A DNA stretch of 64,000 nucleotides from Candidatus Nomurabacteria bacterium (lineage in GTDB: Bacteria; Patescibacteriota; Minisyncoccia; Phycocordibacterales; SBAW01). A program made the position numbers and the translations under genes. Under the pieces are notes generated by a model. That model was not told the DNA's origin, ran no database searches, and was given only the letters and a program-made list of their open reading frames with translations. This document shows positions 1 through 64,000 of the stretch, one piece after another (the first letter of the stretch is position 1; each line of letters opens with the position of its first letter). The stretch spans positions 12,488 through 76,487 of the forward strand of contig CALQYT010000001.1 of NCBI GenBank assembly GCA_943348815.1. The letters run 5' to 3'.

Positions 1-577
1 CTTGCGTGTCAGACCGCACGTTGCGCTTGGCCGAACCAGGGCCAAAGTTATCCTCGGCTATTTTGAGCGTGGTCACATTCGCCATGTATTTGTTGAGATC
101 TCCTTCGTTGAGATCTTTAACCAGCACATCGAACTCGGCCCGCGCCTTTTCAAAGTCGTACCTGCTGCCTCCTCTTTCTTTGCCTTTCGTGGCTTGAGAT
201 AACCGTTCCGCACGCACATCAAATGCATCGTTAAAGAATGAAGCTTCTTGTTGTGCCAACTCTAACTGGCCCGCTTCTGTTTTAGCATATTGCTTTTCTA
301 TACCCAGGTGTTTGGCATGACCGGTCTTGCGGCCAGGGAAACCCTTGTGTCTATACTCCATTTGGTCAGGACGTATAGACTCACGAAAAATTTTAAACGC
401 TTTTACTGCCGCACCAATAAGGCCCGGTTCACCCGACTGGTTGGCCTTTACCCAACGATCCCGGATAGCTCGGTATTCTTCCAGTTTGGCTTTTAGATCG
501 GGACTTATATCAGACTTGTGAGCTCGTTGATGCTCGTCTTTCGAATAAGCACCCGTAAATTCAGGACGGAAATTCAT
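1..577 (-). CDS. hypothetical protein, partial (3' end lies beyond the window start)
   Basis: Reverse-strand frame is open from an ATG at 577..575 (MNFRPEFTGAYSKDEHQRAH...) through position 1 with no stop. It is absent from the ORF track, which appears to list only ORFs with an in-window stop. Confidence 0.5.
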   Translation of the reverse strand, partial: MNFRPEFTGAYSKDEHQRAHKSDISPDLKAKLEEYRAIRDRWVKANQSGEPGLIGAAVKAFKIFRESIRPDQMEYRHKGFPGRKTGHAKHLGIEKQYAKTEAGQLELAQQEASFFNDAFDVRAERLSQATKGKERGGSRYDFEKARAEFDVLVKDLNEGDLNKYMANVTTLKIAEDNFGPGSAKRNVRSDTQ

Positions 578-761
578 GTAAAAAATGATTAACTACTATG
601 AGCCAATTGTTGCAACTCCCCTCCAAATTGCAAGGCAACACAAAGGACAACCAAAATACGCCTCTATACCAATACTTTTGCGCCCCAGTTCGTGGGAAAC
701 CTCGAACCCGGGTGTCCACATGTCGCAGGAAACTCTGAGATACCCGGTGTAGTATTTCGGT

Positions 762-1493
762 ATGACAAAAAACTTGGGAAATGCGGGACCCTCTAGACGC
801 AACTTCCTACAAGGACTCGGGGCAGCGGCAGCGATCGTGACAGCTGGTGAATTACTAACCAATTCCGCGGAAGCACAGGAAGCTATTGAATCGCAAGAAA
901 ATAAAATTCCTTCAGTGCAGGAAATTGATACTATGACCCGAGAAACTCTTTCCACCCTGCGAAAGCAGGACAAGAGTATATGGGTTGAAAACGCGAGCGA
1001 CGAGCTTAGGAAGCGGATATTTGGCGGAAGCGACGTATCGGCAGGTATCCTGGCTTATTCCGATGGGACATCTGGTCAGGATATTTACACTCTGCTGAAT
1101 CGACGGAGGAACCAGGCGACATCACTACCCACGTCTGATCTCGTACACCAGATGGTTGAAAAACTTGATAGTGAACTCAAAAATGCCGAGACGTTGAAAA
1201 ACGACGCCCTGCAGTTACACAACACTTATCTAGTAGAGAGCCGGACGTTCTTCCGAAAAGTCGATTCTGCACTTGACCTGGAACTCAGAGCACAAAAACT
1301 TAAGGAGCAGGCTGCAAAGCTTAAGAATATTCCCGGCCTAAATGCAGATACTCTGCAAGGGCAAGGTGAGCCCGAACGTATCGATACTCTCCCAGCGTCT
1401 GAGCAAGTACGCGAAGCTGCACTTGCACTTGCTCGTGCGAATGACAAGTTACTCGAATTGCGGACCAAGTATTTACGGGACGAGCAGAGGTAG
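762..1493 (+). CDS. secreted coiled-coil protein with twin-arginine (Tat) signal peptide
   Basis: N-terminus MTKNLGNAGPSRRNFLQGLGAAAAIVTAG carries an SRRxFLx motif followed by a hydrophobic stretch. The remainder is charged and coiled-coil-like. Confidence 0.6.
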   Translation: MTKNLGNAGPSRRNFLQGLGAAAAIVTAGELLTNSAEAQEAIESQENKIPSVQEIDTMTRETLSTLRKQDKSIWVENASDELRKRIFGGSDVSAGILAYSDGTSGQDIYTLLNRRRNQATSLPTSDLVHQMVEKLDSELKNAETLKNDALQLHNTYLVESRTFFRKVDSALDLELRAQKLKEQAAKLKNIPGLNADTLQGQGEPERIDTLPASEQVREAALALARANDKLLELRTKYLRDEQR

Positions 1494-1520
1494 CTAAAAA
1501 TGCATTTTCCCCGAAACTTG

Positions 1521-1566
1521 TCCCTTCGGTAGGAATCGAACCTGCATCAACGGCTTAGAAGTCCGC
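1521..1566 (-). pseudogene. tRNA 3'-half fragment (anticodon arm + T-arm + 3' acceptor strand) with Arg-TCT-like anticodon loop
   Basis: Minus-strand read GCGGA-CTTCTAA-GCCGT-TGAT-GCAGG-TTCGATT-CCTAC-CGAAGGG-A has a T-loop GTTCGATTC and the same anticodon loop as the intact tRNA downstream. No complementary 5' acceptor strand or D-arm can be found upstream. Confidence 0.35.
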
Positions 1567-1577
1567 CACTACCCAAG

Positions 1578-1621
1578 CCGACGCTTCGGTCGGTTCCCCG
1601 ACCCGCTTTGCGGCGTCGGGG
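1578..1621. repeat. two adjacent GC-rich palindromic hairpin repeats (CCGAC-GCTTCG-GTCGG and CCCCGAC-CCGCTTTGCGGC-GTCGGGG)
   Basis: Perfect 5-bp and 7-bp stems read directly from the sequence. The same CCCCGAC...GTCGGGG motif recurs at 1998..2021, 10446..10482 and 13835..13854. Confidence 0.6.
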
Positions 1622-1638
1622 TTGAACTATTCTCTCCA

Positions 1639-1710
1639 TGCCCCCGCGAGGAGTCGAACCTCGAATAGCGGCTTAGAAGTCCGCAGTTATATCCGTTTAA
1701 CTACAGGGGC
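1639..1710 (-). tRNA. tRNA-Arg (anticodon TCT)
   Basis: 72-nt cloverleaf on the minus strand. Acceptor stem GCCCCTG pairs with CGGGGGC; D-arm GTTA/AACGGATA/TAAC; anticodon stem GCGGA/GCCGC with loop CTTCTAA; T-arm CGAGG-TTCGACT-CCTCG; discriminator A. CCA is not encoded. Confidence 0.85.
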
Positions 1711-1971
1711 TTATGGTTCAAGTCTAATGTATCCTTCTTTTATCATTTTCTCAATGTAGTCTTTCCGTTTAAGTCTCTTTATTTTACGTTCAACCGAACG
1801 TGCTTCTTTAAGAGTTTTATACTCTTGACTTAATAAAAGTTTCTTCACACCAAAATTTGCCGTGGTGTAGGTGTGTCCGAGCTCATGTTGTCTAAGACGT
1901 TTCTTAAGATCATGAGTACTGCCTATGTAATATCTCCCTACATTGGTTTCCAAAATGTATACCCAAGCCAT
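1711..1971 (-). CDS. GIY-YIG domain nuclease family protein (YhbQ/UPF0213-like, 86 aa)
   Basis: MAWVYILETNVGRYYIGSTHDLKKRLRQH is a GIY-YIG signature. Start is at the internal ATG at 1971..1969. The TAA stop at 1713..1711 directly abuts the tRNA +1 nucleotide at 1710. Confidence 0.8.
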   Translation of the reverse strand: MAWVYILETNVGRYYIGSTHDLKKRLRQHELGHTYTTANFGVKKLLLSQEYKTLKEARSVERKIKRLKRKDYIEKMIKEGYIRLEP

Positions 1972-1997
1972 AAATACTGAGAGGAGTTGGGTGCAAG

Positions 1998-2021
1998 CCC
2001 CGACGCACAAAGTGGTCGGGG
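1998..2021. repeat. palindromic hairpin repeat CCCCGAC-GCACAAAGTG-GTCGGGG
   Basis: 7-bp perfect stem. Lies immediately upstream of the GIY-YIG start codon. Confidence 0.55.
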
Positions 2022-2036
2022 AGCCGACTCGCCCAA

Positions 2037-2651
2037 CTAGAATAGTTGGGGCAGAACGTCGGCTCGCACCATAGCATATATGATAGCAAGCACCAGCACG
2101 AAGATGCTCACCCACAAGAAATAGCGCTTGATAAACACCAGCGCCTCGGCGCCAAAGCGGTGCGTAAGGTAGACAAAGAGCGCCATGCGGATGCCGCGGC
2201 CAAGCACATAGCCCAAAAAGTATGGCACAAAGTGTACGCCCAAAAATCCGCCGGCATAAATAAATACTTTGTCCGGTATTGGCGTAAACGACGCAACCGC
2301 CATCGCCAAAAATACGTGGCCCATAATATAGTGCCGCGCCATGCGGAAAGCTCCCTGCAGGTTATAAAACGCCAAAATCGGCTCGCCGAATTGTTTAAAC
2401 AAAAATGCGGCGACAAAGTAGCCGGTTGCTGCACCCAATGCGGAGCAAGTGATGGCGACGGCGAGGTAAGAGCGGGCGCGCTCTTTGTGCGCGAGCGTAA
2501 GGGCTACCAAAAATATCTCCGGCGCCACGGGGAAAAAGAGTGCATCGGTAAACGAAATGAGCCCGAGCCACCAGAGTGCATGGGGCCGTTGTGCCTGTAG
2601 CACAAACCACGCCCACCATCGCTCTTGCCAGAGCTTGAAGTAATTCTCCAT
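2037..2651 (-). CDS. YqaA/DedA-family (VTT domain) membrane protein
   Basis: Polytopic membrane protein. The motif ...VFLAMAVASFTPIPDKVFIYAGG... is typical of the YqaA/DedA family. Confidence 0.6.
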   Translation of the reverse strand: MENYFKLWQERWWAWFVLQAQRPHALWWLGLISFTDALFFPVAPEIFLVALTLAHKERARSYLAVAITCSALGAATGYFVAAFLFKQFGEPILAFYNLQGAFRMARHYIMGHVFLAMAVASFTPIPDKVFIYAGGFLGVHFVPYFLGYVLGRGIRMALFVYLTHRFGAEALVFIKRYFLWVSIFVLVLAIIYAMVRADVLPQLF

Positions 2652-2658
2652 ATCTTAT

Positions 2659-2988
2659 TTAACGCACGCGCGAGCCGGGGGTTGCGGCCGGGGCCTCCAA
2701 AATTGCAAACGGCGTTTCGCCATCTCCCCCAACTGCCAAGATCATTGCTTGGCTCTCAAGACCCATAATCGAGCGGGGCTCGAGGTTGGTCGCAAAGGCA
2801 AACTTTTTGCCGACTATTTCTTCTAATTTTACAAATTTGGCGATGCCGGAGATAACTTGTCTTTCTTCCGTACCAAAACTGACACGCAGCTTGAGCAACT
2901 TCTCCGAGCCCTCAACCGGCTCGGCCGCAAGTATCTCCCCTACTTGCATTTCGGCTTTTTTAAATTCGTCGATAGTGATATTAGTCAT
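2659..2988 (-). CDS. csaA: tRNA-binding protein CsaA/Trbp111 (EMAP/Myf domain)
   Basis: MTNITIDEFKKAEMQVGEILAAEPVEGSEKLLKLRVSFGTEERQVISGIAKFV...AFATNLEPRSIMGLESQAMILAVG matches the tRNA-binding OB-fold family. Start is at the internal ATG at 2988. Confidence 0.75.
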   Translation of the reverse strand: MTNITIDEFKKAEMQVGEILAAEPVEGSEKLLKLRVSFGTEERQVISGIAKFVKLEEIVGKKFAFATNLEPRSIMGLESQAMILAVGGDGETPFAILEAPAATPGSRVR

Positions 2989-3514
2989 TGCGTTTTTGAA
3001 GTGCCTCGCGTGCATCAAGGATAGTAGCACGTACCAACTCCGGATCGGGCACTTGTTTAAACGTTATCTTTTCATGCGCGCCGGCGGTCTCGACCGCAAC
3101 ATCACCAAAGTTAAAGAAAGTTGGGATAAGACCGTTGAGTGTGGTTGTCACATCCTCTACTCGCTCGACCGGTGCCTCAACCACCGTGTGAGCAAAAAAG
3201 CCCTGCTGCTGGCTGTCGAGTACGCGGTGGTTAGTAACTATCCAGTAATCAAGCGCGTAGAGCGTGAGTTGATAAAACAACAGGTGCCAGCCGGCAATAA
3301 CCAAGAGCAAAATCCCCAAGCCCACCACGCGTGCTAACCCTGACGCGACGATGTCGGGGTAAAAGAAAATAATCACCGCTGCCACCACTATCACAAAGAA
3401 CAGAAGTTGCAATCCTATCCCCACAAATACCCACCAGTGCCGGCGCAGCAACAAAAGTACGTGTTCTTCTGACCGTTGGCCCTCAAAACTATTTCTTGAT
3501 TTAAAAAGTGACAT
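2981..3514 (-). CDS. membrane protein with bacterial PH (bPH_2/YdbT-like) domain
   Basis: Two N-terminal TM helices followed by ...YWIVTNHRVL..., typical of the bPH_2 family. Start at the ATG at 3514 (MSLFKSR); 8-bp overlap with csaA. Confidence 0.5.
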   Translation of the reverse strand: MSLFKSRNSFEGQRSEEHVLLLLRRHWWVFVGIGLQLLFFVIVVAAVIIFFYPDIVASGLARVVGLGILLLVIAGWHLLFYQLTLYALDYWIVTNHRVLDSQQQGFFAHTVVEAPVERVEDVTTTLNGLIPTFFNFGDVAVETAGAHEKITFKQVPDPELVRATILDAREALQKRND

Positions 3515-3515
3515 A

Positions 3516-3725
3516 TTACAGGGGGAGCACCGCGCTAAAATCAACGGCTAAAAAAAATATGCCAAAGACCATCATCAACAGCACCGAGCCGGTGAGGTAT
3601 ACCGCCGCAAGCAGCTTGGGCAAACTCCCCACCCCAAAGCGGATGAGGTGGTAGAGCGCCACAAACATAAAAATAGCCTGTGCGAGCAGGAGAACCAGGA
3701 GTATCAGGGGCGGAAGGTAGGCCAT
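3516..3725 (-). CDS. small membrane protein (69 aa, two TM helices)
   Basis: Start at internal ATG 3725 (MAYLPPLILLVLLL...). Hydrophobic throughout and tightly packed against neighbouring genes. Confidence 0.4.
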   Translation of the reverse strand: MAYLPPLILLVLLLAQAIFMFVALYHLIRFGVGSLPKLLAAVYLTGSVLLMMVFGIFFLAVDFSAVLPL

Positions 3726-3735
3726 GAGGGTTATT

Positions 3736-4152
3736 TTACACGCCCTGGGCCCTATCGAGATAGCTCTGGAGTATGAGCGCCGCGGCCGAGGCGTCGAGGT
3801 TATCGTGCGCCGGGTTTTGCTTGCGCGAATTTTCTTCGGGCGCAAATTGTCGCGCCGCGAGCGCGGAGGTAAAAAACTCACGTTCGTACTCTACGGGGAG
3901 GCCCGCAAGATCGCCCAAATCTTTTTTAAATTGCTGGATGTCTTCTTGCACCGGATTATCTTCGCCTTGCAAGCCGCGCGACTCGCCTAAAATTACTTTT
4001 TCTACCTCCTCTTTTTTTATCAGTTCGACTATGGCCGAAAGTGCTTCCCTATCGGCGGCAATCACCGTGCGGGGGAAAGCAATTTTGCCATCCTGGTCAG
4101 ACACGGCAATGCCAATCTTTTTCGTCCCGTAATCTATCCCTAAATACCGCAT
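3736..4152 (-). CDS. ruvX: Holliday-junction resolvase-like protein RuvX/YqgF
   Basis: MRYLGIDYGTKKIGIAVSD... is a RuvX signature. Start at ATG 4152..4150. Confidence 0.85.
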   Translation of the reverse strand: MRYLGIDYGTKKIGIAVSDQDGKIAFPRTVIAADREALSAIVELIKKEEVEKVILGESRGLQGEDNPVQEDIQQFKKDLGDLAGLPVEYEREFFTSALAARQFAPEENSRKQNPAHDNLDASAAALILQSYLDRAQGV

Positions 4153-4240
4153 TGGTGTAGCATAGCAAACATTGGAGGGGTGGCAGACCACCGCCTACGG
4201 CGGGGCCTCGCCAAAGGCGATGGGTGGTCTACAAAACAAG

Positions 4241-4522
4241 ATGTACTTTGCATACATTCTACAGAGCAAAACCAGTGGCCGATATTATATAGGATCTACT
4301 CAAGATCTAGAGAACCGGCTGAAACAACACAATCGTGGTTCAAATAAATCCACACGCCCCTACCGCCCCTGGCAGCTCGTATACTCTGAATCTTTCCCGG
4401 ACAAAAAATCAGCATGGTTGCGCGAACAACAGATAAAAAGATATAAAGGCGGAGAAGCGTTCCACCGCTTGCTTCGGGATCCCGTCGAAGGCGGTGATAA
4501 AAAGCTTATAATAAACGCGTAA
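4241..4522 (+). CDS. GIY-YIG domain nuclease family protein (94 aa)
   Basis: MYFAYILQSKTSGRYYIGSTQDLENRLKQHN is a GIY-YIG signature. The TAA stop at 4520..4522 directly abuts tRNA-Ser +1 at 4523. Confidence 0.8.
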   Translation: MYFAYILQSKTSGRYYIGSTQDLENRLKQHNRGSNKSTRPYRPWQLVYSESFPDKKSAWLREQQIKRYKGGEAFHRLLRDPVEGGDKKLIINA

Positions 4523-4610
4523 GGAGGGATGGCAGAGTGGTCTATCGCACCGCACTTGAAATGCGGCGTACCGCAAGGTACCGGAGGTTCGAATCCTCCT
4601 CCCTCCGCCA
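4523..4610 (+). tRNA. tRNA-Ser (anticodon TGA), CCA encoded
   Basis: Acceptor stem GGAGGGA pairs with TCCCTCC. Anticodon stem CCGCA/TGCGG with loop CTTGAAA. Long variable arm CGTACCGCAAGGTAC is class II. T-arm CGGAG-GTTCGAATC-CTCCT; discriminator G followed by CCA. Confidence 0.9.
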
Positions 4611-6104
4611 AAATTCGGAATTCAAATTTCCGCCAAAAATATGGTCGGCGCGAAGCGCCGTCTGTTCTGCATTCCCCCCACAAAATCCTGATTCTGCAAG
4701 GATTCGCCACGCTCCGCGTGGCTCAAAAAAGACGGTTCGATCCTTAATTTGAAAGTTCGAACCGACTTTTTTGTACAAATGAATTTTTTCTTCATTTGTA
4801 CACTCGTTTGCCAATTCCACATTGAATTTCAAAAACTTTTCCGTAAGTTCGAACCGATTATTCGCTTTTTGCTCAAAAGCCGATAATTTCTCTTTGAGAA
4901 GCTGTTTTTGATTAACCAACGCACTTTTAGCGTCCCGATATTCCTCTAGTGAAAGTGCGTTCTCTAGGTAAGCGTTCATCAGCTTCTCAATCTTGGAATC
5001 CAAAAGAGAAATGTCTGCTTTTGTTTTGTCTGCAAAAAGCGTAGACGATTGGGCTTCCACCAATTTGTCTTTTTCGTTTTCCGCCAACATCCATTTAGCC
5101 CAATCGTCTGGCAAAGAAACTTTTTTGATTTCTTTTTGAATTTCGGAAGTGATGATTTCCTCACGAGTATATTTTTGTGAACAAGGATTTTTCCGCTTGG
5201 TACATCGTAAATAGTTATGACCTTTTTGTGTTTCGGTGGTAATAAAACATCCACATTCTCCACAACGGAAAAATCCTCTATACAAAAATGGTTTCAGTCC
5301 TTTCGGGTGAGGTTTAGATTTCCTCATCATCACTTCTTGAACAGAATCAAAAAGTTTCTTTGAAATAATCGGTTCGTGTTTGCCTTCGTGGATTTCACCG
5401 TTATACAACATTAAACCTGTGTATATCGGATTTTTCAAAAGTTTTTGATAATTCGACACCGCAAGTTCCTTTCCGCTTTTTCGTTTCAATCCAAGTTCGT
5501 TAAATTTGTCACGGAGCTGTCTCAAAGTGAAAGACCCAGACGAATATGCCTCAAATGTTTTCTTGATTAAAGGTGCGATACTTTCATCAACGACAATTTT
5601 CCCGCCCTCGTTTATATATCCGAGTGGAGACATTTGAGGCCATATACCGTCTTTCACTTTGTTTCTTTTTCCACGCTTGATATTCTCCGACAAATTGTCC
5701 ACATAATACTTGGATTGCGAAAAAGCGATTGAGAGCATGAATTTGCCTTGCGGTGTCGGATCACACCAGAAAGTTGGAAATTTTAGCTCGGCAATTTTTC
5801 CCGTATCGAGCAAATATATTATCTTTCCACCATCAACACTATTTCTCGCTAACCTATCGGGATGCCACGCTAAAATTCCGCTTGCCTCATTTTGCTCGAT
5901 ACGAAGAAGCATTTCATTAAATACTGGCCGACCCGGAACTTTAGCAGTTTGTTTTTCAACGAAGATATCTACAACTTCAATATTCTCTTTGAGGGCGAGA
6001 GATTTTAATTCGGCCAGTTGGTCTGAAATGCTTCTAACTTGCCGATCTTCAGTATCGGTAGATTTTCTTGTATATATGAAAAACTTTCTGGTGTGATTAT
6101 TCAT
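4542..6104 (-). CDS. large serine recombinase (resolvase/integrase family) with zinc-ribbon domain
   Basis: N-terminal FFIYTRKSTDTEDRQ...SISDQ is a serine-recombinase catalytic motif. Followed by a recombinase domain, a CGECGC...C zinc ribbon and a coiled-coil. The reading frame has no stop before running through IR-A into the tRNA, so the true C-terminus is uncertain. Confidence 0.85.
   Translation of the reverse strand: MNNHTRKFFIYTRKSTDTEDRQVRSISDQLAELKSLALKENIEVVDIFVEKQTAKVPGRPVFNEMLLRIEQNEASGILAWHPDRLARNSVDGGKIIYLLDTGKIAELKFPTFWCDPTPQGKFMLSIAFSQSKYYVDNLSENIKRGKRNKVKDGIWPQMSPLGYINEGGKIVVDESIAPLIKKTFEAYSSGSFTLRQLRDKFNELGLKRKSGKELAVSNYQKLLKNPIYTGLMLYNGEIHEGKHEPIISKKLFDSVQEVMMRKSKPHPKGLKPFLYRGFFRCGECGCFITTETQKGHNYLRCTKRKNPCSQKYTREEIITSEIQKEIKKVSLPDDWAKWMLAENEKDKLVEAQSSTLFADKTKADISLLDSKIEKLMNAYLENALSLEEYRDAKSALVNQKQLLKEKLSAFEQKANNRFELTEKFLKFNVELANECTNEEKIHLYKKVGSNFQIKDRTVFFEPRGAWRILAESGFCGGNAEQTALRADHIFGGNLNSEFWRREEDSNLRYLAVRRISSAVR
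4605..4724. repeat. inverted repeat A (120 bp, perfect partner at 6126..6245)
   Basis: The reverse complement of 4605..4724 is identical to 6126..6245 by hand alignment. Its first 6 nt (CCGCCA) are the 3' end of tRNA-Ser. Confidence 0.85.
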
Positions 6105-6125
6105 AGAATTGTATTGGCAAACGAG

Positions 6126-6245
6126 GAGCCACGCGGAGCGTGGCGAATCCTTGCAGAATCAGGATTTTGTGGGGGGAATGCAGAACAGACGGCGCTTCGC
6201 GCCGACCATATTTTTGGCGGAAATTTGAATTCCGAATTTTGGCGG
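6126..6245. repeat. inverted repeat B (partner of A)
   Basis: Identical to the reverse complement of 4605..4724. Confidence 0.85.
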
Positions 6246-6429
6246 TGTTTGTTGGACAAAGTTCGAAACTATTTCGAGCAGAATCCAAATGATTAAAGCG
6301 GACTCGGCAGGGCGAAACAATTTGTCTGGGGGAAAGGATTCGCCCTGCCTCGGCTGATTTCCCGCCCGCAGGAAGGGTCTGGGGAGGAATGCGGGCGGGT
6401 TTCGGATTCGCCAAATTCTTTTTTCGCCA
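6241..6429. repeat. inverted repeat C (189 bp, partner at 8252..8440, 1 mismatch)
   Basis: The reverse complement of 8252..8440 matches with a single A/G mismatch. It shares the GGCGG core with IR-B and contains internal hairpins such as CCCGCCCGCA...TGCGGGCGGG. Confidence 0.85.
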
Positions 6430-6503
6430 ATCAGAATTCATATATGGGATTATACCTCCATATTGAGGAGAAGCGCAATAGTTGATAACATGTTAATATA
6501 AAT

Positions 6504-6710
6504 ATGTCCCAAACTTCCAAAACATTAGGCAATAACATCAAACGCTTACGGCTTCGCCGTAAAATGTCGCAAGGCGACATTTGTCGAGCAATTAGCATGG
6601 ATAGGAGCTATATGAGCGCGATTGAGGGTGGTAAAGTAAATGTTACCTTAGTGGTTTTAGAAAAGCTCGCCAAAGCGCTTGATGTTTCAGTTGATGAGCT
6701 TTTGAAATAA
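6504..6710 (+). CDS. XRE-family helix-turn-helix transcriptional regulator (68 aa)
   Basis: LGNNIKRLRLRRKMSQGDICRAISMDRSYMSAIEGGKVNVTLVVLEKLAKAL is a canonical Cro/C1 HTH. Confidence 0.8.
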   Translation: MSQTSKTLGNNIKRLRLRRKMSQGDICRAISMDRSYMSAIEGGKVNVTLVVLEKLAKALDVSVDELLK

Positions 6711-6711
6711 T

Positions 6712-7083
6712 ATGGAAAAAAATTTAAAAACAATTATTTACGATTTAGAAACTTCCCTCCTAAAACCAGAGATTAGGTCGTCGACTAGTGATTTGGATTT
6801 GCTATTAGCCGACGATTTTAGAGAATTTGGAAGTTCGGGTGAAATTTATGACAAAAAACTTATACTTGAAAGGTTGCCAAAAGATACACAAACTTCACCT
6901 GTTGAGTTTTTGGTTTCTGATTTTCAAATTCAAGAGTTAGGTGAAAATATTGTTTTGGCAACCTTTAAGACAGACAAAACCTTGCCTGATAAAAGTCATG
7001 TTGGCGCTTTGAGAACTTCAATATGGAGAAAAAATAATAACAGTTGGCAAATGATTTTTCATCAAGGAACACCGACAAAATAA
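6712..7083 (+). CDS. NTF2-like/DUF4440-like domain protein
   Basis: LLADDFREFGSSGEIYDK...W...FHQGT pattern, recognised by memory only. AT-rich codon usage. Confidence 0.35.
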   Translation: MEKNLKTIIYDLETSLLKPEIRSSTSDLDLLLADDFREFGSSGEIYDKKLILERLPKDTQTSPVEFLVSDFQIQELGENIVLATFKTDKTLPDKSHVGALRTSIWRKNNNSWQMIFHQGTPTK

Positions 7084-7087
7084 TTCT

Positions 7088-15277: not shown

Positions 15278-15604
15278 ATGGCAGACGAACCCAAAGGCCC
15301 GACAGGCGTCGAAGATGGGCTCCTCTTTATCGGTGGGTTTATCCTGCTAGTAATCATCTGGTACTTTGCGGGCGGCCCGGGCAAGGCCGATCTCCGCGGG
15401 CTGTTTTTGGCCCCGCCGCCGCCGCTCGGCTCGGGCGACGCCTATGGCCCACAGTTAGGCAGCTCTACCCCCAACTCCGCCGAATACGTCCAGGCACCCT
15501 CGCCTGACAGCGCCTACCAACCCGCCCCTTACGCCTCGAGCACGTACACTTACACCCAACCTCCGTATGCCGAGGCCACCTACAGCGCTGCTGTACCACA
15601 ATAA
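15278..15604 (+). CDS. small membrane protein with Pro/Tyr/Ser-rich C-terminal tail
   Basis: One TM helix (LLFIGGFILLVIIWYFAGGPG), then a low-complexity tail ...YQPAPYASSTYTYTQPPYAEATY. Confidence 0.45.
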   Translation: MADEPKGPTGVEDGLLFIGGFILLVIIWYFAGGPGKADLRGLFLAPPPPLGSGDAYGPQLGSSTPNSAEYVQAPSPDSAYQPAPYASSTYTYTQPPYAEATYSAAVPQ

Positions 15605-16005
15605 TGCTTAACCCCTTCCCTCATTTGCTCGTATACGGATTCTTTGCCCCTACACTACTGCGTGTTGCGGCTGCCTTGGTGCTTTTTTATGTCGCCTATT
15701 TTTTGACCACCAAACGGCATGAGTTACTAAACACATCGCTCCCGCTCATCGGCAAACCGCAGCTCTGGATCTTGCGCGCCGCTGCAGCAATTGACGCACT
15801 CATTGGGCTGTCGCTGTTGGTGGGCTACGACACGCAATGGGCAGCGATCTTGGGTGCCGTCATTGCGGTTAAATGTTTAATCTGGAAGCGCCGCTATCCT
15901 GCCATCGTTCCTCTCTCCCACATAGCAAGCCTGCTCTTGCTGGTCATTTGCCTTTCTCTTCTTGTCTCCGGCGCCGGCGCCTTTGCCTACGACCTGCCGT
16001 TGTGA
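15604..16005 (+). CDS. hypothetical membrane protein (4 TM)
   Basis: Hydrophobic ORF whose start overlaps the stop of the previous gene. Confidence 0.45.
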   Translation: MLNPFPHLLVYGFFAPTLLRVAAALVLFYVAYFLTTKRHELLNTSLPLIGKPQLWILRAAAAIDALIGLSLLVGYDTQWAAILGAVIAVKCLIWKRRYPAIVPLSHIASLLLLVICLSLLVSGAGAFAYDLPL

Positions 16006-16020
16006 GCTATACTAGTCGAT

Positions 16021-16176
16021 ATGAATAACACAAGCCCTATTAATACGATTCTTTTAGTAGTCGTGCTGGTGCTCTTGGTTGGCGGCGGCGTGTGGTGGTA
16101 CCAGACCTATGGCCCGGGCGCACCTAAGCAAGAAGGAGGGGTACAGATAAATCTGGGCGGCTCAAACAATAAATAA
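16021..16176 (+). CDS. small membrane protein (51 aa), not in the ORF track
   Basis: ATG at 16021. Translates to MNNTSPINTILLVVVLVLLVGGGVWWYQTYGPGAPKQEGGVQINLGGSNNK; the TM-then-GPG architecture resembles the 15278 protein. Confidence 0.35.
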   Translation: MNNTSPINTILLVVVLVLLVGGGVWWYQTYGPGAPKQEGGVQINLGGSNNK

Positions 16177-16245
16177 ACAGAAGGGACGGCGCCCTTTCGT
16201 CACTTTAAATTGAGACCTTCTTTTGCTATAGTCAGTTTGTTTTAT

Positions 16246-16318
16246 GCGCCCATAGCTCAGTTGGTAGAGCGGCTCCCTTTTAAGGAGATGGTCCTTGGTT
16301 CGAATCCAAGTGGGCGCA
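16246..16318 (+). tRNA. tRNA-Lys (anticodon TTT)
   Basis: Acceptor GCGCCCA/TGGGCGC, D-arm GCTC-AGTTGGTA-GAGC, anticodon loop CTTTTAA, T-arm CTTGG-TTCGAAT-CCAAG, discriminator A. Confidence 0.9.
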
Positions 16319-16325
16319 CAAAGAG

Positions 16326-16709
16326 CTAGTGCATTAGCTGGCCGCCATCTAGAAGTATGACGAGCGACTGCCATTTTCCATAAAGGCAGAAGTCGGTAAT
16401 CATAGTGAGAACCAGGAGAAGAGCCAGATAAGAAACTAATCTAACCGAGTAAGGAAGGGATTGCATATAAGCTCCTCTGTCGACAAACCAAAAACTGACG
16501 AGCAATAACACAACAGGGATAATAGGGAAAAAATTACCTTGCGCAATCGCGGCAAAAGTAAACATTGCGTTCCAAAAACCATATGGCGCAAACAATCCGA
16601 CTAAAAGAGCAGGTTGAGAGAACGACTCCCCAAACAAAAAAGTAAAACCTAGGTACACTATAGTCACTAAAAACCAGACGATGAAAAAACTGGGTCGATA
16701 GTTACGCAT
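16326..16709 (-). CDS. hypothetical membrane protein
   Basis: Start at ATG 16709 (MRNYRPSFFIVWFLV...). Four TM helices. Confidence 0.4.
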   Translation of the reverse strand: MRNYRPSFFIVWFLVTIVYLGFTFLFGESFSQPALLVGLFAPYGFWNAMFTFAAIAQGNFFPIIPVVLLLVSFWFVDRGAYMQSLPYSVRLVSYLALLLVLTMITDFCLYGKWQSLVILLDGGQLMH

Positions 16710-16717
16710 ATTCCAAA

Positions 16718-17284
16718 TTATAACCTCAGCGCAAACCGCTCTAGCAACAATTCCAACTCCCCTACTCCGCGATGGGAGTCGTGATAAAGCTTTATTAACT
16801 GCCGGGAGAGATCCGCGTTTTTCATTTGGCGAGCTTTCCAACACATTAGGCCCGCGACCGCTTCGGCTTTCTCGCCCGCGGCAAACGATTGCACAAGGCC
16901 AAGCCACAATTTCTTTTTATCTTTTGCCCCCAGCGCCGCTGCGACGCCAAAAGTATCAAACTCCCGCCTGCCGGCGGGCAGGTCCATTCCTTTTTCTTTT
17001 TTAACTTCTTCGATTTTTGCCCCGGCCTTAACCAGCGCATCGCGCGGCCCTTTGAGCAGTTTCTCCTCCACAAAAATAAACGTATGCGGCGACTCAGCAA
17101 ACACCTCGAGCAAATCCAAAAACTCCTCTCCTCGCTCCCCTGCCAGCGCGCCCTCGAGCACAAAGGTTTGTTTGCCACCAAAGAGCGCAGGTGTTGAGGC
17201 AAGTGACACCAATTCTTCCTGCGAGATCCCCTCCCACTTTAGCTCCTCGCCCTTTTTATTTTTACCAATGGTCGCCAGTAACAT
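16718..17284 (-). CDS. DNA polymerase III delta-subunit-like protein (short)
   Basis: The C-terminal region ...LGAKDKKKLWLGLVQSFAAGEKAEAVAGLMCWKARQM resembles the HolA C-terminal domain. Lies directly downstream of polA. Weak call. Confidence 0.3.
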   Translation of the reverse strand: MLLATIGKNKKGEELKWEGISQEELVSLASTPALFGGKQTFVLEGALAGERGEEFLDLLEVFAESPHTFIFVEEKLLKGPRDALVKAGAKIEEVKKEKGMDLPAGRREFDTFGVAAALGAKDKKKLWLGLVQSFAAGEKAEAVAGLMCWKARQMKNADLSRQLIKLYHDSHRGVGELELLLERFALRL

Positions 17285-17288
17285 AGTC

Positions 17289-19661
17289 CTAAATTTTTAG
17301 AGGGTTCATCTCGCCCCAGTTTTTACCCACCTTACCCTCAACCAATATCGGCACCCCACGGCGTTTTTCTTTGGGCACCACACTCTCCATTATCTCTTTT
17401 ATTTTTGGTGCGTACTCCTGCACCTTATTTTTAGGGATTTCAAACACCAATTCGTCGTGCACTTGTAGCAACAAAATATCGGGCAGCTGTTTATCTATCT
17501 CTATCATCGCCAACTTAATGATGTCGGCCGAGGTGCCTTGGAGCGGCGCGTTGATGGCCATGCGCTCGGCCGCCGCCTGCACGTAGGGTATGGCCGATTT
17601 GATCCCCTCAAAGTAGCGCCGACGCCCAAAAAAGGTGGCGGTGTAGCCCTTGCGCGCCGCCTCGCCTTTTATTTCGTCGAGATACTCGGCCAACCGCGGG
17701 AAGGTCGCAAAGTATTGGTTATAAAATTCCTGTGCCTCTTTGCGGTTGGTGTTGAGCGACTGCTGCAATGCCATGACCCCCATCCCGTAGAGGATCCCGA
17801 AGTTGATAACCTTCGCTCGGCGGCGCTGCTCGTAGGCATCGAGCGTGCTGTTTTTGCCCTGGCCGGGCAGGCCAAACACGCGCGCGGCAACTTCGGCATG
17901 TACGTCGCGGCCATTTTTAAATATTTCAATCAGTGCTTCGTCGCCCGAAAGTATTGCGGCTAGCCGCAACTCCACCTGGCTGTAGTCGAACGACACCAAC
18001 TCCATCCCCTTGCTCGCCACAAACGCGTGACGGATCCGCCGGCCCAAATCACTTTTGACCGGGATGTTTTGAAGGTTGGGGTCGAGCGACGCCATGCGGC
18101 CCGTAGCCGCACCTATTTGTACATAGCGCGTGTGCACGCGGCTCTTTTTATCTAACAGTGCAGGCAGTGCGTCGATGTACGTACCAAGCAGCTTGCTTAA
18201 CTCGCGATACGCCAAAATGTCGTTGATGATGGGGTGAACATCGGCGAGCTTTTGCAATTCGGACTCGCGCGTCGAGCGCTGACCACCAGCGGTCTTCTTT
18301 TTGGTCGCGAGCCCCAGTTTGTCAAAAAGCACTTCGCCTAATTGTTTAGGGCTGCTGACATTAAACTCGCCGCCCGCCTGCGCATAAATGCGTTTGGCTA
18401 TTTTCTCCGACTCTTTGGTATATTCTTTCGAAAGTTCTTTCAAAAATTCTTTATCCACCTCGACGCCCCGCACTTCCATGCGCCGCAATACGGGCGCCAG
18501 GGCCAGCTCGATGTCCTCGTATACAAACTGGAGATCTTTTTCTTTTATCTCTGCTTCCAAATTTTTAAGAGCGTCTTCAAAATCTTCCGACTTGCCCATA
18601 CGCAGCACATCTTCTGTTGTCGGCTCGGCAATAGCGCTGTCGAGCACCGACACCGCGATTTGCGCGCGATTAAACAACTCCGGCGCAACACTCTTGGCAA
18701 AAAGTCCGCTCGTGGTTTCAGCTACAGGAGATTCTTGCTCCGCCTCGATTCCTAATATCTTTTTTACCCGTGGGACGAGCGCTCTAAACTCAAACTCCGC
18801 CAACATATCGAGTGCGGCTTTGGGGTGTGCGCCTTCGCGCCAGGTTTGGTTAGGAATTTCAAATACGATAGGTACGTCGCGGCGAATAGTCGCAAGCAAC
18901 TTACTAAATTCAGCTTCCTCTTTATGATCGGCAACGAGCTGCACAAAACGTTTTTGTACGGCGCTCGCTTCGGCCACCCCTTCCACCCCGTCTTTTTTAA
19001 TCGCCACAAAAATGCCTTTTAGAGAGCCGTATTTTTGTAGGAGCTTAAGCGCGCTCCCCTCGCCCACGCCGGGTACCCCTTTAATATTGTCGCTCGCGTC
19101 GCCCGCAATCCCTTTAAGGTCGGGCACGACCTTTGGCCCAAAGCCGTAGCGCGCGTTGACCGCCGCTTCGTCAAACATCACCGTATCGTTGAGTCCTTTG
19201 CCGAGGGTAAAAACCGTAACCTTCTCACCATCAATTAATTGCAGTGCGTCTTTGTCGCCCGAGGCAATTATTATTTCAAGATCTTTCTTTTTTTTAACCT
19301 GCTCAACAATCGTGCCGATGACATCGTCGGCCTCAAACCCCTTGTGCGAGTAAACCGGCACGCCAAAGGCCTCGAGTACGGCGGGTGCACGTTTAAGCTG
19401 TACCGACAGCGCCTCCTCGGTTTTCATACGAGTAGCCTTGTACTCTTTGTACGCAACATCTCTAAAAGTATCGCCGGGGAGGTCGATTGCGGCAGCAATA
19501 TAATCGGGCCGCAGGTCGTTGATAATTTTAATAAGCATCGAAAGCAGCCCGTAGAGACCGCCTGTAGGCACCCCCTTACTCGAACTAAAATCCGGCAGCG
19601 CGTGGTACGCCCGGTGCAATATGGCGTGTGTGTCGAGTATGACGAGGCGCTTTTGGCTCAT
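17289..19661 (-). CDS. polA: DNA polymerase I
   Basis: N-terminal 5'-3' exonuclease domain (LVILDTHAILHRAYHAL..., FEADDVIGT) and C-terminal polymerase domain (motifs A, B, C; ...LQVHDELVFE...). Confidence 0.9.
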   Translation of the reverse strand: MSQKRLVILDTHAILHRAYHALPDFSSSKGVPTGGLYGLLSMLIKIINDLRPDYIAAAIDLPGDTFRDVAYKEYKATRMKTEEALSVQLKRAPAVLEAFGVPVYSHKGFEADDVIGTIVEQVKKKKDLEIIIASGDKDALQLIDGEKVTVFTLGKGLNDTVMFDEAAVNARYGFGPKVVPDLKGIAGDASDNIKGVPGVGEGSALKLLQKYGSLKGIFVAIKKDGVEGVAEASAVQKRFVQLVADHKEEAEFSKLLATIRRDVPIVFEIPNQTWREGAHPKAALDMLAEFEFRALVPRVKKILGIEAEQESPVAETTSGLFAKSVAPELFNRAQIAVSVLDSAIAEPTTEDVLRMGKSEDFEDALKNLEAEIKEKDLQFVYEDIELALAPVLRRMEVRGVEVDKEFLKELSKEYTKESEKIAKRIYAQAGGEFNVSSPKQLGEVLFDKLGLATKKKTAGGQRSTRESELQKLADVHPIINDILAYRELSKLLGTYIDALPALLDKKSRVHTRYVQIGAATGRMASLDPNLQNIPVKSDLGRRIRHAFVASKGMELVSFDYSQVELRLAAILSGDEALIEIFKNGRDVHAEVAARVFGLPGQGKNSTLDAYEQRRRAKVINFGILYGMGVMALQQSLNTNRKEAQEFYNQYFATFPRLAEYLDEIKGEAARKGYTATFFGRRRYFEGIKSAIPYVQAAAERMAINAPLQGTSADIIKLAMIEIDKQLPDILLLQVHDELVFEIPKNKVQEYAPKIKEIMESVVPKEKRRGVPILVEGKVGKNWGEMNPLKI

Positions 19662-20131
19662 ATAACCTCAATATACCGCTCTTGTTCGCCCGCGCCATCT
19701 GCGGAAAAAGAGAGGTTGAGGTCAGCCTTGGGCAGCGCCGAACCAAGCCGCTCGGGCCATTCGACAACCACTAAGTTAGATGGGTCGTCTAAAAATTCTG
19801 CAGGTTTGAGTGCCGCAAACTCTTTTGGATTTTCTAAGCGGTAGGCGTCGATGTGCACGAGATTTTTAAAGCGCCGTTTTTGCCCCATGGGGTTGAGCCC
19901 GTCCGGCAACGCGTACTTTTTCATCAGTACATAGGTGGGGCTTTGTACTACCTCGCGTACACCCATTTGTCGTGCCAGCTGTTGTACAAACGTGGTCTTC
20001 CCCGCACCCAACTCGCCGCGCAGCCCAAGCACCACCGCCTTGGTATTATGGCGATCCATTGCCAGCATCGCGGTTACATTACGGACAAACTCGGGCAACT
20101 CAATCAAAGGCACTTTCTGCATGCCGTACAA
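19658..20131 (-). CDS. tsaE: tRNA threonylcarbamoyladenosine biosynthesis protein TsaE
   Basis: LGLRGELGAGKTTFVQ...SPTYVL...HIDAYRL are TsaE/YjeE motifs. Confidence 0.8.
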   Translation of the reverse strand: MYGMQKVPLIELPEFVRNVTAMLAMDRHNTKAVVLGLRGELGAGKTTFVQQLARQMGVREVVQSPTYVLMKKYALPDGLNPMGQKRRFKNLVHIDAYRLENPKEFAALKPAEFLDDPSNLVVVEWPERLGSALPKADLNLSFSADGAGEQERYIEVI

Positions 20132-20139
20132 TATACCTC

Positions 20140-21822
20140 ATGGTTGTCTTTGCGGATGCTGAAGAACAGAAGCGCTTAGACTTTTTACGTCGGCGCGAAG
20201 AGGAAGAGCTCGCGCAAGTACTCTCGAGCAAGTATGGCGTGCAGTACGTCGACCTGACGCTCGTCGCTATCAACGTCGATGCGCTGCGGGTTATTACCGA
20301 AGCCGACGCTAAGGGGGCCGAGGCTGCGGCATTTGGTCGAGTAGGCAAAAAGCTTTCGGTCGCCGTGCGTGCGCCCGAGAATCCCAAAGTGAAGGCGCTC
20401 GCCAACAAACTCACTGAACTCGGCTACGAAGTAACGCTCTTTATGTGCTCGCAGGAGTCGCTCAAGCGCGCCTACCAGCGTTACGCCGACCTCTCGTATG
20501 CTACCGAAACTAAGGCGGGTGTGTTTGAGCTTTCGCCGGAGGAGCTCGAGCAGTTGCTGGCAAAGGTAAATTCCCTCCCCGACATTGGCAAACTTATTTC
20601 TGAAGCGATCGAACTTAAAAAAGCCTACCGTATTACGCGCATACTCGAAGTGATTTTGGCCGGCGGGTTGGCGACCGGCGCGTCTGACATACACTTTGAG
20701 CCCGAGGAAAAAGCGGTGCGGCTGCGCTATAGGCTCGACGGTGTGTTGGTTGACGTGCTTACCTTCGATCACGAGACGTACCACCTCATGCTCAGCCGTT
20801 TAAAACTACTGTCGGGATTGAAATTAAATATCGAAGGCGAGGCGCAGGACGGGCGCTTTTCTATCAAAATCAAAGGCGACGAAATTGAGCTGCGCACCTC
20901 GATACTCCCGGGCAATTATTCTGAAACGTTGGTGCTCCGTATTCTTAATCCCAAAGCAATTGGCGTGCAGCTGGAGGAGCTTGGGTTTGAAAAAAAACTA
21001 AAAGAAAGGATCGAAAAAGAAATCAGCAAGCCAAACGGCATGATACTGACGACCGGCCCCACCGGTTCGGGCAAAACAACAACCCTCTACGCCTTTTTAC
21101 GCAAAGTAAATTCATCCCAGAGCAAAATAATTACGATCGAAGACCCTATCGAGTATCACCTGCAGGGTATTGTACAAACGCAGGTCGACAAAAAAACCTA
21201 CACCTTTGCCAACGGCCTGCGTAGCGCCCTGCGCCAAGACCCCGACATCATCATGGTCGGCGAGATACGCGACGCCGAGGTGGCCGAAACAGCCATCAAC
21301 GCCGCGCTCACCGGACACTTGGTCTTCTCTACCCTGCACACCAACGATGCACCGGGGGCCTTCCCCCGCCTTATCGACCTCGGCGTCGACGATAAAGTGC
21401 TCTCCTCGGCTATCAACGCGGTGTTGGCACAGCGCCTCGTGCGCAAACTGTGTGACAAATGTAAAATCGCGCGCGACGCAACTGCCGATGAGCAAAAAGT
21501 AATCGACAAATATTTGGCGACGGTGGTCGACAAAGCATTAGTGCCCCCAGAATCAAAAAAAGTTTGGGAAGCAGGTCAAAAACCCGACTGCGAACTCTGC
21601 CATGGGCGCGGCTACAAAGGCCGCATTGCTATTTTTGAAGCGGTGTTTATGGACTCGGCTATCGAAGCTATTTTGCGCAACAAACCCTCGGGCCGCGAGA
21701 TTTATGCCGCCGCCCGCCCGCAAGGCCTCCCGAGTATGCAAGAAGACGGCATTATCAAAGTCCTGCGCGGCATCACGAGTATGGAAGAACTCCGCCGCGT
21801 CGTAGATTTGGATACTAACTAA
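20140..21822 (+). CDS. pilB: type IV pilus / type II secretion assembly ATPase (PilB/GspE family)
   Basis: Walker A GPTGSGKTTT, Asp box, Walker B DPDIIMVGEIRD, His box, and the tetracysteine motif CDKC...CELCHGRGYKGR. Start at ATG 20140, after the tsaE start. Confidence 0.85.
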   Translation: MVVFADAEEQKRLDFLRRREEEELAQVLSSKYGVQYVDLTLVAINVDALRVITEADAKGAEAAAFGRVGKKLSVAVRAPENPKVKALANKLTELGYEVTLFMCSQESLKRAYQRYADLSYATETKAGVFELSPEELEQLLAKVNSLPDIGKLISEAIELKKAYRITRILEVILAGGLATGASDIHFEPEEKAVRLRYRLDGVLVDVLTFDHETYHLMLSRLKLLSGLKLNIEGEAQDGRFSIKIKGDEIELRTSILPGNYSETLVLRILNPKAIGVQLEELGFEKKLKERIEKEISKPNGMILTTGPTGSGKTTTLYAFLRKVNSSQSKIITIEDPIEYHLQGIVQTQVDKKTYTFANGLRSALRQDPDIIMVGEIRDAEVAETAINAALTGHLVFSTLHTNDAPGAFPRLIDLGVDDKVLSSAINAVLAQRLVRKLCDKCKIARDATADEQKVIDKYLATVVDKALVPPESKKVWEAGQKPDCELCHGRGYKGRIAIFEAVFMDSAIEAILRNKPSGREIYAAARPQGLPSMQEDGIIKVLRGITSMEELRRVVDLDTN

Positions 21823-22564
21823 AATGGATTTTAGTAAATGAATAGTTCGGCGTAGTTTGCACATACTCCCACTGCAAACCAGGAGGAATAATTTTTGCCA
21901 CTTGTTCTTTTTCGACTTTACCAGTTTCAAAAAACAAAACCGTTTTCCATTTTTTCTTCAAAATAGAAGCGATAAGTTCTTGATACGCAGCCAAACTTCC
22001 TGCCGGGTGCCAAAAAGATACCGGGGGTAAATGCGGAATCTCCTGCTCATTGTTGGTATCGAGCAAATGATCTTTGTCCCCGTACGGCAGGTCGGCAATG
22101 ACATACTCCGGTGCAGAAATACCAAGATCGTCTACATACAAACTTTCTACAAATTGTACTTTTGCCTTAAAGAAATCCGCATTATGCCTCGCCACCTCAA
22201 GCGCCGTAGGGTCGAGTTCAACTCCAAAGACTGTGACCTGAGGCACCCGCAGTTTAATACTGACGGCAATAGCTCCCGACCCACATCCGACATCAACAAC
22301 CGTGTCGCCATTTTTTATTTCTTTGAACAAAGCCTCGACCATTTGCTCTGTCTCACTGTTGGGAATGTATACTCGTCGGTCAACATAAAAATCATTTCCT
22401 AAAAACTTCGCTTTGTTAAAAAGGTATGCAAACGGCTCGTTAAAAAGCCGACGCTGTGCAAGACGTCGAAAAACTCCCACATCACTACCTGAATGCGTGT
22501 GCAAAGTTTTTATATCAGCATCCGTAATACCCTTTTCTTTATATTCTTTTATAGTTTCTTCCAT
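21815..22564 (-). CDS. prmC: release factor glutamine N5-methyltransferase PrmC/HemK
   Basis: SAM-binding motif VVDVGCGSGAIAVS and NPPY-like motif DLPYG. Confidence 0.75.
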   Translation of the reverse strand: MEETIKEYKEKGITDADIKTLHTHSGSDVGVFRRLAQRRLFNEPFAYLFNKAKFLGNDFYVDRRVYIPNSETEQMVEALFKEIKNGDTVVDVGCGSGAIAVSIKLRVPQVTVFGVELDPTALEVARHNADFFKAKVQFVESLYVDDLGISAPEYVIADLPYGDKDHLLDTNNEQEIPHLPPVSFWHPAGSLAAYQELIASILKKKWKTVLFFETGKVEKEQVAKIIPPGLQWEYVQTTPNYSFTKIHFS

Positions 22565-22588
22565 ATCTCAATACCTTGAACAATAAAT

Positions 22589-22622
22589 AAAAGGGAGCGA
22601 GACGGGCCCACTCCCTTTTTTA
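22589..22622. terminator. hairpin AAAGGGAG-N13-CTCCCTTTTTT between the cupin gene and prmC
   Basis: 8-bp stem flanked by T-runs (A-runs on the other strand); could act as a bidirectional intrinsic terminator. Confidence 0.45.
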
Positions 22623-22631
22623 CTAGGCCGG

Positions 22632-22979
22632 TTATTGGTGGAACTTGATGTCCAACTTCTCGTCGCCCTGGACGATGCCGTTGCCGTCGGAGATCGATAC
22701 GAAGGCAAATCCTTCCGGGCCGACCTCGTCGAACCCGTGCGGCTCATGCGGCGCCTTACAGATGACGTCGCCCGGCTTAACCGGCTCGCTCTTGCCCTCG
22801 GCAAGGAGCTTACGCGCCGTGCCGTGCGTGACGATCATCGTCGCAGCGCACGCGTGCGAATGGAGCGGGACACGACCACCCTTCTCCATGTTGATCTGGA
22901 GGAACTGCAGTCCGTGCGCACCCGGTAAGGGTGTAACGGTGGTTCCGGGGCATCCCGGAACAGCGAACGCCTGTTGCAT
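22632..22979 (-). CDS. cupin domain protein
   Basis: ...HSHACAATMIVTHGTA...PGDVICKAPHEPHGF... is a cupin two-His motif pattern. Confidence 0.55.
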   Translation of the reverse strand: MQQAFAVPGCPGTTVTPLPGAHGLQFLQINMEKGGRVPLHSHACAATMIVTHGTARKLLAEGKSEPVKPGDVICKAPHEPHGFDEVGPEGFAFVSISDGNGIVQGDEKLDIKFHQ

Positions 22980-23037
22980 GTGCTTTCTCCTACCACGGGG
23001 CTCTGTGGCCTCGCGTGCATGCAGTAAACGGCCACCA

Positions 23038-23067
23038 TTGACAAATGGCTAGTTTTTCAGGTATCTT
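23038..23067 (+). promoter_or_regulatory. sigma70-like promoter candidate (TTGACA-18-TATCTT)
   Basis: Consensus -35 element and a reasonable -10 element about 27 nt upstream of the ATG at 23094. Confidence 0.25.
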
Positions 23068-23093
23068 ATTTATCTACTAAACTTTTAGTTTAT

Positions 23094-23936
23094 ATGTTGG
23101 CAAGCGGCAAACCTAAAATAGATGACCTTATCGTTCGGGCGCTCGCTACGCGTCCGGCGCAGACCGCATCCGAACTTCTACAACAAATCGAGACTCGTTT
23201 AAAAAATAAACCAACCACCCAAGGTTGGTACAAGGCTTTGCGAAGACTTTTGGCACAAGAAGTTTTGATCAAAGACGGTCAGACCTACTCGCTCAACACC
23301 CGCTGGGTGCTCAGTGTCATACGCTGGGCCGAGCAGGCAGAGAAAACACATCTTATATCCCCTCCCTTTGAGCCTGTGCGACTGCCCAAAGGAAAACAAC
23401 GCATTACCTTCCATTTTAAAAGCTTGGTCGCCATGGACACCTTTTGGGGTCACCTGTTGGTTTATATAGCCTCACAGGCCAAGCGACCACCTACACTCTG
23501 GGCCTATAACCATCACTTTTGGTTTTATCTCGCCCACGAACAGTCAGAGGTTGAGTACAACAAAGGTATGCGCGAGTATGGGGTTAAAACCCGTATGTTG
23601 ATCGGTTCTGATGGTTTCCTGGACCGCTGGAGCACGGGGTTTTTTGACTCGACTTTTAAATTTTGGCTTCACCCAGTACCTTTGTACAAAGACGAAACTG
23701 CCATCTATAACTATCTGGATGGTTATTTTATGGAAGTAAAAATAGCTACTTCGGCTGCCAAAGCCATTGACCAACTTTTTAAAGAAACTAAAAACCTCGA
23801 TCAAATTTCTCCTCTCACCCTGATTCGAATTTTCCACAGCAACGCTCCTTGTACCCTCACCATCTCACGCGCAAAAACCCGTGGCGAGGCACTTAAGAGC
23901 AAAGTTGAAAAATTTGTAAATAAACCAAAAGTTTAA
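23094..23936 (+). CDS. hypothetical protein (possible N-terminal winged-HTH)
   Basis: ORF with no clear motif. Confidence 0.45.
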   Translation: MLASGKPKIDDLIVRALATRPAQTASELLQQIETRLKNKPTTQGWYKALRRLLAQEVLIKDGQTYSLNTRWVLSVIRWAEQAEKTHLISPPFEPVRLPKGKQRITFHFKSLVAMDTFWGHLLVYIASQAKRPPTLWAYNHHFWFYLAHEQSEVEYNKGMREYGVKTRMLIGSDGFLDRWSTGFFDSTFKFWLHPVPLYKDETAIYNYLDGYFMEVKIATSAAKAIDQLFKETKNLDQISPLTLIRIFHSNAPCTLTISRAKTRGEALKSKVEKFVNKPKV

Positions 23937-24024
23937 AAAGGGAGTACTACGACCTAAACATTGAGCTGTATAACGTTTTCAGGTTGGATTCTTTTGGAGT
24001 ACCGACAAAACAAGGAGACCACCT

Positions 24025-24630
24025 ATGCAGCCAGGTACCGTTATGGCGCAGGCCATACAAACTCTCGCCAAAAAGAGTCCACAATATTGTAATGGGAAAG
24101 GTTTGGGTTTTTGGCCTATTCCGACACTATTTCCCCTCTTACTCACGCATACCTTGCTTCTCCTACAAACGGAGATAAGCCGGCTCTATCTGGAGCACGA
24201 CCCATTGGCGGCACGACTTACTCACGCGCGGACACAGTTCTCTAAATTGTCGCACGAGGGTGATCTCGGCGAGAATCACACCGAATTATTCCTCGCCGAT
24301 CACCCGGAGGTACGAAAACTTACTCCCACCGTAACGGAGCAGCTCCCGTTTGCCGACTTCTGCCGGGGCATGCTCGCACTGCAAGACTTCGCAGAACTCT
24401 GTGGCGCCATCACTGACAACGAGATCGGCTCTGTAGAAGAGGCGCGTGCCTTGCAAGACGCGCGCATCGTGGTCGACGGCCCATACCTGCAAAAGCATCT
24501 GGTCGAAGAAGTCGAGCATGCAAAGGCCGCTGAAAAAATCAATCAGATCTTCTTAACCAGCCCTTACAACGATCGGTTCACTTCAGGCATAGAAAAACAC
24601 CGCCAGTTATATCTCCGAGCTTGTTCTTGA
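24025..24630 (+). CDS. hypothetical protein
   Basis: ORF; followed by an intrinsic terminator. Confidence 0.4.
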   Translation: MQPGTVMAQAIQTLAKKSPQYCNGKGLGFWPIPTLFPLLLTHTLLLLQTEISRLYLEHDPLAARLTHARTQFSKLSHEGDLGENHTELFLADHPEVRKLTPTVTEQLPFADFCRGMLALQDFAELCGAITDNEIGSVEEARALQDARIVVDGPYLQKHLVEEVEHAKAAEKINQIFLTSPYNDRFTSGIEKHRQLYLRACS

Positions 24631-24637
24631 AACGCAC

Positions 24638-24667
24638 AATCCCTCACTAGTTTGTGAGGGATTTTTA
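24638..24667 (+). terminator. rho-independent terminator (AATCCCTCAC-tagtttg-GTGAGGGATT + TTTTT)
   Basis: Perfect 10-bp stem followed by a T-run directly after the 24630 stop. Confidence 0.65.
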
Positions 24668-24952
24668 GCGAACAGATTATATCGTCGGTCAACGTTGCGC
24701 GAGGTGCTGTGAGGTGTAGAGTGAGTTCAGGAAGAGTATACCGCCAAGCAATACACATCTAGAGCAAGCTCTAGAAGCGGCAGAGAAATCTAAGGATAAC
24801 GCCCGCGGATTTGTATAAAACAAGTGCCGGCGCGTCCTCGATTAGATGCCAAACGGTTAAGCTGTATTGCTTGAGGGTATACTTTGCCCAAATAAAATCG
24901 CCCTACTGGGCGGTAAAACGGCTACCCACCAGCTTATCATAGTAAACACTAC

Positions 24953-25963
24953 ATGTCAAGCGAGTCTGAGACCCCTCAAAACGCCACGAGTTTAGACTCT
25001 ACTTTGCGCCCCGCCTCGTGGGACGAGTACGTCGGCCAAGAGCCGATCAAAAATAACCTCAGCATCCTCATTTCGGCTGCCAAAGAGCGCGGCACCCCGC
25101 CCGAACACGTGCTTTTTTACGGCCCACCGGGGCTTGGCAAGACCACCCTGGCGCACCTAATTGCCCACGAGCTTGGTGGCACGCTCCGCTCAACCTCGGG
25201 CCCTGCAATCGAGAAAGTTGGCGACCTCGCGGCACTCCTCACCAACATGGGGCCAGGCGATATTTTGTTTATCGACGAGATCCACCGCCTACCGCGCGCG
25301 ATTGAGGAGGTCCTCTACCCTGCCATGGAGTCGGGGGTGCTTAATATCATCATTGGCAAAGGCCCGAGTGCGCGCACGATTGAGTTGCCACTGCCGCCAT
25401 TTACGTTGGTGGCCGCAACGACGCGTGTTGCCGAACTTTCGGCACCGCTGCGCTCGCGTTTTAGCGGCGGCACCTTCCGCTTGGAGTTTTATAGCCAACA
25501 AGACATTGAGCAGATCGTTAAACGCTCCGCTAAAATTTTAAAAGTGGAAATTGATAAAGCTGGTGTGCAAGAAATTGCCAAACGCAGCCGCGCCACACCG
25601 CGCACGGCTAATTATCTTCTTAAACGCGCGCGCGACGTCGCACAACTAAAGCGCGCTCCTCTTTCGGCAGCGTTGGTAGACGAAGCGCTCGCGATGCTCG
25701 AGGTAGACGCACTCGGCCTAACCCCCGTTGATCGCAAATTACTTGGCGTACTTATTGAGCGCTTTAATGGGGGGCCCGCAGGGTTAAGTGCGTTGGCGGC
25801 AGGACTGCAAGAAGAGCCCGCGACTATTTCGGAAGTGCACGAACCATTCCTCCTACAACTCGGGTTAATCGAGCGCACCTCCCGCGGCCGTGTGGCCACC
25901 AAAAAAGCCTACGAACATTTGGGTAAAAAAGTACCTAGTGATTTAAACGAAAAATTATTGTAA
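24953..25963 (+). CDS. ruvB: Holliday junction DNA helicase RuvB
   Basis: LFYGPPGLGKTTLAHLIAHELG, DEIHRL, and sensor motifs throughout. Confidence 0.9.
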   Translation: MSSESETPQNATSLDSTLRPASWDEYVGQEPIKNNLSILISAAKERGTPPEHVLFYGPPGLGKTTLAHLIAHELGGTLRSTSGPAIEKVGDLAALLTNMGPGDILFIDEIHRLPRAIEEVLYPAMESGVLNIIIGKGPSARTIELPLPPFTLVAATTRVAELSAPLRSRFSGGTFRLEFYSQQDIEQIVKRSAKILKVEIDKAGVQEIAKRSRATPRTANYLLKRARDVAQLKRAPLSAALVDEALAMLEVDALGLTPVDRKLLGVLIERFNGGPAGLSALAAGLQEEPATISEVHEPFLLQLGLIERTSRGRVATKKAYEHLGKKVPSDLNEKLL

Positions 25964-25972
25964 ATTCATTCT

Positions 25973-26497
25973 ATGGCAGGACACAGCAAGTGGGCAAAGC
26001 TTAAACATTACAAAGGCAAGACCGACGCACAAAAGGCCAAACTTTTTGGCAAGTTGGTGCGGATTATTGGCGTGGAGATTAAAAAGTCGAAGGGCGACAA
26101 AACCTCCCCCGGTGTGCGCGCCGCGGTAGAAAAAGCACGTGCGGCAAATATGCCAAACGACAATATTGAGCGCGCACTTTCTAAATCGGATGGGGCCGAA
26201 TTGGAGCAGGTACTCTACGAAGCCTATGGCCCCGGTGGTTGCGCGCTGATAATTGAGGGCTACACCGACTCGCGCAACCGCACCTCGCAAGAACTCAAAC
26301 ATCTTTTGAGTCTGCATGGCGGTAGTTTAGCCAACCCGGGCGCGGCGATGTGGGCATTTCAAAAAAATGCCGAAGGAAAATACGAACCGATGGTGCCGGT
26401 CGAGTTGTCTGACGAAGACGCACAAAAAATGGCTGAATTGAGCGATGCGCTCGAGGAACACGACGATGTGAGCGAAGTTTATTCCAGCGCAGCATAG
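25973..26497 (+). CDS. yebC: YebC/PmpR family DNA-binding regulator (short, 174 aa)
   Basis: MAGHSKWAKLKHYKGKTDAQKAKLFGKL... is a YebC N-terminal signature. C-terminus ends DDVSEVY. Shorter than the typical ~240 aa. Confidence 0.75.
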   Translation: MAGHSKWAKLKHYKGKTDAQKAKLFGKLVRIIGVEIKKSKGDKTSPGVRAAVEKARAANMPNDNIERALSKSDGAELEQVLYEAYGPGGCALIIEGYTDSRNRTSQELKHLLSLHGGSLANPGAAMWAFQKNAEGKYEPMVPVELSDEDAQKMAELSDALEEHDDVSEVYSSAA

Positions 26498-26506
26498 CCG
26501 ACGCTG

Positions 26507-26556
26507 GAAAGTATCAAGTAGCAAGTTTCAGGTATCAAACAAGTGGTAAAGTTTTA
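26507..26556. repeat. MITE-like element, left inverted-repeat arm
   Basis: gaaagtatcaagtagcaagtttcaggtatcaaacaagtggtaaagtttta is an imperfect inverted repeat of 26928..26991. Confidence 0.55.
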
Positions 26557-26559
26557 GGT

Positions 26560-26913
26560 GTGGAAGACACAAAACCCAGGAGTAATTTGGAAGAAAGGAC
26601 CGAACGCTTTGCGCGCGATATGCGTACTTTTGTAAAACAACTGCCACGAAACACCGCTAGTGTCGAAGACGGCACTCAGCTTATTCGTTCTTCCGGTTCT
26701 ATTGGAGCGAATTACATCGAGGCCCAGGAGGCGCTGAGCCGAAAAGATTTTGCCATGCGAATAAAAATCTCCCGCAAAGAAGCCAAAGAAAGCAAGTACT
26801 GGTTGAATCTACTCGAAGTGCCCGAGGCTCTCACCCATGAACACAAACGATTATTGGGAGAAGTTTCTGAGCTACTGAAGATTTTTAGCGCGATTGTACA
26901 AAAAGTGAGCTGA
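26560..26913 (+). CDS. four-helix-bundle protein (TIGR02436 / 23S rRNA intervening-sequence protein family)
   Basis: ...LIRSSGSIGANYIEAQEALSRKDFAMRIKISRKEAKESKYWLNLL... is the family signature. Inserted between yebC and ruvC, which are usually adjacent. Confidence 0.8.
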   Translation: MEDTKPRSNLEERTERFARDMRTFVKQLPRNTASVEDGTQLIRSSGSIGANYIEAQEALSRKDFAMRIKISRKEAKESKYWLNLLEVPEALTHEHKRLLGEVSELLKIFSAIVQKVS

Positions 26914-26927
26914 GTCTGAACTTAGAC

Positions 26928-26991
26928 CTTAAAATTTTGCTTACTTGATACCTGTTTGCTACTTGTCCCCTGATACTTGATACTTACCCGT
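26928..26991. repeat. MITE-like element, right inverted-repeat arm, ending at the ruvC ATG
   Basis: ttaaaattttgcttacttgatacctgtttgctacttgtcccctgatacttgatacttacccgt. The 3' end shares the ...CTTGATACTTGATACTTAnnCnTATG structure seen upstream of ruvA and rnpA. Confidence 0.55.
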
Positions 26992-27462
26992 ATGAGAGTA
27001 CTCGCCTTTGACCCCGGCTATGAGCGCCTGGGTGCCGCCGTATTAGAGAAAGAAAATGGAAAGGAAACCCTCCTGTTTTCAACCTGTATCCGCACGCTCG
27101 CCAAAGTGAGCTTTGAAGAGCGGTTAAAAAAGTTAGGGGGCGAGGCCGAAGCGCTGATAAAGGAGTGGCACCCCAACGCCGTAGCCCTTGAAGAAGTTTT
27201 TTTTGAAAAGAACGCTAAAACCGCTATGCAAGTGGCCGAGGTTCGCGGCGCCTTAATGTACATTGCGGCTGCACAAAACTTAAAAGTTCATCATTACACC
27301 CCCGGCGAGGTTAAGGTGGCCGTAACGGGTTATGGGGGTAGTGACAAGAAGGCCATCGCCGCGATGGTGCCCAAATTATTGCGTATTTCTCTAGGCAAAC
27401 GCCTTGACGACGAGCTCGATGCTATTGCCGTGGGGATTACTTGTCTTGCCAGCGTGCGCTAA
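26992..27462 (+). CDS. ruvC: crossover junction endodeoxyribonuclease RuvC
   Basis: MRVLAFDPGYERLGAAVLE... is a RuvC N-terminus; 156 aa. Confidence 0.85.
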   Translation: MRVLAFDPGYERLGAAVLEKENGKETLLFSTCIRTLAKVSFEERLKKLGGEAEALIKEWHPNAVALEEVFFEKNAKTAMQVAEVRGALMYIAAAQNLKVHHYTPGEVKVAVTGYGGSDKKAIAAMVPKLLRISLGKRLDDELDAIAVGITCLASVR

Positions 27463-27526
27463 GCCCGTTATAACTCTTTGTGTTACTTGAGGTAAAAAAA
27501 TAATTACTCAATAAAAAACACGAACC

Positions 27527-27685
27527 ATGCACGAGGAGTTTGAGGAAAAGGGGTTTTTGCTCGATGGAGACGAGGGCGAAGAAGGAGAGGAAGTAGGAAC
27601 TGAAGAGGGAGACAAAGAAGACGAAACTGAGGATACCGAAGAAACAAATTGGACCCCGGGCAACACTGAGGACGAGGAAGTTTAA
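27527..27685 (+). CDS. small highly acidic protein (52 aa), not in the ORF track
   Basis: Translates to MHEEFEEKGFLLDGDEGEEGEEVGTEEGDKEDETEDTEETNWTPGNTEDEEV. Preceded by an A-rich leader. Could be a chance ORF. Confidence 0.25.
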   Translation: MHEEFEEKGFLLDGDEGEEGEEVGTEEGDKEDETEDTEETNWTPGNTEDEEV

Positions 27686-28854
27686 TCAGTTTTTATAAAA
27701 CGATGTTTTCCGATACGGATGACATCGTTTTGTATTTCGGCATCGATACTCTCGATTTTTTTACCGCTCACTACCGAAGAGACCGCACCTTGTTCTACCA
27801 AACGGCGCAGCTCGCTCGTTGAAATATCTTTTACAATATCGCGCAGCTTGCCGCGCGCAACCGTTGGCAAATCTTGCGGCACACCGCCTTGGCTAAACGT
27901 CTGCGTCCAATCGTCTTCGGCTTTCGCGGCCGCGTCTTTGTGGTGGTACCTGCCGACAATCTCCCGAGCCAAACGCATTTTTGCTTCTTTGGGGTGGCCT
28001 GCGACTATTTGTTCAACCTCGCTCATGGGTACGCGCGTGCAAAGCTCAAAGTACGTACGCACTTGCTCGTCGGCCATACTCATTACTTTGCCGTACATAT
28101 TTGAGGGTGTTGCGGTCAGGTTAATGACATTGCCCTTGCTCGAGCTCATCTTGGTGCCATCAAGCCCGTCGATAAGCGGGTTGAGCACAACATTCTGCGG
28201 CTCTTGCCCAAAATGCTCTTGCATCGGCCGACCAGCAAGCACATTAAACTTTTGGTCCATGCCACCCAACTCAACATCGGCTTTAATGGCCACGCTGTCG
28301 TAGCCTTGCATCAAGGGGTAGAGGAGTTCGCGCAACGAAACGCGCTTCCCTGCCTCAAGACGGCGGGCAATATTGTCGCGCGCAATAAAATCGGCAACCG
28401 AAAAGAGGTCCGCATGCTCCCCTATCTGCCGGTAGTTAAGAGGTTTGAGCCACTCGCTGTTGTAACGCATCTCAATTTTAGAGAGATCCAATAGTTTGCC
28501 CGCCTGGTCGAAGTAATGTTTTTTGTTTTTCTCAATTATTTCCTGCTCGAGCATCGGCCTCTCGGCGTCTTTGTCGGACGTATCGCCGATGACTGCCGTA
28601 AAATCTCCCACAATCAATACTATTTGATGTCCCAATTCTTGAAAGTCGCGTAACTTAAGCAATGGTATAGAGCGTCCAATGTGTAGGTCGGGCGAGGTAG
28701 GATCGATACCCAGTTTTATACGCAATTGCTTACCCGAAAGCAGCTTTTTGCGCAGCTCATCCTTAACGATCACTTCAGTCACTCCGCGTGTTAATACGGC
28801 ATCGACGGCAGCGGGATCGGTATTGATTTTAGGCGCGCTGGAAAAAAGCCTCAT
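27682..28854 (-). CDS. tyrS: tyrosine--tRNA ligase
   Basis: HIGH-class motif (DPTSPDLHIGRS), KMSSS motif (KMSSSKG), and C-terminal S4-like domain. Confidence 0.85.
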   Translation of the reverse strand: MRLFSSAPKINTDPAAVDAVLTRGVTEVIVKDELRKKLLSGKQLRIKLGIDPTSPDLHIGRSIPLLKLRDFQELGHQIVLIVGDFTAVIGDTSDKDAERPMLEQEIIEKNKKHYFDQAGKLLDLSKIEMRYNSEWLKPLNYRQIGEHADLFSVADFIARDNIARRLEAGKRVSLRELLYPLMQGYDSVAIKADVELGGMDQKFNVLAGRPMQEHFGQEPQNVVLNPLIDGLDGTKMSSSKGNVINLTATPSNMYGKVMSMADEQVRTYFELCTRVPMSEVEQIVAGHPKEAKMRLAREIVGRYHHKDAAAKAEDDWTQTFSQGGVPQDLPTVARGKLRDIVKDISTSELRRLVEQGAVSSVVSGKKIESIDAEIQNDVIRIGKHRFIKTD

Positions 28855-28877
28855 AGGTTTGTTATATACTACTACTC

Positions 28878-31178
28878 ATGCCTGAGTTTGTCCTCCGTCT
28901 GCAGCGGGAGCTGCGACGCCTCCTAAAACGACTCGACCCGGTGTTTACCGAGGTCGACCGCCGCTTTATGCGCGGAGCGCGCTTTGCCTACAAACACTGG
29001 AAGCTCTTGTTTGTGTGGGGACTTTCGGCCTGCTTCTTTGTAGGCGGACTCACGCTCTTGTGGGCCGCAACGCTCCAGCTGCCCGACCTCTCGGCGCTCG
29101 AGAGCCGCAAGATCGAGCAGTCGGTCAAAATTTATGACCGCACCAGCCAAGTGTTGCTGTACGACCTGCACGACAAAATGCAGCGTACGGTGGTACCGCT
29201 TGCCAATATTTCGCCTAACTTACAGCAAGCAGTAATCGCGATCGAAGATCCGGAGTTTTATACGCACAAAGGGATTAAGCCGACGGCAATTTTGCGCGCG
29301 ATCTTTACGAACCTCACCCAGGGCGACCTACTCTCCGGACAAGGCGGCTCTACCATAACACAGCAAGTTATTAAACTCACCGTACTCACGACCGACAAAA
29401 CCATTACCCGCAAACTCAAAGAGTGGGTGTTGGCGCTCAAAATAGAGCGCGCACTCACCAAAGATCAAATTCTTGAGATCTATCTCAATCAAGTACCGTT
29501 TGGCGGGCAGCTCTACGGGGTAGAAGAAGCGTCGATGACCTTCTTTGGCAAACACGCTTCGGACCTCTCCGTGCCCGAAGCAGCGTACATGGCGGCCGTG
29601 TTACCCGCACCCACGCGCCTTTCGCCCTATGGCACCCACCTCGATCAACTCACGGCGCGCAAAAACTTGGTGCTCGACAAAATGTTTGAGCATGGCTACA
29701 TCACTGCTGATGAGCGCGACCAATACAAAGCGGCGACGGTGGCATTTTTGCCGCAGCGCGACACCGCAATACAAGCTCCGCACTTTGTCTTTTATGTACG
29801 ACAATATTTGGAAGACAAGTATGGCAGCGATGCCCTGACGGAGAGTGGTTGGCGTGTGACGACTACCCTTGATGCCGACCTACAGGCGCACGCCGAGGAG
29901 ATAGTTAACCGCAACGCACTTGCGAATGTTGCTAAATTTAACGCCTCCAACATGGCGCTCGTCGCGGTCGACCCGCAAACCGGCGGCATACTCACCATGG
30001 TCGGTTCGCGCAACTACTTTGATACCGACATCCCGGGCGCTTACAACGTCGCCACCATGGCACCCGGCCGCCAACCAGGCTCGGCGTTTAAACCCTTTGT
30101 CTACGCACAAGCGTTTGCCGAGGGTTACACGCCGAGCACTATTTTGTTTGATATGCGCACACAGTTTTCTACTAATTGCGGCGCTACCGACATTACCAAT
30201 GACACCCCACCCTGCTACTCGCCGGTTAACTACGACGGCAAATTCCGCGGCCCCATGACCCTGCGTGATGCACTCGCGCAATCAATCAACATTCCTGCCG
30301 TTAAATTACTTTATTTGGTTGGCATCAACGACGCGCTTAAGTTAGCTAAATCGCTGGGCATCAATACCCTCACCAACCCCGCTCAATACGGACTCACGTT
30401 GGTGCTCGGCGGTGGCGAAGTAACGCCGCTCGATATGACGAGCGCCTACGCCGTGTTTGCCGACGACGGTATCCAGTATGACCCAACGCCAATACTCAAA
30501 ATTGAAGACGCACAGGGAAACTTGATTGAAGATAATACCGAGCGCGGCGGCAATCAAGTACTCGACCCGAGTGTTGCCGAAAAAATTAACGATGTGCTTT
30601 CCGACTCGGTCGCACGCGCACCGCTGGGCGAGAATGATCTCTTTACCTTCCCTGGTCGGGACGTGGCGGTTAAAACCGGTACCACGAACGACTTCCGCGA
30701 CGCCTGGACCGTTGGCTACACCCCCAACCTGGCGGTGGGTATTTGGGCCGGAAATAACGACAACACGCCAATGCAAAAGAAGGTCTCGGGCTTTATTGTA
30801 GGGCCCGCATGGAGCGAGTTTATGCGCTACGCGCTCAGCAAACTACCCCCAGCGTCGTTTACTCGTGCCGAGTATACTCCCGCCGACAAACCGGTGCTAA
30901 ACGGCAACTGGCAGGTACCCGGCGCCGATGGCTTGGTGCACGAAATCCTCTACTGGGTCAGCAAGGGCGACCCAACCGGGCCGCAACCCACCAACCCCGG
31001 TGCAGACCCGCAGTTTGAGCGCTGGGATGCCCCAGTACGCGCCGTGTACGGCAACTATGGAGTGCAGCAGCAACCGGCCTACCAAAACCCCGGCCAGGCA
31101 CCCTACCAGGCCCCCCAACAACCGCAGTATCAAAACCCTTATGGTGGGTCGGTAATCCCAACCGTACCGGGACAGTAA
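28878..31178 (+). CDS. class A penicillin-binding protein (transglycosylase + transpeptidase, PBP1A family)
   Basis: GT51 motif AVIAIEDPEFYTHKGI, transpeptidase motifs SAFKPF (SxxK) and KTGTT. Ends in a Pro/Gln/Tyr-rich tail ...QQPAYQNPGQAPYQAPQQPQYQNPYGG. Confidence 0.85.
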   Translation: MPEFVLRLQRELRRLLKRLDPVFTEVDRRFMRGARFAYKHWKLLFVWGLSACFFVGGLTLLWAATLQLPDLSALESRKIEQSVKIYDRTSQVLLYDLHDKMQRTVVPLANISPNLQQAVIAIEDPEFYTHKGIKPTAILRAIFTNLTQGDLLSGQGGSTITQQVIKLTVLTTDKTITRKLKEWVLALKIERALTKDQILEIYLNQVPFGGQLYGVEEASMTFFGKHASDLSVPEAAYMAAVLPAPTRLSPYGTHLDQLTARKNLVLDKMFEHGYITADERDQYKAATVAFLPQRDTAIQAPHFVFYVRQYLEDKYGSDALTESGWRVTTTLDADLQAHAEEIVNRNALANVAKFNASNMALVAVDPQTGGILTMVGSRNYFDTDIPGAYNVATMAPGRQPGSAFKPFVYAQAFAEGYTPSTILFDMRTQFSTNCGATDITNDTPPCYSPVNYDGKFRGPMTLRDALAQSINIPAVKLLYLVGINDALKLAKSLGINTLTNPAQYGLTLVLGGGEVTPLDMTSAYAVFADDGIQYDPTPILKIEDAQGNLIEDNTERGGNQVLDPSVAEKINDVLSDSVARAPLGENDLFTFPGRDVAVKTGTTNDFRDAWTVGYTPNLAVGIWAGNNDNTPMQKKVSGFIVGPAWSEFMRYALSKLPPASFTRAEYTPADKPVLNGNWQVPGADGLVHEILYWVSKGDPTGPQPTNPGADPQFERWDAPVRAVYGNYGVQQQPAYQNPGQAPYQAPQQPQYQNPYGGSVIPTVPGQ

Positions 31179-31180
31179 AT

Positions 31181-31351
31181 TTAAAAGCGTTGGCTGAGTT
31201 GGTAACCAAACCAAATTCCTACAAACGCACCTACCGCGCCCAACAGAAGCGAAACGAAAGAAAAAGGACTATCTCCCCACAAAGTTGGAATATACCCGCC
31301 GATCGTCGAGCCAAGAAACACCCCAACCCAAATAAAAGTTTTTGAGTTCAT
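31181..31351 (-). CDS. small membrane protein (56 aa), not in the ORF track
   Basis: Minus-strand ATG at 31351. Translates to MNSKTFIWVGVFLGSTIGGYIPTLWGDSPFSFVSLLLGAVGAFVGIWFGYQLSQRF, with two glycine-zipper TM helices. Confidence 0.35.
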   Translation of the reverse strand: MNSKTFIWVGVFLGSTIGGYIPTLWGDSPFSFVSLLLGAVGAFVGIWFGYQLSQRF

Positions 31352-31356
31352 GGAAA

Positions 31357-31569
31357 CTATTCTTTTTCTCTAGAAAAGTATTTCCAAACACTCACCATTT
31401 GTTCGCCACGAGCTATTACTCCTGAAAATTTCAACAACAAAAATCCCACCACAGCGATTACCGCTCCTACTAATCTGTATTGAAAAAGCCAAGCAATAAA
31501 AATCCCTCCTATTCCAAATATGGTGCCTAACCAAAAAGCACCCCATCGAACTTTTGAGGAAAATTGCAT
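31357..31569 (-). CDS. small membrane protein (70 aa)
   Basis: MQFSSKVRWGAFWLGTIFGIGGIFIAWLF...VGAVIAVVGFLLL has two TM helices and sits adjacent to the other small membrane ORF. Confidence 0.4.
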   Translation of the reverse strand: MQFSSKVRWGAFWLGTIFGIGGIFIAWLFQYRLVGAVIAVVGFLLLKFSGVIARGEQMVSVWKYFSREKE

Positions 31570-31583
31570 GTAAATACTATACC

Positions 31584-32681
31584 CTACCGATTCATCGGCA
31601 TCGCCAAATACAAGAAAGAGTCGTCGCTTGCGTCCTTGATAAGCATGGCTTTGCCGGGGCCGTTGGAGTGGAGGCGCACTGAGTCGCCTTGTACCGACTG
31701 CAAACTGTCGGCCAAGTAGCGGCCGTTGAAGGATACGGCTACCGAGTCCCCTTCAGCTGAGGCTTTGACGGTCGAAACTTGCTCGCCTACATCAGGGTTG
31801 CGCGAGGAGAGAAACAGTGATTTTTTAGCCGGCTCTATCGAAAGCGAAACTTGCGCAAATTTGTCAGCAAAAACCGAAAGTGATTTGAGTGCGACCGCCA
31901 TATCCTCACGCAACACCACCGCCTCGGTGGTAAACGTTTTGGGGAGTATTTGGCGGTAATTAGGAAAGGCACCGTCGAGTAAGCGGCTCGTGTAATACAC
32001 CCCATCGAGTTGTGTGGAGAGTTGGTTGTCGTTGTAATAAAACTCAACGTCGCCTGAAATCTCCTCGAGTAGCCGCACCAACTCCGCCGCGTTGCGCGCC
32101 GGTAACAACATTTCCGGCACGGTGCCGCCCTGACGCAACGGGACGGTCTTTTCGGCAAGGCGGAAAGAGTCGGTCGCTACCGCGGTAAGTTTGCCACCCT
32201 CCCCGTAGAGCAAAACACTCTGGAGTTCGGGCTTGATGGCTGAGAGCGACGCGCAGTAGGCCACCGATCGTATCGCACGCGAAAGGTCGGCACTCTTGGC
32301 ACTAAATGAGTGTTCGGCTGAAACCCGCGGCAAAATAGGAAAGTCTTCGTTGGGAATTGTTTTGATTGAGGCGTGAGCGCGCTCGCATTCAAGTTTTAAA
32401 ACTTCCCCCGTCAAAACTCCGGTAACCATTTTTCCGCGCGCATTACCCAAAAATCCTGCAAAGGTTGCCGCGGGTACCGCCACGGTTCCCTCAGAAGTTA
32501 CTTTAGCTTGTAGCACCAACTCAACCCCACACTCAAGATTGGTGGCCCGTAAAACCAACCGTCCTCCTTCAGCGGTAATAAGTACACACGCCAACACTGG
32601 AAGGTTTGTACGACGCTCAGCAAAACGGTTTGCTGCCGCTGCTGCATTTTGGAGTGTGGTGAGTGTGGTTTCAAATTTCAT
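31584..32681 (-). CDS. dnaN: DNA polymerase III beta subunit (sliding clamp)
   Basis: MKFETTLTTLQNAAAAANRFAERRTNLPVLACVLI... is a DnaN N-terminus; three-domain length of 365 aa. Confidence 0.9.
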   Translation of the reverse strand: MKFETTLTTLQNAAAAANRFAERRTNLPVLACVLITAEGGRLVLRATNLECGVELVLQAKVTSEGTVAVPAATFAGFLGNARGKMVTGVLTGEVLKLECERAHASIKTIPNEDFPILPRVSAEHSFSAKSADLSRAIRSVAYCASLSAIKPELQSVLLYGEGGKLTAVATDSFRLAEKTVPLRQGGTVPEMLLPARNAAELVRLLEEISGDVEFYYNDNQLSTQLDGVYYTSRLLDGAFPNYRQILPKTFTTEAVVLREDMAVALKSLSVFADKFAQVSLSIEPAKKSLFLSSRNPDVGEQVSTVKASAEGDSVAVSFNGRYLADSLQSVQGDSVRLHSNGPGKAMLIKDASDDSFLYLAMPMNR

Positions 32682-32802
32682 AACTACTCTTATATAAGAC
32701 TATTACTACTATGAGGGCTGTGGATTGGGGAAAAGGTTATTTTATCTTTATTTTGCATACTGGTTTCGGGAAGGTGTTATACACACTACTGTGGGTAAGA
32801 AT
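32682..32802. promoter_or_regulatory. candidate oriC segment (dnaA-dnaN intergenic): AT-rich tract with DnaA-box-like 9-mers
   Basis: TGTGGATTG at 32719..32727, TTATACACA at 32777..32785, and TGTGGGTAA at 32790..32798 each differ by one base from TTATCCACA/TGTGGATAA. An AT-rich tract ttattttatctttattttg lies between them. Confidence 0.4.
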
Positions 32803-34140
32803 TTATTTCAACATCAGTCGGATCTGGTGTAGCTCGTTATTCAACAGGCTATCCACACGAAGATCATTCTTTATTTTGTCGCAGGAGTGGATAACGGTGG
32901 TGTGGTCGCGCCCCCCCAGTTTTTCACCAATAGTGGGGAAGGAAATCCGAAAATCTTCACGCAACAAAAACATAATCACCTGCCGCGGACGCACCACTTC
33001 TTTGCGGCGGGTTTTTTCGTAGATACTCCCCTCCTCTACGCCATAAAAGTTAGCGATCGTTTTAACCACCTCTTGGATAGAGACTGCTTTCTTAGTGGTC
33101 CCTGCACCACGCAGGAGCGTCTTGGCGTCGTTAATAGTGAGTGGTTGACCCCGCATCTCAAACTGGATCATCAATGTGTTGAGTGCCCCTTCCAATTCGC
33201 GTACATTGCCTTCGATAGTTGAGGCGAGGTACTCGAGCACTTCGTCGGCAAGAATAAAATTATGCGCTGAAGCTTTGGTGCGTATGATGGCGAGTCTTGA
33301 TTGATGATCAGGTGGGGTGACCGACACAATCATCCCCGCACTAAAACGACTTTTAAGACGGTCTTCGAGATTTTGGATGACGTTGGGGTGTTGATCGGAA
33401 GAAAATATCAACTGTTTGTTGCTGTCGTGCAGATAATTAAATAGGTGGAAGAATTCTTCTTTAATTTTGTCGCGCCCGGCCAAAAACTGCACGTCGTCCA
33501 TAATGAGCAGGTCATACTGGCGGTATTTTTCTTTAAAACTCTGGACCTTCCCCGCTTGCAGCGACGAGACATAATCCATCGAAAATTTTTCTGAAGTGAC
33601 ATAAAACACTTTGCGGTCCGGCGCGCTCATACGAAAGTGGTTGCCGATGGCCTGAATGAGATGCGTTTTGCCCAAACCAGTAGGACCGTAAACCAAGAGT
33701 GGGTTGTAGGCCACACCCGGTTTGCGCACTACCGCTTGTGCAGCCGCGTGAGCGAGCTCGTTAAAGGGTCCCACTACAAACGAACTAAAGGTAAACCGAG
33801 GGTTGAGGTTGCTTTTTTGGTGGACGGCCTCAAGCGGAAGTTCGGTTGGCGGGGGCGGCACCTGGCGCGCCTCGTCAGAAGAGCGTTTGGGGCCGCGCGA
33901 GATTACATATTCGACCGTTCGTACACTATCGGAGAGCATACGGAGCGAGCGGAGTATGTCTTTGTGGAACTTAGTAGAAAGCCAGTCGCGGGCAAACTGT
34001 GAGGGGACTCCCAAGTAGACCGTGCCGTCCTCGACCCGCACAATATGAGTGTCTTTAAACCACGTATTGAAGTTGGGTTTGGAGATACTCAGTTCGAGTT
34101 CTACCAGCGCATTTTCCCAAAGTTCTTTCGTGGTTGTCAT
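32803..34140 (-). CDS. dnaA: chromosomal replication initiator DnaA
   Basis: N-terminus ...LWENALVELELSIS..., AAA+ region LLVYGPTGLGKTHL, and C-terminal DNA-binding domain (...FGGRDHTTVIHSCDKI...). Confidence 0.9.
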   Translation of the reverse strand: MTTTKELWENALVELELSISKPNFNTWFKDTHIVRVEDGTVYLGVPSQFARDWLSTKFHKDILRSLRMLSDSVRTVEYVISRGPKRSSDEARQVPPPPTELPLEAVHQKSNLNPRFTFSSFVVGPFNELAHAAAQAVVRKPGVAYNPLLVYGPTGLGKTHLIQAIGNHFRMSAPDRKVFYVTSEKFSMDYVSSLQAGKVQSFKEKYRQYDLLIMDDVQFLAGRDKIKEEFFHLFNYLHDSNKQLIFSSDQHPNVIQNLEDRLKSRFSAGMIVSVTPPDHQSRLAIIRTKASAHNFILADEVLEYLASTIEGNVRELEGALNTLMIQFEMRGQPLTINDAKTLLRGAGTTKKAVSIQEVVKTIANFYGVEEGSIYEKTRRKEVVRPRQVIMFLLREDFRISFPTIGEKLGGRDHTTVIHSCDKIKNDLRVDSLLNNELHQIRLMLK

Positions 34141-34243
34141 AGCGTAGCCACATCAGGATACGCGAGCTGACCTCTGGCGTCAAAAATGTCCCTTTTGTGT
34201 ACAAGTTGTGGAAAACAGGTGGATATCGTATGATTGACAGCGC

Positions 34244-34378
34244 ATGTCAGTTACGTATCAACCTAAAAAACGTAAACGCGCCCGTTCACACGGATTTCTG
34301 AAGCGTAAATCAACGGCCGGGGGCCGCAAGACCGTTTTGCGCCGCCGCCGCAAGGGCCGCAAACGCCTGACGGCGTAG
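34244..34378 (+). CDS. rpmH: 50S ribosomal protein L34 (44 aa), not in the ORF track
   Basis: Translates to [44 protein letters not shown]. Sits in the canonical position upstream of rnpA and divergent from dnaA. Confidence 0.85.
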
Positions 34379-34440
34379 GTAGCAAGTAGCAGGTACCAAG
34401 TATCAAAAACTTGTTACTTGAAACTTGAGATTTGATACTT
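34379..34440. repeat. MITE-like GTATCAAG/CTTGATAC element, short empty copy, ending at the rnpA ATG
   Basis: agcaagtagcaggtaccaagtatcaaaaa | cttgttacttgaaacttgagatttgatactt has the same two halves as the copies at 13331 and 26507/26928. Confidence 0.5.
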
Positions 34441-34731
34441 ATGCTCTCAAAGAATCAGAGACTTAGAGCATCAGAGGTTCGTGAGATACTAAGCAAGGGT
34501 CGCTCGGTGCGCGGTACCGGTGTTTCGGCCAAAGTGCTGCCCGGCCGCCGCGCCGCTGCGGTGGTCGTAAGCTCTAAGGTGGCCAAGAGCGCGGTAGAGC
34601 GCAACCGCATCCGCCGCCTTGCCTACCGGGTGCTTGCCGGCTGTCTTCCCGAGGTCCGTGCCGCCTTCTTTATTGTCGACAAAAAATTTGAATCTGCAGA
34701 ACTTGTCACCCTATGTTCGAAACTATCTTAG
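34441..34731 (+). CDS. rnpA: ribonuclease P protein component
   Basis: MLSKNQRLRASEVREIL...NRIRRLAYRVL is an RnpA signature, and the gene follows rpmH. Confidence 0.8.
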   Translation: MLSKNQRLRASEVREILSKGRSVRGTGVSAKVLPGRRAAAVVVSSKVAKSAVERNRIRRLAYRVLAGCLPEVRAAFFIVDKKFESAELVTLCSKLS

Positions 34732-35447
34732 TACAGCCGATTTATAACCTGTTTATTGCCGCGGTGGGCGTTATGCCCCACGGCGACGCAGGCCTCGCTA
34801 TTATTGCGCTTACCTTCCTGATGCGGTTGGTACTGTACCCTGTGTTTACCGCCTCAATCCGCACGCAAATGGGCATGCAAGCGATGCAGGGGGACCTCGA
34901 TATAATCAAAGTTGAGCACAAAGACGACAAAGAGCGTCTCGCTCGCGAACAAATTGCCCTGTTTAAAAAACACAAAGTTAACCCCCTCGCAGGTTTTTTG
35001 GCACTCTTTATTCAGTTGGTTGTTTTGATTGCTTTATACTTCGCGCTCTTTCGTGAACATTTCCCTCAAATTGATACCGCGCTGCTGTATCCTTTTGTGC
35101 ACGCGCCCTCAGTCGTGTCGACCAACTTTTTTGGTTTGATCGACCTGCTGACACCCCACCACCTGGTGTTGCCTCTTTTAGTTGGTGCAACACAATTTGC
35201 CGCGATATGGCTCACACTTGGCCGCACCCCTTCCCCGCAAGGCGGCGGTGACAAAGCTGCGGTTGCACGCATGCAGCAACAAATGATGCTCTACTTTATG
35301 CCCGCGGTAATGGTGGTCACGACCTACTTTTTTGCCGCTGCGGTTGGCGTTTACTTTGTTGCTACCAACCTTTTTTCGGTCGGCCAGGAGTGGCTGATCC
35401 GTCGGGAGTTAAAAAACCTGCCGGCAGCCAGGCAGGCAAAAAACTAA
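34713..35447 (+). CDS. yidC: membrane protein insertase YidC (short form)
   Basis: ...MRLVLYPVFTASIRTQMGMQAMQGDLDIIKVEHKDDKERLAREQIALFKKHKVNPLAGFLALFIQL... matches the YidC/Oxa1 core, and the gene follows rnpA. Confidence 0.85.
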   Translation: MFETILVQPIYNLFIAAVGVMPHGDAGLAIIALTFLMRLVLYPVFTASIRTQMGMQAMQGDLDIIKVEHKDDKERLAREQIALFKKHKVNPLAGFLALFIQLVVLIALYFALFREHFPQIDTALLYPFVHAPSVVSTNFFGLIDLLTPHHLVLPLLVGATQFAAIWLTLGRTPSPQGGGDKAAVARMQQQMMLYFMPAVMVVTTYFFAAAVGVYFVATNLFSVGQEWLIRRELKNLPAARQAKN

Positions 35448-35481
35448 AAGTCTAGGTGGTCAAGTGTTTTGTTTTTGATTT

Positions 35482-35964
35482 TTGGTTTATAGTGCGTGCA
35501 TGGACGCCGCACTCCTTAAAAGCCTGGTAACCGAGCTCCTCACCCTTCTTGAGGTAGCCGTAGGTTCGGTGGAGGTTAAGACCGGTCACCGCACGTTGGT
35601 GCAAGTAACCTCTGAGGATTCGGCCCGACTCATTGGCCCTCAAGGAGAGAGCCTGCGCTCGCTCAATACCCTTGCCCGCCGGTTGGTTGAGGCTAAACAC
35701 GGCGAGCAGGCGGCCAACTTTTTAATTGACGTCAACGGCTATCATGAAGCGCAAATGGAAAAGGTACGCGCCCAGGCGCGCATGATGGCACAGCGCGCAC
35801 GGCTTTTTAAACACGATGTCGAGATGAGCCCCATGAGCCCGTACGAACGGTTAGTGGTGCACGAACTATTTTCAGAAGATCCAGAAATTAAGACCGAGTC
35901 GGCAGGCGAAGGAAAGTTCCGCCACATTATACTCAAATACAAAGACGCCGGGTTTGTGAGCTAA
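35482..35964 (+). CDS. jag: Jag/KhpB-like KH + R3H domain RNA-binding protein
   Basis: KH region (...VQVTSEDSARLIGPQGESLRSL...) and R3H region (...MSPYERLVVHELF...) in the canonical rnpA-yidC-jag order. Start may instead be the ATG at 35500. Confidence 0.7.
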   Translation: MVYSACMDAALLKSLVTELLTLLEVAVGSVEVKTGHRTLVQVTSEDSARLIGPQGESLRSLNTLARRLVEAKHGEQAANFLIDVNGYHEAQMEKVRAQARMMAQRARLFKHDVEMSPMSPYERLVVHELFSEDPEIKTESAGEGKFRHIILKYKDAGFVS

Positions 35965-37181
35965 TTAGTTAAGCGGATCGTCCACAGCGAGCGGTCGCCT
36001 TTGCGCACATAGGCCGCATAGTGGTCGTCTGGTGAGAGGGTGAGCGAGGCAAAGTCAGCTTGCTGGCCTCCGTCGGTAGAGCCCGGTACGGCGAGCGCCT
36101 GCCGCGCTCCCGTGGTGAGGTTGTACGAGAGCAGCGCGTCCGAGTAGCTCGCGGTCCCCATACGCCAAAGGTCAGGATAGTTAGGGGGCGCGCTACTATC
36201 GTAGGGCGCTCCGCAGTAGAGTACCGTGCTTGAGGCATTACCAAACGCACACTGCTCGGGCATTGGGGTAAGCACAAGGGGTAGCGCGATGCCGGTTTTA
36301 ATAGTGTAAGAGTACGTGGTACGTGAATCACCGCTCGTTTGGTACACCACATGCGCAAACGCGCGGTCGGCGATCGCGGTTAACCCCGCGCCAAAAAGGA
36401 TCGGGCTTGAAGCGCCGCTTTTGGTGTCGATGGCAAGTGCAATACCCGCGACACCACTTGCGGCTGCACTTTGTACCAACAAAGTTCCTGGTGCTGGCCA
36501 ACCAAGGGCTATCTGCGAGAGTGGGAGTGAAGTAAGTTTTTGTCCTCCCCCATTTGGTTTGGCGATAAAAATATCTGCGCCGCTTTGCGTTTTAACTACA
36601 TAGGCAATGTTGCTGCCGTCAGGTGCGACAGCCAAGCTACTGATGCTATTAGGTAAAAACTGTATGCGTGCAAGCGGCGTAGTAGTGCTGCCGGGTGTAG
36701 GGAGTGAAATATGCGCAGTTTTAACCGTGGTGCCATCGAGATACTGCACCAAAACGCCAGCCCCCCGCTCGCTCCAAAAAGCTTGGGCGATACCGGGCAC
36801 GGTGGTGTTGGAGAGCGCTTTGGGTATTGCGCCCGGCGAGTCAAGGGCCACTTCCATCACGTGGCCGTTCGATTGCAGCACATAGCGCGCCACGGTGGTG
36901 GTTGGGTGGCCGGTTTGCAACAGGACTGCCCCGGCAATAGGACCCTCGGCTATTTTAGTTATTTTTTGTCCAACCGAGTTGGTGTTTTGCACCGGTTGTG
37001 CGGTGTTGGTAGTTTGTTCTTGTGTTGCGGTGGTGGTAGTTTTTGTGCCACTTTCCCCAAAGCCGGTATTGGTTGTGGCAGTGGGTGGGGTCGCGGTTTG
37101 AGAAAATACAAACCACACTAGCAGCAGTGCGGCTACCGCTCCTAAACCGACGATGCTAAGAATTACTTTCCAGTTGTTCAT
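35961..37181 (-). CDS. membrane-anchored/secreted Thr-rich protein (last gene of the T4SS operon)
   Basis: N-terminal TM/signal MNNWKVILSIVGLGAVAALLLVWFVF, then a Thr-rich linker and a ~300-aa beta-rich domain. Confidence 0.45.
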   Translation of the reverse strand: MNNWKVILSIVGLGAVAALLLVWFVFSQTATPPTATTNTGFGESGTKTTTTATQEQTTNTAQPVQNTNSVGQKITKIAEGPIAGAVLLQTGHPTTTVARYVLQSNGHVMEVALDSPGAIPKALSNTTVPGIAQAFWSERGAGVLVQYLDGTTVKTAHISLPTPGSTTTPLARIQFLPNSISSLAVAPDGSNIAYVVKTQSGADIFIAKPNGGGQKLTSLPLSQIALGWPAPGTLLVQSAAASGVAGIALAIDTKSGASSPILFGAGLTAIADRAFAHVVYQTSGDSRTTYSYTIKTGIALPLVLTPMPEQCAFGNASSTVLYCGAPYDSSAPPNYPDLWRMGTASYSDALLSYNLTTGARQALAVPGSTDGGQQADFASLTLSPDDHYAAYVRKGDRSLWTIRLTN

Positions 37182-37183
37182 AG

Positions 37184-37747
37184 TTAGGAGGCGCCTGTGG
37201 GGCAGCCTACGGCGCCTGTGCAGTTTTTGGCCGGAGTAAACGAAGCGTTTATGCTTGCGGCGTCGGGTGCTGTTCCGGCGCCCGGGGTGGGCGTAGCGGC
37301 CGGTGCATTGCCGTTGCGTAAGTTATTGATATCGCTCCCTAGTTTATCTAATTGCAAAAGCTGGGGGTTAATAGTTTCGAGTATGAGCACGGACATCACC
37401 AACAATAGTAACCCCCACATCGCTGCTTTAGCACGCTCTTTGGCTCTAGAAATATCAACACCCGATTCTGAAACCATGTAGCCGATGCCCGCGACAACCA
37501 GCATCACTACGGCAAAGAGCGCGCCAAAGGTGAGTAGTAGCCGGAAGGTGTTGTTGACGAGCGCGCCAAAGTCGGTACCGCTTTGCCCGCATTTTCCAGC
37601 TCCGTCGGGGCACGGCAGCGGCTCGAGTGGTGTATACGTACACTGGCCACTTTTTGGGTCACAAAACGGTGCTGCGTGTGCATGCGGGGCGGCAATCACC
37701 CCAAGAAACAGTATGGTCAGTAGGCTGATTAAAAAGTATTTCTTCAT
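37184..37747 (-). CDS. T4SS pilin-like protein (TrbC/VirB2-like topology: signal peptide + two TM helices)
   Basis: Signal peptide MKKYFLISLLTILFLGVIAAPHAHA, a Cys-rich segment, two TM helices (FRLLLTFGALFAVVMLVVAGIGYMV and AMWGLLLLVMSVLILETI), then a Pro/Ala/Thr tail. Confidence 0.4.
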   Translation of the reverse strand: MKKYFLISLLTILFLGVIAAPHAHAAPFCDPKSGQCTYTPLEPLPCPDGAGKCGQSGTDFGALVNNTFRLLLTFGALFAVVMLVVAGIGYMVSESGVDISRAKERAKAAMWGLLLLVMSVLILETINPQLLQLDKLGSDINNLRNGNAPAATPTPGAGTAPDAASINASFTPAKNCTGAVGCPTGAS

Positions 37748-39402
37748 AGGCCAAAGAGATTAAGTAGCGGTGTGCTCGATTGAGCGCCAAAAACCAACTG
37801 CAATGAGCGCTGCGCGGTTTGTACAAACTGGTCAGGGGTCGAGTTTTGTACCGAAACACCGAGTGTAGCGACTCCTTCCCCCGATCCTGCTTGGCGTAGC
37901 GTCAGCAAGCCCTGCGCGGCATCAGGACCGGTTGTCTGTTGTTGATTTAGTGTCCACACAAACGGAATGGCTCCTTGGTTGCGCGCGGTTGTTGAAAAAA
38001 AGTACGGTTCAGCTTTGACCGTAATTTCTTTACCCACTAACGAGAGGGCCTCAGGAAGTGCGGCGTCATATAGGGTGCCACGCAGGGCATCGTATTGATA
38101 AAACAAAACTTGAGGATTGCTCGTCGGGATCGATATCGCCGCCCTCCCCACCCTGTTATTGCCGTAGTACACTTCTACCCCAACATCCTCGGCCGCTTGG
38201 AGCTGGTCGCCCGCGTAGCTGAAGGTGTTACGCCCAAGGCCCGACTGCTCGGGCACAGCATCACCGTTGCGCGTCCATTGGTATGAGAGTGCTTGGGGGA
38301 GCACGCGCGCACCACCGGAGTAAACCGTGGGGAACGCAACTACTTTGTATAAAGAGCCGGCGCTGTAAAGCGCTTTGCCGGTATAAAACGGTGGTACGGT
38401 AGTGTCTGCCTCCCACAACAAGTTGATGCGCGAGGGCGTGAAGCTAAAGGTTTGGGTAAAAAATCCTTGCGAGGAATCTGTTGAGACTTTGATAGTAGTT
38501 TTTTCTCCCAAGTTGCCGGTGACAAACGTGTAGCGACGCTCGCCAACACCTTCTTTCACCGTCTTACCGTCTTGCGTCCATGCCAGAGTGGCACTGCCCA
38601 AAAAAGAGCCAACACCCTGCACCTCAATAGTGACACTTTCATGCGGTCCGGGCACCTCCGGGTTGACGACGTATTGTATTGGCGGCGGCACCGCCTGCGC
38701 GTGCGCGGTGAGTCCTAAGCAAAGTAAGAGTGCCAGCGCCGCGCCCTTCATAGCGGGTTTGATGTCAGCAAAGCGGTTCGACAATAGAGGGGTGCGCGGA
38801 GAATTTTTTTGTTTTTCTTCCTCCTCTGGTGTTTGTTGTCCAGTTTGTGGTCGCCCTCGATTTATATTGGCCGCTTGTACTCCCACGTTGGCAACTTTTT
38901 GTACCAAATCGCCACCAGGCAAGAGTCCCAGCGCAGTACTGAGCAGCGTGCTGCCCTGCTTTAGCCCACCTTGCTCATGGCGCTTGATGCAGCGGCGCAC
39001 CATAATAGTCCATGCTGGTACAAAGCTACTCAAAATAGGAATCACTTTAAATACCGAACTACGGAAGAAAAGATCGGGATAAAACATACCACCCCACGCA
39101 AGACCCAGCACCAACACACTGCCAAAGGTAATGCCGATGAAATAGCCTACCGCAGCTCCTAGTGGCACCGCAAAGGCGCTTGCGGCCGCTCCCATAACTC
39201 CTCCGGCAACGGCACACGCAGCTCCGTTAGTAATTCCTTCCACAATACCTCCTGAGAGGGTCCAACAAATATATCCGCCCCCTAACGCTCCTGCCGCGCC
39301 GCTGCCATAGGGTGTAGCCCACTGGAGTGCAAGGAAAATAAAAAAGAAAATAAATTGCAGGGTGTCGGTGATCAATGCCAGACCGATCAAAAACCACTTC
39401 AT
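37744..39402 (-). CDS. T4SS-operon membrane protein (Gly-rich polytopic N-domain + internal signal-peptide-like segment + ~300-aa extracytoplasmic domain)
   Basis: 552 aa. The N-terminal 150 aa hold Gly-zipper TM helices. At ~aa 225, MKGAALALLLCLGLTAHAQA looks like a cleavable signal peptide. ATGA overlap with virB4. Confidence 0.5.
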   Translation of the reverse strand: MKWFLIGLALITDTLQFIFFFIFLALQWATPYGSGAAGALGGGYICWTLSGGIVEGITNGAACAVAGGVMGAAASAFAVPLGAAVGYFIGITFGSVLVLGLAWGGMFYPDLFFRSSVFKVIPILSSFVPAWTIMVRRCIKRHEQGGLKQGSTLLSTALGLLPGGDLVQKVANVGVQAANINRGRPQTGQQTPEEEEKQKNSPRTPLLSNRFADIKPAMKGAALALLLCLGLTAHAQAVPPPIQYVVNPEVPGPHESVTIEVQGVGSFLGSATLAWTQDGKTVKEGVGERRYTFVTGNLGEKTTIKVSTDSSQGFFTQTFSFTPSRINLLWEADTTVPPFYTGKALYSAGSLYKVVAFPTVYSGGARVLPQALSYQWTRNGDAVPEQSGLGRNTFSYAGDQLQAAEDVGVEVYYGNNRVGRAAISIPTSNPQVLFYQYDALRGTLYDAALPEALSLVGKEITVKAEPYFFSTTARNQGAIPFVWTLNQQQTTGPDAAQGLLTLRQAGSGEGVATLGVSVQNSTPDQFVQTAQRSLQLVFGAQSSTPLLNLFGL

Positions 39403-41207
39403 AGTCCTGCCTCAGCCTTTTTTTGCCGCAGGGCCAAGACCTGCGATGGGTCAGACGTAATAATTTGATCTTCGGTATAGGACGCAATTACCTTGATAGC
39501 CACGTGCTTCATGCCGGCAAAAAAGATTCCCTCTCCCACGTCGCTCTCGAGTAATAGATATTTTTCTTCATCCGAAAGATTAAACGTTTTTTGCAGATTG
39601 TCGATCGTGGTTGGCGATTGTTTAAGCAATATCTGGATCGATGAGTTGGTGATCATCGGCAGGCCGTAGGGCGACTTTAGAAAGTCGTCCACGTCTTGGG
39701 TAATCGTGGCGAGGCCGAGATAATATTTGCGTCCACGTTTTGCCATCGAGTACAAAAAGCTCGCCGTGTCGTCGGACTTCATCATCCACCAGGCCTCGTC
39801 GATAACGAGGAGGCGTTTTTTCAGATTTTTGCGCACCGCATTCCAGATGTAGTGGGTAATCAGGTACATGGCGACGGGTTTGAGGTCATCCTCCATGTCG
39901 CGTACCGAAAACACCACAAACTTTTTGTTGATATCGACATTGGTCGGCTGGTTGATAAAGCCAGCCCAGGTGCCTTTAGTATATTTGCTCAGGCGTTGTA
40001 CCAATGACTCCGAGCCCTGCATGCCGGCGAGTACTAACTCAAAGTCGCTTAAGAGCGGCGGCTCTGTCTCCGCAAAGTTGGAGTCGACGGTAATATCCTT
40101 AAGCGCGTATGTTTCGCTAATCGCTTTGTCGATGATGGCGTCTTCTTCGGGCGTGAGGCCACCGAGCATAATCCGGAACATTCCTACGAGGGCGACGATA
40201 TTTGAACGCAAAATATCAGCCGGCGACTCGTCCTCGCGCGGCGGCGGTAAATCAAAGGGGTTGATGTGGTTTTCGGAGTTAAGGGAGATATTGAAGTAGC
40301 GTCCCCCTACCGTTTGGGCCAAAAATTCGTATTCGCGCTCGGGGTCTATCACGACCACCTCGGTATCAAACATCAGCGTACGCAAAATCTCGAGTTTGGT
40401 GGCGTAGCTTTTGCCCGAGCCCGATTTGGCAAAAATAACCGAGTTGTAGTTCTCTAACGAAAAGCGATCAAAGAGTACGAGCGATGCGTTGTGGCGGTTG
40501 ACGCCGTACAGTATGCCTTTGTCGGAGGTGAGGTCAAACGATACAAAGGGAAATATTGAAGAGAGCGGCGAAGAATTGAGCTTGGAGTTGACGTTGAGTT
40601 CGTCGTGCCCAAGCGGCATCACTGATTTAAAACCTTGTTCTTGTTGAAAGAGCGCAGGCTTAACATACACCAAGCGTGACTCGAGCATCGACTTTATTTC
40701 GCTCTCCGCTTTGTCTAACTCTTCCACCGACTCGCCATAGATAGTGATGTAGACGCCAACGTCAAAAAGTTTTTCTTGCGCCTGCTGCAGCTGATCACGT
40801 AAGGTTTCGAGGTCTTGATACGCGGTGTCCAAGACCGGGTCGCGCACGAGGCCCTTTTCCTCCCTCGTCATAATTTGTGACTGTACCTCGGCGACTTTCT
40901 TTTGAAACTTTTTGAGTATATCGGCCGAGTCTATTGGGTGGATAAAGATTGATATGTCGAGCACCCGGTCGAGGTTAATGATAGGCGAAAACCACGAGTC
41001 AGAAAGCACGCGCGGGTACGACATTACAAAGAAAGTGCGCGCAATTTTGTCGCCTAGGTTTATTTCGCGCGGCGTAATTTTAAGGGCCGAAGGTGCGATA
41101 ACATCTTGCAGTTCGAGTACCCCCTGTTTGTAAATAGCCTCGGGGAGTATCGGGGCAATCGGTGCCTCGGCTGTCTTTTTTTTGTTTAAAAAATCAAGTA
41201 ATGCCAT
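39399..41207 (-). CDS. virB4: VirB4/TrbE-family T4SS ATPase (Gram-positive TcpF/PrgJ-like, 602 aa)
   Basis: Walker A IFAKSGSGKSYATK, Walker B LLVIDEAWWMM, and the motif ...GLATITQDVDDF.... Confidence 0.85.
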   Translation of the reverse strand: MALLDFLNKKKTAEAPIAPILPEAIYKQGVLELQDVIAPSALKITPREINLGDKIARTFFVMSYPRVLSDSWFSPIINLDRVLDISIFIHPIDSADILKKFQKKVAEVQSQIMTREEKGLVRDPVLDTAYQDLETLRDQLQQAQEKLFDVGVYITIYGESVEELDKAESEIKSMLESRLVYVKPALFQQEQGFKSVMPLGHDELNVNSKLNSSPLSSIFPFVSFDLTSDKGILYGVNRHNASLVLFDRFSLENYNSVIFAKSGSGKSYATKLEILRTLMFDTEVVVIDPEREYEFLAQTVGGRYFNISLNSENHINPFDLPPPREDESPADILRSNIVALVGMFRIMLGGLTPEEDAIIDKAISETYALKDITVDSNFAETEPPLLSDFELVLAGMQGSESLVQRLSKYTKGTWAGFINQPTNVDINKKFVVFSVRDMEDDLKPVAMYLITHYIWNAVRKNLKKRLLVIDEAWWMMKSDDTASFLYSMAKRGRKYYLGLATITQDVDDFLKSPYGLPMITNSSIQILLKQSPTTIDNLQKTFNLSDEEKYLLLESDVGEGIFFAGMKHVAIKVIASYTEDQIITSDPSQVLALRQKKAEAGL

Positions 41208-41213
41208 AGGTTT

Positions 41214-41873
41214 TTAGCGTTGGGCGAGCTCTCCTACCTGCAGCGGCTTCTCCAACTCGCCGGGGTTAAAGAGTTTGTAGAATAATTCTATAACCTCTTC
41301 GGTACCGAGCTTGACCACCCGCACGCCGGTGCGCACCAAACCTTGCTCTATCACCGACATGCGCTGCTCAAGCTGGGTACGGTACTGCTCGAACACCTCG
41401 TCCGAAAGCGAAGTTTTTGCCGAGCTACTCCCCGGCAGCAAACTCCCCAGTATCCCCCCGCTGCGGTTAACGAGCGCCGGGTCGTAGGGTACGACGATAA
41501 AAAAGTTTTTGGTCATGATGTTGGCGCGCTCGGTAAAGTCTTTGATAAACGCAACATACTCGCGGATCTGGATCTTCATAAGATCATCGAGCTCAACTTG
41601 CAGGCGCTCTTGCAAGAGTGCGATGTAGGGGCGGATATCGAGTTCGCGACTTTCGACAAAAAACTGCGTGGTAAATTCGAGTGAGTTAAGAAAATTTTGG
41701 AACTGTCCCATGACCGCCTGTTGCTCGTCTTGTGATTTGAGCGCCAAGTTGATAGACGATGCCATCAAAAGTACCCGCAGCGAGCCGTCCTTAAGTATCA
41801 CTACCCCATCGCGTACTTCTTTGAGAGGTACGAAATCCTGGGTTGCTTGGGCTTTTACTTTAGTGTCGGCCAT
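41214..41873 (-). CDS. T4SS-associated protein resembling the VirB4 N-terminal (CagE/TrbE/VirB) domain
   Basis: ...DFVPLKEVRDGVVILKDGSLRVLLMASSINLALKSQDEQQAV... resembles the N-terminal region of VirB4 proteins. It ends 6 bp before virB4. Confidence 0.4.
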   Translation of the reverse strand: MADTKVKAQATQDFVPLKEVRDGVVILKDGSLRVLLMASSINLALKSQDEQQAVMGQFQNFLNSLEFTTQFFVESRELDIRPYIALLQERLQVELDDLMKIQIREYVAFIKDFTERANIMTKNFFIVVPYDPALVNRSGGILGSLLPGSSSAKTSLSDEVFEQYRTQLEQRMSVIEQGLVRTGVRVVKLGTEEVIELFYKLFNPGELEKPLQVGELAQR

Positions 41874-41876
41874 ACA

Positions 41877-42320
41877 TTAGATTGCGAAGTTTTCGTTTTT
41901 TGTGGTTCCGTTTTCGCGGTCTTTAATATTGAGCGACCACGACAAGTCTTTGAGTTTGCTTTGGGATAGTTTGGGTACGGGGAGCGCTTCGGGCTTGACC
42001 CCTGCCGGTTGTGTCGAGGAGGCTGCGTGTTGCTGCTGTTGCCAAAGGTAGAGTTTGCTGCCAAAAAAGTAATTAAAAGCGTGTTCCACCGCGTGTATGA
42101 GCGGCCGGCCGTTGACTTTAAAAAATGCCAACCCTATCGCAAAGGCGATGACGGGGATCGAGAAGACAACCGTAAGGTAGAGCGGCAGGAAGGTAAACAG
42201 CACTAAGCACATCCCGCCGGCGCCGCCGAGATAGACAAATTGTTTTAGCGTTAGGGGGCCAAAGATTTTGTCTTCGACCTCGATAAATTGAGGTACTTGA
42301 TACTGAGCCATCAGTATCAA
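41877..42320 (-). CDS. VirB3/PrgI-like small membrane protein
   Basis: 147 aa with two TM helices (...LGGAGGMCLVLFTFLPLYLTVVFSIPVIAFAIGLAFF...), positioned just upstream of the VirB4-related genes. Confidence 0.5.
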   Translation of the reverse strand: MILMAQYQVPQFIEVEDKIFGPLTLKQFVYLGGAGGMCLVLFTFLPLYLTVVFSIPVIAFAIGLAFFKVNGRPLIHAVEHAFNYFFGSKLYLWQQQQHAASSTQPAGVKPEALPVPKLSQSKLKDLSWSLNIKDRENGTTKNENFAI

Positions 42321-42335
42321 TTATACCGCCATTTT

Positions 42336-42956
42336 TTAATTGGTTGGCTCGCGATACGGATCTGCTTTGTACGGTTGAGGTTTAGCAGGCGTTGTGTCCT
42401 GGGGAGCCTTCGGCGGAGCCGGAGGTGGTGCCACACTTACGGTTTTTTGGGTGAGCATCATATCCGTCGGATGTATATCCGGAGCTTTGGCGGGTAGCGG
42501 TGCTGCTGGCATAACGGGTGCCGGTACACTTGGCGCGGCAGGTGCCGGTGGTGTTGGAGAGACAGGAGTTGTGGTCACGGGTGCCACGGTTTTGGGCGCT
42601 TTGGCTTCTTCTGCCAGTGTTTCCCGGAGGGCACGTTCTTCCGTAAACTCTTGCATTGACTGCCGTATCGGTACAAACAGCGCCTCACTAAGCTCACGCG
42701 CGATAGCCTCGGCTTTGTCTTGAGGTACCTTTACCTGTTTAGCGATAGTACCAGCAAACTCTGTAGGTTCGGTAAAGCCCAGCATAACCAGGTAGGTCTC
42801 GTCGCTCAGACTGCCAATCTGGTCTATATGGAGTGCATTCTTGACGCCGATTTCTTGTATTTTTTTATCCGCATCGGCAGAGGTAATTGCCCGCTGAACG
42901 TCTTGCGGTAGTTCTTCAAACCGTGCTTGAATTTTTTGTCGTACGTTTTGGTCCAT
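42336..42956 (-). CDS. hypothetical protein with Pro-rich C-terminal half
   Basis: Globular N-terminal region of ~110 aa followed by ...TPVSPTPPAPAAPSVPAPVMPAAPLPAKAP.... Confidence 0.4.
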   Translation of the reverse strand: MDQNVRQKIQARFEELPQDVQRAITSADADKKIQEIGVKNALHIDQIGSLSDETYLVMLGFTEPTEFAGTIAKQVKVPQDKAEAIARELSEALFVPIRQSMQEFTEERALRETLAEEAKAPKTVAPVTTTPVSPTPPAPAAPSVPAPVMPAAPLPAKAPDIHPTDMMLTQKTVSVAPPPAPPKAPQDTTPAKPQPYKADPYREPTN

Positions 42957-42975
42957 AGATTTATTCTAGTAAGGA

Positions 42976-45237
42976 TTAATGCTCCGTATCGTCCCGGTGT
43001 ACATCATCTTCCTCCCCTTCTTCTCTGGGTGGTGTTGCTGGTGCGCGGCTTCCCCTGTCAGGTCGTGCGGGAGTTTCATACCCATCTGCTACCTTTTCTC
43101 CCTTACTGCCCAACATATTTTTTACCCGGTCGGCATCCTTGTCGCTGCCGCGTATTTGGGCTATAGCTTCTTGGTCTGCTACTGCAGTATATTTCCAAAA
43201 TGGGAAATAAGGGTGTGAAGCGAGACTCCACACGTTACGCCAATCGTGGGTTTCTAACGATTTTGCGTACGTCTTTGCGTTGTCGCCGCCCACTGCTTTT
43301 TTGGCGTCGACTATGGCAGTTTTTAGATCTTTTACTTTACCATCGGCACCCGTAACGGTAAGATTTTTAACCACTTGATTGTATTCATCCCGCGCGTCGT
43401 TCACCTCTTTTTGGCTCGCGAGGTTGTTCTTTCGGTCTTCTATTTTTTGCGAGTAGGTGCCCGCCGCATTCATCAATCGCTGTCGCTGGTCTTTGTCTAG
43501 TTTTGAAAGCACCCCTCCCAGAGAATCGGAGAGCTGCCGGTCGGTCGGTTTGAGTGCCTTAGATTCTTTCTCGCGCCATTCGGTACGTTTTTGCTCTCTT
43601 GCGAGGAACCCGCCCTCGCCTTTGGCATCACCCACCTCAAGGCCCAACTTGCTCGCTCCTGTTTTAAGGAGGCCAACACCGCGTGCATCAAAACTGGCTT
43701 TTCCCAATGCTCCTGCCGCACGCCAGGCGTTTCTGCGCAATAACCCTCCCTCGGCAGCCCAGTTACGCATTCTAGTACTTTGGGCGGCTCGCAGTGCTCC
43801 ATATCCAATGGTGGTGCGAGCCACCGCGCCAACCGCTCCCAGTGATTTCCCACTGGCCCAGCCCGCAGCTCCCAGTGATTTGCTCTTAGCCCAACCCATA
43901 GCCTTGCTTGCCTCTGCGCTTCCCTCTTTGACGATCCATTCCGACACATTAAGTCCGATATATATAAGCGCTACGATAAAGCCCATCTTAATTGAGACCG
44001 TAGCTATAGCTGCCAAAAAGCCGATGGAGCTGGCACCCGGGCTCCCCGGAGTGGCGTTGATAATCTCTCCAAAAATTCCGCCTGCGCCGTTGCCAGTCGT
44101 ATTAGCTGCAAAGATGGTGCTCACAATTTGAGTGAGCAAATAAAACATAAACAAGAAAATTGCCGGATAGAATGAAAATTCGATCAAATACTTGAGCCAT
44201 TTATCAAAAAAGTGTGCTGTTTTTTCGTTCGTCTTTGCAACAAACGCTAGGGGTGAGGATATAAGGACAAACCACAGCCCCACGATCCGGAGCATAAATT
44301 TAATACCCACCTGCAGGAAGCTAAAGAACAAAAGCCAAAAGATAACCGCTATCGCCAGATAGGCTACGGTAAGTACCGCAAGGCCTCCGATCTCGGCTGC
44401 CCATCCGCCTTGAGTGCCCACCGCCGTTTTAACCGCATCAAATTGTTGTTGATTAAGCAGGCTTTGGGTGCCGAGCCCATTCATAATTGCAAAACTCAAA
44501 TCTTTTGCTCCTCCTACCATGGCCGGAGTACCGTTAGAGTACTGACCTAAAGGAATTGCGTTATAAAATTGCACCGCTAAGATATTCCCCGCATCTATTG
44601 CCACGCGCGTAAAGAAGAAACTAAAGTTTACTAACAGCGCTATTACCACGACCGTCGCAAGCGTTTTGATAGTGCCCGCGGTTTCGGCTTGGAGCATTAT
44701 GGTGAGCGCCAGATAAATGAGGATAAAAATAAACGCCATGTTGGCTAAGTCGCGCACTAATTCCCAACCCGTGGAAAGAAAGTTGAGTGCGTAGGCGGTA
44801 CTGTTGAGCGAAAGTTGTATGACGATGCTAAAGAAGGCGGCACCTATATAAGCGATTTGGCTTGCAAGCGCAGGGCCAACATAATAAACAATGAGTGCCA
44901 TACAGTTGGCGAGGCTGCTGCACGTAATTTGTGAGGTAACACTACTCCCGGGGCGAGGTATCACCTGGCCGGTGGTTTGGCTTGTTACATTTCCGGTAAC
45001 AGGGCTTGCTATCAGGTCTGGGTTCTTGGTGGTTACAGTGCCTCCGAGTGTTGCAGAAACGCAGGCGTTATTGTCGGCTTGAGTAATAGTATGGCCGTCG
45101 ATGACGGTACCTACACTAGGACAGGCCGACGGCGCCGCCTGGGCTTTCTTTACTCCAACGGGGGTTGTCCCTATGGCTAGGGCTACCAATAGCACGAAGG
45201 CCCCCCCAAGAATTATTTTTAGAATTTTATTGCGCAT
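42976..45237 (-). CDS. VirB6/TrbL-like polytopic T4SS channel protein (TcpH-like, 753 aa)
   Basis: Signal peptide, ~100-aa extracytoplasmic domain, at least 6 TM helices, and a long Lys/Ala/Gly-rich hydrophilic C-terminal domain. Confidence 0.6.
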   Translation of the reverse strand: MRNKILKIILGGAFVLLVALAIGTTPVGVKKAQAAPSACPSVGTVIDGHTITQADNNACVSATLGGTVTTKNPDLIASPVTGNVTSQTTGQVIPRPGSSVTSQITCSSLANCMALIVYYVGPALASQIAYIGAAFFSIVIQLSLNSTAYALNFLSTGWELVRDLANMAFIFILIYLALTIMLQAETAGTIKTLATVVVIALLVNFSFFFTRVAIDAGNILAVQFYNAIPLGQYSNGTPAMVGGAKDLSFAIMNGLGTQSLLNQQQFDAVKTAVGTQGGWAAEIGGLAVLTVAYLAIAVIFWLLFFSFLQVGIKFMLRIVGLWFVLISSPLAFVAKTNEKTAHFFDKWLKYLIEFSFYPAIFLFMFYLLTQIVSTIFAANTTGNGAGGIFGEIINATPGSPGASSIGFLAAIATVSIKMGFIVALIYIGLNVSEWIVKEGSAEASKAMGWAKSKSLGAAGWASGKSLGAVGAVARTTIGYGALRAAQSTRMRNWAAEGGLLRRNAWRAAGALGKASFDARGVGLLKTGASKLGLEVGDAKGEGGFLAREQKRTEWREKESKALKPTDRQLSDSLGGVLSKLDKDQRQRLMNAAGTYSQKIEDRKNNLASQKEVNDARDEYNQVVKNLTVTGADGKVKDLKTAIVDAKKAVGGDNAKTYAKSLETHDWRNVWSLASHPYFPFWKYTAVADQEAIAQIRGSDKDADRVKNMLGSKGEKVADGYETPARPDRGSRAPATPPREEGEEDDVHRDDTEH

Positions 45238-47065
45238 AGCAGGCGGCGAGTTGACCTTGAGTTATCGAGTTGCGACCGGAGAGATTGCTTTGCAGCGTCG
45301 TGCGGTCTTGGGTGGCGGTGGTAACATCCGCATCGGTGATAAACGCACCCGCCGCCTGCGCTTGTTGGAAAGAGCTCGTGACCGCCGCCACATCTGCCGG
45401 CGAGGCCACGCTGATAGTGCGCGTCTGCAGGTCTTGCAGGAGTGCAATCGTTTGGTTGGCACGGGTGATGTAGTTGTTGTACATAGCAATCATCACCTGA
45501 TAGTTGTTTATTATTTCTTGGGTGCTCGATGCGTGCTGACTGTCGCCTTTGCTATCGTAACAGTTAAACAAGTCCTGCAATTTTTGTTGCGTGCTCTGGA
45601 TGTCGCTGATGCTCGCCTGCTCGACACTGCCAAACTGCTGTGCGGTCTGCACCAAATTTTGGAGCTTGGTAAGTAATGTCTGCGCATCGGCCTGTGCCTG
45701 TTGCTCGGCGGGGGTCAGATAGCTCGACGCGTACCCGTTTTGGCCCGAGAGGCTCGAGAGTCCTTGGTAGAGCGTGCGGGTTACGAGCTGGTTGAGGAGC
45801 GCGTTGATTATTTCGTCAAAACTTTTAGCCAACTGGTTGGCCAAGAAAGGTTGTTTGAGGGTTTCTTTGAGCGATGACTCCACCAAGGCGCTTGGGGTTG
45901 AGACTTTGCAATTAGTCGAGCCGGGTGGGTCGCATTTTTTGACCGAAATAAATCCGCCAGGGCTGAGGTTGCGGTTAGCATCGGTGAGCGCATTTTGTTG
46001 TGCGGTCGCGAGCCCTACCTGCGCGTAGGCGTAGGCGCCAAACGGGTTGTTGGTTGGCATAGTGGTAAATTGCAGCAGTCCCGGCCATCCACCTTGAGAA
46101 AAGTTGCCGTTCATAAAACCGGTCAGGTTTTTGACAATACCCGTGAGGGAGCAGGAGCCGGCGTTACGCTGCGCATAACTTTGCGCGATGGCAATGCGAA
46201 TTTGATTTTTGAATGGTGAGCAGAGGAACGAGAGCGCCGTGCCCTTGATAAACTCGCCTGCGGCTTGGTCGCCTACGTTGGTAAAGAATTGCTGAAAGTT
46301 TTGTACAAACGACGGTTTACCATTGAAGCCCGAGTTGATCCAGTTGACGATGCTGTTGGTCATCTGTTGGATCACCGCTTTAGCAATAGTGCGCGCCAAG
46401 CAGTCGCTGACATCTTTAAATTGATTTTGCGAGCGCTGTTTGTACGCATTAAAGTCGTAGGTGAGCACAAACCCGCCCGCTAGTGACGCCGCGCCGCGCG
46501 CGCTCGCGTCGGCATTCGCCGGTGCTTCGCTGGTGGCAAAGAGTACTGCGCAGCCTGCCGCCGCGCCAAAGAGCCCGCCCAACCCAAGCCCCAAACCATT
46601 GTTGGAACCTTGATCGCTAAAACCGGTGCCGACAATATAAGGAGTGCCGTCCACACCGCCATCTAACTGGTTAATACCCGAGGGGACAAAACTCGTGGTC
46701 GGTCTACCGGTCCCTCCGTTACCACCGCTCGCGCTCCCGTCCCCGCCTAGCCAATCTACCCCTGGTGCGCCCGCAATACCCTGGGCCGGAGCAACCCCAC
46801 CCCCCGTGCTGTTGGCATAGGGGTTAACCGCCACTCCTACGTTAGTCGCCCCCGTGGTGCCGCCGCCCACGCCGGTTATGTTAGTAGCAACATTCCCCGT
46901 CGTGCCCGCACCGCTCGTCCCTCCCTGCCTATCTTGCCCGGTGCCAAAACTCCCGGCAGGTGCTTGTGTGTTACTCTTGCCGCTAAAAAACCAAAACCAC
47001 AAAAAACCAATCAGGAGCGCAAAGGCTACCGCGGCGAGAATTATAAGGATAACGCGTTTGGTCAT
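45227..47065 (-). CDS. large membrane-anchored Gly/Thr-rich secreted protein (T4SS operon)
   Basis: N-terminal TM MTKRVILIILAAVAFALLIGFLWFWFF, a Gly/Thr low-complexity region, and a C-terminal Gln-rich coiled-coil region. 612 aa. Confidence 0.45.
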   Translation of the reverse strand: MTKRVILIILAAVAFALLIGFLWFWFFSGKSNTQAPAGSFGTGQDRQGGTSGAGTTGNVATNITGVGGGTTGATNVGVAVNPYANSTGGGVAPAQGIAGAPGVDWLGGDGSASGGNGGTGRPTTSFVPSGINQLDGGVDGTPYIVGTGFSDQGSNNGLGLGLGGLFGAAAGCAVLFATSEAPANADASARGAASLAGGFVLTYDFNAYKQRSQNQFKDVSDCLARTIAKAVIQQMTNSIVNWINSGFNGKPSFVQNFQQFFTNVGDQAAGEFIKGTALSFLCSPFKNQIRIAIAQSYAQRNAGSCSLTGIVKNLTGFMNGNFSQGGWPGLLQFTTMPTNNPFGAYAYAQVGLATAQQNALTDANRNLSPGGFISVKKCDPPGSTNCKVSTPSALVESSLKETLKQPFLANQLAKSFDEIINALLNQLVTRTLYQGLSSLSGQNGYASSYLTPAEQQAQADAQTLLTKLQNLVQTAQQFGSVEQASISDIQSTQQKLQDLFNCYDSKGDSQHASSTQEIINNYQVMIAMYNNYITRANQTIALLQDLQTRTISVASPADVAAVTSSFQQAQAAGAFITDADVTTATQDRTTLQSNLSGRNSITQGQLAACYAQ

Positions 47066-47958
47066 TGGATAGGGGTAGACACAAAAACAGTCCAGGCTGC
47101 GCCCGGTTCGCTGTTAGTAAAAAGTATACCGTTCTTGCCAAACTGTTCGGCGATAGATGTGAACACACGCGCAACTTCGCCCAGCAGGAGTTGATACTGC
47201 TGCAGCGCTTGTAGTCCGCGCAGCGGATCCTCAAACAATTTTTGCATATCTCCTACTGAGTTGGCCGCCGCTGCAAGGTCGTTGAGTGCTTGTACGTGCA
47301 GCGGTGCAAGCGTTTTGGGCACGCGGAGTTTGGTTAAGTCAGCAACCAATGCTTGGTACTCGTGTTGGACGTGCGCCAATGCTTGCAGTTGCGCGGGGCT
47401 GTCGCTGTCGGTCGCGTTGCTCATCGCGAGCAAAACATTTCTCGAAGTCGCGTCTTGGTGATTGCCTAAGGCAACCATCACCGCATTGCCGTAGTCGTGG
47501 CGCGTCTGTGTTGAGTCTTCAACTAACGTTACGTCGCTCTGGGTGTACGTTTTGGGCGTGCCGGCAACGCCGACGTTTTGGCTCACACTGGCAATAATGC
47601 TCTCTTGGGTTGGGATATCGCTCCCCATCCCCTGAGCGCTCGCGTCGCTTAAGTTTACAAACAGCGAGCGGGCGACGGTGTCGGTAAGATTGTTGCTCTT
47701 AGCGGCATTTAATAAGTTGGCGACCGCGTTTTCATCTGGTGCAGGCGGCAAACCGGGCGAGTCGGCCTGGATCTGGTCCAACTGTGCGCGCCAGTCTTCC
47801 TGTGCTTGTGCGGCCACTGCCGCGTCGTTGGTTGCAACGGTCGCCGGTGCGTGCGGGGTGGTTAAGTACTGCGATCCGACAATAAGTCCTGCTGCGGCGG
47901 CGATTGAGCCGGCGATACTTAAAAAATGCGTACTCGGTAAGTAAGCCGGGAGCCTCAT
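47062..47958 (-). CDS. membrane-anchored hypothetical protein (first gene of the T4SS operon; possibly VirB8-like)
   Basis: N-terminal TM (FLSIAGSIAAAAGLIVG) and a 270-aa extracytoplasmic domain. ATGA overlap with the next gene. Confidence 0.4.
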   Translation of the reverse strand: MRLPAYLPSTHFLSIAGSIAAAAGLIVGSQYLTTPHAPATVATNDAAVAAQAQEDWRAQLDQIQADSPGLPPAPDENAVANLLNAAKSNNLTDTVARSLFVNLSDASAQGMGSDIPTQESIIASVSQNVGVAGTPKTYTQSDVTLVEDSTQTRHDYGNAVMVALGNHQDATSRNVLLAMSNATDSDSPAQLQALAHVQHEYQALVADLTKLRVPKTLAPLHVQALNDLAAAANSVGDMQKLFEDPLRGLQALQQYQLLLGEVARVFTSIAEQFGKNGILFTNSEPGAAWTVFVSTPIQ

Positions 47959-47979
47959 TACCTAAAGTATACTGTATAT

Positions 47980-48339
47980 ATGTACGCATTCAGACGGTTA
48001 CTACTGGTGGTTTTTATAGCGGGGAGCCTGTTAGTACCCTTTTTTGCCTCAGCCTACGGCATTTCGTTCGGCGGCCGAGTTGTTGATATGAATTTTTGTG
48101 TAAATGGAGCTATACAGTTTACGGTTTTGCCCGCGGGCAAGTTTCCTATAACCTATCTCTGGACTCCTTTGGTTAGACACAACTACCTGTCCCCCACCCC
48201 CACTAAGCCACCGGTGTTTGGCGAGCAAATATTAGGGTTTGCACTGCCGGCCCCCACTTTTTGTCTTGGTCCGGGCAAGTATCCTCACCAATACTTTGGC
48301 TTGCCGGTACAGTACGAGCGCTCAAGTTACGATATTTAG
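47980..48339 (+). CDS. secreted hypothetical protein
   Basis: Signal peptide MYAFRRLLLVVFIAGSLLVPFFASAYG. Divergent from the T4SS operon. Confidence 0.4.
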   Translation: MYAFRRLLLVVFIAGSLLVPFFASAYGISFGGRVVDMNFCVNGAIQFTVLPAGKFPITYLWTPLVRHNYLSPTPTKPPVFGEQILGFALPAPTFCLGPGKYPHQYFGLPVQYERSSYDI

Positions 48340-49058
48340 GAGCGACTTAGCTCAAGCCACTCTCCTAGCGAGACATCTTCGGCACGAGCGGTGCTGAGTG
48401 CGCCAATGTCACCGAGGGTGTTTCTAAGCAACTTTCTTTTTTGAGAAAATCCTTTTTTAACTAATTCGAAAAACTTTTCTTCGTGCTTTTTGTTTTTAAA
48501 ATTGGTGCGCGAAATATTTTCTATAAGCAAAATAGCCGAGTCTACTTTCGGTGGTGGCGAAAAAGCTCCGGCCGGAACCGTCTTTATGTATTTTGGATTT
48601 CCATACGCTTTTACCGAAAGAGAGAGGATACTTTCTTTTTTTGAACGCGCGATGCGTTGCGCGACCTCTTTTTGCACCAAAAATACTAACCGCGATGGCT
48701 GGTGTTCTGTTGTTAAGAATTTTTTAAACAGTGCTCCAGAAATGTAGTACGGAATATTACCCACGACTTTGTAATCTTTTAAGGCATAGTTTGATATATC
48801 AAACTCTAGTGCATCGCCCTCAATCACTTCTAAATCTTTTCCCGAAAACTTTTTGCGCAACCCTTCAATCAAGCGCGAATCTTTTTCGAGCGCAATAACG
48901 TTTGCACCGCGTTCAAGTAACTTCTCGGTTAACGCTCCCTCCCCTGGGCCAATTTCTAATACCGTCTCCCCTTCTTTGATATCAGCAGCATCAGCCACCG
49001 TATTCAAATAAAACGGGTTGTGCAAAAAGTGTTGCCCAAGTGATTTCTTTTTATACAT
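48336..49058 (-). CDS. rsmA: 16S rRNA (adenine1518/1519-N6)-dimethyltransferase KsgA/RsmA
   Basis: MYKKKSLGQHFLHNPFYLNTVADAADIKEGETVLEIGPGEGALT is a KsgA signature. The ATG start is approximate because the hand translation and the ORF track disagree by one base. Confidence 0.8.
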   Translation of the reverse strand: MYKKKSLGQHFLHNPFYLNTVADAADIKEGETVLEIGPGEGALTEKLLERGANVIALEKDSRLIEGLRKKFSGKDLEVIEGDALEFDISNYALKDYKVVGNIPYYISGALFKKFLTTEHQPSRLVFLVQKEVAQRIARSKKESILSLSVKAYGNPKYIKTVPAGAFSPPPKVDSAILLIENISRTNFKNKKHEEKFFELVKKGFSQKRKLLRNTLGDIGALSTARAEDVSLGEWLELSRS

Positions 49059-49917
49059 GGGCAAGTTGTTGAAGAGAAAACTGGCTACAGTACAGCTCCC
49101 CGAATTCAAGCGGGATTACGGGCAGGTTGATGTTTCTTGTTTCTAAAAAAGTGCGCACACCCTCGACCTGTTCTTGCGGCACTTCCACATGAGTAAATCG
49201 TTCAAAAGGAACTCCGCCTAAGGTGCGTGCTTCTAGGCGCTGCAAAAATGGCATGACCCCTTTCCCCTCCACTGCCTCTTTCTTTACCCCAAACAATATT
49301 GAATGGTTCCCCTCGATGTCGGAGCGCAGATCGTAAGCGCGCCAAACAGGAATGACTTTATGCTTTTCCAAATTACAAACCGCACTCATCCATGTGCGCA
49401 TATGTTTGAAAAAATGTGGGCTCAGTACCGTTTGTCGCATAAAGCTCCATTGTCCGGGCTTCAGTTGAGTAAACAGTTCCTTGAAGGCCACCATAAAAAA
49501 GAAGGACATCCAAAAACGAGTGCCCCCGAAAACATATTTCAACCACACTCCTTCCCGTAGATGTATATGTGCGTATAATCTTGCGTTCATGCGTGACGGC
49601 GCTAACGAAACTGTTTTGCCGACCCCCGCCCACAGATCCTGGTGGGCAATAAGTCCTCCACTTTCAGCAATTGAGTTCAAAATATCAACAATCCTTTCAT
49701 TGTCTGTTAGTCCGAAGAAGCGCGAATTGCCGGAGTGGACATAATGATAACGCCCTGTACCGTGCCAATAGGTCGCTTTGTCGTAGCAGCGCTCTATGGT
49801 TGGGAGATACGCTTCATACTCATGCGCTAACTCCTTTTTAACGCTTTCAGCATCTCGCCTGTACCGAGCCAGATGCTTTTCGCTTCGAGACAATATGAAA
49901 GTTCCGATAATACCCAT
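49051..49917 (-). CDS. hypothetical protein
   Basis: 288-aa ORF with no recognisable motif. Confidence 0.45.
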   Translation of the reverse strand: MGIIGTFILSRSEKHLARYRRDAESVKKELAHEYEAYLPTIERCYDKATYWHGTGRYHYVHSGNSRFFGLTDNERIVDILNSIAESGGLIAHQDLWAGVGKTVSLAPSRMNARLYAHIHLREGVWLKYVFGGTRFWMSFFFMVAFKELFTQLKPGQWSFMRQTVLSPHFFKHMRTWMSAVCNLEKHKVIPVWRAYDLRSDIEGNHSILFGVKKEAVEGKGVMPFLQRLEARTLGGVPFERFTHVEVPQEQVEGVRTFLETRNINLPVIPLEFGELYCSQFSLQQLAHV

Positions 49918-49919
49918 AG

Positions 49920-51827
49920 TTAATCCAAGTATATCGTTTTGCCCAGACGCTCGGGGGTTTCGGGTTCGATGAGTTCCTGCGGCAACTCTTGCAAAAAGGT
50001 TGAGGCCTGGCGGATATCGGTCGAGCCAAACACGGTACGCATCATGGCAAAACTCAAATATATTTTCTTTTGTGCCCGCGTCAGCGCCACGTACATCAAT
50101 CGCCGCTCTTCTTCGATCGCATTTTTTTCTTCGTCTTCTCGGCTGTAGGGGAAGAGCCCTTCCTCAAGCCCCACAATAAACACGTAAGGGAATTCTAACC
50201 CTTTGGCAGCGTGTACGGTCATCAGCCGCACCGCATCGCGTTCTTCTTTAAGTTCGTCCTGGTCACTCGCTAATGCGGCTGACTCTAAAAACGCCTCGAG
50301 TCCACTCGGCGCAGGTTGTCCATCGTATCGAACGGCAAGCGAAACGAGTTCGCGGAGGTTCTCCAACCGCTCCCCACCTTCGATCTTGTCGTCCTTGAGT
50401 GTCTGTTCAATGCCGCTTTCGACAATAGCCATCCGCACGAGGTGTGACGGCTGCAAGTTAGCAGCATGTACGCCAATTTTTTGCAGCGTCGCACGGGCCC
50501 GGCTCAAACGCTCGCGGATTTTTGGCGCCAAAGTATGTTCCTGCCCGGCCAAAATTTTAAGTTTGCTCACTTTGCCTACGCCCGAGAGCGTATCAATCAC
50601 CCGTGCAAGCTCGGTCGGAGTTTCTGAAATCGCCGCGCGCAGCCATGCCAACACGTCCTTAACTTCTTTGCGCTCAAAAAAGCGCGTACCAAGGACTTGG
50701 TAGGGTATGCCAGCGTCGAGCAACTTTTCTTCAATCGCGCGGGACTGAAAGTTCGCCCGATACAGCACAGCAATACTTTGCGGCCGCGCGCCGTCGTGTA
50801 TGAGCTCACCAATTTTGCGCGCGACAAACAGCGCTTCGTCTCCCCCGTCGCCGGCGGCATAGAGCGCCAACTTTTCGCCCGGCCCTGCCTCGGTAAATAA
50901 TCTTTTTTCTGGCCGGTTTGGGTTGTTGGCAATCAATTCGTTGGCTGCATCCAAAATATTTTGGCTTGAGCGATAGTTTTGCTCCAGCACTACCACGTGC
51001 CCGCCAAACTTTTTTTCAAACGACAGCATGTTTTCGATCATAGCGCCGCGCCACCCGTAAATAGTTTGGTCGAGGTCGCCCACGACGCAAATATTTTTCT
51101 GTGGCCCGACCAACAGCTCGGCCAAGGTTGCTTGTATAGCATTGGTGTCCTGATACTCGTCGATGTGCAAATATTCCCAACGCTCCTGATATTTTTTACG
51201 CACCTCCGGATTTGTCTGCAGCAACACCACCGCGCGTACGAGTAGGTCGTCAAAGTCCAGAGCACCACTCTCGCGCAGCTCTTTTTCGTACACCAGCCAC
51301 GCACGGGCAACGTCGCGCTCCATGGGGCTCGTAGCCCCGGCAGTAAAGGAGTCGGCATCCACCCCCTCGCCTTTGTTGCGCGATATGACCGCCAGCACCA
51401 TCCGTGGCTCCAAATCTTCGGCGCCGATCGTTTTGAGTGCGTGCTTAATTTCGCGCAGAGAGTCGCCGCGGTCATAAATGGCCGGGTTGCGTTTAAGCCC
51501 CAATACTTTGTGGTTCTCTTTAATAAGGGTCAGGCCCAGGGAGTGAAAAGTCGAAATAAAGGGGATATCTTTAAGGTTCGACCTTGGAGAGCCTTGAGCG
51601 AAGGTCGAACCTTGGATGCGATTACGCATTTCTTGCGCCGCTTTGTTAGTAAAGGTAACCGCAAGGACTTTTTCCGGCGCCACCCCTTGGCGGATAATCT
51701 CGCGGATGCGCTCGACAATAACGCGGGTCTTCCCCGCACCGGCGCCCGCTATCACTAAGAGCGGCCCCCCTATTGTCAAAACGGCTTTTTGTTGTTGAGC
51801 GTTAAGTTGGAGCGGAACCTTCATCAC
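49920..51827 (-). CDS. pcrA: ATP-dependent DNA helicase (UvrD/PcrA/Rep family)
   Basis: Motif I GPLLVIAGAGAGKT, Ia TFTNKAAQEM, II IDEYQDTN, and the remaining SF1 motifs. Confidence 0.9.
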   Translation of the reverse strand: MMKVPLQLNAQQQKAVLTIGGPLLVIAGAGAGKTRVIVERIREIIRQGVAPEKVLAVTFTNKAAQEMRNRIQGSTFAQGSPRSNLKDIPFISTFHSLGLTLIKENHKVLGLKRNPAIYDRGDSLREIKHALKTIGAEDLEPRMVLAVISRNKGEGVDADSFTAGATSPMERDVARAWLVYEKELRESGALDFDDLLVRAVVLLQTNPEVRKKYQERWEYLHIDEYQDTNAIQATLAELLVGPQKNICVVGDLDQTIYGWRGAMIENMLSFEKKFGGHVVVLEQNYRSSQNILDAANELIANNPNRPEKRLFTEAGPGEKLALYAAGDGGDEALFVARKIGELIHDGARPQSIAVLYRANFQSRAIEEKLLDAGIPYQVLGTRFFERKEVKDVLAWLRAAISETPTELARVIDTLSGVGKVSKLKILAGQEHTLAPKIRERLSRARATLQKIGVHAANLQPSHLVRMAIVESGIEQTLKDDKIEGGERLENLRELVSLAVRYDGQPAPSGLEAFLESAALASDQDELKEERDAVRLMTVHAAKGLEFPYVFIVGLEEGLFPYSREDEEKNAIEEERRLMYVALTRAQKKIYLSFAMMRTVFGSTDIRQASTFLQELPQELIEPETPERLGKTIYLD

Positions 51828-52047
51828 CCTGAAGATAGCATATTGACCTTATTTTTCAACGTTTTTTCATGAACGGGGCTTCAGTTTTCCACAGCCTTCA
51901 AACTAAGTAGTTGACGGGCTAAGACCCCCCTGCGTATAGTGAGAGAGTACAGGGATGGGAGCAAGAAAGTGGCTCTGTAGAGCCATTTTTTAGCGGAATA
52001 CGAGAGAAATTCACCTGTCTGCCGGCGGGCAGGGCCTGAACACACCT

Positions 52048-53160
52048 TTGGAACCAACTCCTCAACATTCTTCCCCGCGTCTCGCGGAGAAGCTCAAACG
52101 TTCGGTTCTCTACATCCTTGCTTCATCGGGCGGATTTTTGTTTTTCCTCGCTCCCGCAGTAGTGTCGGCGAGCATTTTTTCTATCCCAGCTCTCCTCCAC
52201 AGTTTTTCTAACGAGTCTCAGGCGGCTGCAACGCAGTACAACTCGCAAACCGTTTCGCTCCTTACTCCCGCGCACAATATCGACCCAAGCCCCTCGGTGG
52301 GTGGTGGCGATATCGAGCTGGTCGGCGGCACGGCGCTCATGTCCGAAGACGGCCCATCCGGCACCCAGGCCGATGTCGAGAACGCGCCGCCGCAAGCGAG
52401 CGCTATTTCGGTATACACCGTGCACAAGGGCGACACGCTGCAGGCGATAGCCAAAATGTTTGGCGTTTCTCCTAACACCATCGTGTGGGCCAACAATCTT
52501 CCCGGCGGTGTTATTCATGAAGGCGACCAACTGATTATCCTCCCTATCTCGGGGGTTAAATACATCGTTCAAAAAGGCGACACGGTTGCTGCGATCGCCA
52601 AAAAATATAAAGCCGATGCCAACGAAGTAGCGCAGTACAACAACCTAGCACTTGATGCGGCGCTGCAAGAAGGAAGTGTCCTTATCATCCCCAACGGCGA
52701 GGTACCGCCTACCGCCGCACAAATTGCTCAGACTGCGCATCAAAAATCGATCACGAAAATTAAAAAGGGTGCTTCTGAACCGTTTTTGGGTGGCAGCGGC
52801 CCGGCAATCGACGGTTACTTTAGCTGGCCGGTCGCGGGTGGCGTTATTACGCAAGGTTTGCACGGATGGAATGCGGTAGACATCGGCGCGCCGTCGGGCA
52901 CGCCTATTTATGCGGCGGCAGGTGGTACGGTGATTGTCGCCCGCTCGGGCGGGTGGAATGGCGGCTACGGCAGTTACGTGGTTGTCTCGCATCCTAACGG
53001 AACACAAACCCTCTACGCGCACATGAGTCGCGTGCTGGTATCGCCCGGCCAGGCGGTGGCGCAAGGCACGACGCTCGGCAAGGTCGGCAAAACCGGTCTC
53101 GCCACCGGTCCGCACTTGCACTTTGAGGTCCGCGGTGCGGTCAACCCATTTGCAAATTAG
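52048..53160 (+). CDS. LysM-domain M23-family peptidoglycan endopeptidase
   Basis: Two LysM repeats (VHKGDTLQAIAKMFGVS..., VQKGDTVAAIAKKYKAD...) and an M23 catalytic region (...GTPIYAAAGG...HLHFEV). Confidence 0.8.
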   Translation: MEPTPQHSSPRLAEKLKRSVLYILASSGGFLFFLAPAVVSASIFSIPALLHSFSNESQAAATQYNSQTVSLLTPAHNIDPSPSVGGGDIELVGGTALMSEDGPSGTQADVENAPPQASAISVYTVHKGDTLQAIAKMFGVSPNTIVWANNLPGGVIHEGDQLIILPISGVKYIVQKGDTVAAIAKKYKADANEVAQYNNLALDAALQEGSVLIIPNGEVPPTAAQIAQTAHQKSITKIKKGASEPFLGGSGPAIDGYFSWPVAGGVITQGLHGWNAVDIGAPSGTPIYAAAGGTVIVARSGGWNGGYGSYVVVSHPNGTQTLYAHMSRVLVSPGQAVAQGTTLGKVGKTGLATGPHLHFEVRGAVNPFAN

Positions 53161-53175
53161 CTTTATACTAAAGGG

Positions 53176-53526
53176 GTGAATCAGTGGCTCGACGAAGTGT
53201 TTGCGATAAAAGGCCAGCGGATTAGTCGCCGACCTTACGCATTGGCAATTATTAAAGCTACCGCGCTCATGTTCATTTGGGGCTTTTTGTTTGGAGCGGT
53301 TTTTGACGGCACCGAAGAATTTAGTTCGTTTGGTGTTGGCGAGGCACTTATGATTATTGCTACGATAGGGATAATCTACATTACCCTGTACGTGTATCTG
53401 CTGAGCTCTGTGCGACGCCTCCGCGACATCGGCTGGAATGAGTATTGGGCACTTCTTCTCTTCATTCCTTATTTCAGCTGGCTGGTGATCTTATTTTTTT
53501 GTTTTAAAAAGGGCAAACATCACTAG
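53176..53526 (+). CDS. DUF805 family membrane protein
   Basis: RISRRPYALAII...RLRDIGWNEYWALLLFIPYFSWLV pattern. Confidence 0.55.
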   Translation: MNQWLDEVFAIKGQRISRRPYALAIIKATALMFIWGFLFGAVFDGTEEFSSFGVGEALMIIATIGIIYITLYVYLLSSVRRLRDIGWNEYWALLLFIPYFSWLVILFFCFKKGKHH

Positions 53527-53543
53527 TTTGCTACACTAGGTGC

Positions 53544-53897
53544 ATGCAATACAAAGGCGGCTGCCACTGCGGCAAAGTTAAGTACGAAGTCGAAGCTGAT
53601 TTAGAAACAGCGAAGATCATTGCCTGTAACTGTTCGCACTGCCACGCCAAAGGTTTAGTGCTTACGTTTGTCACGCCTGATAAATTTCGCCTGCTTTCAG
53701 GTGAAGGTGATCTTTCGAACTACCAATTCAATACCAAACGTATTCATCACTTGTTTTGCAAGCACTGCGGCGTACAATCGTTTAGCCGCGGCACCAACCG
53801 CGCCGGCGAAGAAATGAAAGCAATCAATGTTCGTTGTCTCGATGGGGTCGACCTCAATTCCCTAACGCTCACTCAGGTCAACGGCAAAGATTTTTAA
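53544..53897 (+). CDS. GFA-family (glutathione-dependent formaldehyde-activating/CENP-V-like) zinc protein
   Basis: GGCHCGKVKYEV...CNCSHC...FCKHCG cysteine pattern. Confidence 0.7.
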   Translation: MQYKGGCHCGKVKYEVEADLETAKIIACNCSHCHAKGLVLTFVTPDKFRLLSGEGDLSNYQFNTKRIHHLFCKHCGVQSFSRGTNRAGEEMKAINVRCLDGVDLNSLTLTQVNGKDF

Positions 53898-53904
53898 TCT
53901 CCCT

Positions 53905-54273
53905 TCACTTAAAAATAATTTCCCGCATCTCTTGGAGTAAGGTTTGTAGTGCTTCGGCTTGCTTCTTGGATTTTATGCCCTTGCCAATCAGGACATTTAT
54001 ACGGGCAACCGTATCGTCGTAGCGTGCGACGCGGTCCAGACTTTTTTGGTTGCTTGCGGCAATGACCGCTTCGGCAAACTCAGGATCGTTGGGAAACTGC
54101 ACTTGTCGCATGTATTCTGCGTACGACAGAGCAGGCTTTATAGCAGCCCAGTTTTCGACGGCAAGGTTGAGGTTTATGGCAGAGAAAGTATTCCACGCGT
54201 CAACAGGGAGTGGCTGCTTACCCATGTATTCTTTCAGTTTTTCTTGCGGAGTTTGTGGTTTTCTTTCGGTCAT
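53905..54273 (-). CDS. hypothetical protein
   Basis: ORF only. Confidence 0.4.
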   Translation of the reverse strand: MTERKPQTPQEKLKEYMGKQPLPVDAWNTFSAINLNLAVENWAAIKPALSYAEYMRQVQFPNDPEFAEAVIAASNQKSLDRVARYDDTVARINVLIGKGIKSKKQAEALQTLLQEMREIIFK

Positions 54274-54276
54274 AAG

Positions 54277-54915
54277 TTACTTAGAGTCTAACATCCGCCA
54301 AAGATAAAAGCAGGCGACCGTGCGGTGGCCGCTCCAACACTGCGCAAGCTTTGCCATTTTTTCGGGCGACGGTTTTTTCTTGAGCTTAAATACTTTTTGG
54401 AAGGCTTTTTGGATACCAAGGTCGCCCGTGGGCAAAATATCGGGCCGCCCGAGCGTAAACATCAAAAACATATGCGCGGTCCACTCGCCTATCCCCTTGA
54501 CCCTCGTCACGTGCTCAACAATCTCCGCGTCACTCATGCGGTCAAATAGTTTAGGGTTGATCGTGCCGTCTTTAAACTTTGCGGCGAGATCTTTTAAATA
54601 GCCTGCTTTTTGTTGCGACAAGCCCGCAGAGCGTAGTTTTGTAACTTTTATTTTCAAAACATCTTCTGGAGTAGGAAATTTCCGTGCCCCGCGAAACCTT
54701 GGCGAAGTGGGGTTTGGAGCGAAGAGCACAATAAATCTTTTGCAAATAGTATCTGCCGCTTTGCCCGAAAGTTGCTGATAAATAATCGATTCGGCGAGCG
54801 ATCGAAAAGCGCCACCCGTATGGTCGCGCCTAAAGGTAATAGGCCCGTGCGCGCGTATAAATTTGCCCAAGTGTTTGTCGCGCGAAAGGTGTTTTATAGA
54901 TGCGGCGTGCGGCAT
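54277..54915 (-). CDS. HhH-GPD superfamily DNA glycosylase (AlkA/3-methyladenine glycosylase II-like)
   Basis: ...VTRVKGIGEWTAHMFLMFTLGRPDILPTGDLGIQKA... HhH-GPD motif. Confidence 0.7.
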   Translation of the reverse strand: MPHAASIKHLSRDKHLGKFIRAHGPITFRRDHTGGAFRSLAESIIYQQLSGKAADTICKRFIVLFAPNPTSPRFRGARKFPTPEDVLKIKVTKLRSAGLSQQKAGYLKDLAAKFKDGTINPKLFDRMSDAEIVEHVTRVKGIGEWTAHMFLMFTLGRPDILPTGDLGIQKAFQKVFKLKKKPSPEKMAKLAQCWSGHRTVACFYLWRMLDSK

Positions 54916-54950
54916 AGTTGCATACTAACAAAAAAGCCGCCCGATTTTCT

Positions 54951-55274
54951 CTAGGCGGCTTGGCTGGTGGTCACCCTGACGATGGCGTCTTGCAGCGTCG
55001 ACAAGTCGGCGCTCTCCAGCAAGATCTTTTTCCTTGCCGTTCCTGCTTCGGTGAGACGGACGAATGTCGCGTCGTCGGTGTATCGTGCTTCGATCAGCCC
55101 CTTTTTTTCAAGGTTGTCGAGATGGACGTTGATCGTGTCGGCGACCTCCACCACTCCAGTAGTGCCTGTGGTAAGGACGGCTGCCCTACCCTTCTCTTCA
55201 AGTTGTTTGAGCGACTGCTCCTGTTGTGCGTCAAGCAACAAAAGAGTGTCGTCCTCGCTGAATTTCATCGGCAT
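54951..55274 (-). CDS. small hypothetical protein
   Basis: ORF only. Confidence 0.35.
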   Translation of the reverse strand: MPMKFSEDDTLLLLDAQQEQSLKQLEEKGRAAVLTTGTTGVVEVADTINVHLDNLEKKGLIEARYTDDATFVRLTEAGTARKKILLESADLSTLQDAIVRVTTSQAA

Positions 55275-55341
55275 TTCGTTGTCCTCCTAGAACCCGCCAC
55301 TGTCTCTTATACTCCCCCAGCCTAAATATTTCAAGTTTTTT

Positions 55342-56898
55342 CTAACTCTTTTTCTCCCGGTATTGCAGCGCTTCGAGCACGTGAGACTCGTTGATGTCAG
55401 GGTGTTCATCGAGGTCCGCTATCGTGCGCGCAACCTTAATGACGCGATGGAAGGCGCGCGGCGAGAGGGCAAGGCGAGTGCCAGCCTTTTCTAAAATCTC
55501 GCGCGCTTTGGGCGTGAGCGGCACCAGGTCGTCTATCTCGCGCGGGTTTAACTCGCTGTTAGTTTTGTTTGGGTTTTTATTTTTGGCAAAGCGTTTTTGT
55601 TGTGCGGCGCGGGCTTTAAGTACGCGCGCCCGTGCGGCAGTAGTTTCGGTCCCCTCCCTATTTCGTTTCCCTAATTCCGAAAGTTCGACGGGCCCCATCG
55701 TGCACCAAAGGTCGATGCGGTCGGCTATTGGCCCGGAGATTTTGCGGCGGTAGCGCTCGAGCGCAATCGGCGTACACGTGCAGGCAATTTCGGGGTGGCC
55801 ATAGTTGCCACAGGGGCACGGGTTCATCGCCGCCACCAAGGTAAAGCGCGCGGGGAATTGCGCCGTACCCTTAGCGCGCGCGACCGAAATTACTCGGTCT
55901 TCGAGCGGTTGTCGCAGCGCTTCAATCACGCGCCGCTCAAACTCGGGGAACTCGTCTAAAAAGAGCACGCCTTTGTGTGCAAGCGTTGCCTCGCCGGGGC
56001 GCGGAGTTGCGCCACCACCGACGATCGAGACGTACGACGAGGTGTGATGCGGTGCCCTAAACGGCGGGAGTGTGAGTATTTGGTCGCGCAGCACACCGGC
56101 GACCGAGTGTATTGAGTTGACTTCGAGCATGTCATCAAAGTTTAGTGGCGGCAAAATAGACGCGAGCGCTCGTGCCAGCATGGTTTTGCCGGTGCCCGGC
56201 GGGCCCGAGAGCCCAAGGTTGTGTCCACCGGCCGCGGCAATTATTGCGGCACGTTTAGCACTCTCTTGCCCGCGGATATCCTCAAAGGCAAACTGTGCTT
56301 CGCCAAAGTCAGGGGCAATTTTAGTTTGTGGCGTTGGTTTTATTTCCTGCCCCACCCGCTTTTTATTATCAGGAGTCTTTTTGGTATTTAAAAAATCAAT
56401 AACCTGTGCCAACGACTCTGCTGCGTACACCGGTATCCCCGGTACCAGCGCTGCCTCGGCAGCATTTTCGGCCGGGACAAAAACGCCTTTCTTCTTTTTG
56501 CGTTTGGCTTCGGCCACCAACGGCAGCACACCACGCACGGGCATCAGCCGGCCATCTAAAGAAAGTTCGCCGACAAATAAATAGGGTTCTGGGTCAAAGC
56601 GTATGTCCCCCGCTGCCAACAAATACGAGAGTGCGATCGGCAAATCAAACATCGGCCCTTCTTTTTTGAGGTCAGCGGGTGCGAGCGAGATCGTTATTTT
56701 TTGGTTGCGCTGCTTGGGTGAGGTAAATCCGGCGTGTTTAATCGCCGCTGCCACGCGGTCACGCGATTCTTCAACCGCTTTGTCGGGCAACCCTACCAAC
56801 GTAAAAGCGTGCAAACCTTGCGAAAGGTCGGTCTCGATGCTCACAATAACCGGTGAGAGTGCCGATGTCTGCGCCCCATCCACCCGTGCATAGTGCAT
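55342..56898 (-). CDS. comM: YifB/ComM-family Mg-chelatase-like AAA+ ATPase
   Basis: Lon-like N-terminal domain, Walker A LGLSGPPGTGKTMLA, and MCM-like C-terminal region. Confidence 0.85.
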   Translation of the reverse strand: MHYARVDGAQTSALSPVIVSIETDLSQGLHAFTLVGLPDKAVEESRDRVAAAIKHAGFTSPKQRNQKITISLAPADLKKEGPMFDLPIALSYLLAAGDIRFDPEPYLFVGELSLDGRLMPVRGVLPLVAEAKRKKKKGVFVPAENAAEAALVPGIPVYAAESLAQVIDFLNTKKTPDNKKRVGQEIKPTPQTKIAPDFGEAQFAFEDIRGQESAKRAAIIAAAGGHNLGLSGPPGTGKTMLARALASILPPLNFDDMLEVNSIHSVAGVLRDQILTLPPFRAPHHTSSYVSIVGGGATPRPGEATLAHKGVLFLDEFPEFERRVIEALRQPLEDRVISVARAKGTAQFPARFTLVAAMNPCPCGNYGHPEIACTCTPIALERYRRKISGPIADRIDLWCTMGPVELSELGKRNREGTETTAARARVLKARAAQQKRFAKNKNPNKTNSELNPREIDDLVPLTPKAREILEKAGTRLALSPRAFHRVIKVARTIADLDEHPDINESHVLEALQYREKKS

Positions 56899-56911
56899 GC
56901 ACCAAATTCTA

Positions 56912-58117
56912 CTATGAGATCTTCAGGGGATTCTTCCACCCGTCTTTAAACTTGAGCAAAATAAACAGGCCAATAATCATCAGCGCCGTCATACTCAGTA
57001 TTGCCGCACGATAGCCGTCGGAGCTGTTGCCAACCAACGCAATAGTGCTGCCCCAAGCGAGTGGGCCGACAAACGACGCAAAGCGCTCAAAGAGTGTAAA
57101 AAGCGAAAAGCCGTAGGTCATTTCCTCGGGCCGCAAAAGTTGAGTGAGGTACACGCGCGAGGTCGAGTACGAGGAGCCTATGAGCAAGCCAATGATGACG
57201 GTGTAGCCTGAAAAGATTACGAATGTTTGTGCCGAAGCAAGTATAGGGAGCATGACCACCCAACCCAAAATCAAGGCGATCAGTGTTTTGTACACACTCG
57301 TTTTGTCTGCTACCCATCCGGCGATAACGCCGCCCACGGCAGAAGATATAAGTATTGCGAGCAGCAGCAATGACTTGGTAGTATCTGGCACTTCGAACAT
57401 GCGCTGCAGCACAATGGCGTAGTTGTTGCTGAGCGTAATCACCGCGTCGTTAAAGAAAAAGTACGCCACTACAAATGATGCCGCAGCAGACGTAAAAATA
57501 AACGCGGATAATTTTTTAAAATACGGTTCGTGCGGAGTGGTTGTTGGAGCGGCAGGTGACTCTTTATAAAACAGCAGCATCGGAAGCGCGAGTACCAAAA
57601 AGATACCGACTGCAGGTAGCATCGGCCCCAAGTGGGTGCTTGCAAAGGGGAGCGCTATCACTACTCCTGCAATCTGTCCCAACGCGTTAGCAAACTGCCC
57701 TATTCCCGACGCGCGGGCACGCTTGCCTTCGGGGGCAATCTGCACGAGCATCGGGGTGTAAAACACAAACGAAAGTTGGTAGCAATATTGCCCGAGCAAA
57801 AAGAGTAGCGCTGCAGCCCACACATATGGTGTGCCTTGGTATGCAGTCAACACCGCGAGCGCGTAAAAAGCGGCCGTGCCAAGCGTGGCAAGTGTGAGCC
57901 AAAATTTTCCGCCACCCTGTTTGTCTACCCGTGCCGCAAGTAGGGGCGCGCTAAATAAAAGCATCAGCGTTGCAATCGCAAAGAGCGCGTTATACCAAAA
58001 ATCCGGGAGCCCCGCGTCTACGACAAGCCATTGTGCAAAGTAAAGGAGAAACGCGATATAAACTATCGAGTTGGCGAAGTCGTACAGCGACCACAAAAAA
58101 AGATTTTTCTTTTGCAT
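56912..58117 (-). CDS. MFS transporter
   Basis: 12 predicted TM segments; MFS-like N-terminal region ...LWSLYDFANS.... Confidence 0.65.
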   Translation of the reverse strand: MQKKNLFLWSLYDFANSIVYIAFLLYFAQWLVVDAGLPDFWYNALFAIATLMLLFSAPLLAARVDKQGGGKFWLTLATLGTAAFYALAVLTAYQGTPYVWAAALLFLLGQYCYQLSFVFYTPMLVQIAPEGKRARASGIGQFANALGQIAGVVIALPFASTHLGPMLPAVGIFLVLALPMLLFYKESPAAPTTTPHEPYFKKLSAFIFTSAAASFVVAYFFFNDAVITLSNNYAIVLQRMFEVPDTTKSLLLLAILISSAVGGVIAGWVADKTSVYKTLIALILGWVVMLPILASAQTFVIFSGYTVIIGLLIGSSYSTSRVYLTQLLRPEEMTYGFSLFTLFERFASFVGPLAWGSTIALVGNSSDGYRAAILSMTALMIIGLFILLKFKDGWKNPLKIS

Positions 58118-58254
58118 GCGTTAATACAACCGTTTTTTAGCAAAAACGTCAAGATTTATTAGAAATCTAATATTTCCTCCCTATATTTTTAGATTTTACC
58201 TTGCAAAATAGGGTGTTTGGAGTATAGTCAATTCGTCAAGAAATATCGACGTTT

Positions 58255-59013
58255 ATGGAGCAAGAACTACAAAAGCTCGGGCTCGAGGAAAAGGAGATTC
58301 AAATTTATCTTGCCGCTCTTGCGCAAGGCGCCCCTACCCCAACGCTTATTGCCAAAGCAACAGGACTCAAACGAGCCACGGTTTATTTTTATTTGGACCG
58401 ATTGATAGACAAAGGATTGATGGAGTGGGAGGTCCACAAAGCGCGTAAGCACATCGCCCTTGTTCCTCCACGCCGTGGTTTAAAAAACTTTGTCACAAAA
58501 AAGAAAGAAGAGGTGATGCGTAACGAGGATATCGTTAAGCAGCTATTGGTTGAGATAGAAAAACTGCCGCAAGCAAAAGGCGCAGAGTCCCGCGTCTATC
58601 ACTATGAGGGGGAGGAAGGCATACGTTTTGCAATAGAAAAGGCGTTGGCAACACGCAAAGATATGTATTGGTTTGGTTCGATAGAAACGATGGTTTCGGC
58701 CGTGGGCGAAGACAAGTGGTACCGCCTCTTTACGCGCCACCGCCTGAAGCAAGGCACGGCGACCTATGGGCTTACCGACCGGCGCGTTTTAAAGTATCCG
58801 CGCTTTAGCGAGATGCAAAAGAGTAAACGCTACTTTAGATTTTTTGAAGAAGACTTTGATCTCCCTACGGTGTTGGCCCTCTTTGGCGACTCACTGTGTC
58901 TCTTTTCTAAACAAAAAAACGAAATGCGCGTGGTGTTGGTGGAAAACGCTCTTATGGCTCAAACGTTGAAGTTTTTGTTCAAAGCTCTTTGGAACAGCCT
59001 TTCGAAGGAATAG
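58255..59013 (+). CDS. TrmB-family transcriptional regulator
   Basis: N-terminal wHTH (LGLEEKEIQIYLAALAQGAPTPTLIAKATGLKRATVYFYLDRLIDKGLM) with a TrmB-like C-terminal domain. Confidence 0.6.
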   Translation: MEQELQKLGLEEKEIQIYLAALAQGAPTPTLIAKATGLKRATVYFYLDRLIDKGLMEWEVHKARKHIALVPPRRGLKNFVTKKKEEVMRNEDIVKQLLVEIEKLPQAKGAESRVYHYEGEEGIRFAIEKALATRKDMYWFGSIETMVSAVGEDKWYRLFTRHRLKQGTATYGLTDRRVLKYPRFSEMQKSKRYFRFFEEDFDLPTVLALFGDSLCLFSKQKNEMRVVLVENALMAQTLKFLFKALWNSLSKE

Positions 59014-59052
59014 TGATAAACAAAAAAGCGCCCGAGGGCGCTCGAAAGTAGG

Positions 59053-59610
59053 TCAGCGGGCTGGCCGCAACCGCTTGCTGGACTCGTCGTGCCAGAAGCA
59101 GATCAGCCAGAAGAACTGCATGCCCAAGCAAAACAACAGCGTTGCAACCGGCCAGTAGCGGTCGAACTGCCCGTAGTACTGGTCGACGTAGAAGGCTGCG
59201 ATAATGCCAGCCGGCATCAGAAGCGGCCTTAACCAACCGCCCTGCTCGTCTATGGTTTCGCTCGCGAAGACCCAGTAAAAGAAGCCGAGGAGAGCGAAGA
59301 GGAGGCTAAGGGTAAGCGTGGCTGTCAGCGGCGAGGTGGTTTGCACTGCCACGAACACTGCCGCGCAGATGGCCATAATAGTTGCTGCCACCGCCAGGAT
59401 CATTTCGTCGAGCAAATTGTTCGGAGTGTAGATCTCGACAACGATGGCACCCAGGATGATGATGACGCCCGCCACACACGCAGCAATGCCAGCTGCACCG
59501 GCAGCGTCCGCCGGGGTGTGGCCATAGTAGAGTCTAACGGCGTATGTCGTCGCCATCGCCAGCGCAATCAGCGGTGGCGTAACAGCCTCGAGAACCTTGT
59601 TCAAGATCAT
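59053..59610 (-). CDS. hypothetical membrane protein (5 TM)
   Basis: Hydrophobic ORF between the two TrmB-like regulators. Confidence 0.4.
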   Translation of the reverse strand: MILNKVLEAVTPPLIALAMATTYAVRLYYGHTPADAAGAAGIAACVAGVIIILGAIVVEIYTPNNLLDEMILAVAATIMAICAAVFVAVQTTSPLTATLTLSLLFALLGFFYWVFASETIDEQGGWLRPLLMPAGIIAAFYVDQYYGQFDRYWPVATLLFCLGMQFFWLICFWHDESSKRLRPAR

Positions 59611-59673
59611 GCGCGTTCAAGCGGGCTTCCCCGCAGCTCCCTGTGAAGTGTCTTCCACCGTGACTGTAACAAA

Positions 59674-60408
59674 TTATTTCGCCGCCTGCCACAAGACCTC
59701 AAACAGGGCGCGTTGGCTTTTTACGGCCGCGTCGTTTTTGACCAATACGTAAATAATTTCCGGCTCGTAGATACAAAAGCAAACGCTGTCTTTGCGAATG
59801 ACGACAGTCACGATGTCGCCAATACCTTGGATTATTCGGGACTCATTTTTGAGAGGGCTCTCCTCAAGGTTGTAGCGCACATCCTCTCCCGTGCCAACGT
59901 AGCGGACCTTAATATTTTTTTCTCTACCCAGGTCGCTCCACTCTTTTTCGATATCCTTCCCTATCATGTGCACCCAGTGCATCCCGCCACCGCCAATAAT
60001 TTCTAAAAAGTCGCCCTGGTCCGCCTCGCGCAGCGAGCGCAGGTCATACTCTATTGCCGCCTCGCGTCCACGAATTATTTCTACAATTCCTGCGGGCGAA
60101 CGATCGTAAAGTTTCATCAAGTCGCGTACGCCATCTTGGGCGTCCAATCGTGTTTTTTCGGCTTCTTGCAGCAGGCGGTCGGGTGTCGCGCCGTGGTATT
60201 TAACCCGATGCCCGCTCCCCTCCTTAACCACCAATCGCCGGTCCTCAAGCTCTTGCAGCGCGTCATACACATACTGCCGGTGCAGCTTGGTGCGCAGAAT
60301 TATGGCCTTGGGCGGCAGAGCCACCCCTGCTTCCAGCAATGCTACGTATACCGTTGCGGCCTTGGCTGAGAGCCCTGCTTTCAGCGCGCTTTTGAAGTAA
60401 TCAGTCAT
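59674..60408 (-). CDS. TrmB-family transcriptional regulator
   Basis: wHTH ...LSAKAATVYVALLEAGVALPPKAIILRTKLHRQYVYDALQELEDRRLV.... Confidence 0.6.
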   Translation of the reverse strand: MTDYFKSALKAGLSAKAATVYVALLEAGVALPPKAIILRTKLHRQYVYDALQELEDRRLVVKEGSGHRVKYHGATPDRLLQEAEKTRLDAQDGVRDLMKLYDRSPAGIVEIIRGREAAIEYDLRSLREADQGDFLEIIGGGGMHWVHMIGKDIEKEWSDLGREKNIKVRYVGTGEDVRYNLEESPLKNESRIIQGIGDIVTVVIRKDSVCFCIYEPEIIYVLVKNDAAVKSQRALFEVLWQAAK

Positions 60409-60528
60409 AAATATATGACTATACTACCCTTTAAAATACTCTATTGCAATAGATTTGGTAATAAATAAATGGAAATAAAGTCATGACTTTTTGTTGACTA
60501 CTTGACGTTTTAAAGGAAGAATGCCGCC

Positions 60529-61644
60529 ATGCAAAAGAATATTATATGGGCGGTTTTAGTAATAGTCGTGCTGGGCGGTGTCATTTTTTGGGCTACCAAG
60601 CCTGCAGTGCAGACCGGTAACCCAATTAAAATCGGGGCGGTTATATCGCAGACCGGTTTTGCGGCGAGCTATGGCCAACCTGCAGCACAGGCCGTGCAGA
60701 TGGCGGTGGAAGATATCAATAAAAGTGGCGGCATTAACGGCCGTTTGGTTGAACTGTCTTTGGAAGACGATCATACCGACCCCAAACAAGCAGTATCAGC
60801 GTTTCAGAAACTTACCAGCATCGACGGCGTGCAAGGCATTGTGGGCGGGCTGTTTGATTTTACGACCAAGCCACTCTTCCCTCTCGCCGATGAATCAAAG
60901 GTTACTCTCATCTCCCCCATCAACTTGCGTATCCCGGGCGGGTTTGAGCTTACGCCAAACACCTTTGTAATGCTGCCTGATTTTAGTTTGGTAATCCGCC
61001 AACTAAAGACGTATCTTGCACAGAGCAATAGCAAAAAAATTGCGGTCGTGCACTTTAAGTCGACGTTTGGCCAGGAAATTGCCAGCACACTCTCGCAGGT
61101 GTCACAGGAGCTTGCTCGCGGACCCATCGTCGACGAAGCGTACTACCAAATTGGTGGCAACGATTTTAAAACTACCATCCTCAAACTCAAAGCAGCCGGA
61201 GTTGATACGGTGTTCCTCGACATGGTTGATGTTGATCCCGTCAACTTTATGACGCGGGCCAACGACCTTGGATTTAAACCTACGATTATCAGCTACCATT
61301 CGATTGTCGACTCCTTTGCTGCCTCTGACAAAGACAAGGCATTGATCGAAGGAGCCGTGATACTCGATTGGGAGTTTAGTCCAGCAGGGTTTGCTGCAGA
61401 ATTTAAGCAGCATTGGGGAGTCGAGCCGAGTCACAACGCCGACAAAAGTTACAGTGCAGTCTATGCACTTGCTCGTGCGATTGCAGCAACAAATAATACT
61501 GCCAAAGTTGCGCCCTACCTGGCGTCACATCCACTCGAAACGCCATTTGGTAACGTTATCTTCAACCAAAATCACGCGGTCGATTCGACACCCGTAAAAA
61601 TCGAAGTAGTTAAAAACGGAGTACCCGTGGAGTGGACACAGTAG
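60529..61644 (+). CDS. ABC transporter substrate-binding protein (LivJ/LivK-like branched-chain amino-acid type)
   Basis: Signal/anchor peptide, then ...KIGAVISQTGFAASYGQPAAQAVQMAVEDINKSGGINGR... characteristic of the Peripla_BP_6 family. Confidence 0.75.
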   Translation: MQKNIIWAVLVIVVLGGVIFWATKPAVQTGNPIKIGAVISQTGFAASYGQPAAQAVQMAVEDINKSGGINGRLVELSLEDDHTDPKQAVSAFQKLTSIDGVQGIVGGLFDFTTKPLFPLADESKVTLISPINLRIPGGFELTPNTFVMLPDFSLVIRQLKTYLAQSNSKKIAVVHFKSTFGQEIASTLSQVSQELARGPIVDEAYYQIGGNDFKTTILKLKAAGVDTVFLDMVDVDPVNFMTRANDLGFKPTIISYHSIVDSFAASDKDKALIEGAVILDWEFSPAGFAAEFKQHWGVEPSHNADKSYSAVYALARAIAATNNTAKVAPYLASHPLETPFGNVIFNQNHAVDSTPVKIEVVKNGVPVEWTQ

Positions 61645-62859
61645 CTAGCCCCAGATTCTCAAATTAAGTCGGCGAATAGGCCCGAGTTTGAGCAGTGTGG
61701 GGACTTCTACCCCCAACTTCTTCCATTCAGTAGCCTGCAAGTAGTATTTTTCACGCTGCCCCTTGGTTTTATGGAGTTGCTGGAGACTAGTGAGGATCGC
61801 TGTTTTAACCAAGGGATTTTTCAGGAGTTCTGCGGTATTCCAAACTGATCCCCAGTTTTCTGCGGCGGTCTTAAATACAAAGGGGCTCGTGCTTGCTTGC
61901 ACCGCAACAGACAAGATCGTGCTTTGCACGGTCGGTTCCTTGCTTAGATCGTATCCAAACCCAACTTCTCGCCATTTTTTTGTCGCAGCGCTAAACGCAA
62001 GAGGCCCCTCCGTTAGCGTTATAAGGCAGTTATTTATAACGGCGCTGCGTGCCTGAGCGTCTCCTTCAATCGCGGGTGACTTGAAGCCCAATTTAATCCA
62101 CTCCACGATCTCGTTATGATAGACGAATGGTCCTTGGGTAAGCAGCTGCAAACAGCGGGATTTAAATGCTGCTTGTATTAACTCCTCGGTGTGAATGTTT
62201 TTTAGTAGTTCCTGCGCTCCCGTGTTTGCCCATCGCTTCATGTCCATGGCATATTCTACGTACCCTTTTCGTACGAGCCCGGCTAGCTGTTTGATGAGCA
62301 CCCGGCGCATGTCTTCATAAAACTGTTTTCTGCGCGCTTCGGGGAGAAGTTCTGGAGATATGTTGTGGCGATCGAAAGTGGCGGTGAGACTTTCGAACTT
62401 AAAAGGCCCGTTGGCTATAGCGCTCAAGATGTCGGTGAGCTCTCGGTCGGTTGGGGGTCGGGGAGCACCCGCTTTTGTTTCGCTCGCTGCGGGTGTCGGC
62501 CCGTCCTTGAGATGCTGATACGCCTCCACTAACAACCGGTATAGTTCGTTATCCCCTCCAAAATCTGGGTGATATAAGGCCGAGAGTTTTTTGAAGCTAG
62601 CCGTAAGATTTTGCGGAGTGTAGTTAGCGGGCAGGTGTAAACGATCAACCAGTCGCGCTACCCTATATACTCGCCGCGCTTCTTCAATAAGACCATCGCG
62701 CGCCTCGCGCATAAGACGATACATCTCGGCGTCCCCGCCAGACTTAGGGTCCCACTTTTGAGAGAGTTTTTTAAACTGAGACAGCAGTTCTGCAGAAGTA
62801 GGGCGGGCCGAAAGTTCCAAACGTTCAGCAAAGGTTTTTTTAGCAAATGCTTGCCGCAT
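61645..62859 (-). CDS. hypothetical protein with two degenerate J-domain-like repeats
   Basis: FKKLSQKWDPKSGGDAEMYRLMREA and FKKLSALYHPDFGGDNELYRLLVEAYQHL; only the second keeps the HPD motif. Start at ATG 62859 to avoid overlap with the dksA-like gene. Confidence 0.45.
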   Translation of the reverse strand: MRQAFAKKTFAERLELSARPTSAELLSQFKKLSQKWDPKSGGDAEMYRLMREARDGLIEEARRVYRVARLVDRLHLPANYTPQNLTASFKKLSALYHPDFGGDNELYRLLVEAYQHLKDGPTPAASETKAGAPRPPTDRELTDILSAIANGPFKFESLTATFDRHNISPELLPEARRKQFYEDMRRVLIKQLAGLVRKGYVEYAMDMKRWANTGAQELLKNIHTEELIQAAFKSRCLQLLTQGPFVYHNEIVEWIKLGFKSPAIEGDAQARSAVINNCLITLTEGPLAFSAATKKWREVGFGYDLSKEPTVQSTILSVAVQASTSPFVFKTAAENWGSVWNTAELLKNPLVKTAILTSLQQLHKTKGQREKYYLQATEWKKLGVEVPTLLKLGPIRRLNLRIWG

Positions 62860-62903
62860 TTGTTGGAGTTGTATGGGCGAGCGTGTCTCCTGCGTTGTCA
62901 CAG

Positions 62904-63263
62904 TTATTCCATGTGCGCCTTGCAGGTGCGTGCGGCGGGGTTGGCCTCGAGTCGGTCTGGTTCGATCTCTTCGCCGCACTCCTCGCAGATGCCAAAAATC
63001 CCTTCATCAATTCGCTTCAGCGCGGCGCGGATCTCGCGGTAGCGGACCTCGAGCTCGTCGTTGATCCCGCGGTTAATGCCGTATTCCTCCTGCGCGTCGG
63101 CCGACTCGTTAGGGTCTTGCATAGGCGTCGCCTCGTCCATCTCGGTCTCTTTGGCCTCCCAATCGCCGGTCTGTGCGTTGGTAAGTCGGCCTACGGTCTC
63201 GAGCTCTTTCGTCACCTCCTCAAACTCTTCTTGTAATTTAAGTTTGTACTGTTCTATTTCCAT
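62904..63263 (-). CDS. DksA/TraR-family C4 zinc-finger protein
   Basis: ...DEGIFGICEECGEEIEPDRLEANPAARTCKAHME plus coiled-coil N-terminal region. Start at ATG 63263. Confidence 0.75.
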   Translation of the reverse strand: MEIEQYKLKLQEEFEEVTKELETVGRLTNAQTGDWEAKETEMDEATPMQDPNESADAQEEYGINRGINDELEVRYREIRAALKRIDEGIFGICEECGEEIEPDRLEANPAARTCKAHME

Positions 63264-63294
63264 GCCGACAGTATAGCAAATTAAAAACCAGCGC

Positions 63295-63588
63295 CTATTC
63301 GGGCGCTGGCGTAAAGCTGTTGACCCATGTCGCAAGAATCAGGAGACGAGTAGATTGATTCATCCCCCACGCACGTCTGCGGGCGATCGACCAAACGTAA
63401 TAGTTGAGGGCGTTCGCCTGTTCGTCGGTGAGCTCGCTGGCCTGGTCGGTCATACGAAGTAACTCGCTCGTAGTCTGCGCTGCAAAGTAACAGTAAGCCC
63501 TCTTCCACCGTAGAAAAAAGGTCTTCTCTCCTATTTGCTTAGATCTTGCGTTCATCTCGAGAAGAACTTGCCACGCTGACCTATTCAT
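63295..63588 (-). CDS. hypothetical protein
   Basis: ORF only. Confidence 0.35.
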   Translation of the reverse strand: MNRSAWQVLLEMNARSKQIGEKTFFLRWKRAYCYFAAQTTSELLRMTDQASELTDEQANALNYYVWSIARRRAWGMNQSTRLLILATWVNSFTPAPE

Positions 63589-63615
63589 GACCCTCTCCTG
63601 CGGGTTGAGACTTCT

Positions 63616-64000
63616 CTATGGCGTGTAGGGCAGAATTTCACCGCCTTTCACAACATAGAAGCGAGGGTCTTTGATCGCACCACCATATTGGTCGAAGGTA
63701 AGTTTGCCCGACGCACCATCCCAGGTTTTGATGTTCATCAGTTCGTTTTTAACTCGCTCAGGATCGGTAGAGCTTGCTTTTTTAATGGCCGCAACAAGGA
63801 TGTTTGCGGCGTCATATACCGCGTCCGAGCCGGTGAATGGTTTTGTACCGTATCGCTTCTCAAATTTTTCAGTAAAGGCAGATTGTGGAGACTCTGAACT
63901 AATATAGATAGTTCCTTCCAGTGTGCCGTTCGCTTCTTCAACACGTTCGCTTCCAAGCGCCACGCTATAAAAGGGCACTTTGATGCCGAAGGTACGCATA
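63616..64000 (-). CDS. ABC substrate-binding protein (LivJ-like), C-terminal portion; the gene continues beyond the window end
   Basis: ...TWDGASGKLTFDQYGGAIKDPRFYVVKGGEIL is a typical C-terminus of branched-chain amino-acid binding proteins. A paralog of the 60529 gene. Confidence 0.55.
   Translation of the reverse strand, partial: MRTFGIKVPFYSVALGSERVEEANGTLEGTIYISSESPQSAFTEKFEKRYGTKPFTGSDAVYDAANILVAAIKKASSTDPERVKNELMNIKTWDGASGKLTFDQYGGAIKDPRFYVVKGGEILPYTP

Follow-up and report, generated by a model that had tools for sequence, protein, structure and literature searches.

Why should the gene of a small GIY-YIG nuclease end exactly where a tRNA gene begins? This layout occurs twice in the window, i.e. 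the whole 64-kb stretch of DNA analysed here. ORF no. 1 extends from an ATG at 4241 to a TAA stop codon at 4520-4522, according to the sequence and the ORF list, and position +1 of an intact tRNA-Ser(TGA) is the base directly after this stop. ORF no. 2 is located on the other strand and adjoins an intact tRNA-Arg(TCT) (Table 1). A sequence-only reading had described the same layout at both loci, had taken the two proteins for old paralogs, and had proposed coincidence should the pattern be absent elsewhere. We conclude, with a probability of roughly 0.6, that this locus is one instance of a selfish cassette of the homing type, which targets and restores tRNA genes.

Table 1. Features of the two nuclease loci and of related elements in the window.
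Feature	Position	Strand	Basis or remark
Disrupted second tRNA-Arg(TCT) (tRNA*, 'beta' allele)	1519-1637	-	Repeats D4, I3
Intact tRNA-Arg(TCT), 'alpha' allele	1639-1710	-	Abuts stop codon of ORF no. 2
GIY-YIG nuclease ORF no. 2	1711-1971	-	86 aa; stop 1713-1711
Double hairpin, CCGAC/GTCGG type, upstream of ORF no. 2	1998-2064	-	
Copy A, duplicate of tRNA-Ser positions 1-14	4174-4187	+	Read from sequence
Double hairpin, CCGCC/GGCGG type, CCACCGCCTACGGCGGGGCCTCGCCAAAGGCGATGG	4188-4223	.	Covariance model, DNA folding
GTGGTCTA, tRNA D-loop continuation (about positions 15-22) after hairpin	4224-4231	+	
GIY-YIG nuclease ORF no. 1	4241-4522	+	93 aa; Pfam match
Second, degenerate double hairpin within 3' end of ORF no. 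1	4462-4497	+	Palindrome I8
Intact tRNA-Ser(TGA)	4523-4610	+	ARAGORN and Rfam, 54.6 bits
Inserted island at tRNA-Ser(TGA) 3' end	4611-9965	.	Synteny with L169, L172, L173
Large serine recombinase ORF	6104-4542	-	Pfam Resolvase, Recombinase and Zn_ribbon_recom
Inverted-repeat pair 1	4605-4724 with 6126-6245		Flanks recombinase gene; 120 nt, perfect
Inverted-repeat pair 2	6241-6429 with 8252-8440		Within island
Solo CCGAC-type double hairpin	10444-10482	+	Folding z = -4.1
Single CCCCGAC..GTCGGGG hairpin	13835-13854	+	In frame, inside ORF 13407-14006

Association of the nuclease genes with tRNAs

ORF no. 1 and ORF no. 2 match the Pfam GIY-YIG family PF01541 above the curated cut-off (E = 4e-19 and 2e-13, respectively), and they are the only GIY-YIG ORFs in the window. 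Their junctions with the tRNAs are equally exact, as had been read from the sequence. The two proteins are 36% identical and come from distinct clades that differ in tRNA class and in hairpin type, which agrees with their description as old paralogs. ORF no. 2 is 100% identical to P0049; exact-sequence look-ups of ORF no. 1 and RuvX of the window returned no record. One assembly has a break within ORF no. 1.

The pattern is found elsewhere. Same-strand tRNA starts are present no more than 40 nt from the stop codon in 128 of 160 related loci when the two locus sets are pooled, these loci being the best tblastn matches and not a random sample. The chance level for a tRNA at the stop is 0.5-1.1%, as computed from the tRNA density in the remainder of the same loci, and the abutment of tRNA and ORF is not due to chance. 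In clade 1, that of ORF no. 1, a same-strand tRNA starts within ±40 nt of the stop in 58 of 80 genome loci, and a further 12 of the 80 have such a tRNA 0-60 nt upstream. Clade 2 comprises the relatives of ORF no. 2, and here a same-strand tRNA is found within 40 nt of the stop in 70 of 80 metagenome loci. The arrangement extends across Patescibacteria, Omnitrophota, Bacteroidota and Ignavibacteria, and the related loci include tandem arrays.

The clades differ in the class of tRNA, which is Ser/Tyr in clade 1 vs Arg/Thr/Val in clade 2. Proteins that are 70-82% identical are hosted by different anticodons. Those at least 90% identical have the same anticodon in 16 of 16 cases, and many copies may therefore be old residents. 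An identical hairpin accompanies the nearest relative of ORF no. 1, yet this relative is found at tRNA-Ser(GGA) with different neighbours. Relatives of the small GIY-YIG proteins were not found in two scans of viral contigs, which offer no candidate vector for the cassette, a point against the homing reading.

Properties of the nuclease

A profile search of the PDB with ORF no. 1 gave 1zg2 (1.7e-13) and 1ywl (1.7e-9) as best matches, followed by Slx1 (about 1e-5) and I-TevI (6e-3). The AlphaFold2 model has a pLDDT of 86.9, and Foldseek places matches in an order that agrees with the profile search, 1zg2 and Slx1 being closest (4xm5, 7cq3, 6sei). The catalytic residues Y5, Y16, R26, H30 and E62, or their equivalents, are kept in 80-81 of 81 sequences per clade. 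A C-terminal Asn is typical of the UvrC/homing-endonuclease lineage (PMC1564403); alignments A1, A2 and A5 contain no invariant Asn beyond the catalytic Glu. The TIGR01453 model reaches 25.6 bits, below its cut-off of 56, and its match is confined to residues 3-39. By these sequence and fold comparisons, the nuclease is a minimal GIY-YIG protein of the Slx1/UPF0213 type and not a member of the UvrC/homing-endonuclease branch. With a length of 80-93 aa it consists of the catalytic domain alone, and the C-terminal 11 residues of ORF no. 1 (83-93) are predicted to be disordered.

A median dN/dS of 0.24-0.35 indicates that the nuclease is under purifying selection. Together with the conserved catalytic residues this points to an active protein, although such selection fits a host function equally well. 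According to PMC1564403, inheritance in the Slx1-like branch is mostly vertical, which counts against a mobile cassette. Searches with PADLOC gave no significant match to a defence system, the weak ones being HEase (1e-4) and PDC-S14 (3e-4), and those with PHROGs gave only weak homing-endonuclease-type matches.

Duplicated tRNA fragments and hairpins

ORF no. 1 is part of an inserted cassette, with a tRNA 5' fragment and a double hairpin located upstream. The fragment, copy A, reads GGAGGGGTGGCAGA, compared with GGAGGGATGGCAGA at 4523. The double hairpin is nearly palindromic and interrupts copy A in the D-loop. With covariance model R1 the region 4183-4227 obtains 59 bits, the DNA fold has an energy of -15.7 kcal/mol (z = -2.95), and the same 36 nt are present identically in locus L081. 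The D-loop sequence then resumes with GTGGTCTA, and a 9-nt leader separates this from the ATG of ORF no. 1. Four type B loci (L014, L019, L022 and L008) share this layout. Partial tRNA copies with a score of at least 24 are found upstream in 49 of 62 related loci vs 3 of 62 control regions; these duplicates are often exact and comprise positions 1-36 or 1-15. The sequence-only reading had overlooked the cassette, the upstream tRNA 5' fragment and the double hairpin in that fragment.

The second hairpin of the locus is within the coding region, where it encodes ..HRLLRDPVEGGD.. and scores 21.5 bits with R1 on the minus strand. L081 has a near-perfect hairpin copy at the equivalent place.

The hairpins are of two types. 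The CCGCC type is found in 71 of 80 clade-1 loci vs 10 of 79 clade-2 loci, and the CCGAC type in 2 of 80 vs 75 of 79. Each nuclease clade therefore has, almost perfectly, its own hairpin type. In 6-kb loci the motif is almost confined to the vicinity of the ORF, and it is present in about 55 of the first 80. All stem cells are paired (266 of 266). The inner 5 bp of the stem are invariant; in the outer 2 bp, 40 changes affect both sides of the stem and none affects one side only. The motif scores on both strands, and precise indels reveal hairpins nested within other hairpins. There is no bias toward G.T over A.C mismatches in the stems; this test gives no support for selection on RNA only and is not proof of a role at the DNA level. 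Rfam families, including introns and ribozymes, were not found on the hairpins in the window (E <= 1) or in seven related loci (E <= 0.1).

At the ORF no. 2 locus, the upstream double hairpin folds as DNA at -24.5 kcal/mol (z = -6.1). Its first arm takes the place of the last codons of a VTT/DedA gene, the C-terminus of which reads ..YGMVHWHLLGL before the stop in relatives vs ..YAMVRADVLPQLF in the window. Two differing tRNA-Arg(TCT) alleles are found here in tandem, one of them disrupted. In the disrupted beta allele a 5' acceptor strand able to pair is missing, and the D-loop contains a double hairpin of 46 nt (1576-1621). This allele is identical to the tRNA of L172 at 45 of 50 positions, and to the adjacent intact copy at only 37 of 50. 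The alpha allele is 46/50 identical to the tRNAs of L169 and L170 over the 3' 50 nt. Loci L168, L161, L139, L105 and L091 also have the arrangement with a disrupted copy.

The 64-kb window contains seven CCGAC-type hairpins vs 0.6 expected, and most are near tRNAs. The solo double hairpin is 2 nt upstream of tRNA-Arg(GCG) (10485-10557), and no hairpin is present at the corresponding flank in relatives L169 and L173. The single hairpin farther downstream is within an ORF that is putatively RuvA-like, from a reading of its translation.

Empty sites and the recombinase island

Six loci, L169-L174, provide the empty sites. In relatives whose VTT proteins are 69-75% identical, the VTT gene is followed by 2-12 nt and tRNA-Arg(TCT), with no ORF and no hairpin. 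The flanks of tRNA-Ser(TGA) and tRNA-Arg(GCG) are likewise cassette-free in syntenic relatives. The cassette is present or absent at conserved syntenic sites in related genomes, close relatives of it are located at different tRNAs, and one intact tRNA copy is always retained. Such differences could in principle stem from loss, but gain is favoured by the VTT end that has been overwritten and by the presence of two tRNA alleles. The syntenic block of the relatives is flanked by DUF6884, GIY_YIG_3, pseudouridine synthase and L19 genes, and these are absent from the window.

A recombinase element had also been proposed at the 3' end of tRNA-Ser(TGA), and synteny supports it. In L172 and L173, a homolog (64-66% identical) of the window gene at 9966-10430 begins about 24 nt after tRNA-Ser(TGA), and the intervening region of the window is therefore an insertion. 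The contig-truncated L174 is consistent with this layout. An att-like direct repeat of the tRNA-Ser 3' end was not found within the window.

Alternative explanations

Perhaps the ORF encodes a housekeeping nuclease of the host that acts on tRNA or pre-tRNA in processing, repair or quality control and is co-transcribed with the tRNA, the fragment and hairpin being a regulatory or stabilizing RNA leader. Such a role fits an ORF that is co-oriented with the tRNA and abuts it, that is under purifying selection and that is conserved across phyla, and prokaryotic Slx1-like domains are found fused to tRNA methyltransferase-type domains, which suggests RNA metabolism (PMC1564403). Nevertheless it appears unlikely, given that the cassette is missing in syntenic relatives and tRNA identity differs among close relatives. 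Tandem arrays, nested hairpins and hairpins within coding regions also speak against it. In addition, stems without G.U tolerance (one-sided changes being absent) are unusual for selection on RNA only, G.T is not in excess, and the motif scores on both strands.

A different proposal is that the hairpins are independent REP- or MITE-like elements that are moved by another enzyme, e.g. a Y1/RAYT transposase, and gather in dead tRNA copies, with the GIY-YIG protein as a bystander. Solo hairpins do occur away from GIY-YIG ORFs (10444-10482 and 13835-13854), and the nesting of hairpin in hairpin is as in small mobile repeats. A Y1_Tnp gene is directly upstream of the cassette in L084, but this is the only one of the loci examined where a Y1 transposase adjoins the cassette. 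Furthermore, hairpin type tracks the GIY-YIG clade almost perfectly, the motif in 6-kb loci is found almost only beside the ORF, and the examined relatives without a small GIY-YIG gene are also without hairpins. This proposal is thus rather doubtful.

A defence, toxin-antitoxin-like or RNA-guided module, in which a nuclease attacks tRNAs or their genes and the tRNA-like fragment serves as its decoy, antitoxin or guide RNA, seems very improbable. The leader does resemble the tRNA next to it, its hairpins being in the D loop or the anticodon loop, and protein and hairpin co-vary. Against this, the PADLOC matches are weak and of the homing-endonuclease type, a guided nuclease of only 86 aa would be very small, and the stems do not tolerate G.U pairs. 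The fragment always comes from the adjacent tRNA, and a mechanism of insertion is the simpler account.

Coincidence in compact patescibacterial genomes, or the ORF of a tRNA intron, can hardly account for a pattern repeated in 128 of 160 loci. Group I introns can occur in bacterial tRNA genes; here an intron was rejected, as Rfam gave no intron or ribozyme match in the window and seven loci and the tRNA adjacent to the ORF is intact.

A proposed homing cassette for tRNA genes

The homing-type cassette has four parts: a piece of the target tRNA; GC-rich hairpins, one or two in number, whose 5-bp core is invariant and which are situated in a would-be tRNA loop; an Slx1/UPF0213-type GIY-YIG ORF of 80-93 aa; and an intact tRNA that starts at the stop codon of the ORF or even supplies it. 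The nuclease would recognize its cognate hairpin or cruciform by structure and core sequence, as Slx1 does with branched DNA, and would nick or cut at tRNA genes. Recombinational repair, with the tRNA sequence itself as homology, would then place copies of hairpin and ORF in another tRNA gene, part of which would be duplicated. Because of this proposed duplication, the essential tRNA would never be lost and splicing would not be needed. ORF and tRNA are probably transcribed together and would then be separated by RNase P, which would cleave at +1. A scan for sigma-70 promoters and terminators across 1400-4800 gave nothing above shuffled expectation, and co-transcription is therefore something that we infer. 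How the intact tRNA copy escapes re-cutting is not explained by homing in its simple form. A further point against homing is that the protein lacks a DNA-binding domain such as confers specificity on known GIY-YIG homing enzymes.

A broader reading is tentative. It is possible that the cassette represents a new class of bacterial mobile element, in which an Slx1-like nuclease moves cognate hairpins together with its own gene. The nuclease would recognize its own DNA hairpin through the invariant 5-bp core and the stem structure, and it would target those parts of tRNA genes that encode loops, as well as loops in other hairpins. Such an element would parallel the RAYT/REPIN partnership with a GIY-YIG enzyme, and tRNA restoration would be built in. 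A description of the arrangement of nuclease, hairpin and tRNA fragment was not found in the open-access literature, and the widespread cassette has apparently not yet been described.

Comparison with known systems

SegB of phage T4 is a GIY-YIG homing enzyme whose site contains the conserved tRNA T-stem-loop motif, and it drives inheritance of itself and of neighbouring tRNA genes (PMC2330249). SegB-type systems and the cassette share a GIY-YIG gene among tRNA genes as well as presence/absence between relatives. SegB-type enzymes belong to the homing-endonuclease branch and have C-terminal DNA-binding modules, whereas modules of the Seg/I-TevI type are not present in the cassette protein, an Slx1/UPF0213 catalytic domain. 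The cassette also differs in being bacterial and chromosomal, with no copies on the viral contigs scanned, and in always being accompanied by a duplicated tRNA fragment and cognate hairpins.

Slx1/UPF0213 proteins (BH0048, EF2693) are the best sequence and fold matches and are also minimal, stand-alone GIY-YIG proteins with no conserved C-terminal Asn. We take UPF0213 to be the family also named YhbQ/YazA. For this family, a phylogenomic survey reported no tRNA linkage, hairpin partner or mobility (PMC1564403). Slx1 cuts branched and stem-loop DNA, and this analogy suggests that recognition of the cassette hairpins may be structure-specific. Eukaryotic Slx1 differs in having a RING domain and in its dependence on Slx4.

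REP and REPIN sequences are short GC-rich palindromes, often inverted doublets, that flank the gene of the enzyme presumed to move them and have solo copies elsewhere. RAYTs are HUH/Y1 enzymes and not GIY-YIG proteins, whereas the cassette ORF is GIY-YIG, and we know of no REPs tied to tRNA genes or to duplication of tRNA fragments. Mitochondrial endonuclease ORFs can enter genes and supply a duplicate of the gene end that they displace, which makes splicing unnecessary. To our knowledge, elements of the Allomyces type have no clade-specific pairing of hairpin and nuclease. There is evidence that the double-hairpin elements of Allomyces mitochondrial DNA, which are small GC-rich repeats, are mobile (Paquin et al., 2000, as cited in PMC3787672). 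These elements differ from the cassette in that they are found in fungal organelles and target protein or rRNA genes.

Integrase islands at tRNA 3' ends also use a tRNA as landing site and restore it by a carried copy of the displaced part. One serine-recombinase island is on the opposite side of the same tRNA-Ser(TGA). Unlike these islands, the cassette has no recombinase and is only about 0.35 kb long, and it duplicates the 5' part of the tRNA in Patescibacteria and the 3' part in Bacteroidota-type loci.

Implications

If the homing reading is correct, it would provide a role for the stand-alone Slx1/UPF0213-type nucleases, a large family that has hardly been studied. It would also mean that a selfish gene can occupy an essential RNA gene without an intron, by duplication of a part of it. 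Pseudo-tRNAs and arrays of tRNA fragments in Patescibacteria and other uncultured lineages would be explained, as would the GC-rich hairpins that are present beside tRNAs and even within coding sequences. Such structures mislead tRNA callers and break assemblies. A nuclease of 86-93 aa and a short hairpin with an invariant core form an easily testable pair for protein-DNA recognition, and one that might be programmable.

Two nuclease genes that end at tRNA genes

The sequence-only reading had set the stop codon of a small GIY-YIG gene (ORF no. 1) directly against tRNA-Ser(TGA) and had described the same architecture at 1639-1971, the locus of ORF no. 2 and tRNA-Arg(TCT). The first junction is confirmed from the sequence and from ORF and tRNA calls, and the second locus is indeed built alike (see the table). 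The whole window has no other GIY-YIG ORF, and the two are 36% identical.

Features of the two loci and related hairpins in the window
Feature	Position	Strand	Remarks
ORF no. 1, 93 aa	4241-4522	+	PF01541 GIY-YIG catalytic domain match, E = 4e-19
tRNA-Ser(TGA)	4523-4610	+	+1 directly after TAA stop 4520-4522
Copy A, GGAGGGGTGGCAGA	4174-4187		tRNA positions 1-14, one mismatch vs 4523-4536
Double hairpin, CCACCGCCTACGGCGGGGCCTCGCCAAAGGCGATGG	4188-4223		Interrupts copy A before the D-loop continuation
GTGGTCTA	4224-4231		D-loop continuation, then 9-nt leader, then ATG of ORF no. 1
Degenerate second CCGCC-type copy	4462-4497		Inside 3' end of ORF no. 1
ORF no. 2, 86-aa GIY-YIG	1971-1711	-	Stop at 1713-1711
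tRNA-Arg(TCT)	1710-1639	-	Adjoins stop of ORF no. 2 equally exactly
Disrupted second tRNA	1637-1519	-	Same make-up as clade-2 disrupted tRNAs
Solo CCGAC-type double hairpin	10444-10482		2 nt before tRNA-Arg(GCG)
Perfect hairpin CCCCGAC-CGAAGC-GTCGGGG	13835-13854		In frame in RuvA-like ORF

Relatives of ORF no. 1 (clade 1) and of ORF no. 2 (clade 2) each served to build a profile; the first gave 80 loci from species-representative genomes (set 1), the second 80 loci from metagenomes (set 2). A same-strand tRNA called by ARAGORN starts within ±40 nt of the stop codon at 58/80 and 70/80 loci, respectively, compared with an expectation of 0.5-1.1% from tRNA density elsewhere in the same loci. The pattern thus recurs well outside the window. 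At a further 12 set-1 loci, the same-strand tRNA lies 0-60 nt upstream instead. At many loci the stop codon of the ORF is part of the tRNA sequence: TAG at U8-A9-G10 in class I tRNAs (offset -10) and TAG at positions 13-15 in tRNA-Ser(GGA) (offset -15). Clade 1 is found mostly at long-arm tRNAs (Ser, 42; Tyr, 8), and the partners of clade 2 are Arg (40), Thr (16), Val (7) and others. Hosts are mainly Patescibacteria, with Omnitrophota, Ignavibacteria and Bacteroidales also represented.

A profile search of PDB sequences gives UPF0213 BH0048 (1zg2, 1.7e-13) as best match, followed by EF2693 (1ywl) and then Slx1 nuclease domains; I-TevI is far behind. Fold comparison with an AlphaFold2 model of the ORF no. 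1 protein (pLDDT 86.9, residues 83-93 disordered) ranks the relatives in the same order, and the protein scores far under the cut-off of the group I intron endonuclease model. By these results the protein falls in the prokaryotic Slx1-like branch, which represents the domain in minimal form (PMC1564403), and not in the homing-endonuclease branch. Of the 81 sequences in each clade, 80-81 keep the catalytic Tyr, Tyr, Arg, His and Glu, and median dN/dS is 0.35 and 0.24 in the two clades.

tRNA fragment and hairpins

The earlier reading of 4241-4610 is supported, but it is incomplete, as it missed a partial upstream copy of the 5' end of the tRNA and a double hairpin. Such copies of the downstream tRNA lie 40-110 nt upstream of the ORF and are often exact for positions 1-36; in clade 2 they span positions 1-10 or 1-15. 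Copies scoring at least 24 are present at 49/62 loci vs 3/62 control regions. The copy is broken by a conserved GC-rich double hairpin.

Strong matches to a covariance model of the CCGCC-type motif lie nearly all just upstream of the ORF, at about 55 of the 80 set-1 loci, and the 64-kb window has one (59 bits, 4183-4227). The motif follows either position 35/36 in the anticodon loop or position 14 in the D-loop; the D-loop form is a near-perfect palindrome and scores on both strands. The degenerate copy within ORF no. 1 encodes the C-terminal tail, which the structure model predicts as disordered. In clade 2 the layout is the same but the hairpin is NNCCGAC-loop-GTCGGN'N', present twice; the insertion point lies between positions 15 and 16 of the D-loop or directly behind G10. 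Hairpin type tracks protein clade: the CCGCC type is found at 71/80 clade-1 and 10/79 clade-2 loci, the CCGAC type at 2/80 and 75/79. In 19 aligned CCGAC-type elements, all 266 of 266 stem cells are paired and the inner 5 bp are invariant, and among the changes at the two outer pairs of each stem, 40 are double-sided and none is one-sided; G.U pairs are absent there. In a wider count of one-mismatch stems, G.T is not in excess over A.C. Rfam has no family matching the hairpin regions of the window or of seven related loci.

The arrangement varies. In Bacteroidales, Ignavibacteria and some Patescibacteria it is mirrored: an intact tRNA is followed by the ORF, whose stop sits in a D-arm copy, then by a hairpin replacing the D or anticodon arm and by the tRNA 3' part, and tRNA-ORF units are sometimes tandemly repeated. 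Many clade-2 loci have an additional disrupted tRNA behind the intact one, consisting of positions 8-15, a double hairpin, and position 16 to the 3' end, without the 5' acceptor strand. T-loops also carry hairpins at some loci. Two related loci have tandem arrays of hairpin-bearing tRNA 3' fragments: in L064 (3342-3730) a 159-nt unit is present in about 2.5 copies, with hairpins in both the anticodon and T loops, and in L045 (3390-4410) an 86-nt unit, made up of a tRNA-Tyr fragment, a hairpin and a terminator-like stem, occurs 12 times. In two others, at about 2870-3312, the tRNA-Pro D-arm is swapped for a CCCCGCC-nnnn-GGCGGGG hairpin, in both ARAGORN-called copies of L058 and in the ORF-downstream copy of L075.

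The window has seven CCGAC-type hairpins vs 0.6 expected, two of which flank ORF no. 2 and its tRNA. The one at 13835-13854 falls in what reads as a linker of the RuvA-like protein, and its 16 central bases are those of the hairpin of the disrupted tRNA at 1578-1593. The spacer from tRNA-Arg(GCG) to tRNA-Arg(CCG) (10560-10700) has further GC hairpins (TCCCGC-ACTG-GCGGGA; CGCGA..TCGCG) and a terminator-like stem.

Evidence for mobility

Cassette presence varies at syntenic sites. Relatives with a 69-75% identical VTT/DedA protein share the block RuvX, tRNA_bind, VTT with the window, and in these tRNA-Arg(TCT) begins 2-12 nt behind VTT, and neither a small GIY-YIG gene nor a hairpin is present. 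Their VTT ends ..YGMVHWHLLGL*; that of the window ends ..YAMVR ADVLPQLF*, the new tail being encoded by the first hairpin arm. The 5' flank of tRNA-Ser(TGA) is bare in one syntenic relative (L173), as is the tRNA-Arg(GCG) flank in the relatives. The intact tRNA-Arg(TCT) at ORF no. 2 is the allele of relatives L169/L170 (46/50 over the 3' 50 nt) and the disrupted copy that of L172 (45/50). The two window copies match at only 37/50, each being nearer another allele, which rules out a simple local duplication. The two alleles, as compared by sequence, fit acquisition of the cassette with its own tRNA, brought or recombined in.

The cassette also swaps tRNA partners over moderate divergence. The anticodon is the same in 16/16 protein pairs at least 90% identical and in 30/85 pairs 70-80% identical; the changes involve Arg isoacceptors as well as exchanges between Arg, Thr, Val and Asn. 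Of the relatives of ORF no. 1, the closest (67% identity) has an identical 36-nt hairpin plus GTGGTCTA, yet is located at tRNA-Ser(GGA) among other neighbours, with the left fragment copied from its own tRNA. In 82%-identical pairs, the nucleotide sequences are homologous from base 1 of the tRNA fragment, across hairpin and ORF, as far as the D-arm of the intact tRNA, with unrelated flanks outside; the members of such a pair differ in hairpin units that are precisely inserted within loops of existing hairpins. No relative of the small protein was found in the viral contigs scanned.

Other nuclease genes are seen nearby. The relatives L169-L174 have an operon of DUF6884 and a 210-aa GIY_YIG_3 (PF26468) gene directly upstream of RuvX; both are absent from the window, where the small cassette and tRNA-Ser adjoin RuvX. 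In L172 (1180-1640, minus strand) the place held by the GIY-YIG cassette in the window is taken by an HNH-type endonuclease ORF (..HVHHKDRDRKNN..CPNCHYEEHY..), whose end lies 4 nt short of tRNA-Ser(TGA). This 5' flank seems to attract differing nuclease genes. An independent assembly of the same organism (ENA ERZ27280317) ends inside ORF no. 1, about 160 nt past RuvX; possible reasons for the break are heterogeneity between strains and repeats at the cassette.

The proposed recombinase element at the 3' end of tRNA-Ser is borne out by synteny. In L172 and L173 a homolog (64-66% identical) of window gene 9966-10430 starts about 24 nt after tRNA-Ser(TGA), and the contig-truncated L174 is consistent with this order; this marks 4611-9965 as an insertion at the 3' end of the tRNA. 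The insertion encodes a large serine recombinase, whose gene is flanked by 120-nt perfect inverted repeats (4605-4724 with 6126-6245) that start 6 nt inside the tRNA. An adjoining inverted pair (189 nt, 99%, 6241-6429 with 8252-8440) encloses an HTH gene and two unknown genes. Together (4605-8440) these resemble invertible segments but may be an artefact of assembly. The window has no direct repeat of the tRNA-Ser 3' end.

Proposed mechanism

A compact cassette is thus found that consists of a tRNA fragment, cognate hairpin(s), a nuclease ORF and an intact tRNA, and always retains one working tRNA. We consider it probable (about 0.6) that this is a nuclease cassette that moves by hairpin recognition and tRNA-homology repair, duplicating part of the tRNA. 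The nuclease would recognize its own hairpin or cruciform from the structure together with the invariant core, much as Slx1 does with branched DNA, and would break DNA at tRNA genes. Repair, with conserved tRNA sequence as homology, would copy hairpin and ORF into the new site and duplicate part of the target tRNA; the element could therefore occupy an essential gene without splicing. That the ORF abuts tRNA +1 suggests expression from the transcription unit of the tRNA, with RNase P splitting message from tRNA; no promoter is callable around the cassettes. Weak points are that the protein has no DNA-binding domain and that the mechanism gives no reason for the sparing of the intact tRNA copy.

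A host nuclease of tRNA metabolism with an RNA leader appears unlikely. Less probable again are independent REP-like hairpins with the nuclease as bystander. In favour of these, L084, the locus of the second-closest ORF no. 1 relative, has a Y1_Tnp gene (PF01797; 129-848) immediately upstream of its hairpin and GIY-YIG cassette. A decoy, guide or defence module is improbable, and chance or an intron can be practically dismissed.

Relation to known systems

The nearest functional analogue of the cassette is T4 SegB, whose gene lies in a tRNA cluster; this GIY-YIG enzyme recognizes the T-arm motif of tRNA and promotes inheritance of itself (PMC2330249). SegB differs in being phage-borne, larger and of another superfamily branch. 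On the hairpin side, the cassette resembles the pairing of REPINs with RAYTs, and also the mobile double-hairpin elements in mitochondria of Allomyces (as cited in PMC3787672), and in restoring the tRNA it resembles integrase islands. None of these unites a minimal Slx1-like nuclease, clade-specific hairpins and duplication of a tRNA fragment, and no report of this arrangement was found in the open-access literature, the part of the literature covered. The cassette is classed as a variant among free-standing homing nucleases; the idea of a genuinely new, hairpin-based type of mobile element is tentative. The locus is one member of a widespread tRNA-gene-associated cassette, apparently undescribed so far.

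Follow-up and report, generated by a model that had tools for sequence, protein, structure and literature searches.

An inverted tandem-heptamer cassette carrying a four-helix-bundle gene in the yebC-ruvC spacer resembles rRNA intervening sequences

A 4HB gene lies between inverted heptamer arrays in the yebC-ruvC spacer

We analysed a 64,000-nt stretch of DNA (the window), which has a G+C content of 50.7%; the named homologues nearest to it belong to Patescibacteria (Kaiserbacteria / Paceibacterota). In the spacer between yebC and ruvC, we found a gene for a four-helix-bundle (4HB) protein with inverted heptamer arrays on both flanks (26501-26991). The gene (TIGR02436 / PF05635; 26560-26913, plus strand) has a GTG start and encodes 117 aa; an alternative TTG start at 26587 (plus strand) yields a 108-aa form (P0001). 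Its co-oriented upstream neighbour is a short, 174-aa form of yebC (25973-26497, plus strand), with ruvB (24953-25963) just upstream of yebC, and its co-oriented downstream neighbour is ruvC (26992-27462, plus strand); tyrS and a PBP gene complete the neighbourhood.

The left arm (26501-26561, plus strand, as delimited by folding the arms alone) reaches the GTG start of the 4HB gene, and the yebC stop is 3 nt before the first paired base of this arm. Its heptamer core (26509-26543, plus strand) reads AAGTATC/AAGTAGC/AAGTTTC/AGGTATC/AAACAAG. The right arm (26926-26991, plus strand) is the inverted array (...CTTGATACCTGTTTGCTACTTGTCCCCTGATACTTGATACTTACC) and terminates 3 nt upstream of the ATG of ruvC, a distance that leaves no Shine-Dalgarno sequence in front of this start codon. 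Four to five heptamers follow head to tail in each arm, as (A/G)GTANCA in the left arm and as the complement of this unit in the right arm. A repeat search paired 26506-26544 with 26950-26988 (39 nt, 77% complementary), and folding the arms alone gave 51 inter-arm pairs (5 of them G-U) at -50.9 kcal/mol (z -5.2). The arms were paired too when the full 498 nt were folded, with the ORF enclosed in the loop; the paired arms (~50 bp) enclose the ORF including its start codon. The ORF scores 72.4 bits against TIGR02436 (cut-off 24) and 51.6 bits against PF05635 (cut-off 33.8). Hence, the first-pass annotation of this DNA was right to place a TIGR02436 ORF between yebC and ruvC, coordinates included, and to see inverted arms around it.

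Two ORF-less hairpins share the arms of the cassette

The motif GTATCAAG occurs nine times in the window relative to 1.16 expected, and none of 100 shuffles reached nine. Six of the nine matches are within the cassette (element B) and an ORF-less hairpin (element A, 13330-13421, no strand assigned), and none is within a second, more diverged ORF-less hairpin (element C, 34372-34445, plus strand). Clusters of GTANCAR and its complement were found at these three elements only. Hairpin A occupies the spacer between the divergent genes rpsT (13058-13303, minus strand) and ruvA (ATG at 13422), and its arms (13333-13363 and 13385-13415) are separated by 21 nt in the repeat search; it is the ORF-less copy that had been proposed earlier at 13331-13421. 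Hairpin C, in the spacer from rpmH (34244-34378) to rnpA (ATG at 34442), was absent from the first-pass annotation, which had called for a search for further copies.

Both ORF-less copies fold stably (z -4.0 and -6.9). Hairpin C reaches -30.5 kcal/mol (z -6.9) on the plus strand vs -14.7 kcal/mol (z -1.7) on the minus strand, and the minus strand folds better for hairpin A at its divergent rpsT/ruvA site. The three copies are 63-87% alike, and the outer ends GGAAAGTATCAAG...CTTGATACTTA(C)C are conserved in A and B. The six arms of A, B and C align over ~38 columns with 17 positions invariant, so the likeness between the elements that had been suggested extends beyond a short motif. The arrays in the window consist of at least three head-to-tail 7-nt units in intergenic DNA, as STRR-like arrays do. 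A lag-7 array detector set at 15/21 found A, the left arm of B and C, did not detect the right arm of B and also flagged a T-rich spacer (35463-35494); set at 17/21, it found copy C only.

The yebC-ruvC site is empty in closer relatives

We compared the yebC-ruvC site with that of related genomes. In L203, L204 and L205 (RuvC 86, 78 and 77% identical), the yebC-ruvC gap is 14, 12 and 2 nt, respectively, with neither arms nor a 4HB gene at this site, and the synteny T2SSE-ruvB-yebC-ruvC-tyrS(-)-PBP is retained. In the more distant L001/L002 (YebC 71%, RuvC 65% and 4HB 75% identical), the cassette is at the same place with like arms. A relative with the gene at this position and no flanking repeats would have spoken against a unit; L001 has both gene and repeats. 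In L003, a 69%-identical 4HB gene lies at leuS-prsW, bracketed by the same AAGTA(A/T)C arms. These comparisons show the cassette to be an insertion relative to the closer relatives and, as far as sequence comparison can tell, the gene and both arms are gained or lost as one unit.

Hairpin A has a similar distribution. The rpsT-ruvA spacer is 24 nt, without a hairpin, in L222 and L223 (RuvA 74% and 71% identical), and a hairpin of the same family is at this site in L224 (RuvA 59% identical; on the same contig as L001). Both elements are therefore common to the window genome and the L001 genome, and the sampled closer relatives have neither, a pattern that requires either that the two were precisely lost along a single lineage or that they were gained more than once at identical sites.

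It had also been proposed that ruvB was displaced upstream of yebC. Since the order ruvB-yebC-ruvC is the same in the cassette-free L203-L205, the position of ruvB is unrelated to the element, and we discarded this part of the first-pass annotation.

The 4HB protein is conserved and resembles Avd in fold

The AlphaFold monomer model of the 4HB protein has a pLDDT of 91.9 and helices at residues 7-26, 32-56, 61-84 and 89-116. With this model, Foldseek matched BT_0352 (2RLD; TM 0.79), Xcc0516 (2GSC; 0.77-0.79) and the diversity-generating retroelement (DGR) protein Avd (4DWL, 8UB7; ~0.70). The sequence itself matches 2RLD with an E-value of 2e-12 (8e-19 by profile), and entry 2RLD has five chains; our model is of a monomer. 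The residues R43, S47, N51 and E54 of the motif R-x3-S-x3-N-x2-E are invariant in the homologue alignment. The family motif has been given as GxxRxxxSxxxNxxE (Lin 2006, Zhang 2013), and its leading G is absent at the quoted spacing in the 4HB protein. An exact look-up of the 4HB protein and of P0001 matched no contig.

In the comparison with L001, synonymous sites are at saturation (pS 0.75-0.90), and the pN of the 4HB gene (0.18) is about that of yebC (0.19), with ruvC at 0.25. These substitution patterns show that the 4HB protein is under purifying selection and indicate a functional gene, not a decaying passenger.

Avd is a pentamer shaped as a barrel with positive charge, and it recognises a specific RNA stem in the transcript of the DGR (bioRxiv 10.1101/2023.10.23.563531). 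It has the same four-helix-bundle fold, with ~15% sequence identity to the 4HB protein and in another genomic setting. By analogy with Avd, RNA binding is a plausible activity of the 4HB family.

Complementary heptamer arms accompany the 4HB gene across phyla

We scanned metagenomes with protein patterns from the coding region and obtained 80 loci at 55-86% identity, of which 77 were testable. In the flank test, the 150 nt upstream of the gene were aligned to the reverse complement of the 150 nt downstream and compared with shuffles. Flank complementarity reached z>=5 in 66/77 metagenomic loci, and lag-7 self-identity was raised in both flanks; as a control, the 66 genes of the window had a median z of 0.25, with the 4HB gene ranking first at 9.3. 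Mean arm pairing across loci was ~45 bp. Distant plasmid homologues (30-50% identity) from cyanobacteria, Chloroflexota, Bacillota, Spirochaetota and Bacteroidota passed the same test in 13 of 16 cases (hosts tested: Nostoc, Aulosira, Planktothrix, Euhalothece, Gloeocapsa, Chlorohelix, Monoglobus and Treponema), as did L077, a chromosomal 4HB gene of Cyclobacteriaceae. Hence, similar arms do flank 4HB genes elsewhere, as the first-pass annotation had suggested should be checked: at L003, at 66/77 metagenomic and 13/16 plasmid loci and, in like form, in the Coxiella IVS discussed below.

The heptamers differ between loci. We found 22 types, e.g. AAATTCG/AAATCCG, AAATCCT/AAACTCT, AAATAAC and AAGTATC, and the type broadly tracks protein clades. 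Since the arms are a 360-nt ORF apart and heptamer types differ, we used a permutation test on the consensus heptamer of each locus: the consensus of the left arm differs from that of the right arm, after reverse complementation, at 1.22 positions within a locus and at 2.24 between loci, and a match as close as the within-locus one arose in none of 10000 permutations. The arms of Nostoc punctiforme are perfect, (AATTCGC)4 ... (TTGCGAA)4, and on the Nostoc, Aulosira and Euhalothece plasmids the brackets of the 4HB gene are perfect STRR-like arrays. In many loci, the left arm extends into the start codon (ATGACC... pairs with GGTCAT on the right).

In 63/67 loci, the 4HB gene points the same way as its upstream neighbour, relative to a 68% baseline from other adjacent pairs of the same loci (p 2.7e-7), and in 52/65 it shares the orientation of its downstream neighbour. 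The upstream excess fits expression by read-through. The sense RNA folds better than the antisense RNA in 57/76 loci (Wilcoxon p 3.7e-5), a modest asymmetry (mean -51.6 vs -47.4 kcal/mol). There is no rRNA in the window, and none of 20 related loci without called neighbours is inside an rRNA gene. The Rfam search returned no family at gathering score, with sub-threshold noise only (Sphinx_2, Ocean-VII, MIR172). We found no 4HB relatives in 2.9 million viral contigs and just two weak 4HB matches in a phage collection.

Most heptamer arrays lack the gene

We ran a 19-base arm pattern, for which ~2 chance matches were expected, on species-representative genomes of many phyla and matched at least 119 stretches, nearly all of them (CTTGATA)n arrays. 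A 4HB gene was nearby in just 3 of these 119 loci, even with an iterated profile; the first HMM, built from close homologues only, had missed the distant 4HB gene of L077, and the profile was then iterated. An inverted partner was found upstream in 18 of 113 arrays and downstream in 2. Hence, the association is one-way: the gene is nearly always in a heptamer palindrome, and most heptamer arrays are without the gene.

We rejected two further ideas about these arrays. That every (CTTGATA)n array marks a cassette is contradicted by the 3/119 with a 4HB gene. We also dismissed successive 7-bp target duplications as the source of the arrays, since copies made in this way would be direct repeats and not inverted.

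Tandem heptamers between bacterial genes have been described before and lack an explanation (PMC4679880, PMC2700814); such intergenic arrays repeat every 7 nt and are frequently located immediately 5' of start codons (PMC4679880). In Xanthomonas, 70-75 convergent inverted pairs of GGGAATC arrays form potential stem-loops (PMC4692102). The 7-nt period of the window arrays is shared with known families, namely cyanobacterial STRR, Xanthomonas GGGAATC, Beggiatoaceae TAACTGA and the Geobacter heptanucleotide elements. In the papers on these families, the arrays are not connected with 4HB genes, whereas here they bracket a 4HB family.

The cassette has the anatomy of an rRNA intervening sequence

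The first-pass annotation had linked the 4HB gene to the intervening sequences (IVSs) of rRNA, and the comparison bears this out, since the Coxiella 23S IVS shares inverted repeats, heptamers and an S23p ORF with the cassette. The Coxiella burnetii IVS is 428-444 nt long, with terminal inverted repeats that form a 28-bp stem (Warrier et al., PMC4990558), within which RNase III cuts (PMC4990558). Its S23p ORF is preceded by two to three tandem GACAGAT heptamers, depending on the strain, plus one degenerate unit, and is reported as decaying and probably untranslated (PMC4990558).

As in the Coxiella and Leptospira 23S IVSs, the window cassette has a 4HB (S23p / PF05635) ORF in a loop closed by terminal inverted repeats, and its size is that of the ORF-carrying 23S IVSs (units of ~430-490 nt). 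As in Coxiella, tandem heptamers stand directly 5' of the ORF and are part of the stem. Thus, complementary termini that close a long stem and heptamers directly 5' of an S23p ORF are both present; the cassette departs from an IVS in its site, which is between yebC and ruvC and not in a helix of 23S or 16S rRNA. Unlike for the 23S IVS (helix 45 of 23S rRNA), the host transcript here would be the mRNA of a yebC-ruvC operon. The heptamer is AAGTATC in the window vs GACAGAT in Coxiella, and the window ORF is under purifying selection vs the reported decay of the Coxiella ORF.

The loci examined (the window locus and the ~100 related loci on which this generality rests) show that IVS anatomy is not special to rRNA: a gene within a heptamer hairpin recurs in operon spacers of at least six phyla, including those of defence operons. 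Searching the literature in full text, we found no paper linking stand-alone 4HB genes with flanking heptamer palindromes outside rRNA, and the association of 4HB genes and heptamers outside rRNA seems to be undescribed.

Short extended hairpins without an ORF occur alongside the ORF-carrying versions among the 23S rRNA IVSs, in Salmonella, Campylobacter and Yersinia. They parallel copies A and C of the window, which sit in spacers between protein-coding genes.

Co-transcription and stem processing may explain the cassette

Based on this likeness, we think that the region is probably an IVS-type cassette lodged in an operon spacer; it would be transcribed together with yebC and ruvC, and its long stem would be processed like that of an rRNA IVS. 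Transcription would be by read-through from yebC, making the cassette part of its host transcript, as the IVS is in Coxiella (PMC4990558). In this transcript, the arms would form a long, imperfect double-stranded RNA stem, and RNase III, which acts on rRNA IVSs, would be the likeliest enzyme to process it. RNase III cleavage, which has been shown for the Coxiella IVS, is predicted for the window cassette by analogy; a search for the RNase III signature motif, which covered the 64-kb window, gave no hit there. Cutting the stem would detach the yebC message from that of ruvC and would either release the 4HB message or limit its translation. Such processing of the stem would let the insertion into an operon be tolerated. 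The ORF-less hairpins at 13330-13421 and 34372-34445 would be the hairpin-only form, i.e. the counterparts of the ORF-less IVS hairpins.

We count several results against an operon IVS as the whole account. Hairpin A is between divergent genes, outside an operon, and the minus strand folds better at this rpsT/ruvA site. The perfect identity of tandem units in the cyanobacterial loci points to an active process at the DNA level, beyond a model of RNA structure. In addition, both an inverted partner and a 4HB gene are missing from most (CTTGATA)n arrays, which shows that heptamer arrays occur on their own too.

The 4HB proteins might also be dedicated partners of tandem-heptamer hairpins, an extension that we offer tentatively and consider rather unlikely. 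By analogy with Avd, a 4HB pentamer might bind the four to five heptamers of its own stem, as RNA or DNA, and might serve ORF-less palindromes in trans. This would make the cassette an 'operon IVS' that is complete in itself and spreads horizontally, and copies A and C, the cyanobacterial and Xanthomonas inverted arrays of the STRR type and the ORF-less rRNA IVSs would be its non-autonomous derivatives.

Mobile-element, promoter and DGR explanations

An alternative, which we consider unlikely, is a mobile cassette acting at the DNA level, in which the arms are terminal inverted repeats, each with several tandem sites bound by a trans-acting transposase or recombinase. The 4HB gene would be carried as cargo or serve as an accessory factor, and the copies without an ORF would be derivatives akin to MITEs. 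The presence/absence polymorphism with clean boundaries and the same arms at unrelated sites (leuS-prsW in L003) favour it, as do the outer ends conserved in A and B and the resemblance of multiple inverted subterminal repeats to the ends of Tn7, Mu or Ac/En-type transposons. Inverted ends, short ORF-less copies beside a longer one and polymorphic presence are also what MITEs have. However, unlike MITEs, the elements have no target-site duplication visible by eye and no adjacent transposase, their copies are diverged, they have a strand bias and their ends are tandem 7-mers. Reading the flanks of A (GGATGC / TATGAT), B (GACGCT / CGTATG) and C by eye, we saw no direct repeat and hence no target-site duplication at any of the three; the three copies within 64 kb are diverged (63-87%), with none near-identical; and no transposase is beside any of the ~100 cassettes examined. 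The 4HB gene is conserved like its housekeeping neighbours and inherited along with them, and the strong upstream co-orientation is unexpected if a DNA transposon can insert either way round. The first-pass annotation had described the region as a cargo-carrying version of a miniature element; the insertable unit stands, and the miniature element is not supported, given that no duplication, transposase or near-identical copy was seen and that such heptamer arrays are common without any 4HB gene.

The arms might instead be expression signals of the host with the gene there incidentally, which we hold to be very unlikely. The right arm would then drive a message of the downstream gene that has no leader, and the palindrome would act as a bidirectional promoter or terminator. 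Tandem CTTGATA does spell TTGATA-N17-GATACT in the AAGTATC type, with GATACT 6-8 nt 5' of the downstream ATG in A, B, L001, L003 and L224 and 1 nt from the ATG in copy C, which fits a promoter poorly. Likewise, the empty site of L203 has TATACT 6 nt before the ruvC ATG, and copy A is placed between divergent genes, both as a promoter would predict. However, the plus-strand match in the right arm is just 8/12 and was not called by the promoter scan, which found weak promoter-like matches in the arms on the minus strand only, and no site like an intrinsic terminator is in the arms. The other 21 heptamer types (AAATTCG, AAATCCT, AATTCGC...) spell no sigma-70 hexamers and keep the inverted 7-periodic anatomy, and a promoter requires no complementary partner 400 nt away.

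That the 4HB protein is an Avd-type accessory subunit of a DGR is close to refuted: beyond the fold match to Avd (4DWL, 8UB7; TM ~0.70) and the inclusion of Avd-like proteins in PF05635 (PMC10053308; bioRxiv 10.1101/2023.10.23.563531), Avd loci have a reverse transcriptase and template/variable repeats, neither of which accompanies the 4HB gene, whose neighbours are ruvB, yebC, ruvC, tyrS and the PBP gene, with no RT-like YxDD ORF in the 64-kb window (the sole match is the penicillin-binding protein), no reverse transcriptase among the called neighbours of related loci and no relatives in the 2.9 million viral contigs.

4HB genes in defence operons

The rRNA IVSs and their S23p ORF have been unexplained for ~30 years, and so has the excess of intergenic heptamers (STRR, TAACTGA, GGGAATC). 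IVS-type cassettes outside rRNA make the function of both S23p/4HB proteins and heptamer repeats experimentally approachable. If 4HB proteins do partner heptamer hairpins, a single explanation would cover the IVS ORF, the abundance of heptamers and the many stand-alone 4HB genes, as well as the 4HB genes inside CRISPR, DISARM and restriction-modification operons.

Earlier papers mention 23S_rRNA_IVP genes in cas loci and in the rRNA insertions of CPR (Candidate Phyla Radiation) bacteria (PMC3936711, PMC11270868). A caution for annotation follows, in that 4HB genes in cas, restriction-modification and DISARM operons are probably insertions, not components of these systems. Among the plasmid homologues, we found 4HB genes within operons in the orders drmD-4HB-mmeI, hsdS-4HB-hsdR and helicase-4HB-methylase, and also between or beside cas2 and cas1.

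Heptamer arrays without the four-helix-bundle gene

Among species-representative genomes, we found at least 119 matches to tandem (CTTGATA)n arrays (L004-L122), compared with about 2 expected by chance. The hosts belong to many phyla and include Bacteroidota, Chloroflexota, Verrucomicrobiota, Gammaproteobacteria, Saccharibacteria, Omnitrophota and Planctomycetota. The four-helix-bundle (4HB) gene was missing at nearly all of these arrays, and an inverted partner of the array lay upstream in 18 of 113 cases and downstream in only 2 of 113.

Cassettes in defense operons

Distant, heptamer-armed 4HB genes were found within or adjoining defense operons (L206, L207, L209, L210, L215, L217, L218). 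The DISARM context has the gene order drmD-4HB-mmeI, while at CRISPR loci the 4HB gene lies between cas2 and cas1 or adjoins them; the other contexts are hsdS-4HB-hsdR, helicase-4HB-N6 methylase and DUF1156-4HB-Swt1 HEPN. The 4HB genes at these operons are probably insertions rather than components of the defense systems.

Some cassettes have second or nested heptamer arrays beside them (L134, L135, L181, L186, L196, L206, L213). These extra arrays are sometimes of a second heptamer type; in Planktothrix, (AATCCCC)6 adjoins (AATCGTA)4. At L196 (3336-3486), a tRNA gene begins about 70 nt past the 4HB stop codon, immediately 3' of the right heptamer arm.

Arm position and strand preference

The right arm's final GATACT stands 6-8 nt ahead of the downstream gene's ATG at five sites: window 13410-13424 and 26981-26994, L001 (relative with the yebC-ruvC cassette) 4400-4421, L003 (same arms at leuS-prsW) 4397-4416, and L224 (rpsT/ruvA hairpin on the L001 contig) 1990-2003. 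The empty yebC-ruvC site of the closer relative L203 (2990-3003) has TATACT 6 nt upstream of the ruvC ATG. A Shine-Dalgarno sequence is absent at these sites in the window, L001, L003, L224 and L203. Such spacing would suit promoters of leaderless messages in this lineage.

Between the divergent rpsT and ruvA, the ORF-less hairpin folds more stably on the minus, rpsT-sense strand, both in the window (13325-13425; -26.3 versus -23.0 kcal/mol for plus) and in L224 (1908-2003; -34.1 versus -23.4 kcal/mol). This preference is the reverse of that of the rpmH-rnpA hairpin (copy C) and most cassettes.

A recombinase-like ORF overlapping a tRNA gene

A tRNA gene (4523-4607) is overlapped by a minus-strand 520-aa ORF (4542-6104), whose translation, inspected by eye, has a large-serine-recombinase-like N-terminus. 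Two adjacent segments are bounded by inverted repeats, the first by a 120-nt pair of 100% identity (4605-4724/6126-6245) and the second by a 189-nt pair of 99% identity (6241-6429/8252-8440). The stretch at 4523-8440 resembles an element that is integrated or invertible, or else two inversion states assembled together. Immediately upstream of the tRNA gene, a 116-aa ORF (4172-4522) has a GIY-YIG-like motif (YFAYILQS...GRYYIGST...RLKQHN), also read by eye from the translation.

Follow-up and report, generated by a model that had tools for sequence, protein, structure and literature searches.

The locus consists of ten ORFs, all on the minus strand and running from 47958 down to 35961 in the window (the 64-kb stretch of Candidatus Nomurabacteria DNA analysed here). 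An ORF check recovers every one of them as an earlier note, made from the sequence alone, had laid them out (Table 1). The genes follow one another with overlaps of 4 or 11 bp, or gaps of 2–19 bp.

Table 1. Genes and features of the operon and its surroundings (window coordinates)
Feature	Length (aa)	Coordinates	Strand	Description	Basis
g1	298	47062..47958	-	first operon gene	AlphaFold domain
g2	612	45227..47065	-	anchor, linker, two domains	
g3	753	42976..45237	-	extended VirB6/TrbL-type polytopic membrane protein	Pfam TrbL, TM segments
g4	206	42336..42956	-	lineage-specific, no family match	
g5	147	41877..42320	-	PrgI/VirB3-type small inner-membrane protein	Pfam PrgI
g6	219	41214..41873	-	TrsD-like protein	NCBIfam profile matches
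g7	602	39399..41207	-	VirB4 ATPase	NCBIfam, Pfam and PDB matches
g8	552	37744..39402	-	lineage-specific fusion	TM-like segments, repeats
g9	187	37184..37747	-	VirB2-type T4SS pilin	positional orthologues, topology
g10	406	35961..37181	-	last operon gene; anchor, Thr-rich linker, ectodomain	
119-aa ORF	119	47980..48339	+	signal-like N-terminus; divergent from g1, in the g1–ksgA gap	
Hydrolase gene		52048..53160	+	LysM-LysM-Peptidase_M23 cell-wall hydrolase, 4 kb upstream of operon	Pfam
288-aa ORF	288	49051-49917		between ksgA and uvrD; unique to this genome	
Recombinase gene		4542-6104		large serine recombinase	
DnaA-box-like 9-mers		32777-32894		cluster of four	

Genomic setting

One flank of the operon holds dnaN, dnaA, rpmH, rnpA, yidC and jag, the other ksgA and uvrD, and the stop codon of g10 overlaps that of the convergent jag by 4 bp. 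The jag and ksgA flanks are those named in the earlier note; the distance to the origin, put there at about 1 kb, has to be revised, as the 3′ end of the operon lies 1.8 kb from the start codon of dnaA. The DnaA-box-like 9-mers cluster ~3.2 kb from the operon. GC content is that of the surroundings, with no anomaly. Searches for flanking repeats returned short chance matches only, as had been claimed, and the accompanying claim that no integrase is visible must be qualified by the serine recombinase, which lies ~30 kb away and is the nearest recombinase gene in the window.

No oriT, coupling protein or relaxase was found near the operon. Likewise, no T4CP (VirD4) or relaxase appears among the ORFs scanned with Pfam in the window (every ORF of at least 500 aa and nearly all likely genes of at least 240 aa), in keeping with the first reading. 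Promoter-like sites were fewer than in shuffled sequence and terminator-like sites stood at chance level, so that operon boundaries cannot be drawn from these scans; an Rfam scan gave five tRNAs only, none near the operon.

Core secretion parts and envelope proteins

Profile searches bear out the VirB6, PrgI/VirB3, VirB4-N-domain-like, VirB4 and pilin assignments made beforehand. The g7 protein passes the cut-off of the NCBIfam conju_CD1110 model (3e-117, 392.8 bits versus 325), which upholds the earlier description as a Gram-positive-type T4SS. It further matches P-loop_TraG (1e-26) and AAA_10 in Pfam and, among PDB sequences, a VirB4 C-terminal domain (4ag5, 2.4e-41) and TrwK (9e-10). Both nucleotide-binding motifs are present as first read, Walker A (AKSGSGKS) at residue 260 and Walker B (LLVIDE) at residue 466. 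Identity to 80 Paceibacteria species is 76–95%, and among the best 120 matches (76–100% identity) all named homologues are from Patescibacteria, as are the 80 related genomes. On sequence grounds g7 is the motor of the system, a VirB4 of Gram-positive (MPF-FATA, CD1110) type.

Directly upstream of virB4, g6 (55–86% identity among relatives) matches the NCBIfam models VirB4_plasma (positions 99–233 of 894, 6.9e-9), TrsD (13–144 of 201, 9.8e-9) and conju_CD1110 (2–116 of 752, 2.4e-4), the TrsD and VirB4 N-terminus matches being homology-level and below curated cut-offs. The conju_CD1110 model is continued by g7, which spans its positions 185–734, and g6 corresponds to the N-terminal part of a full-length VirB4, here a separate protein; the relation is seen through profile models only, with no BLASTP similarity between g6 and g7.

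The membrane parts are similarly recognizable. A match of g3 to Pfam TrbL (PF04610, 1.4e-7, 32.0 bits, cut-off 25.9) accompanies a signal-like N-terminus, ~7–8 TM segments and a C-terminal hydrophilic domain (~320 aa); a search of PDB sequences gave no match, and g3 evolves faster than any other operon gene (dN 0.56–0.64 against the closest relatives). The g5 protein passes the Pfam PrgI cut-off (PF12666, 1.3e-9, 38.9 bits versus 27), has two TM-like segments within residues 29–67 and is the membrane anchor for VirB4. Taken alone, g9 falls below the cut-off of Pfam T4SS_pilin (4.9e-4, 20.6 bits versus 26.6); this family is matched by 33 of its 36 positional orthologues (best 2.2e-11), and TrbC/VirB2 by five. 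Its topology is VirB2-like, with a signal peptide, hydrophobic helices at 70–88 and 108–126 and a Pro/Ala/Thr-rich tail.

The remaining five are lineage-specific envelope proteins, and the compositional bias noted for three of them (g2 Gly/Thr-rich, g4 Pro-rich, g10 Thr-rich) agrees with the counts. In g1 an N-terminal membrane helix of weak hydrophobicity is joined by a linker to an extracytoplasmic domain (~140–295). It had been suggested to be possibly VirB8-like; the confident AlphaFold domain is an all-α four-helix bundle, not an NTF2-like fold, and this assignment is rejected. Among all ten operon proteins there is no Pfam match to VirB8/TcpC at E≤1 and no hydrolase domain in Pfam or NCBIfam. 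The list of channel parts is therefore incomplete, with neither a VirB8-like nor a VirB1-like protein identified in the operon. The LysM-M23 hydrolase encoded upstream (Pfam Peptidase_M23 3.4e-31, LysM 1.1e-22) could substitute for the absent VirB1-type wall-opening enzyme; its membership is uncertain, and just 7 of 80 related loci have a homologue no more than 10 kb from virB4. VirB1-like proteins with M23 and LysM domains were retrieved in a survey of Patescibacteria, in which VirB1 homologues were associated with virB4 mainly in Paceibacteria (PMC12102498).

An N-terminal membrane anchor in g2 (11.8% Gly, 8.7% Thr) leads through a Gly-rich low-complexity linker to a conserved Cys-containing central domain (~220–440) and a long-helix bundle at the C-terminus (~450–612), the sole part modelled confidently by AlphaFold. 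A g2 profile found only coiled-coil noise among PDB sequences, the model had no Foldseek match at E≤1e-3, and the score against NCBIfam MPN385 is 20.8 bits versus a cut-off of 120; g2 is a surface protein, perhaps associated with the cell wall. The g4 protein, presumably cytoplasmic, has an N-terminal domain of ~120 aa followed by a Pro/Ala-rich tail (14.6% Pro overall), and no TM-like segment. It lacks a family match in Pfam, NCBIfam and PHROGs, is matched in 48 related loci and occupies the same operon slot wherever gene order was mapped.

The g8 product had been described as a bipartite membrane protein of 552 aa, which we refine: the protein is a lineage-specific fusion that includes three Ig-like repeats. 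Its Gly-rich multi-TM module (1–~215) is followed by a second signal or anchor helix (~220–238) and three tandem repeats (~245–552) of ~100 aa each, which are mutually homologous (hhalign probability 96%, 96% and 80%). Weak profile matches of the C-terminal part to the Ig-like domains of T4 Hoc (3shs, 5.3e-4) and to immunoglobulin domains suggest that the repeats are Ig-like, and they are probably surface-exposed. The two halves form one ORF only in the window and two related loci (L001 and L002), and separate ORFs in six others (L003, L005, L006, L012, L014 and L048), evidence that points to a recent gene fusion. Finally, g10 (12.1% Thr) has a TM-like segment at 6–24 and two invariant cysteines, C311 and C323; a profile of 33 orthologues matches the TolB β-propeller weakly (E 0.004) and g10 matches Pfam Gmad1 (LpqB propeller) at 0.027, and the ectodomain is a probable β-propeller.

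Conservation and evolutionary rates

Synteny comparison had been proposed as a check. Of the genomes of 80 related species of Paceibacteria we mapped gene order in ten, all of which keep the arrangement uvrD-ksgA-g1..g10-(jag)-yidC-dnaA-dnaN. In almost all of the 80 related loci tblastn matched the ten proteins; the matches that are missing fall mainly at contig ends or on diverged proteins, and the ten ORFs are evidently real genes. Retention of order and flanks in relatives argues that the operon is vertically inherited and not carried on a mobile element. The close homologues all come from metagenome-assembled genomes of Patescibacteria/Paceibacteria, which fits the reduced-genome epibiont envisaged beforehand.

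These observations bear on whether the locus is an ordinary conjugation system whose coupling protein, relaxase and oriT lie at other chromosomal sites. Its VirB4 is of a conjugative family, our inspection covered 64 kb of the genome, and coupling-protein genes often lie far from virB4: VirD4-like homologues occur in 2,918 of 3,035 Patescibacteria genomes, mostly at a distance from it (PMC12102498). We nevertheless regard conjugation as very unlikely indeed, because the operon stays at one chromosomal site between unchanged housekeeping genes in the related species examined and shows no mark of a mobile element, be it a recombinase within ~30 kb, repeats at its borders or a deviant composition. 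Relaxases, moreover, are found in only 103 of the 3,035 genomes, and the VirD4-like gene of Southlakia epibionticum is non-essential whereas its T4SS is essential (PMC12102498).

Rates differ sharply within the operon. Identity of VirB4 correlates with that of DnaA (Spearman 0.75, n=52), as vertical descent would have it, and exceeds it in 52 of 52 loci; median identities in the distant group are 79% for VirB4, 56% for DnaA and 39% for DnaN. As saturation of synonymous sites extends to the closest relatives, we use only the ranks of dN, by which virB4 (0.05, the lowest) is the slowest-evolving gene of the origin region. Its synonymous sites are saturated to the same degree as in neighbouring genes (dS 1.8–2.3), which argues against recent horizontal spread. 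VirB4 appears to be under strong functional constraint. The exposed parts (g1, g2, VirB6, g8, the pilin and g10) have dN of 0.39–0.64, ~10 times that of VirB4, and 25–34% identity in the distant group, a pattern in keeping with a host interface. Neither this contrast nor the conservation of VirB4 beyond that of DnaA is discussed in the 2025 survey (PMC12102498).

The extreme constraint on VirB4 would fit a core nutritional role, in which the T4SS imports host DNA or macromolecules for a cell unable to make nucleotides, comparable to ComB or archaeal Ced. Patescibacteria lack nucleotide synthesis, the locus is without coupling protein and relaxase as in ComB, and in S. epibionticum ComEC-dependent competence is dispensable and the T4SS essential (PMC11665869, PMC12102498), leaving room for another import route. 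We hold import to be unlikely all the same: there is no DNA-binding, nuclease or ComEC-like component in or adjoining the operon, nor is any monoderm T4SS known to import DNA. In a test against archaeal Ced models the g7 match to CedB (NF041017) was marginal, at 37.5 bits versus a cut-off of 700, and that to CedD reached 18.7 versus 600, while the conjugative CD1110 cut-off is passed.

Fast evolution of surface components, as at host–pathogen interfaces, raises the export of effectors, proteins with which the host bacterium would be manipulated or permeabilised once they are injected, as proposed for Saccharibacteria (PMC10633639, PMC11665869). This is unlikely here, as most effector-translocating T4SSs need a coupling protein for substrate recruitment, none of which was found in the 64-kb window, and the conserved locus holds no candidate effector genes. 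The sole lineage-specific insertion near the operon (the 288-aa ORF) has no recognisable domain in profile libraries; PHROGs gave nothing with E <0.03 for it and five unannotated operon proteins, and PADLOC no match for it and five further unannotated ORFs elsewhere in the window.

Known systems and proposed role

Relaxase-less chromosomal systems at this same genomic spot were published in 2023–2025, so the operon, here in an ultrasmall member of the Patescibacteria, is a further example of the published Patescibacteria T4SS and not a discovery. Wang 2023 Cell (PMC10633639), Quinonero-Coronel 2025 Microb Genom (PMC12102498) and a 2025 FEMS review are the prior descriptions, and Gram-positive-type ancestry, missing relaxase, dnaA/ksgA position, pilins and essentiality in one cultured species are already published. 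The features stressed beforehand are hence in the literature, and the window does not reveal the system, which is of real current interest. With the Patescibacteria clade of T4SSs (PMC12102498) the window shares VirB4, TrsD, PrgI/VirB3, VirB6 and a VirB2-like pilin, the absence of a nearby relaxase or coupling protein, and the neighbourhood of dnaA, dnaN, rnpA, rpmH and ksgA; by sequence, all five membership features that we checked are present. There is no essential difference, only local details: g8 joins two genes that most relatives keep apart, a single pilin gene replaces an array, and an ORF unique to this genome separates ksgA and uvrD.

Epibiotic growth of Southlakia epibionticum ML1 requires a homologous cluster (SEML1_0006-0019), including its pilins, in which neither a coupling protein nor a relaxase is recognisable (PMC10633639). 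The core order (VirB4, TrsD-like, PrgI, VirB6-like, pilin) is the same, whereas the sets of accessory surface proteins differ. ML1 has six divergent pilins and two VirB6-like proteins as against one pilin in the window, an NTF2-like (VirB8-fold) protein where none is detected in the window operon, and peptidase/lysozyme genes downstream of virB4, in contrast to the lack of a detected hydrolase gene here. The essentiality data come from Saccharimonadia, the class of ML1; the window belongs to another, Paceibacteria.

Homologues of VirB4, PrgI/VirB3, VirB6 and the TrsD-like protein are also shared with conjugative T4SSs of the MPF-FATA class (pCF10 Prg, pIP501/pGO1 Tra/Trs, CTn2 CD1110), together with a monoderm architecture devoid of outer-membrane core proteins. 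Unlike these, the operon studied here lacks a coupling protein, a relaxase and an oriT (64-kb window), a VirB8-like NTF2 protein (Pfam; g1 structure), an internal VirB1 hydrolase and a PrgB-type adhesin; it includes a VirB2-type pilin, which the Gram-positive systems lack, and is a fixed chromosomal locus instead of a plasmid or ICE. ComB (Helicobacter pylori) and Ptl (Bordetella pertussis) are likewise non-conjugative and without VirD4 or relaxase, but they are diderm, possess VirB7/9/10 core complexes, are not closely related in sequence to the window system and are not essential for growth. We know of no T4SS other than that of Patescibacteria that is essential for its owner's growth, nor, to our knowledge, of another in single-membrane bacteria with conjugative-type pilins.

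Our modest additions are a gene-by-gene rate profile (VirB4 slowest of the origin region, the exposed parts among the fastest), descriptions at fold level of Paceibacteria-specific accessory proteins, the negative VirB8 result for g1 and the evidence for recent fusion in g8. Overall, the operon is probably the Paceibacteria form of the chromosomal Patescibacteria (CPR) T4SS, vertically inherited, origin-proximal and serving the host interface. We infer that its most likely role is that of a non-conjugative pilus or host-contact machine, which agrees with the non-conjugative reading of the earlier note and with published conclusions (PMC12102498, PMC10633639), including that of the phylum-wide survey (PMC12102498). 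Conjugation machinery of Gram-positive bacteria (MPF-FATA class) would have become an origin-proximal housekeeping operon. The cytoplasmic motor is a split VirB4, comprising the TrsD-like g6 and the ATPase g7, and g3 (VirB6) is an extended channel or platform protein. Docked on VirB3 and VirB6, VirB4 would pull pilin out of the membrane and polymerise it into a VirB2-type pilus or stalk across the cell wall. The fast-evolving surface proteins may decorate or support this pilus and touch the host cell, a contact through which the machine would serve the epibiotic host interface in attachment, and possibly as a conduit for macromolecules, not in plasmid or ICE conjugation.

A bolder combination, which we rate as quite unlikely, would make the T4SS of Paceibacteria a core machine constrained more tightly than the replication initiator, and g2 a VirB5-like tip or platform protein. 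If true, the T4SS might for example be the principal means by which these auxotrophs take macromolecules from the host, and g2 with the VirB2-type pilin would form a complete VirB2/VirB5-type pilus module, the first for a single-membrane bacterium.

Beside g1, the divergent 119-aa ORF is of uncertain membership in the secretion system; it is found in the same place and orientation in six related loci (tblastn 8e-16 to 9e-6).

Components of the secretion operon

An ORF scan recovers the ten co-directional minus-strand genes (g1–g10; see table) that the earlier note had described, joined by overlaps of 4 or 11 bp or separated by gaps of 2–19 bp. Profile searches identify five of the ten products (g3, g5, g6, g7 and g9); on this sequence evidence the encoded parts include VirB4 as motor, VirB3 as anchor, VirB6 as platform and VirB2 as pilin. 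The motor g7 matches Pfam P-loop_TraG (1e-26), the NCBIfam 'VirB4-like conjugal transfer ATPase, CD1110 family' (392.8 bits, cut-off 325) and PDB 4ag5 (2.4e-41), and contains both Walker A and Walker B motifs. It covers positions 185–734 of the CD1110 model, whose N-terminal part is matched by g6; the latter aligns to a TrsD model and, in full-length VirB4 models, to the first ~120 positions (~1e-8, NCBIfam). In these alignments g6 and g7 jointly behave as a split VirB4. The pilin g9 alone lies slightly below the Pfam T4SS_pilin cut-off, a family matched by 33 of its 36 positional orthologues.

Coordinates of the operon genes and other features, with median protein identity in the distant group of related loci
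Feature	Position	Strand	Identification	Median identity
g1	47062-47958	minus		25%
g2	45227-47065	minus		34%
g3	42976-45237	minus	TrbL/VirB6 protein, exceeds Pfam cut-off	27%
g4	42336-42956	minus		32%
g5	41877-42320	minus	PrgI/VirB3, exceeds Pfam cut-off	48%
g6	41214-41873	minus	VirB4 N-terminus/TrsD models	59%
g7	39399-41207	minus	VirB4 ATPase; profile, PDB and motif matches	79%
g8	37744-39402	minus		29%
g9	37184-37747	minus	VirB2 topology; T4SS_pilin family in orthologues	34%
g10	35961-37181	minus		26%
dnaA	32803-34140		DnaA	56%
288-aa ORF	49051-49917	minus		
119-aa ORF	47980-48339	plus	signal-like N-terminus	
DnaA-box-like cluster	32777-32894		probable oriC	
PilB-type ATPase	19972-21822	plus	T2SSE with MshEN domain	
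Serine recombinase	4542-6104	minus	Resolvase, Recombinase and Zn_ribbon_recom domains	
tRNA-Ser(tga)	4523-4610	plus		
Low-GC block	6001-8245			
Part of tRNA-Arg(tct) and its partial copy	1531-1566, 1649-1684			

Accessory proteins and rates of change

Among the remaining products, g1 has a membrane helix and a confidently predicted all-alpha four-helix-bundle ectodomain, a fold that leaves the earlier suggestion of a VirB8-like protein unsupported. In g2, an anchor and a Gly-rich linker precede a conserved domain with Cys residues (which gave no usable model) and a C-terminal helical bundle (predicted confidently); three of its homologues carry a peptidoglycan-binding domain. g4 has a Pro-rich tail and no TM segment, and g10 combines a membrane anchor and a Thr-rich linker with weak similarity to TolB/LpqB beta-propellers. 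In g8 (552 aa) a multi-TM module is fused to a secreted part formed by three mutually homologous ~100-residue repeats, weakly similar to the Ig-like domains of phage Hoc. Outside the window, this single ORF occurs in the two closest relatives only; the multi-TM module and an Ig-like-repeat protein are separate genes in six other loci (L003, L005, L006, L012, L014 and L048), and in some distant relatives (for example, L017, L023, L036, L039 and L042) the spacing from virB4 to the Ig-repeat gene is too short for the TM module.

Taking one genome per species gave 80 related loci, across which VirB4 is 76–95% identical, against 49–94% for DnaA and 33–81% for DnaN. VirB4 identity exceeds that of DnaA in all 52 loci compared, and the two are correlated (Spearman 0.75). 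Measured against the two closest relatives, virB4 is no less saturated at synonymous sites than its neighbours (dS 1.8–2.3) and has the lowest dN of the region (0.05); because of this combination, VirB4 conservation, on these substitution estimates, reflects purifying selection and not recent transfer. In the median identities (see table) the cytoplasmic motor is highly constrained and the exposed parts are changing fast, a pattern that would be expected for a machine touching another organism. Conservation levels are absent from the 2025 survey of 3,035 Patescibacteria genomes, whose text does not contain the words 'conserved' or 'conservation' (PMC12102498).

Chromosomal inheritance and probable role

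The flanks agree with the earlier note, which placed the operon between jag and ksgA: one side carries dnaN, dnaA, rpmH, rnpA, yidC and jag, the other ksgA and uvrD. Gene order was mapped in ten related loci, and all of them show the order uvrD-ksgA-g1...g10-(jag)-yidC-dnaA-dnaN, with matches to the same genes in most of the remaining loci. We found no flanking repeats around the operon and no GC anomaly relative to its surroundings; within the 64-kb window, Pfam scans of the larger ORFs revealed neither coupling protein nor relaxase, and the sole recombinase found in the window, a serine recombinase, lies ~30 kb away. Given these observations, the operon is a fixed, vertically inherited chromosomal locus, neither an ICE nor a plasmid remnant. 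Among the best 120 VirB4 hits, every named homologue is from a Patescibacteria genome bearing a Paceibacteria, Nomura-, Adler- or Kaiserbacteria label.

Gram-positive conjugative T4SS have four defining features that were not found here: the coupling protein and relaxase (among the larger ORFs scanned in the window), a VirB8-like protein and VirB1 (neither found among the ten operon proteins) and location on a mobile element. True conjugation is very unlikely. The window represents 64 kb of the genome, and a distal coupling protein, common in the phylum according to the literature, may lie elsewhere in it. All testable defining features of the Patescibacteria-clade T4SS are present. Such systems were reported in Saccharibacteria genomes (PMC7427843), and the survey describes their MPF-FATA ancestry, TrsD, PrgI, VirB6 and VirB2-like pilins near virB4, rare relaxases, scarce detectable VirB8 and, in Paceibacteria, a neighbourhood of dnaA, dnaN, rnpA, rpmH and ksgA (PMC12102498); a 2025 review places them with the most recent additions to the superfamily (PMC12857230). 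Essentiality was demonstrated in 2023 (PMC10633639): the homologous cluster, including its pilins, is required for epibiotic growth of Southlakia epibionticum, whereas ComEC-dependent DNA uptake is non-essential there (PMC10633639, PMC12857230). This is the one piece of direct functional evidence for this class of system.

The component set, the lack of nearby conjugation genes and this essentiality lead us to favour a non-conjugative host-interface machine as the likely role, in support of the earlier note's interpretation. If the operon works as known T4SSs do, VirB4, in contact with VirB3 and VirB6, would dislocate pilin from the membrane and drive assembly of a pilus or channel, which the lineage-specific surface proteins may support, or they may bind the host. 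Import of host DNA or macromolecules is plausible at a fairly low probability, and we give export of effectors, also plausible, a similarly small chance. The finding itself is already known; what we add is small: a rate profile in which VirB4 is better conserved than DnaA, notes on accessory-protein folds, and the fusion in g8.

Other features of the region

At the operon's downstream edge, the stop codons of g10 (minus) and jag (plus) overlap by 4 bp (35961–35964), which leaves no room for a terminator between these convergent units. At the other edge, the 119-aa ORF is transcribed divergently from g1, and at least six related genomes keep it in the same place. The 288-aa ORF sits between ksgA and uvrD and shares 59 nt with ksgA if the latter begins at its listed TTG. 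It has no match in Pfam, PHROGs or PADLOC. All 80 related loci lack it and have uvrD next to ksgA, so it appears to be an insertion specific to this genome. A LysM-M23 peptidase gene (Pfam) lies 4 kb from the operon, and the PilB-type ATPase, ~14 kb away, indicates type IV pilus genes.

The probable oriC, recognized from sequence motifs, consists of four DnaA-box-like 9-mers within 118 bp, each with one mismatch to TTATCCACA, spanning the dnaA-dnaN intergenic region and the dnaA 3′ end; window-wide, such 9-mers are not above chance (14 observed, 10 expected). The recombinase 3′ end overlaps tRNA-Ser(tga), and the adjacent low-GC block (0.38 versus about 0.51) holds a DUF4440 gene and an unannotated 385-aa ORF. 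The region is possibly an integrated element of small size; no direct repeats resembling att sites were found there. Finally, part of tRNA-Arg(tct) recurs 118 nt from the gene as a partial copy of 36 nt (83% identical), perhaps a degenerate tRNA or the scar of an old attachment site.

What the first reader, a model, noticed from the sequence alone, without database searches (positions are those of the whole stretch)
41214..41873. Separate 219-aa protein resembling the VirB4 N-terminal domain, directly upstream of a complete VirB4
The sequence ...DFVPLKEVRDGVVILKDGSLRVLLMASSINL... resembles the N-terminal region of VirB4/TrbE proteins. Yet the downstream 602-aa VirB4 has its own N-terminal region (...DKIARTFFVMSYPRVLSDSWFSPII...). 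This is either a duplicated or split N-domain acting as a separate subunit, or a remnant of a frameshifted larger gene. The 6-bp gap from 41207 to 41214 is suggestive of the second.
Basis: inference. Interest (0 to 1): 0.5.

Follow-up and report, generated by a model that had tools for sequence, protein, structure and literature searches.

The report
Stand-alone VirB4 N-terminal module (TrsD-like)
The 219-residue gene is real and conserved: it encodes the first part of the secretion ATPase VirB4 as a separate protein (a TrsD-like protein), an arrangement already described for this bacterial group, and it is not a frameshift remnant.

Summary
The ORF 41214..41873 (-) exists as described. It sits 6 nt upstream of a 602-aa VirB4-like ATPase and 3 nt downstream of a PrgI/VirB3-like gene, in a chromosomal type IV secretion cluster next to dnaA/dnaN.

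It is a remote homologue of the VirB4 N-terminus. NCBIfam places it at the N-terminal positions of three full-length VirB4-type models and on TrsD/TraD. The 602-aa protein covers only positions 185-734 of 752 of the CD1110 VirB4 model, so that VirB4 is not complete and the two genes tile one full-length VirB4.

A related lineage (Colwellbacteria and relatives) carries the fused ~790-aa form. Its residues 4-214 match the 219-aa protein and 217-795 match the 602-aa protein.

The frameshift reading is refuted:
- The two ORFs are in the same frame, separated by one TAA.
- All 80 orthologous loci from other genomes are split, in all three relative frames.
- dN/dS is about 0.05-0.13.

The duplication reading is not supported, because sequence and profile comparisons found no similarity between the 219-aa protein and the 602-aa protein.

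The same split occurs on Firmicutes plasmids (pSK41 trsD-trsE). It was reported for Patescibacteria in 2025 (PMC12102498). Verdict: already known, low interest.

The parts
41214..41873 (-). TrsD-like gene, 219 aa: the first ~210 residues of the VirB4 N-terminal domain encoded as a stand-alone protein (Pfam PF26593 'TraC-like' by precomputed annotation).
   Evidence: ORF. NCBIfam TrsD/TraD E 9.8e-9, VirB4_plasma N-terminus E 6.9e-9, CD1110 positions 2-116. PF26593. 38% identity to residues 4-214 of the fused P0230. AlphaFold2 model pLDDT 72.6. The top 14 Foldseek PDB hits are all TrwK/VirB4. dN/dS 0.05-0.13.
41208..41213 (-). 6-nt spacer (AAACCT on the coding strand) between the TAA stop of the TrsD-like gene and the ATG of virB4. 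The two ORFs are in the same frame. The nearest GGAG lies about 21 nt upstream of the ATG, so there is no well-placed Shine-Dalgarno sequence.
   Evidence: Sequence read. In 80 orthologous loci the gap is 1-507 nt (median 4) and occurs in all three relative frames.
39399..41207 (-). VirB4-like ATPase, short form, 602 aa. It holds the second half of the N-terminal domain (about residues 1-230) plus the P-loop ATPase domain, and lacks the first module.
   Evidence: NCBIfam CD1110 VirB4 E 3e-117, 392.8 bits (cut-off 325), model positions 185-734/752. Pfam P-loop_TraG, AAA_10 and DUF87. 56% identity to residues 217-795 of the fused P0230. In the family profile the ATPase part at 448-744 matches TrwK 446-735.
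41877..42320 (-). PrgI/VirB3-like small membrane protein gene, ending 3 nt before the TrsD-like start codon.
   Evidence: Pfam PF12666 PrgI, E 1.3e-9, 38.9 bits (cut-off 27). The gene order PrgI / TrsD-like / VirB4 recurs in L001, on the C. botulinum plasmid pCBG and, in the analogous VirB3-like / trsD / VirB4-like form, on pSK41.
42976..45237 (-). VirB6/TrbL-like polytopic membrane protein, 753 aa.
   Evidence: Pfam PF04610 TrbL, E 1.4e-7, 32 bits (cut-off 25.9).
37184..37747 (-). Candidate VirB2-like T4SS pilin, 187 aa (weak, below the Pfam cut-off).
   Evidence: Pfam PF18895 T4SS_pilin, E 4.9e-4, 20.6 bits (cut-off 26.6). VirB2-like pilins near virB4 in Patescibacteria are described in PMC12102498.
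37744..39402 (-). 552-aa membrane protein of unknown family. It overlaps the virB4 stop by 4 nt and the pilin-like gene by 4 nt, so it belongs to the same tightly packed operon.
   Evidence: ORF coordinates. No Pfam family above threshold.

Best explanation
The 219-aa ORF is a functional, conserved gene. It encodes the first structural module (about 210 residues) of the VirB4 N-terminal domain as a separate polypeptide, a TrsD-like protein. The 602-aa gene that follows encodes the rest of VirB4: the second half of the N-terminal domain plus the ATPase domain. This is a natural gene fission of VirB4, fixed in this Patescibacteria lineage (Adlerbacteria/Paceibacteria-type genomes). It also occurs in pGO1/pSK41-type and other Firmicutes T4SS.

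Inferred mechanism:
- The three genes PrgI(VirB3) / TrsD-like / VirB4 are co-transcribed and probably translationally coupled, given gaps of 3 and 6 nt.
- The TrsD-like protein binds non-covalently to the short VirB4 and reconstitutes a complete N-terminal domain.
- In canonical T4SS that domain connects the two protomers of each VirB4 dimer, embeds in the membrane and contacts VirB3 and VirB8.
- The small protein would therefore dock the ATPase onto the PrgI/VirB6 membrane platform.

Shown here: homology, tiling, conservation of the split, purifying selection and synteny. Inferred: physical binding to VirB4 and PrgI, and translational coupling.
For: Identity and tiling:
- NCBIfam places the 219-aa protein at CD1110 positions 2-116 and the 602-aa protein at positions 185-734 of the same 752-position model. 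The same holds for VirB4_plasma, 99-233 versus 286-893.
- The fused relative P0230 (797 aa) matches the small protein at 4-214 (E 2e-46) and the ATPase at 217-795.
- At least 115 clusters of 775-807 aa carry PF26593 together with the ATPase domains.
- The AlphaFold2 model of the fused form aligns end to end with full-length TrwK/VirB4: 844 columns, TM 0.57, E 8.5e-27.
- The model of the 219-aa protein has TrwK/VirB4 as its 14 best Foldseek PDB hits.

Real gene and stable split:
- 7,892 scored homologues; the 120 best are all 217-225 aa.
- 2,219 clusters at 50% identity. Of the 150 best, 149 are stand-alone (<=443 aa) and one is fused.
- 80 of 80 orthologous loci are split, in all three relative frames.
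- dN/dS is 0.05-0.13.

Synteny: PrgI / TrsD-like / VirB4 is also found on C. botulinum pCBG. A TrsD-like gene directly upstream of a short VirB4-like ATPase is found on Halobacillus and Pontibacillus plasmids. pSK41 carries trsD directly upstream of a 672-aa VirB4-like (DUF87) gene at the TrsE position.

Literature:
[quoted passage not shown] It is the most abundant T4SS component found in Patescibacteria (2,272 homologues, 1,664 associated with VirB4), and its homologue is listed as essential in Ca. S. epibionticum ML1.
- The role of the VirB4 N-terminal domain in dimer contacts, membrane embedding and VirB3/VirB8 contacts is taken from PMC12857230.
Against: - The NCBIfam TrsD/TraD match (35.3 bits) is far below that family's curated cut-off of 200 bits.
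- Direct comparison with pSK41 TrsD is not significant by BLASTP and weak by hhalign (E 0.004, probability 8%).
- The local Pfam scan found no family for the 219-aa protein, including PF03135. PF26593 is known only from precomputed annotation.
- No tool here could test the physical interaction with VirB4 or PrgI. [quoted passage not shown]
Confidence: 0.82

Rival explanations
1. Remnant of a larger virB4 gene broken by a frameshift or nonsense mutation, either a sequencing or assembly error or a recent pseudogenisation.
For: Only 6 nt separate the ORFs, and a single in-frame TAA is all that distinguishes them from one 824-codon ORF. Fused ~790-aa forms exist in related bacteria.
Against: - There is no frame change at all.
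- 80 of 80 orthologous loci in other genomes are split, with varying gaps and all three relative frames.
- The identical split is seen in two further independent assemblies carrying the same protein (L001, L002).
- dN/dS is 0.05-0.13.
- The VirB4 ATG start is conserved in all 80 loci.
- The split pair has about 32 residues of extra termini at the junction, against 2 residues in the fused form.
- A truly damaged fused gene looks different. L086 has an internal deletion of residues 90-192 plus a frame change.
Confidence: 0.02
2. An extra, duplicated copy of the VirB4 N-terminal module, acting beside a VirB4 that keeps its own complete N-terminal domain.
For:
- In the fused model the order of secondary-structure elements in residues 14-207 and 239-393 is alike: three strands, helix, strand, two helices, strand, helix, strand, helix. 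The VirB4 N-terminal domain may therefore be an ancient tandem repeat.
Against: - The 602-aa protein lacks model positions 1-184 of CD1110 VirB4 and residues 1-216 of the fused relative.
- The family profile is collinear with TrwK, 448-744 versus 446-735. A full N-terminal domain of about 445 residues therefore needs both proteins.
- There is no sequence similarity between the two proteins or between the two modules by hhalign, probability 0.6%.
Confidence: 0.04
3. Programmed read-through of the in-frame TAA yields a fused full-length VirB4 in addition to the two separate proteins.
For: The two ORFs are in the same frame with a single stop and two sense codons between them.
Against: Only 18 of 80 orthologous loci are in frame, fewer than the 27 expected by chance. 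Many have gaps of 1, 2, 4 or 5 nt that rule out read-through. No conserved read-through context was seen.
Confidence: 0.02
4. The small protein has diverged to a function of its own, for example an assembly chaperone, regulator or substrate adaptor of the T4SS. In that case it no longer simply completes the VirB4 N-terminal domain.
For: - No function is assigned to TrsD (PMC12102498).
- 38 of the 150 best representative homologues are 261-450 aa. The twelve whose sequence beyond residue 215 was printed mostly carry low-complexity P/Q/E/T-rich C-terminal tails with no similarity to VirB4. This shows independent evolution of the stand-alone form.
- In Gracilibacteria, TrsD homologues are not associated with virB4 (PMC12102498).
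Against: In this lineage the gene is always immediately upstream of virB4 (66 of 80 gaps are <=13 nt). It is highly conserved and has no extra tail. The fused lineage shows that the same module works as an integral part of VirB4.
Confidence: 0.1

Closest known systems
TrsD homologues of the Patescibacteria T4SS (Quinonero-Coronel et al. 2025, PMC12102498)
   Same: A small protein with remote homology to the VirB4 N-terminus, encoded next to virB4 together with PrgI/VirB3, VirB6 and VirB2-like pilins. The cluster is chromosomal, close to dnaA/dnaN/ksgA, and has no relaxase nearby. All of this holds in this window.
   Different: Nothing substantive. This window is one more instance. That paper does not discuss fused versus split forms. 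Here a fused ~790-aa lineage (Colwellbacteria and relatives) shows that the split pair tiles a full-length VirB4 exactly.
TrsD/TraD of pGO1/pSK41-type staphylococcal conjugative plasmids (NCBIfam NF041427)
   Same: Same size class (227 aa versus 219 aa). Same position between a small VirB3-like membrane protein gene and a short VirB4-like ATPase gene (672 aa versus 602 aa), with short gaps. The family HMM matches at E 9.8e-9 over positions 13-144/201.
   Different: Very distant. The score is 35 bits against a cut-off of 200, and BLASTP to pSK41 TrsD is not significant. The pSK41 system is plasmid-borne and conjugative (MOB-suite typing: relaxases MOBQ/MOBV). This cluster is chromosomal and probably serves another purpose.
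N-terminal domain of full-length VirB4 (TrwK of R388, PDB 7O41/8RTD; CD1110-family VirB4 of Firmicutes)
   Same: Collinear homology with the first ~215 residues. Foldseek puts TrwK chains as the 14 best matches of the model.
   Different: It is a separate polypeptide without the ATPase domain. Pfam PF03135 does not match. Sequence identity to TrwK in the structural alignment is only 10-14%.
Fused VirB4 of Colwellbacteria-type Patescibacteria (P0230 family, 775-807 aa)
   Same: Same module at 38% identity and same ATPase at 56% identity. The gene likewise follows a PrgI gene and lies beside dnaA.
   Different: One polypeptide instead of two. The junction is 2 residues long, whereas the split pair has about 32 residues of extra termini there.

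Membership tests
TrsD/TraD family conjugative transfer protein (NCBIfam NF041427) | Score at or above the curated whole-protein cut-off of the family HMM (200 bits) | tested here: not met
   35.3 bits, E 9.8e-9, residues 9-130 on model positions 13-144/201. BLASTP to pSK41 TrsD is not significant. hhalign gives E 0.004, probability 8%.
TrsD/TraD family conjugative transfer protein (NCBIfam NF041427) | Stand-alone protein of about 200-230 aa, encoded between a VirB3-like gene and a short VirB4-like ATPase gene | tested here: met
   Window order is PrgI 41877..42320, the ORF 41214..41873, then VirB4 39399..41207. pSK41 has a 135-aa gene, trsD (227 aa), then a 672-aa DUF87 ATPase.
Pfam PF26593 (TraC-like) | Significant match to the family HMM | tested here: inconclusive
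   Precomputed annotation lists PF26593 for this exact protein and for all 120 best homologues (an unmarked entry means E <= 1e-5). The local Pfam-A scan returned no family at E <= 0.1. I could not tell whether that copy holds the model, and no score could be obtained.
VirB4 / TraC / TrbE ATPase (full-length; TIGR00929, CD1110 family, PF03135) | Collinear homology to the N-terminal ~200 residues of full-length VirB4 | tested here: met
   VirB4_plasma positions 99-233/894, E 6.9e-9; CD1110 positions 2-116/752, E 2.4e-4; TrbE positions 8-87/815, E 0.02. Fused P0230 residues 4-214, E 2e-46. Foldseek top 14 hits are all TrwK.
VirB4 / TraC / TrbE ATPase (full-length; TIGR00929, CD1110 family, PF03135) | P-loop ATPase domain in the same polypeptide | tested here: not met
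   The 219-aa protein has no ATPase-domain match. The ATPase domain lies in the separate 602-aa protein (P-loop_TraG E 9.9e-27).
   No PF03135 hit at E <= 0.1 for the 219-aa or the 602-aa protein.
Frameshifted or pseudogenised gene fragment | Frame change at the junction, close orthologues intact as one ORF, and relaxed selection | tested here: not met
   Same frame with one TAA. 80 of 80 orthologous loci are split. dN/dS is 0.05-0.13.
Patescibacteria chromosomal T4SS cluster (MPF-FATA-related, PMC12102498) | VirB4 with PrgI/VirB3, VirB6 and TrsD nearby, located close to dnaA/dnaN/ksgA | tested here: met
   PrgI, TrbL/VirB6 and VirB4. dnaN 31584..32681, dnaA 32803..34140, yidC 34713..35447, ksgA 48336..49109.

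The most novel reading that the evidence does not exclude
The VirB4 N-terminal domain may be built from two tandem alpha/beta modules of like topology. Gene fission and fusion would then have occurred repeatedly, exactly at the boundary between them, in monoderm-type T4SS (Patescibacteria split versus Colwellbacteria fused; pSK41-, pCBG- and CD1110-type plasmids split). Once detached, the first module evolves as an adaptor subunit in its own right. Many homologues have gained long disordered P/Q/E-rich tails, and some are no longer linked to virB4. This could let the machine vary the stoichiometry or partners of the membrane-docking module. The paper read here (PMC12102498) does not describe this.
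Probability: 0.15. Interest if true: 0.35.

Novelty: already known. Interest (0 to 1): 0.15.

Why it matters
The practical value is for annotation. This ORF should be called a TrsD-like / VirB4 N-terminal module protein and should not be flagged as a pseudogene or assembly error. The adjacent 'VirB4' should be understood as the short form that needs it.

Biologically, the T4SS of Patescibacteria is essential for the epibiotic lifestyle in the one species tested (PMC12102498, PMC12857230), and TrsD has no assigned function. The exact tiling against fused relatives gives a concrete, testable role for it, namely completing the VirB4 N-terminal domain at the VirB3/membrane interface. The existence of the gene and its homology to VirB4 were already published.

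Tried and rejected
- phmmer of the 219-aa protein against PDB sequences gave only chance hits (staphylocoagulase, E ~0.9).
- The local Pfam scan of the 219-aa protein found nothing, including PF03135.
- BLASTP and hhalign against pSK41 TrsD were insignificant or weak.
- The test for an internal repeat or duplication was negative: BLASTP of the 219-aa against the 602-aa protein, and hhalign of module 1 against module 2 and against the ATPase part.
- I considered that the 600-aa P0289 inside the fused clade might be a recent natural fission. It is a fused gene with an internal deletion and a frame change, so I rejected it as an example of a clean split.
- Papers on pELF2 TraD and pNP40 TraE concern other proteins (a VirD4-type ATPase; a full VirB4) and do not bear on TrsD.
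- The idea of stop-codon read-through was rejected from the frame statistics.

Full report
**Observation.** The ORF at 41214..41873 on the minus strand is present as described: ATG start, 219 aa, containing DFVPLKEVRDGVVILKDGSLRVLLMASSINL. It is followed by a 602-aa ORF at 39399..41207 and preceded by a 147-aa ORF at 41877..42320. Read on the coding strand, the junction is ...CAA CGC TAA AAA CCT ATG GCA.... The gap is therefore 6 nt, and the two ORFs are in the same reading frame, separated by one TAA stop and two sense codons. A frameshift cannot be the cause of the split. Only a nonsense codon could be.

**What the two proteins are.**
- *The 602-aa protein.* Pfam gives P-loop_TraG (E 9.9e-27), AAA_10 and DUF87. 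NCBIfam assigns it to the CD1110 family of VirB4-like ATPases (E 3e-117, 392.8 bits, above the cut-off of 325). It covers only model positions 185-734 of 752, and positions 286-893 of 894 in VirB4_plasma.
NCBIfam matches the N-terminal positions of the same full-length models: VirB4_plasma 99-233 (E 6.9e-9), CD1110 2-116 (E 2.4e-4) and TrbE 8-87 (E 0.02). It also matches the TrsD/TraD family at positions 13-144 of 201 (E 9.8e-9, 35 bits, far below that family's cut-off of 200). Precomputed annotation assigns it to Pfam PF26593 'TraC-like', which the local scan did not report.

The two proteins thus tile a full-length VirB4. The downstream gene is not a 'complete' VirB4.

**A fused relative confirms the tiling.**
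- The exhaustive representative search found 2,219 clusters (50% identity level) with E <= 1e-3. Of the 150 best, 149 are <=443 aa and one, P0230, is 797 aa.
- P0230 residues 4-214 align to residues 7-209 of the 219-aa protein (38% identity, E 2e-46). P0230 residues 217-795 align to residues 23-597 of the 602-aa protein (56% identity).
- P0230 is not a singleton. A search with it returned more than 115 clusters of 775-807 aa carrying PF26593 together with the ATPase domains. The named ones come from Candidatus Colwellbacteria, 'Patescibacteria group' and 'Parcubacteria group' genomes, and some lie on contigs of several hundred kb.
- In one such genome the fused gene follows a PrgI gene and lies beside rnpA, yidC, dnaA and dnaN.
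- A profile of this family matches TrwK (VirB4 of R388) collinearly in the ATPase part, profile 448-744 against TrwK 446-735. About 445 residues precede the ATPase domain in both.
- The AlphaFold2 model of P0230 (pLDDT 73) aligns end to end with full-length TrwK chains: 844 columns, TM 0.57 both ways, E 8.5e-27.
- The model of the 219-aa protein alone (pLDDT 72.6) has TrwK/VirB4 chains as its 14 best Foldseek hits in the PDB (E 1.7e-3 to 5.7e-2, probability 0.89-1.0).

**Is the split real and stable?**
- The word-indexed search scored 7,892 homologues. The 120 best are all 217-225 aa and 80-100% identical to the query. The few that carry a source name come from Adlerbacteria, Paceibacterota or 'Patescibacteria group' genomes.
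- The identical protein occurs on two further independent assemblies with the same 6-nt spacing.
- I fetched 80 orthologous loci from 80 different genomes (58-86% identity) and located the stop of the small ORF and the start of virB4 in each. Every locus has a stop between the two genes.
- In every locus the VirB4 alignment begins at query residue 1 on an ATG.
- The gap is 1-507 nt, median 4, and <=13 nt in 66 of 80 loci. The relative frame is 0, +1 and +2 in 18, 42 and 20 loci.
- The in-frame arrangement of this window is therefore coincidental. It is no commoner than chance, which also argues against programmed read-through.
- Pairwise dN/dS between the window gene and 11 orthologues is 0.05-0.13, and dS was too saturated to estimate in 7 more.
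- By contrast, a truly damaged gene was found in passing. P0289 (600 aa) inside the fused clade comes from a locus where residues 90-192 of the fused gene are deleted and the frame changes.

**Split or duplicated?** The 219-aa protein shows no similarity to the 602-aa protein by BLASTP. Profiles of module 1 and of the following 226 residues show none by hhalign, probability 0.6%. The tiling described above supports a split. One caveat remains. In the fused model the order of secondary-structure elements in residues 14-207 and 239-393 is alike. I could not superpose the modules, so this stays untested.

**Context.** The gene lies in a tightly packed minus-strand operon:
- two unknown genes at 45227..47958;
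- a TrbL/VirB6-like gene at 42976..45237;
- an unknown 206-aa gene;
- PrgI/VirB3, the TrsD-like gene and VirB4;
- a 552-aa membrane protein overlapping the virB4 stop by 4 nt;
- a weak T4SS-pilin-like gene at 37184..37747.

The flanks are chromosomal: dnaN, dnaA and yidC on one side, ksgA and a UvrD helicase on the other. This is the layout described for Patescibacteria T4SS in PMC12102498.

**Comparison with what is known.**
- PMC12102498 reports TrsD as the most abundant T4SS component detected in Patescibacteria: 2,272 homologues, of which 1,664 are associated with VirB4.
[quoted passage not shown] 2014, with no function assigned.
- It notes that the homologue in Ca. S. epibionticum ML1 is listed as essential.
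- The same split exists on Firmicutes plasmids. pSK41 has a 135-aa membrane protein gene, trsD (227 aa), then a 672-aa DUF87 ATPase after a 14-nt gap. C. botulinum pCBG has PrgI, a 257-aa 'TraC family protein', then a 620-aa ATPase. Halobacillus and Pontibacillus plasmids have the same arrangement.
- The feature is therefore already known, and this window adds one more instance. The exact tiling against a fused Patescibacteria lineage is a detail that the paper does not discuss.

**Mechanism (inferred).** In canonical T4SS the VirB4 N-terminal domains connect the two protomers of each dimer, embed in the inner membrane, and contact VirB3 and VirB8, anchoring the ATPase (PMC12857230). The gene order PrgI(VirB3) / module 1 / rest of VirB4 mirrors the order of contacts in a fused protein. 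The most likely role of the 219-aa protein is to bind the short VirB4 non-covalently and complete its N-terminal domain at the PrgI/membrane interface. The gaps of 3 and 6 nt, with no well-placed Shine-Dalgarno sequence before virB4, suggest translational coupling that would keep the two parts roughly equimolar. None of this binding was testable here.

**Verdict.**
- Observation: confirmed, apart from the word 'complete'.
- The preferred interpretation, a frameshift remnant: refuted.
- The alternative, a split N-domain as a separate subunit: supported.
- 'Duplicated': not supported.
- Novelty: already known.
- Interest: low.

Noticed in passing
window 31584..35447 and 48336..51827: The T4SS cluster lies directly beside the replication-origin genes dnaN (31584..32681, -), dnaA (32803..34140, -) and yidC (34713..35447, +). 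On the other side are ksgA/RrnaAD (48336..49109, -) and a UvrD helicase (49920..51827, -). No relaxase was seen among the genes scanned. This matches the origin-proximal location reported for Patescibacteria T4SS.
   Followed up: partly
L086 1213..1667 (NCBI CAYJCP010000001.1): Inside the clade of fused VirB4 genes, one locus has lost residues 90-192 of the N-terminal module and changes frame, leaving a called 600-aa 'VirB4' (P0289). This is a real deletion, pseudogene or assembly error, and a useful contrast to the clean split in the window.
   Followed up: yes
proteins P0154, P0155, P0156, P0157, P0163, P0177 and others: 38 of the 150 best representative homologues of the 219-aa protein are 261-450 aa. 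In most of the twelve printed, the extra length is a low-complexity P/Q/E/T/A-rich C-terminal tail. None of the 38 shows similarity to VirB4. Its function is unknown.
   Followed up: partly
fused model of P0230, residues 14-207 versus 239-393; the window equivalents are the 219-aa protein and residues ~45-200 of the 602-aa protein: The two halves of the VirB4 N-terminal domain show the same order of secondary-structure elements: three strands, helix, strand, two helices, strand, helix, strand, helix. This hints at an ancient tandem duplication, with the gene fission falling exactly between the repeats. hhalign detects no sequence similarity.
   Followed up: partly
window 52048..53160 (+): A LysM + Peptidase_M23 protein (370 aa) is encoded about 4 kb beyond the T4SS cluster. 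It is a candidate peptidoglycan hydrolase that could play the VirB1-like role, as discussed for Patescibacteria in PMC12102498.
   Followed up: no
window 41214..41873: The local Pfam-A scan reports no family for this protein at E <= 0.1. The precomputed tables list PF26593 (TraC-like) for it and for all 120 best homologues. This looks like a difference between Pfam versions, so negative local Pfam results here should be read with that in mind.
   Followed up: no
window 35961..37181, 37744..39402, 42336..42956, 45227..47958 (-): Five further genes of the same operon (406, 552, 206, 612 and 298 aa) have no Pfam family. Several have N-terminal hydrophobic segments and Thr/Pro/Gly-rich stretches. 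They are candidates for lineage-specific T4SS surface or cell-wall components.
   Followed up: no
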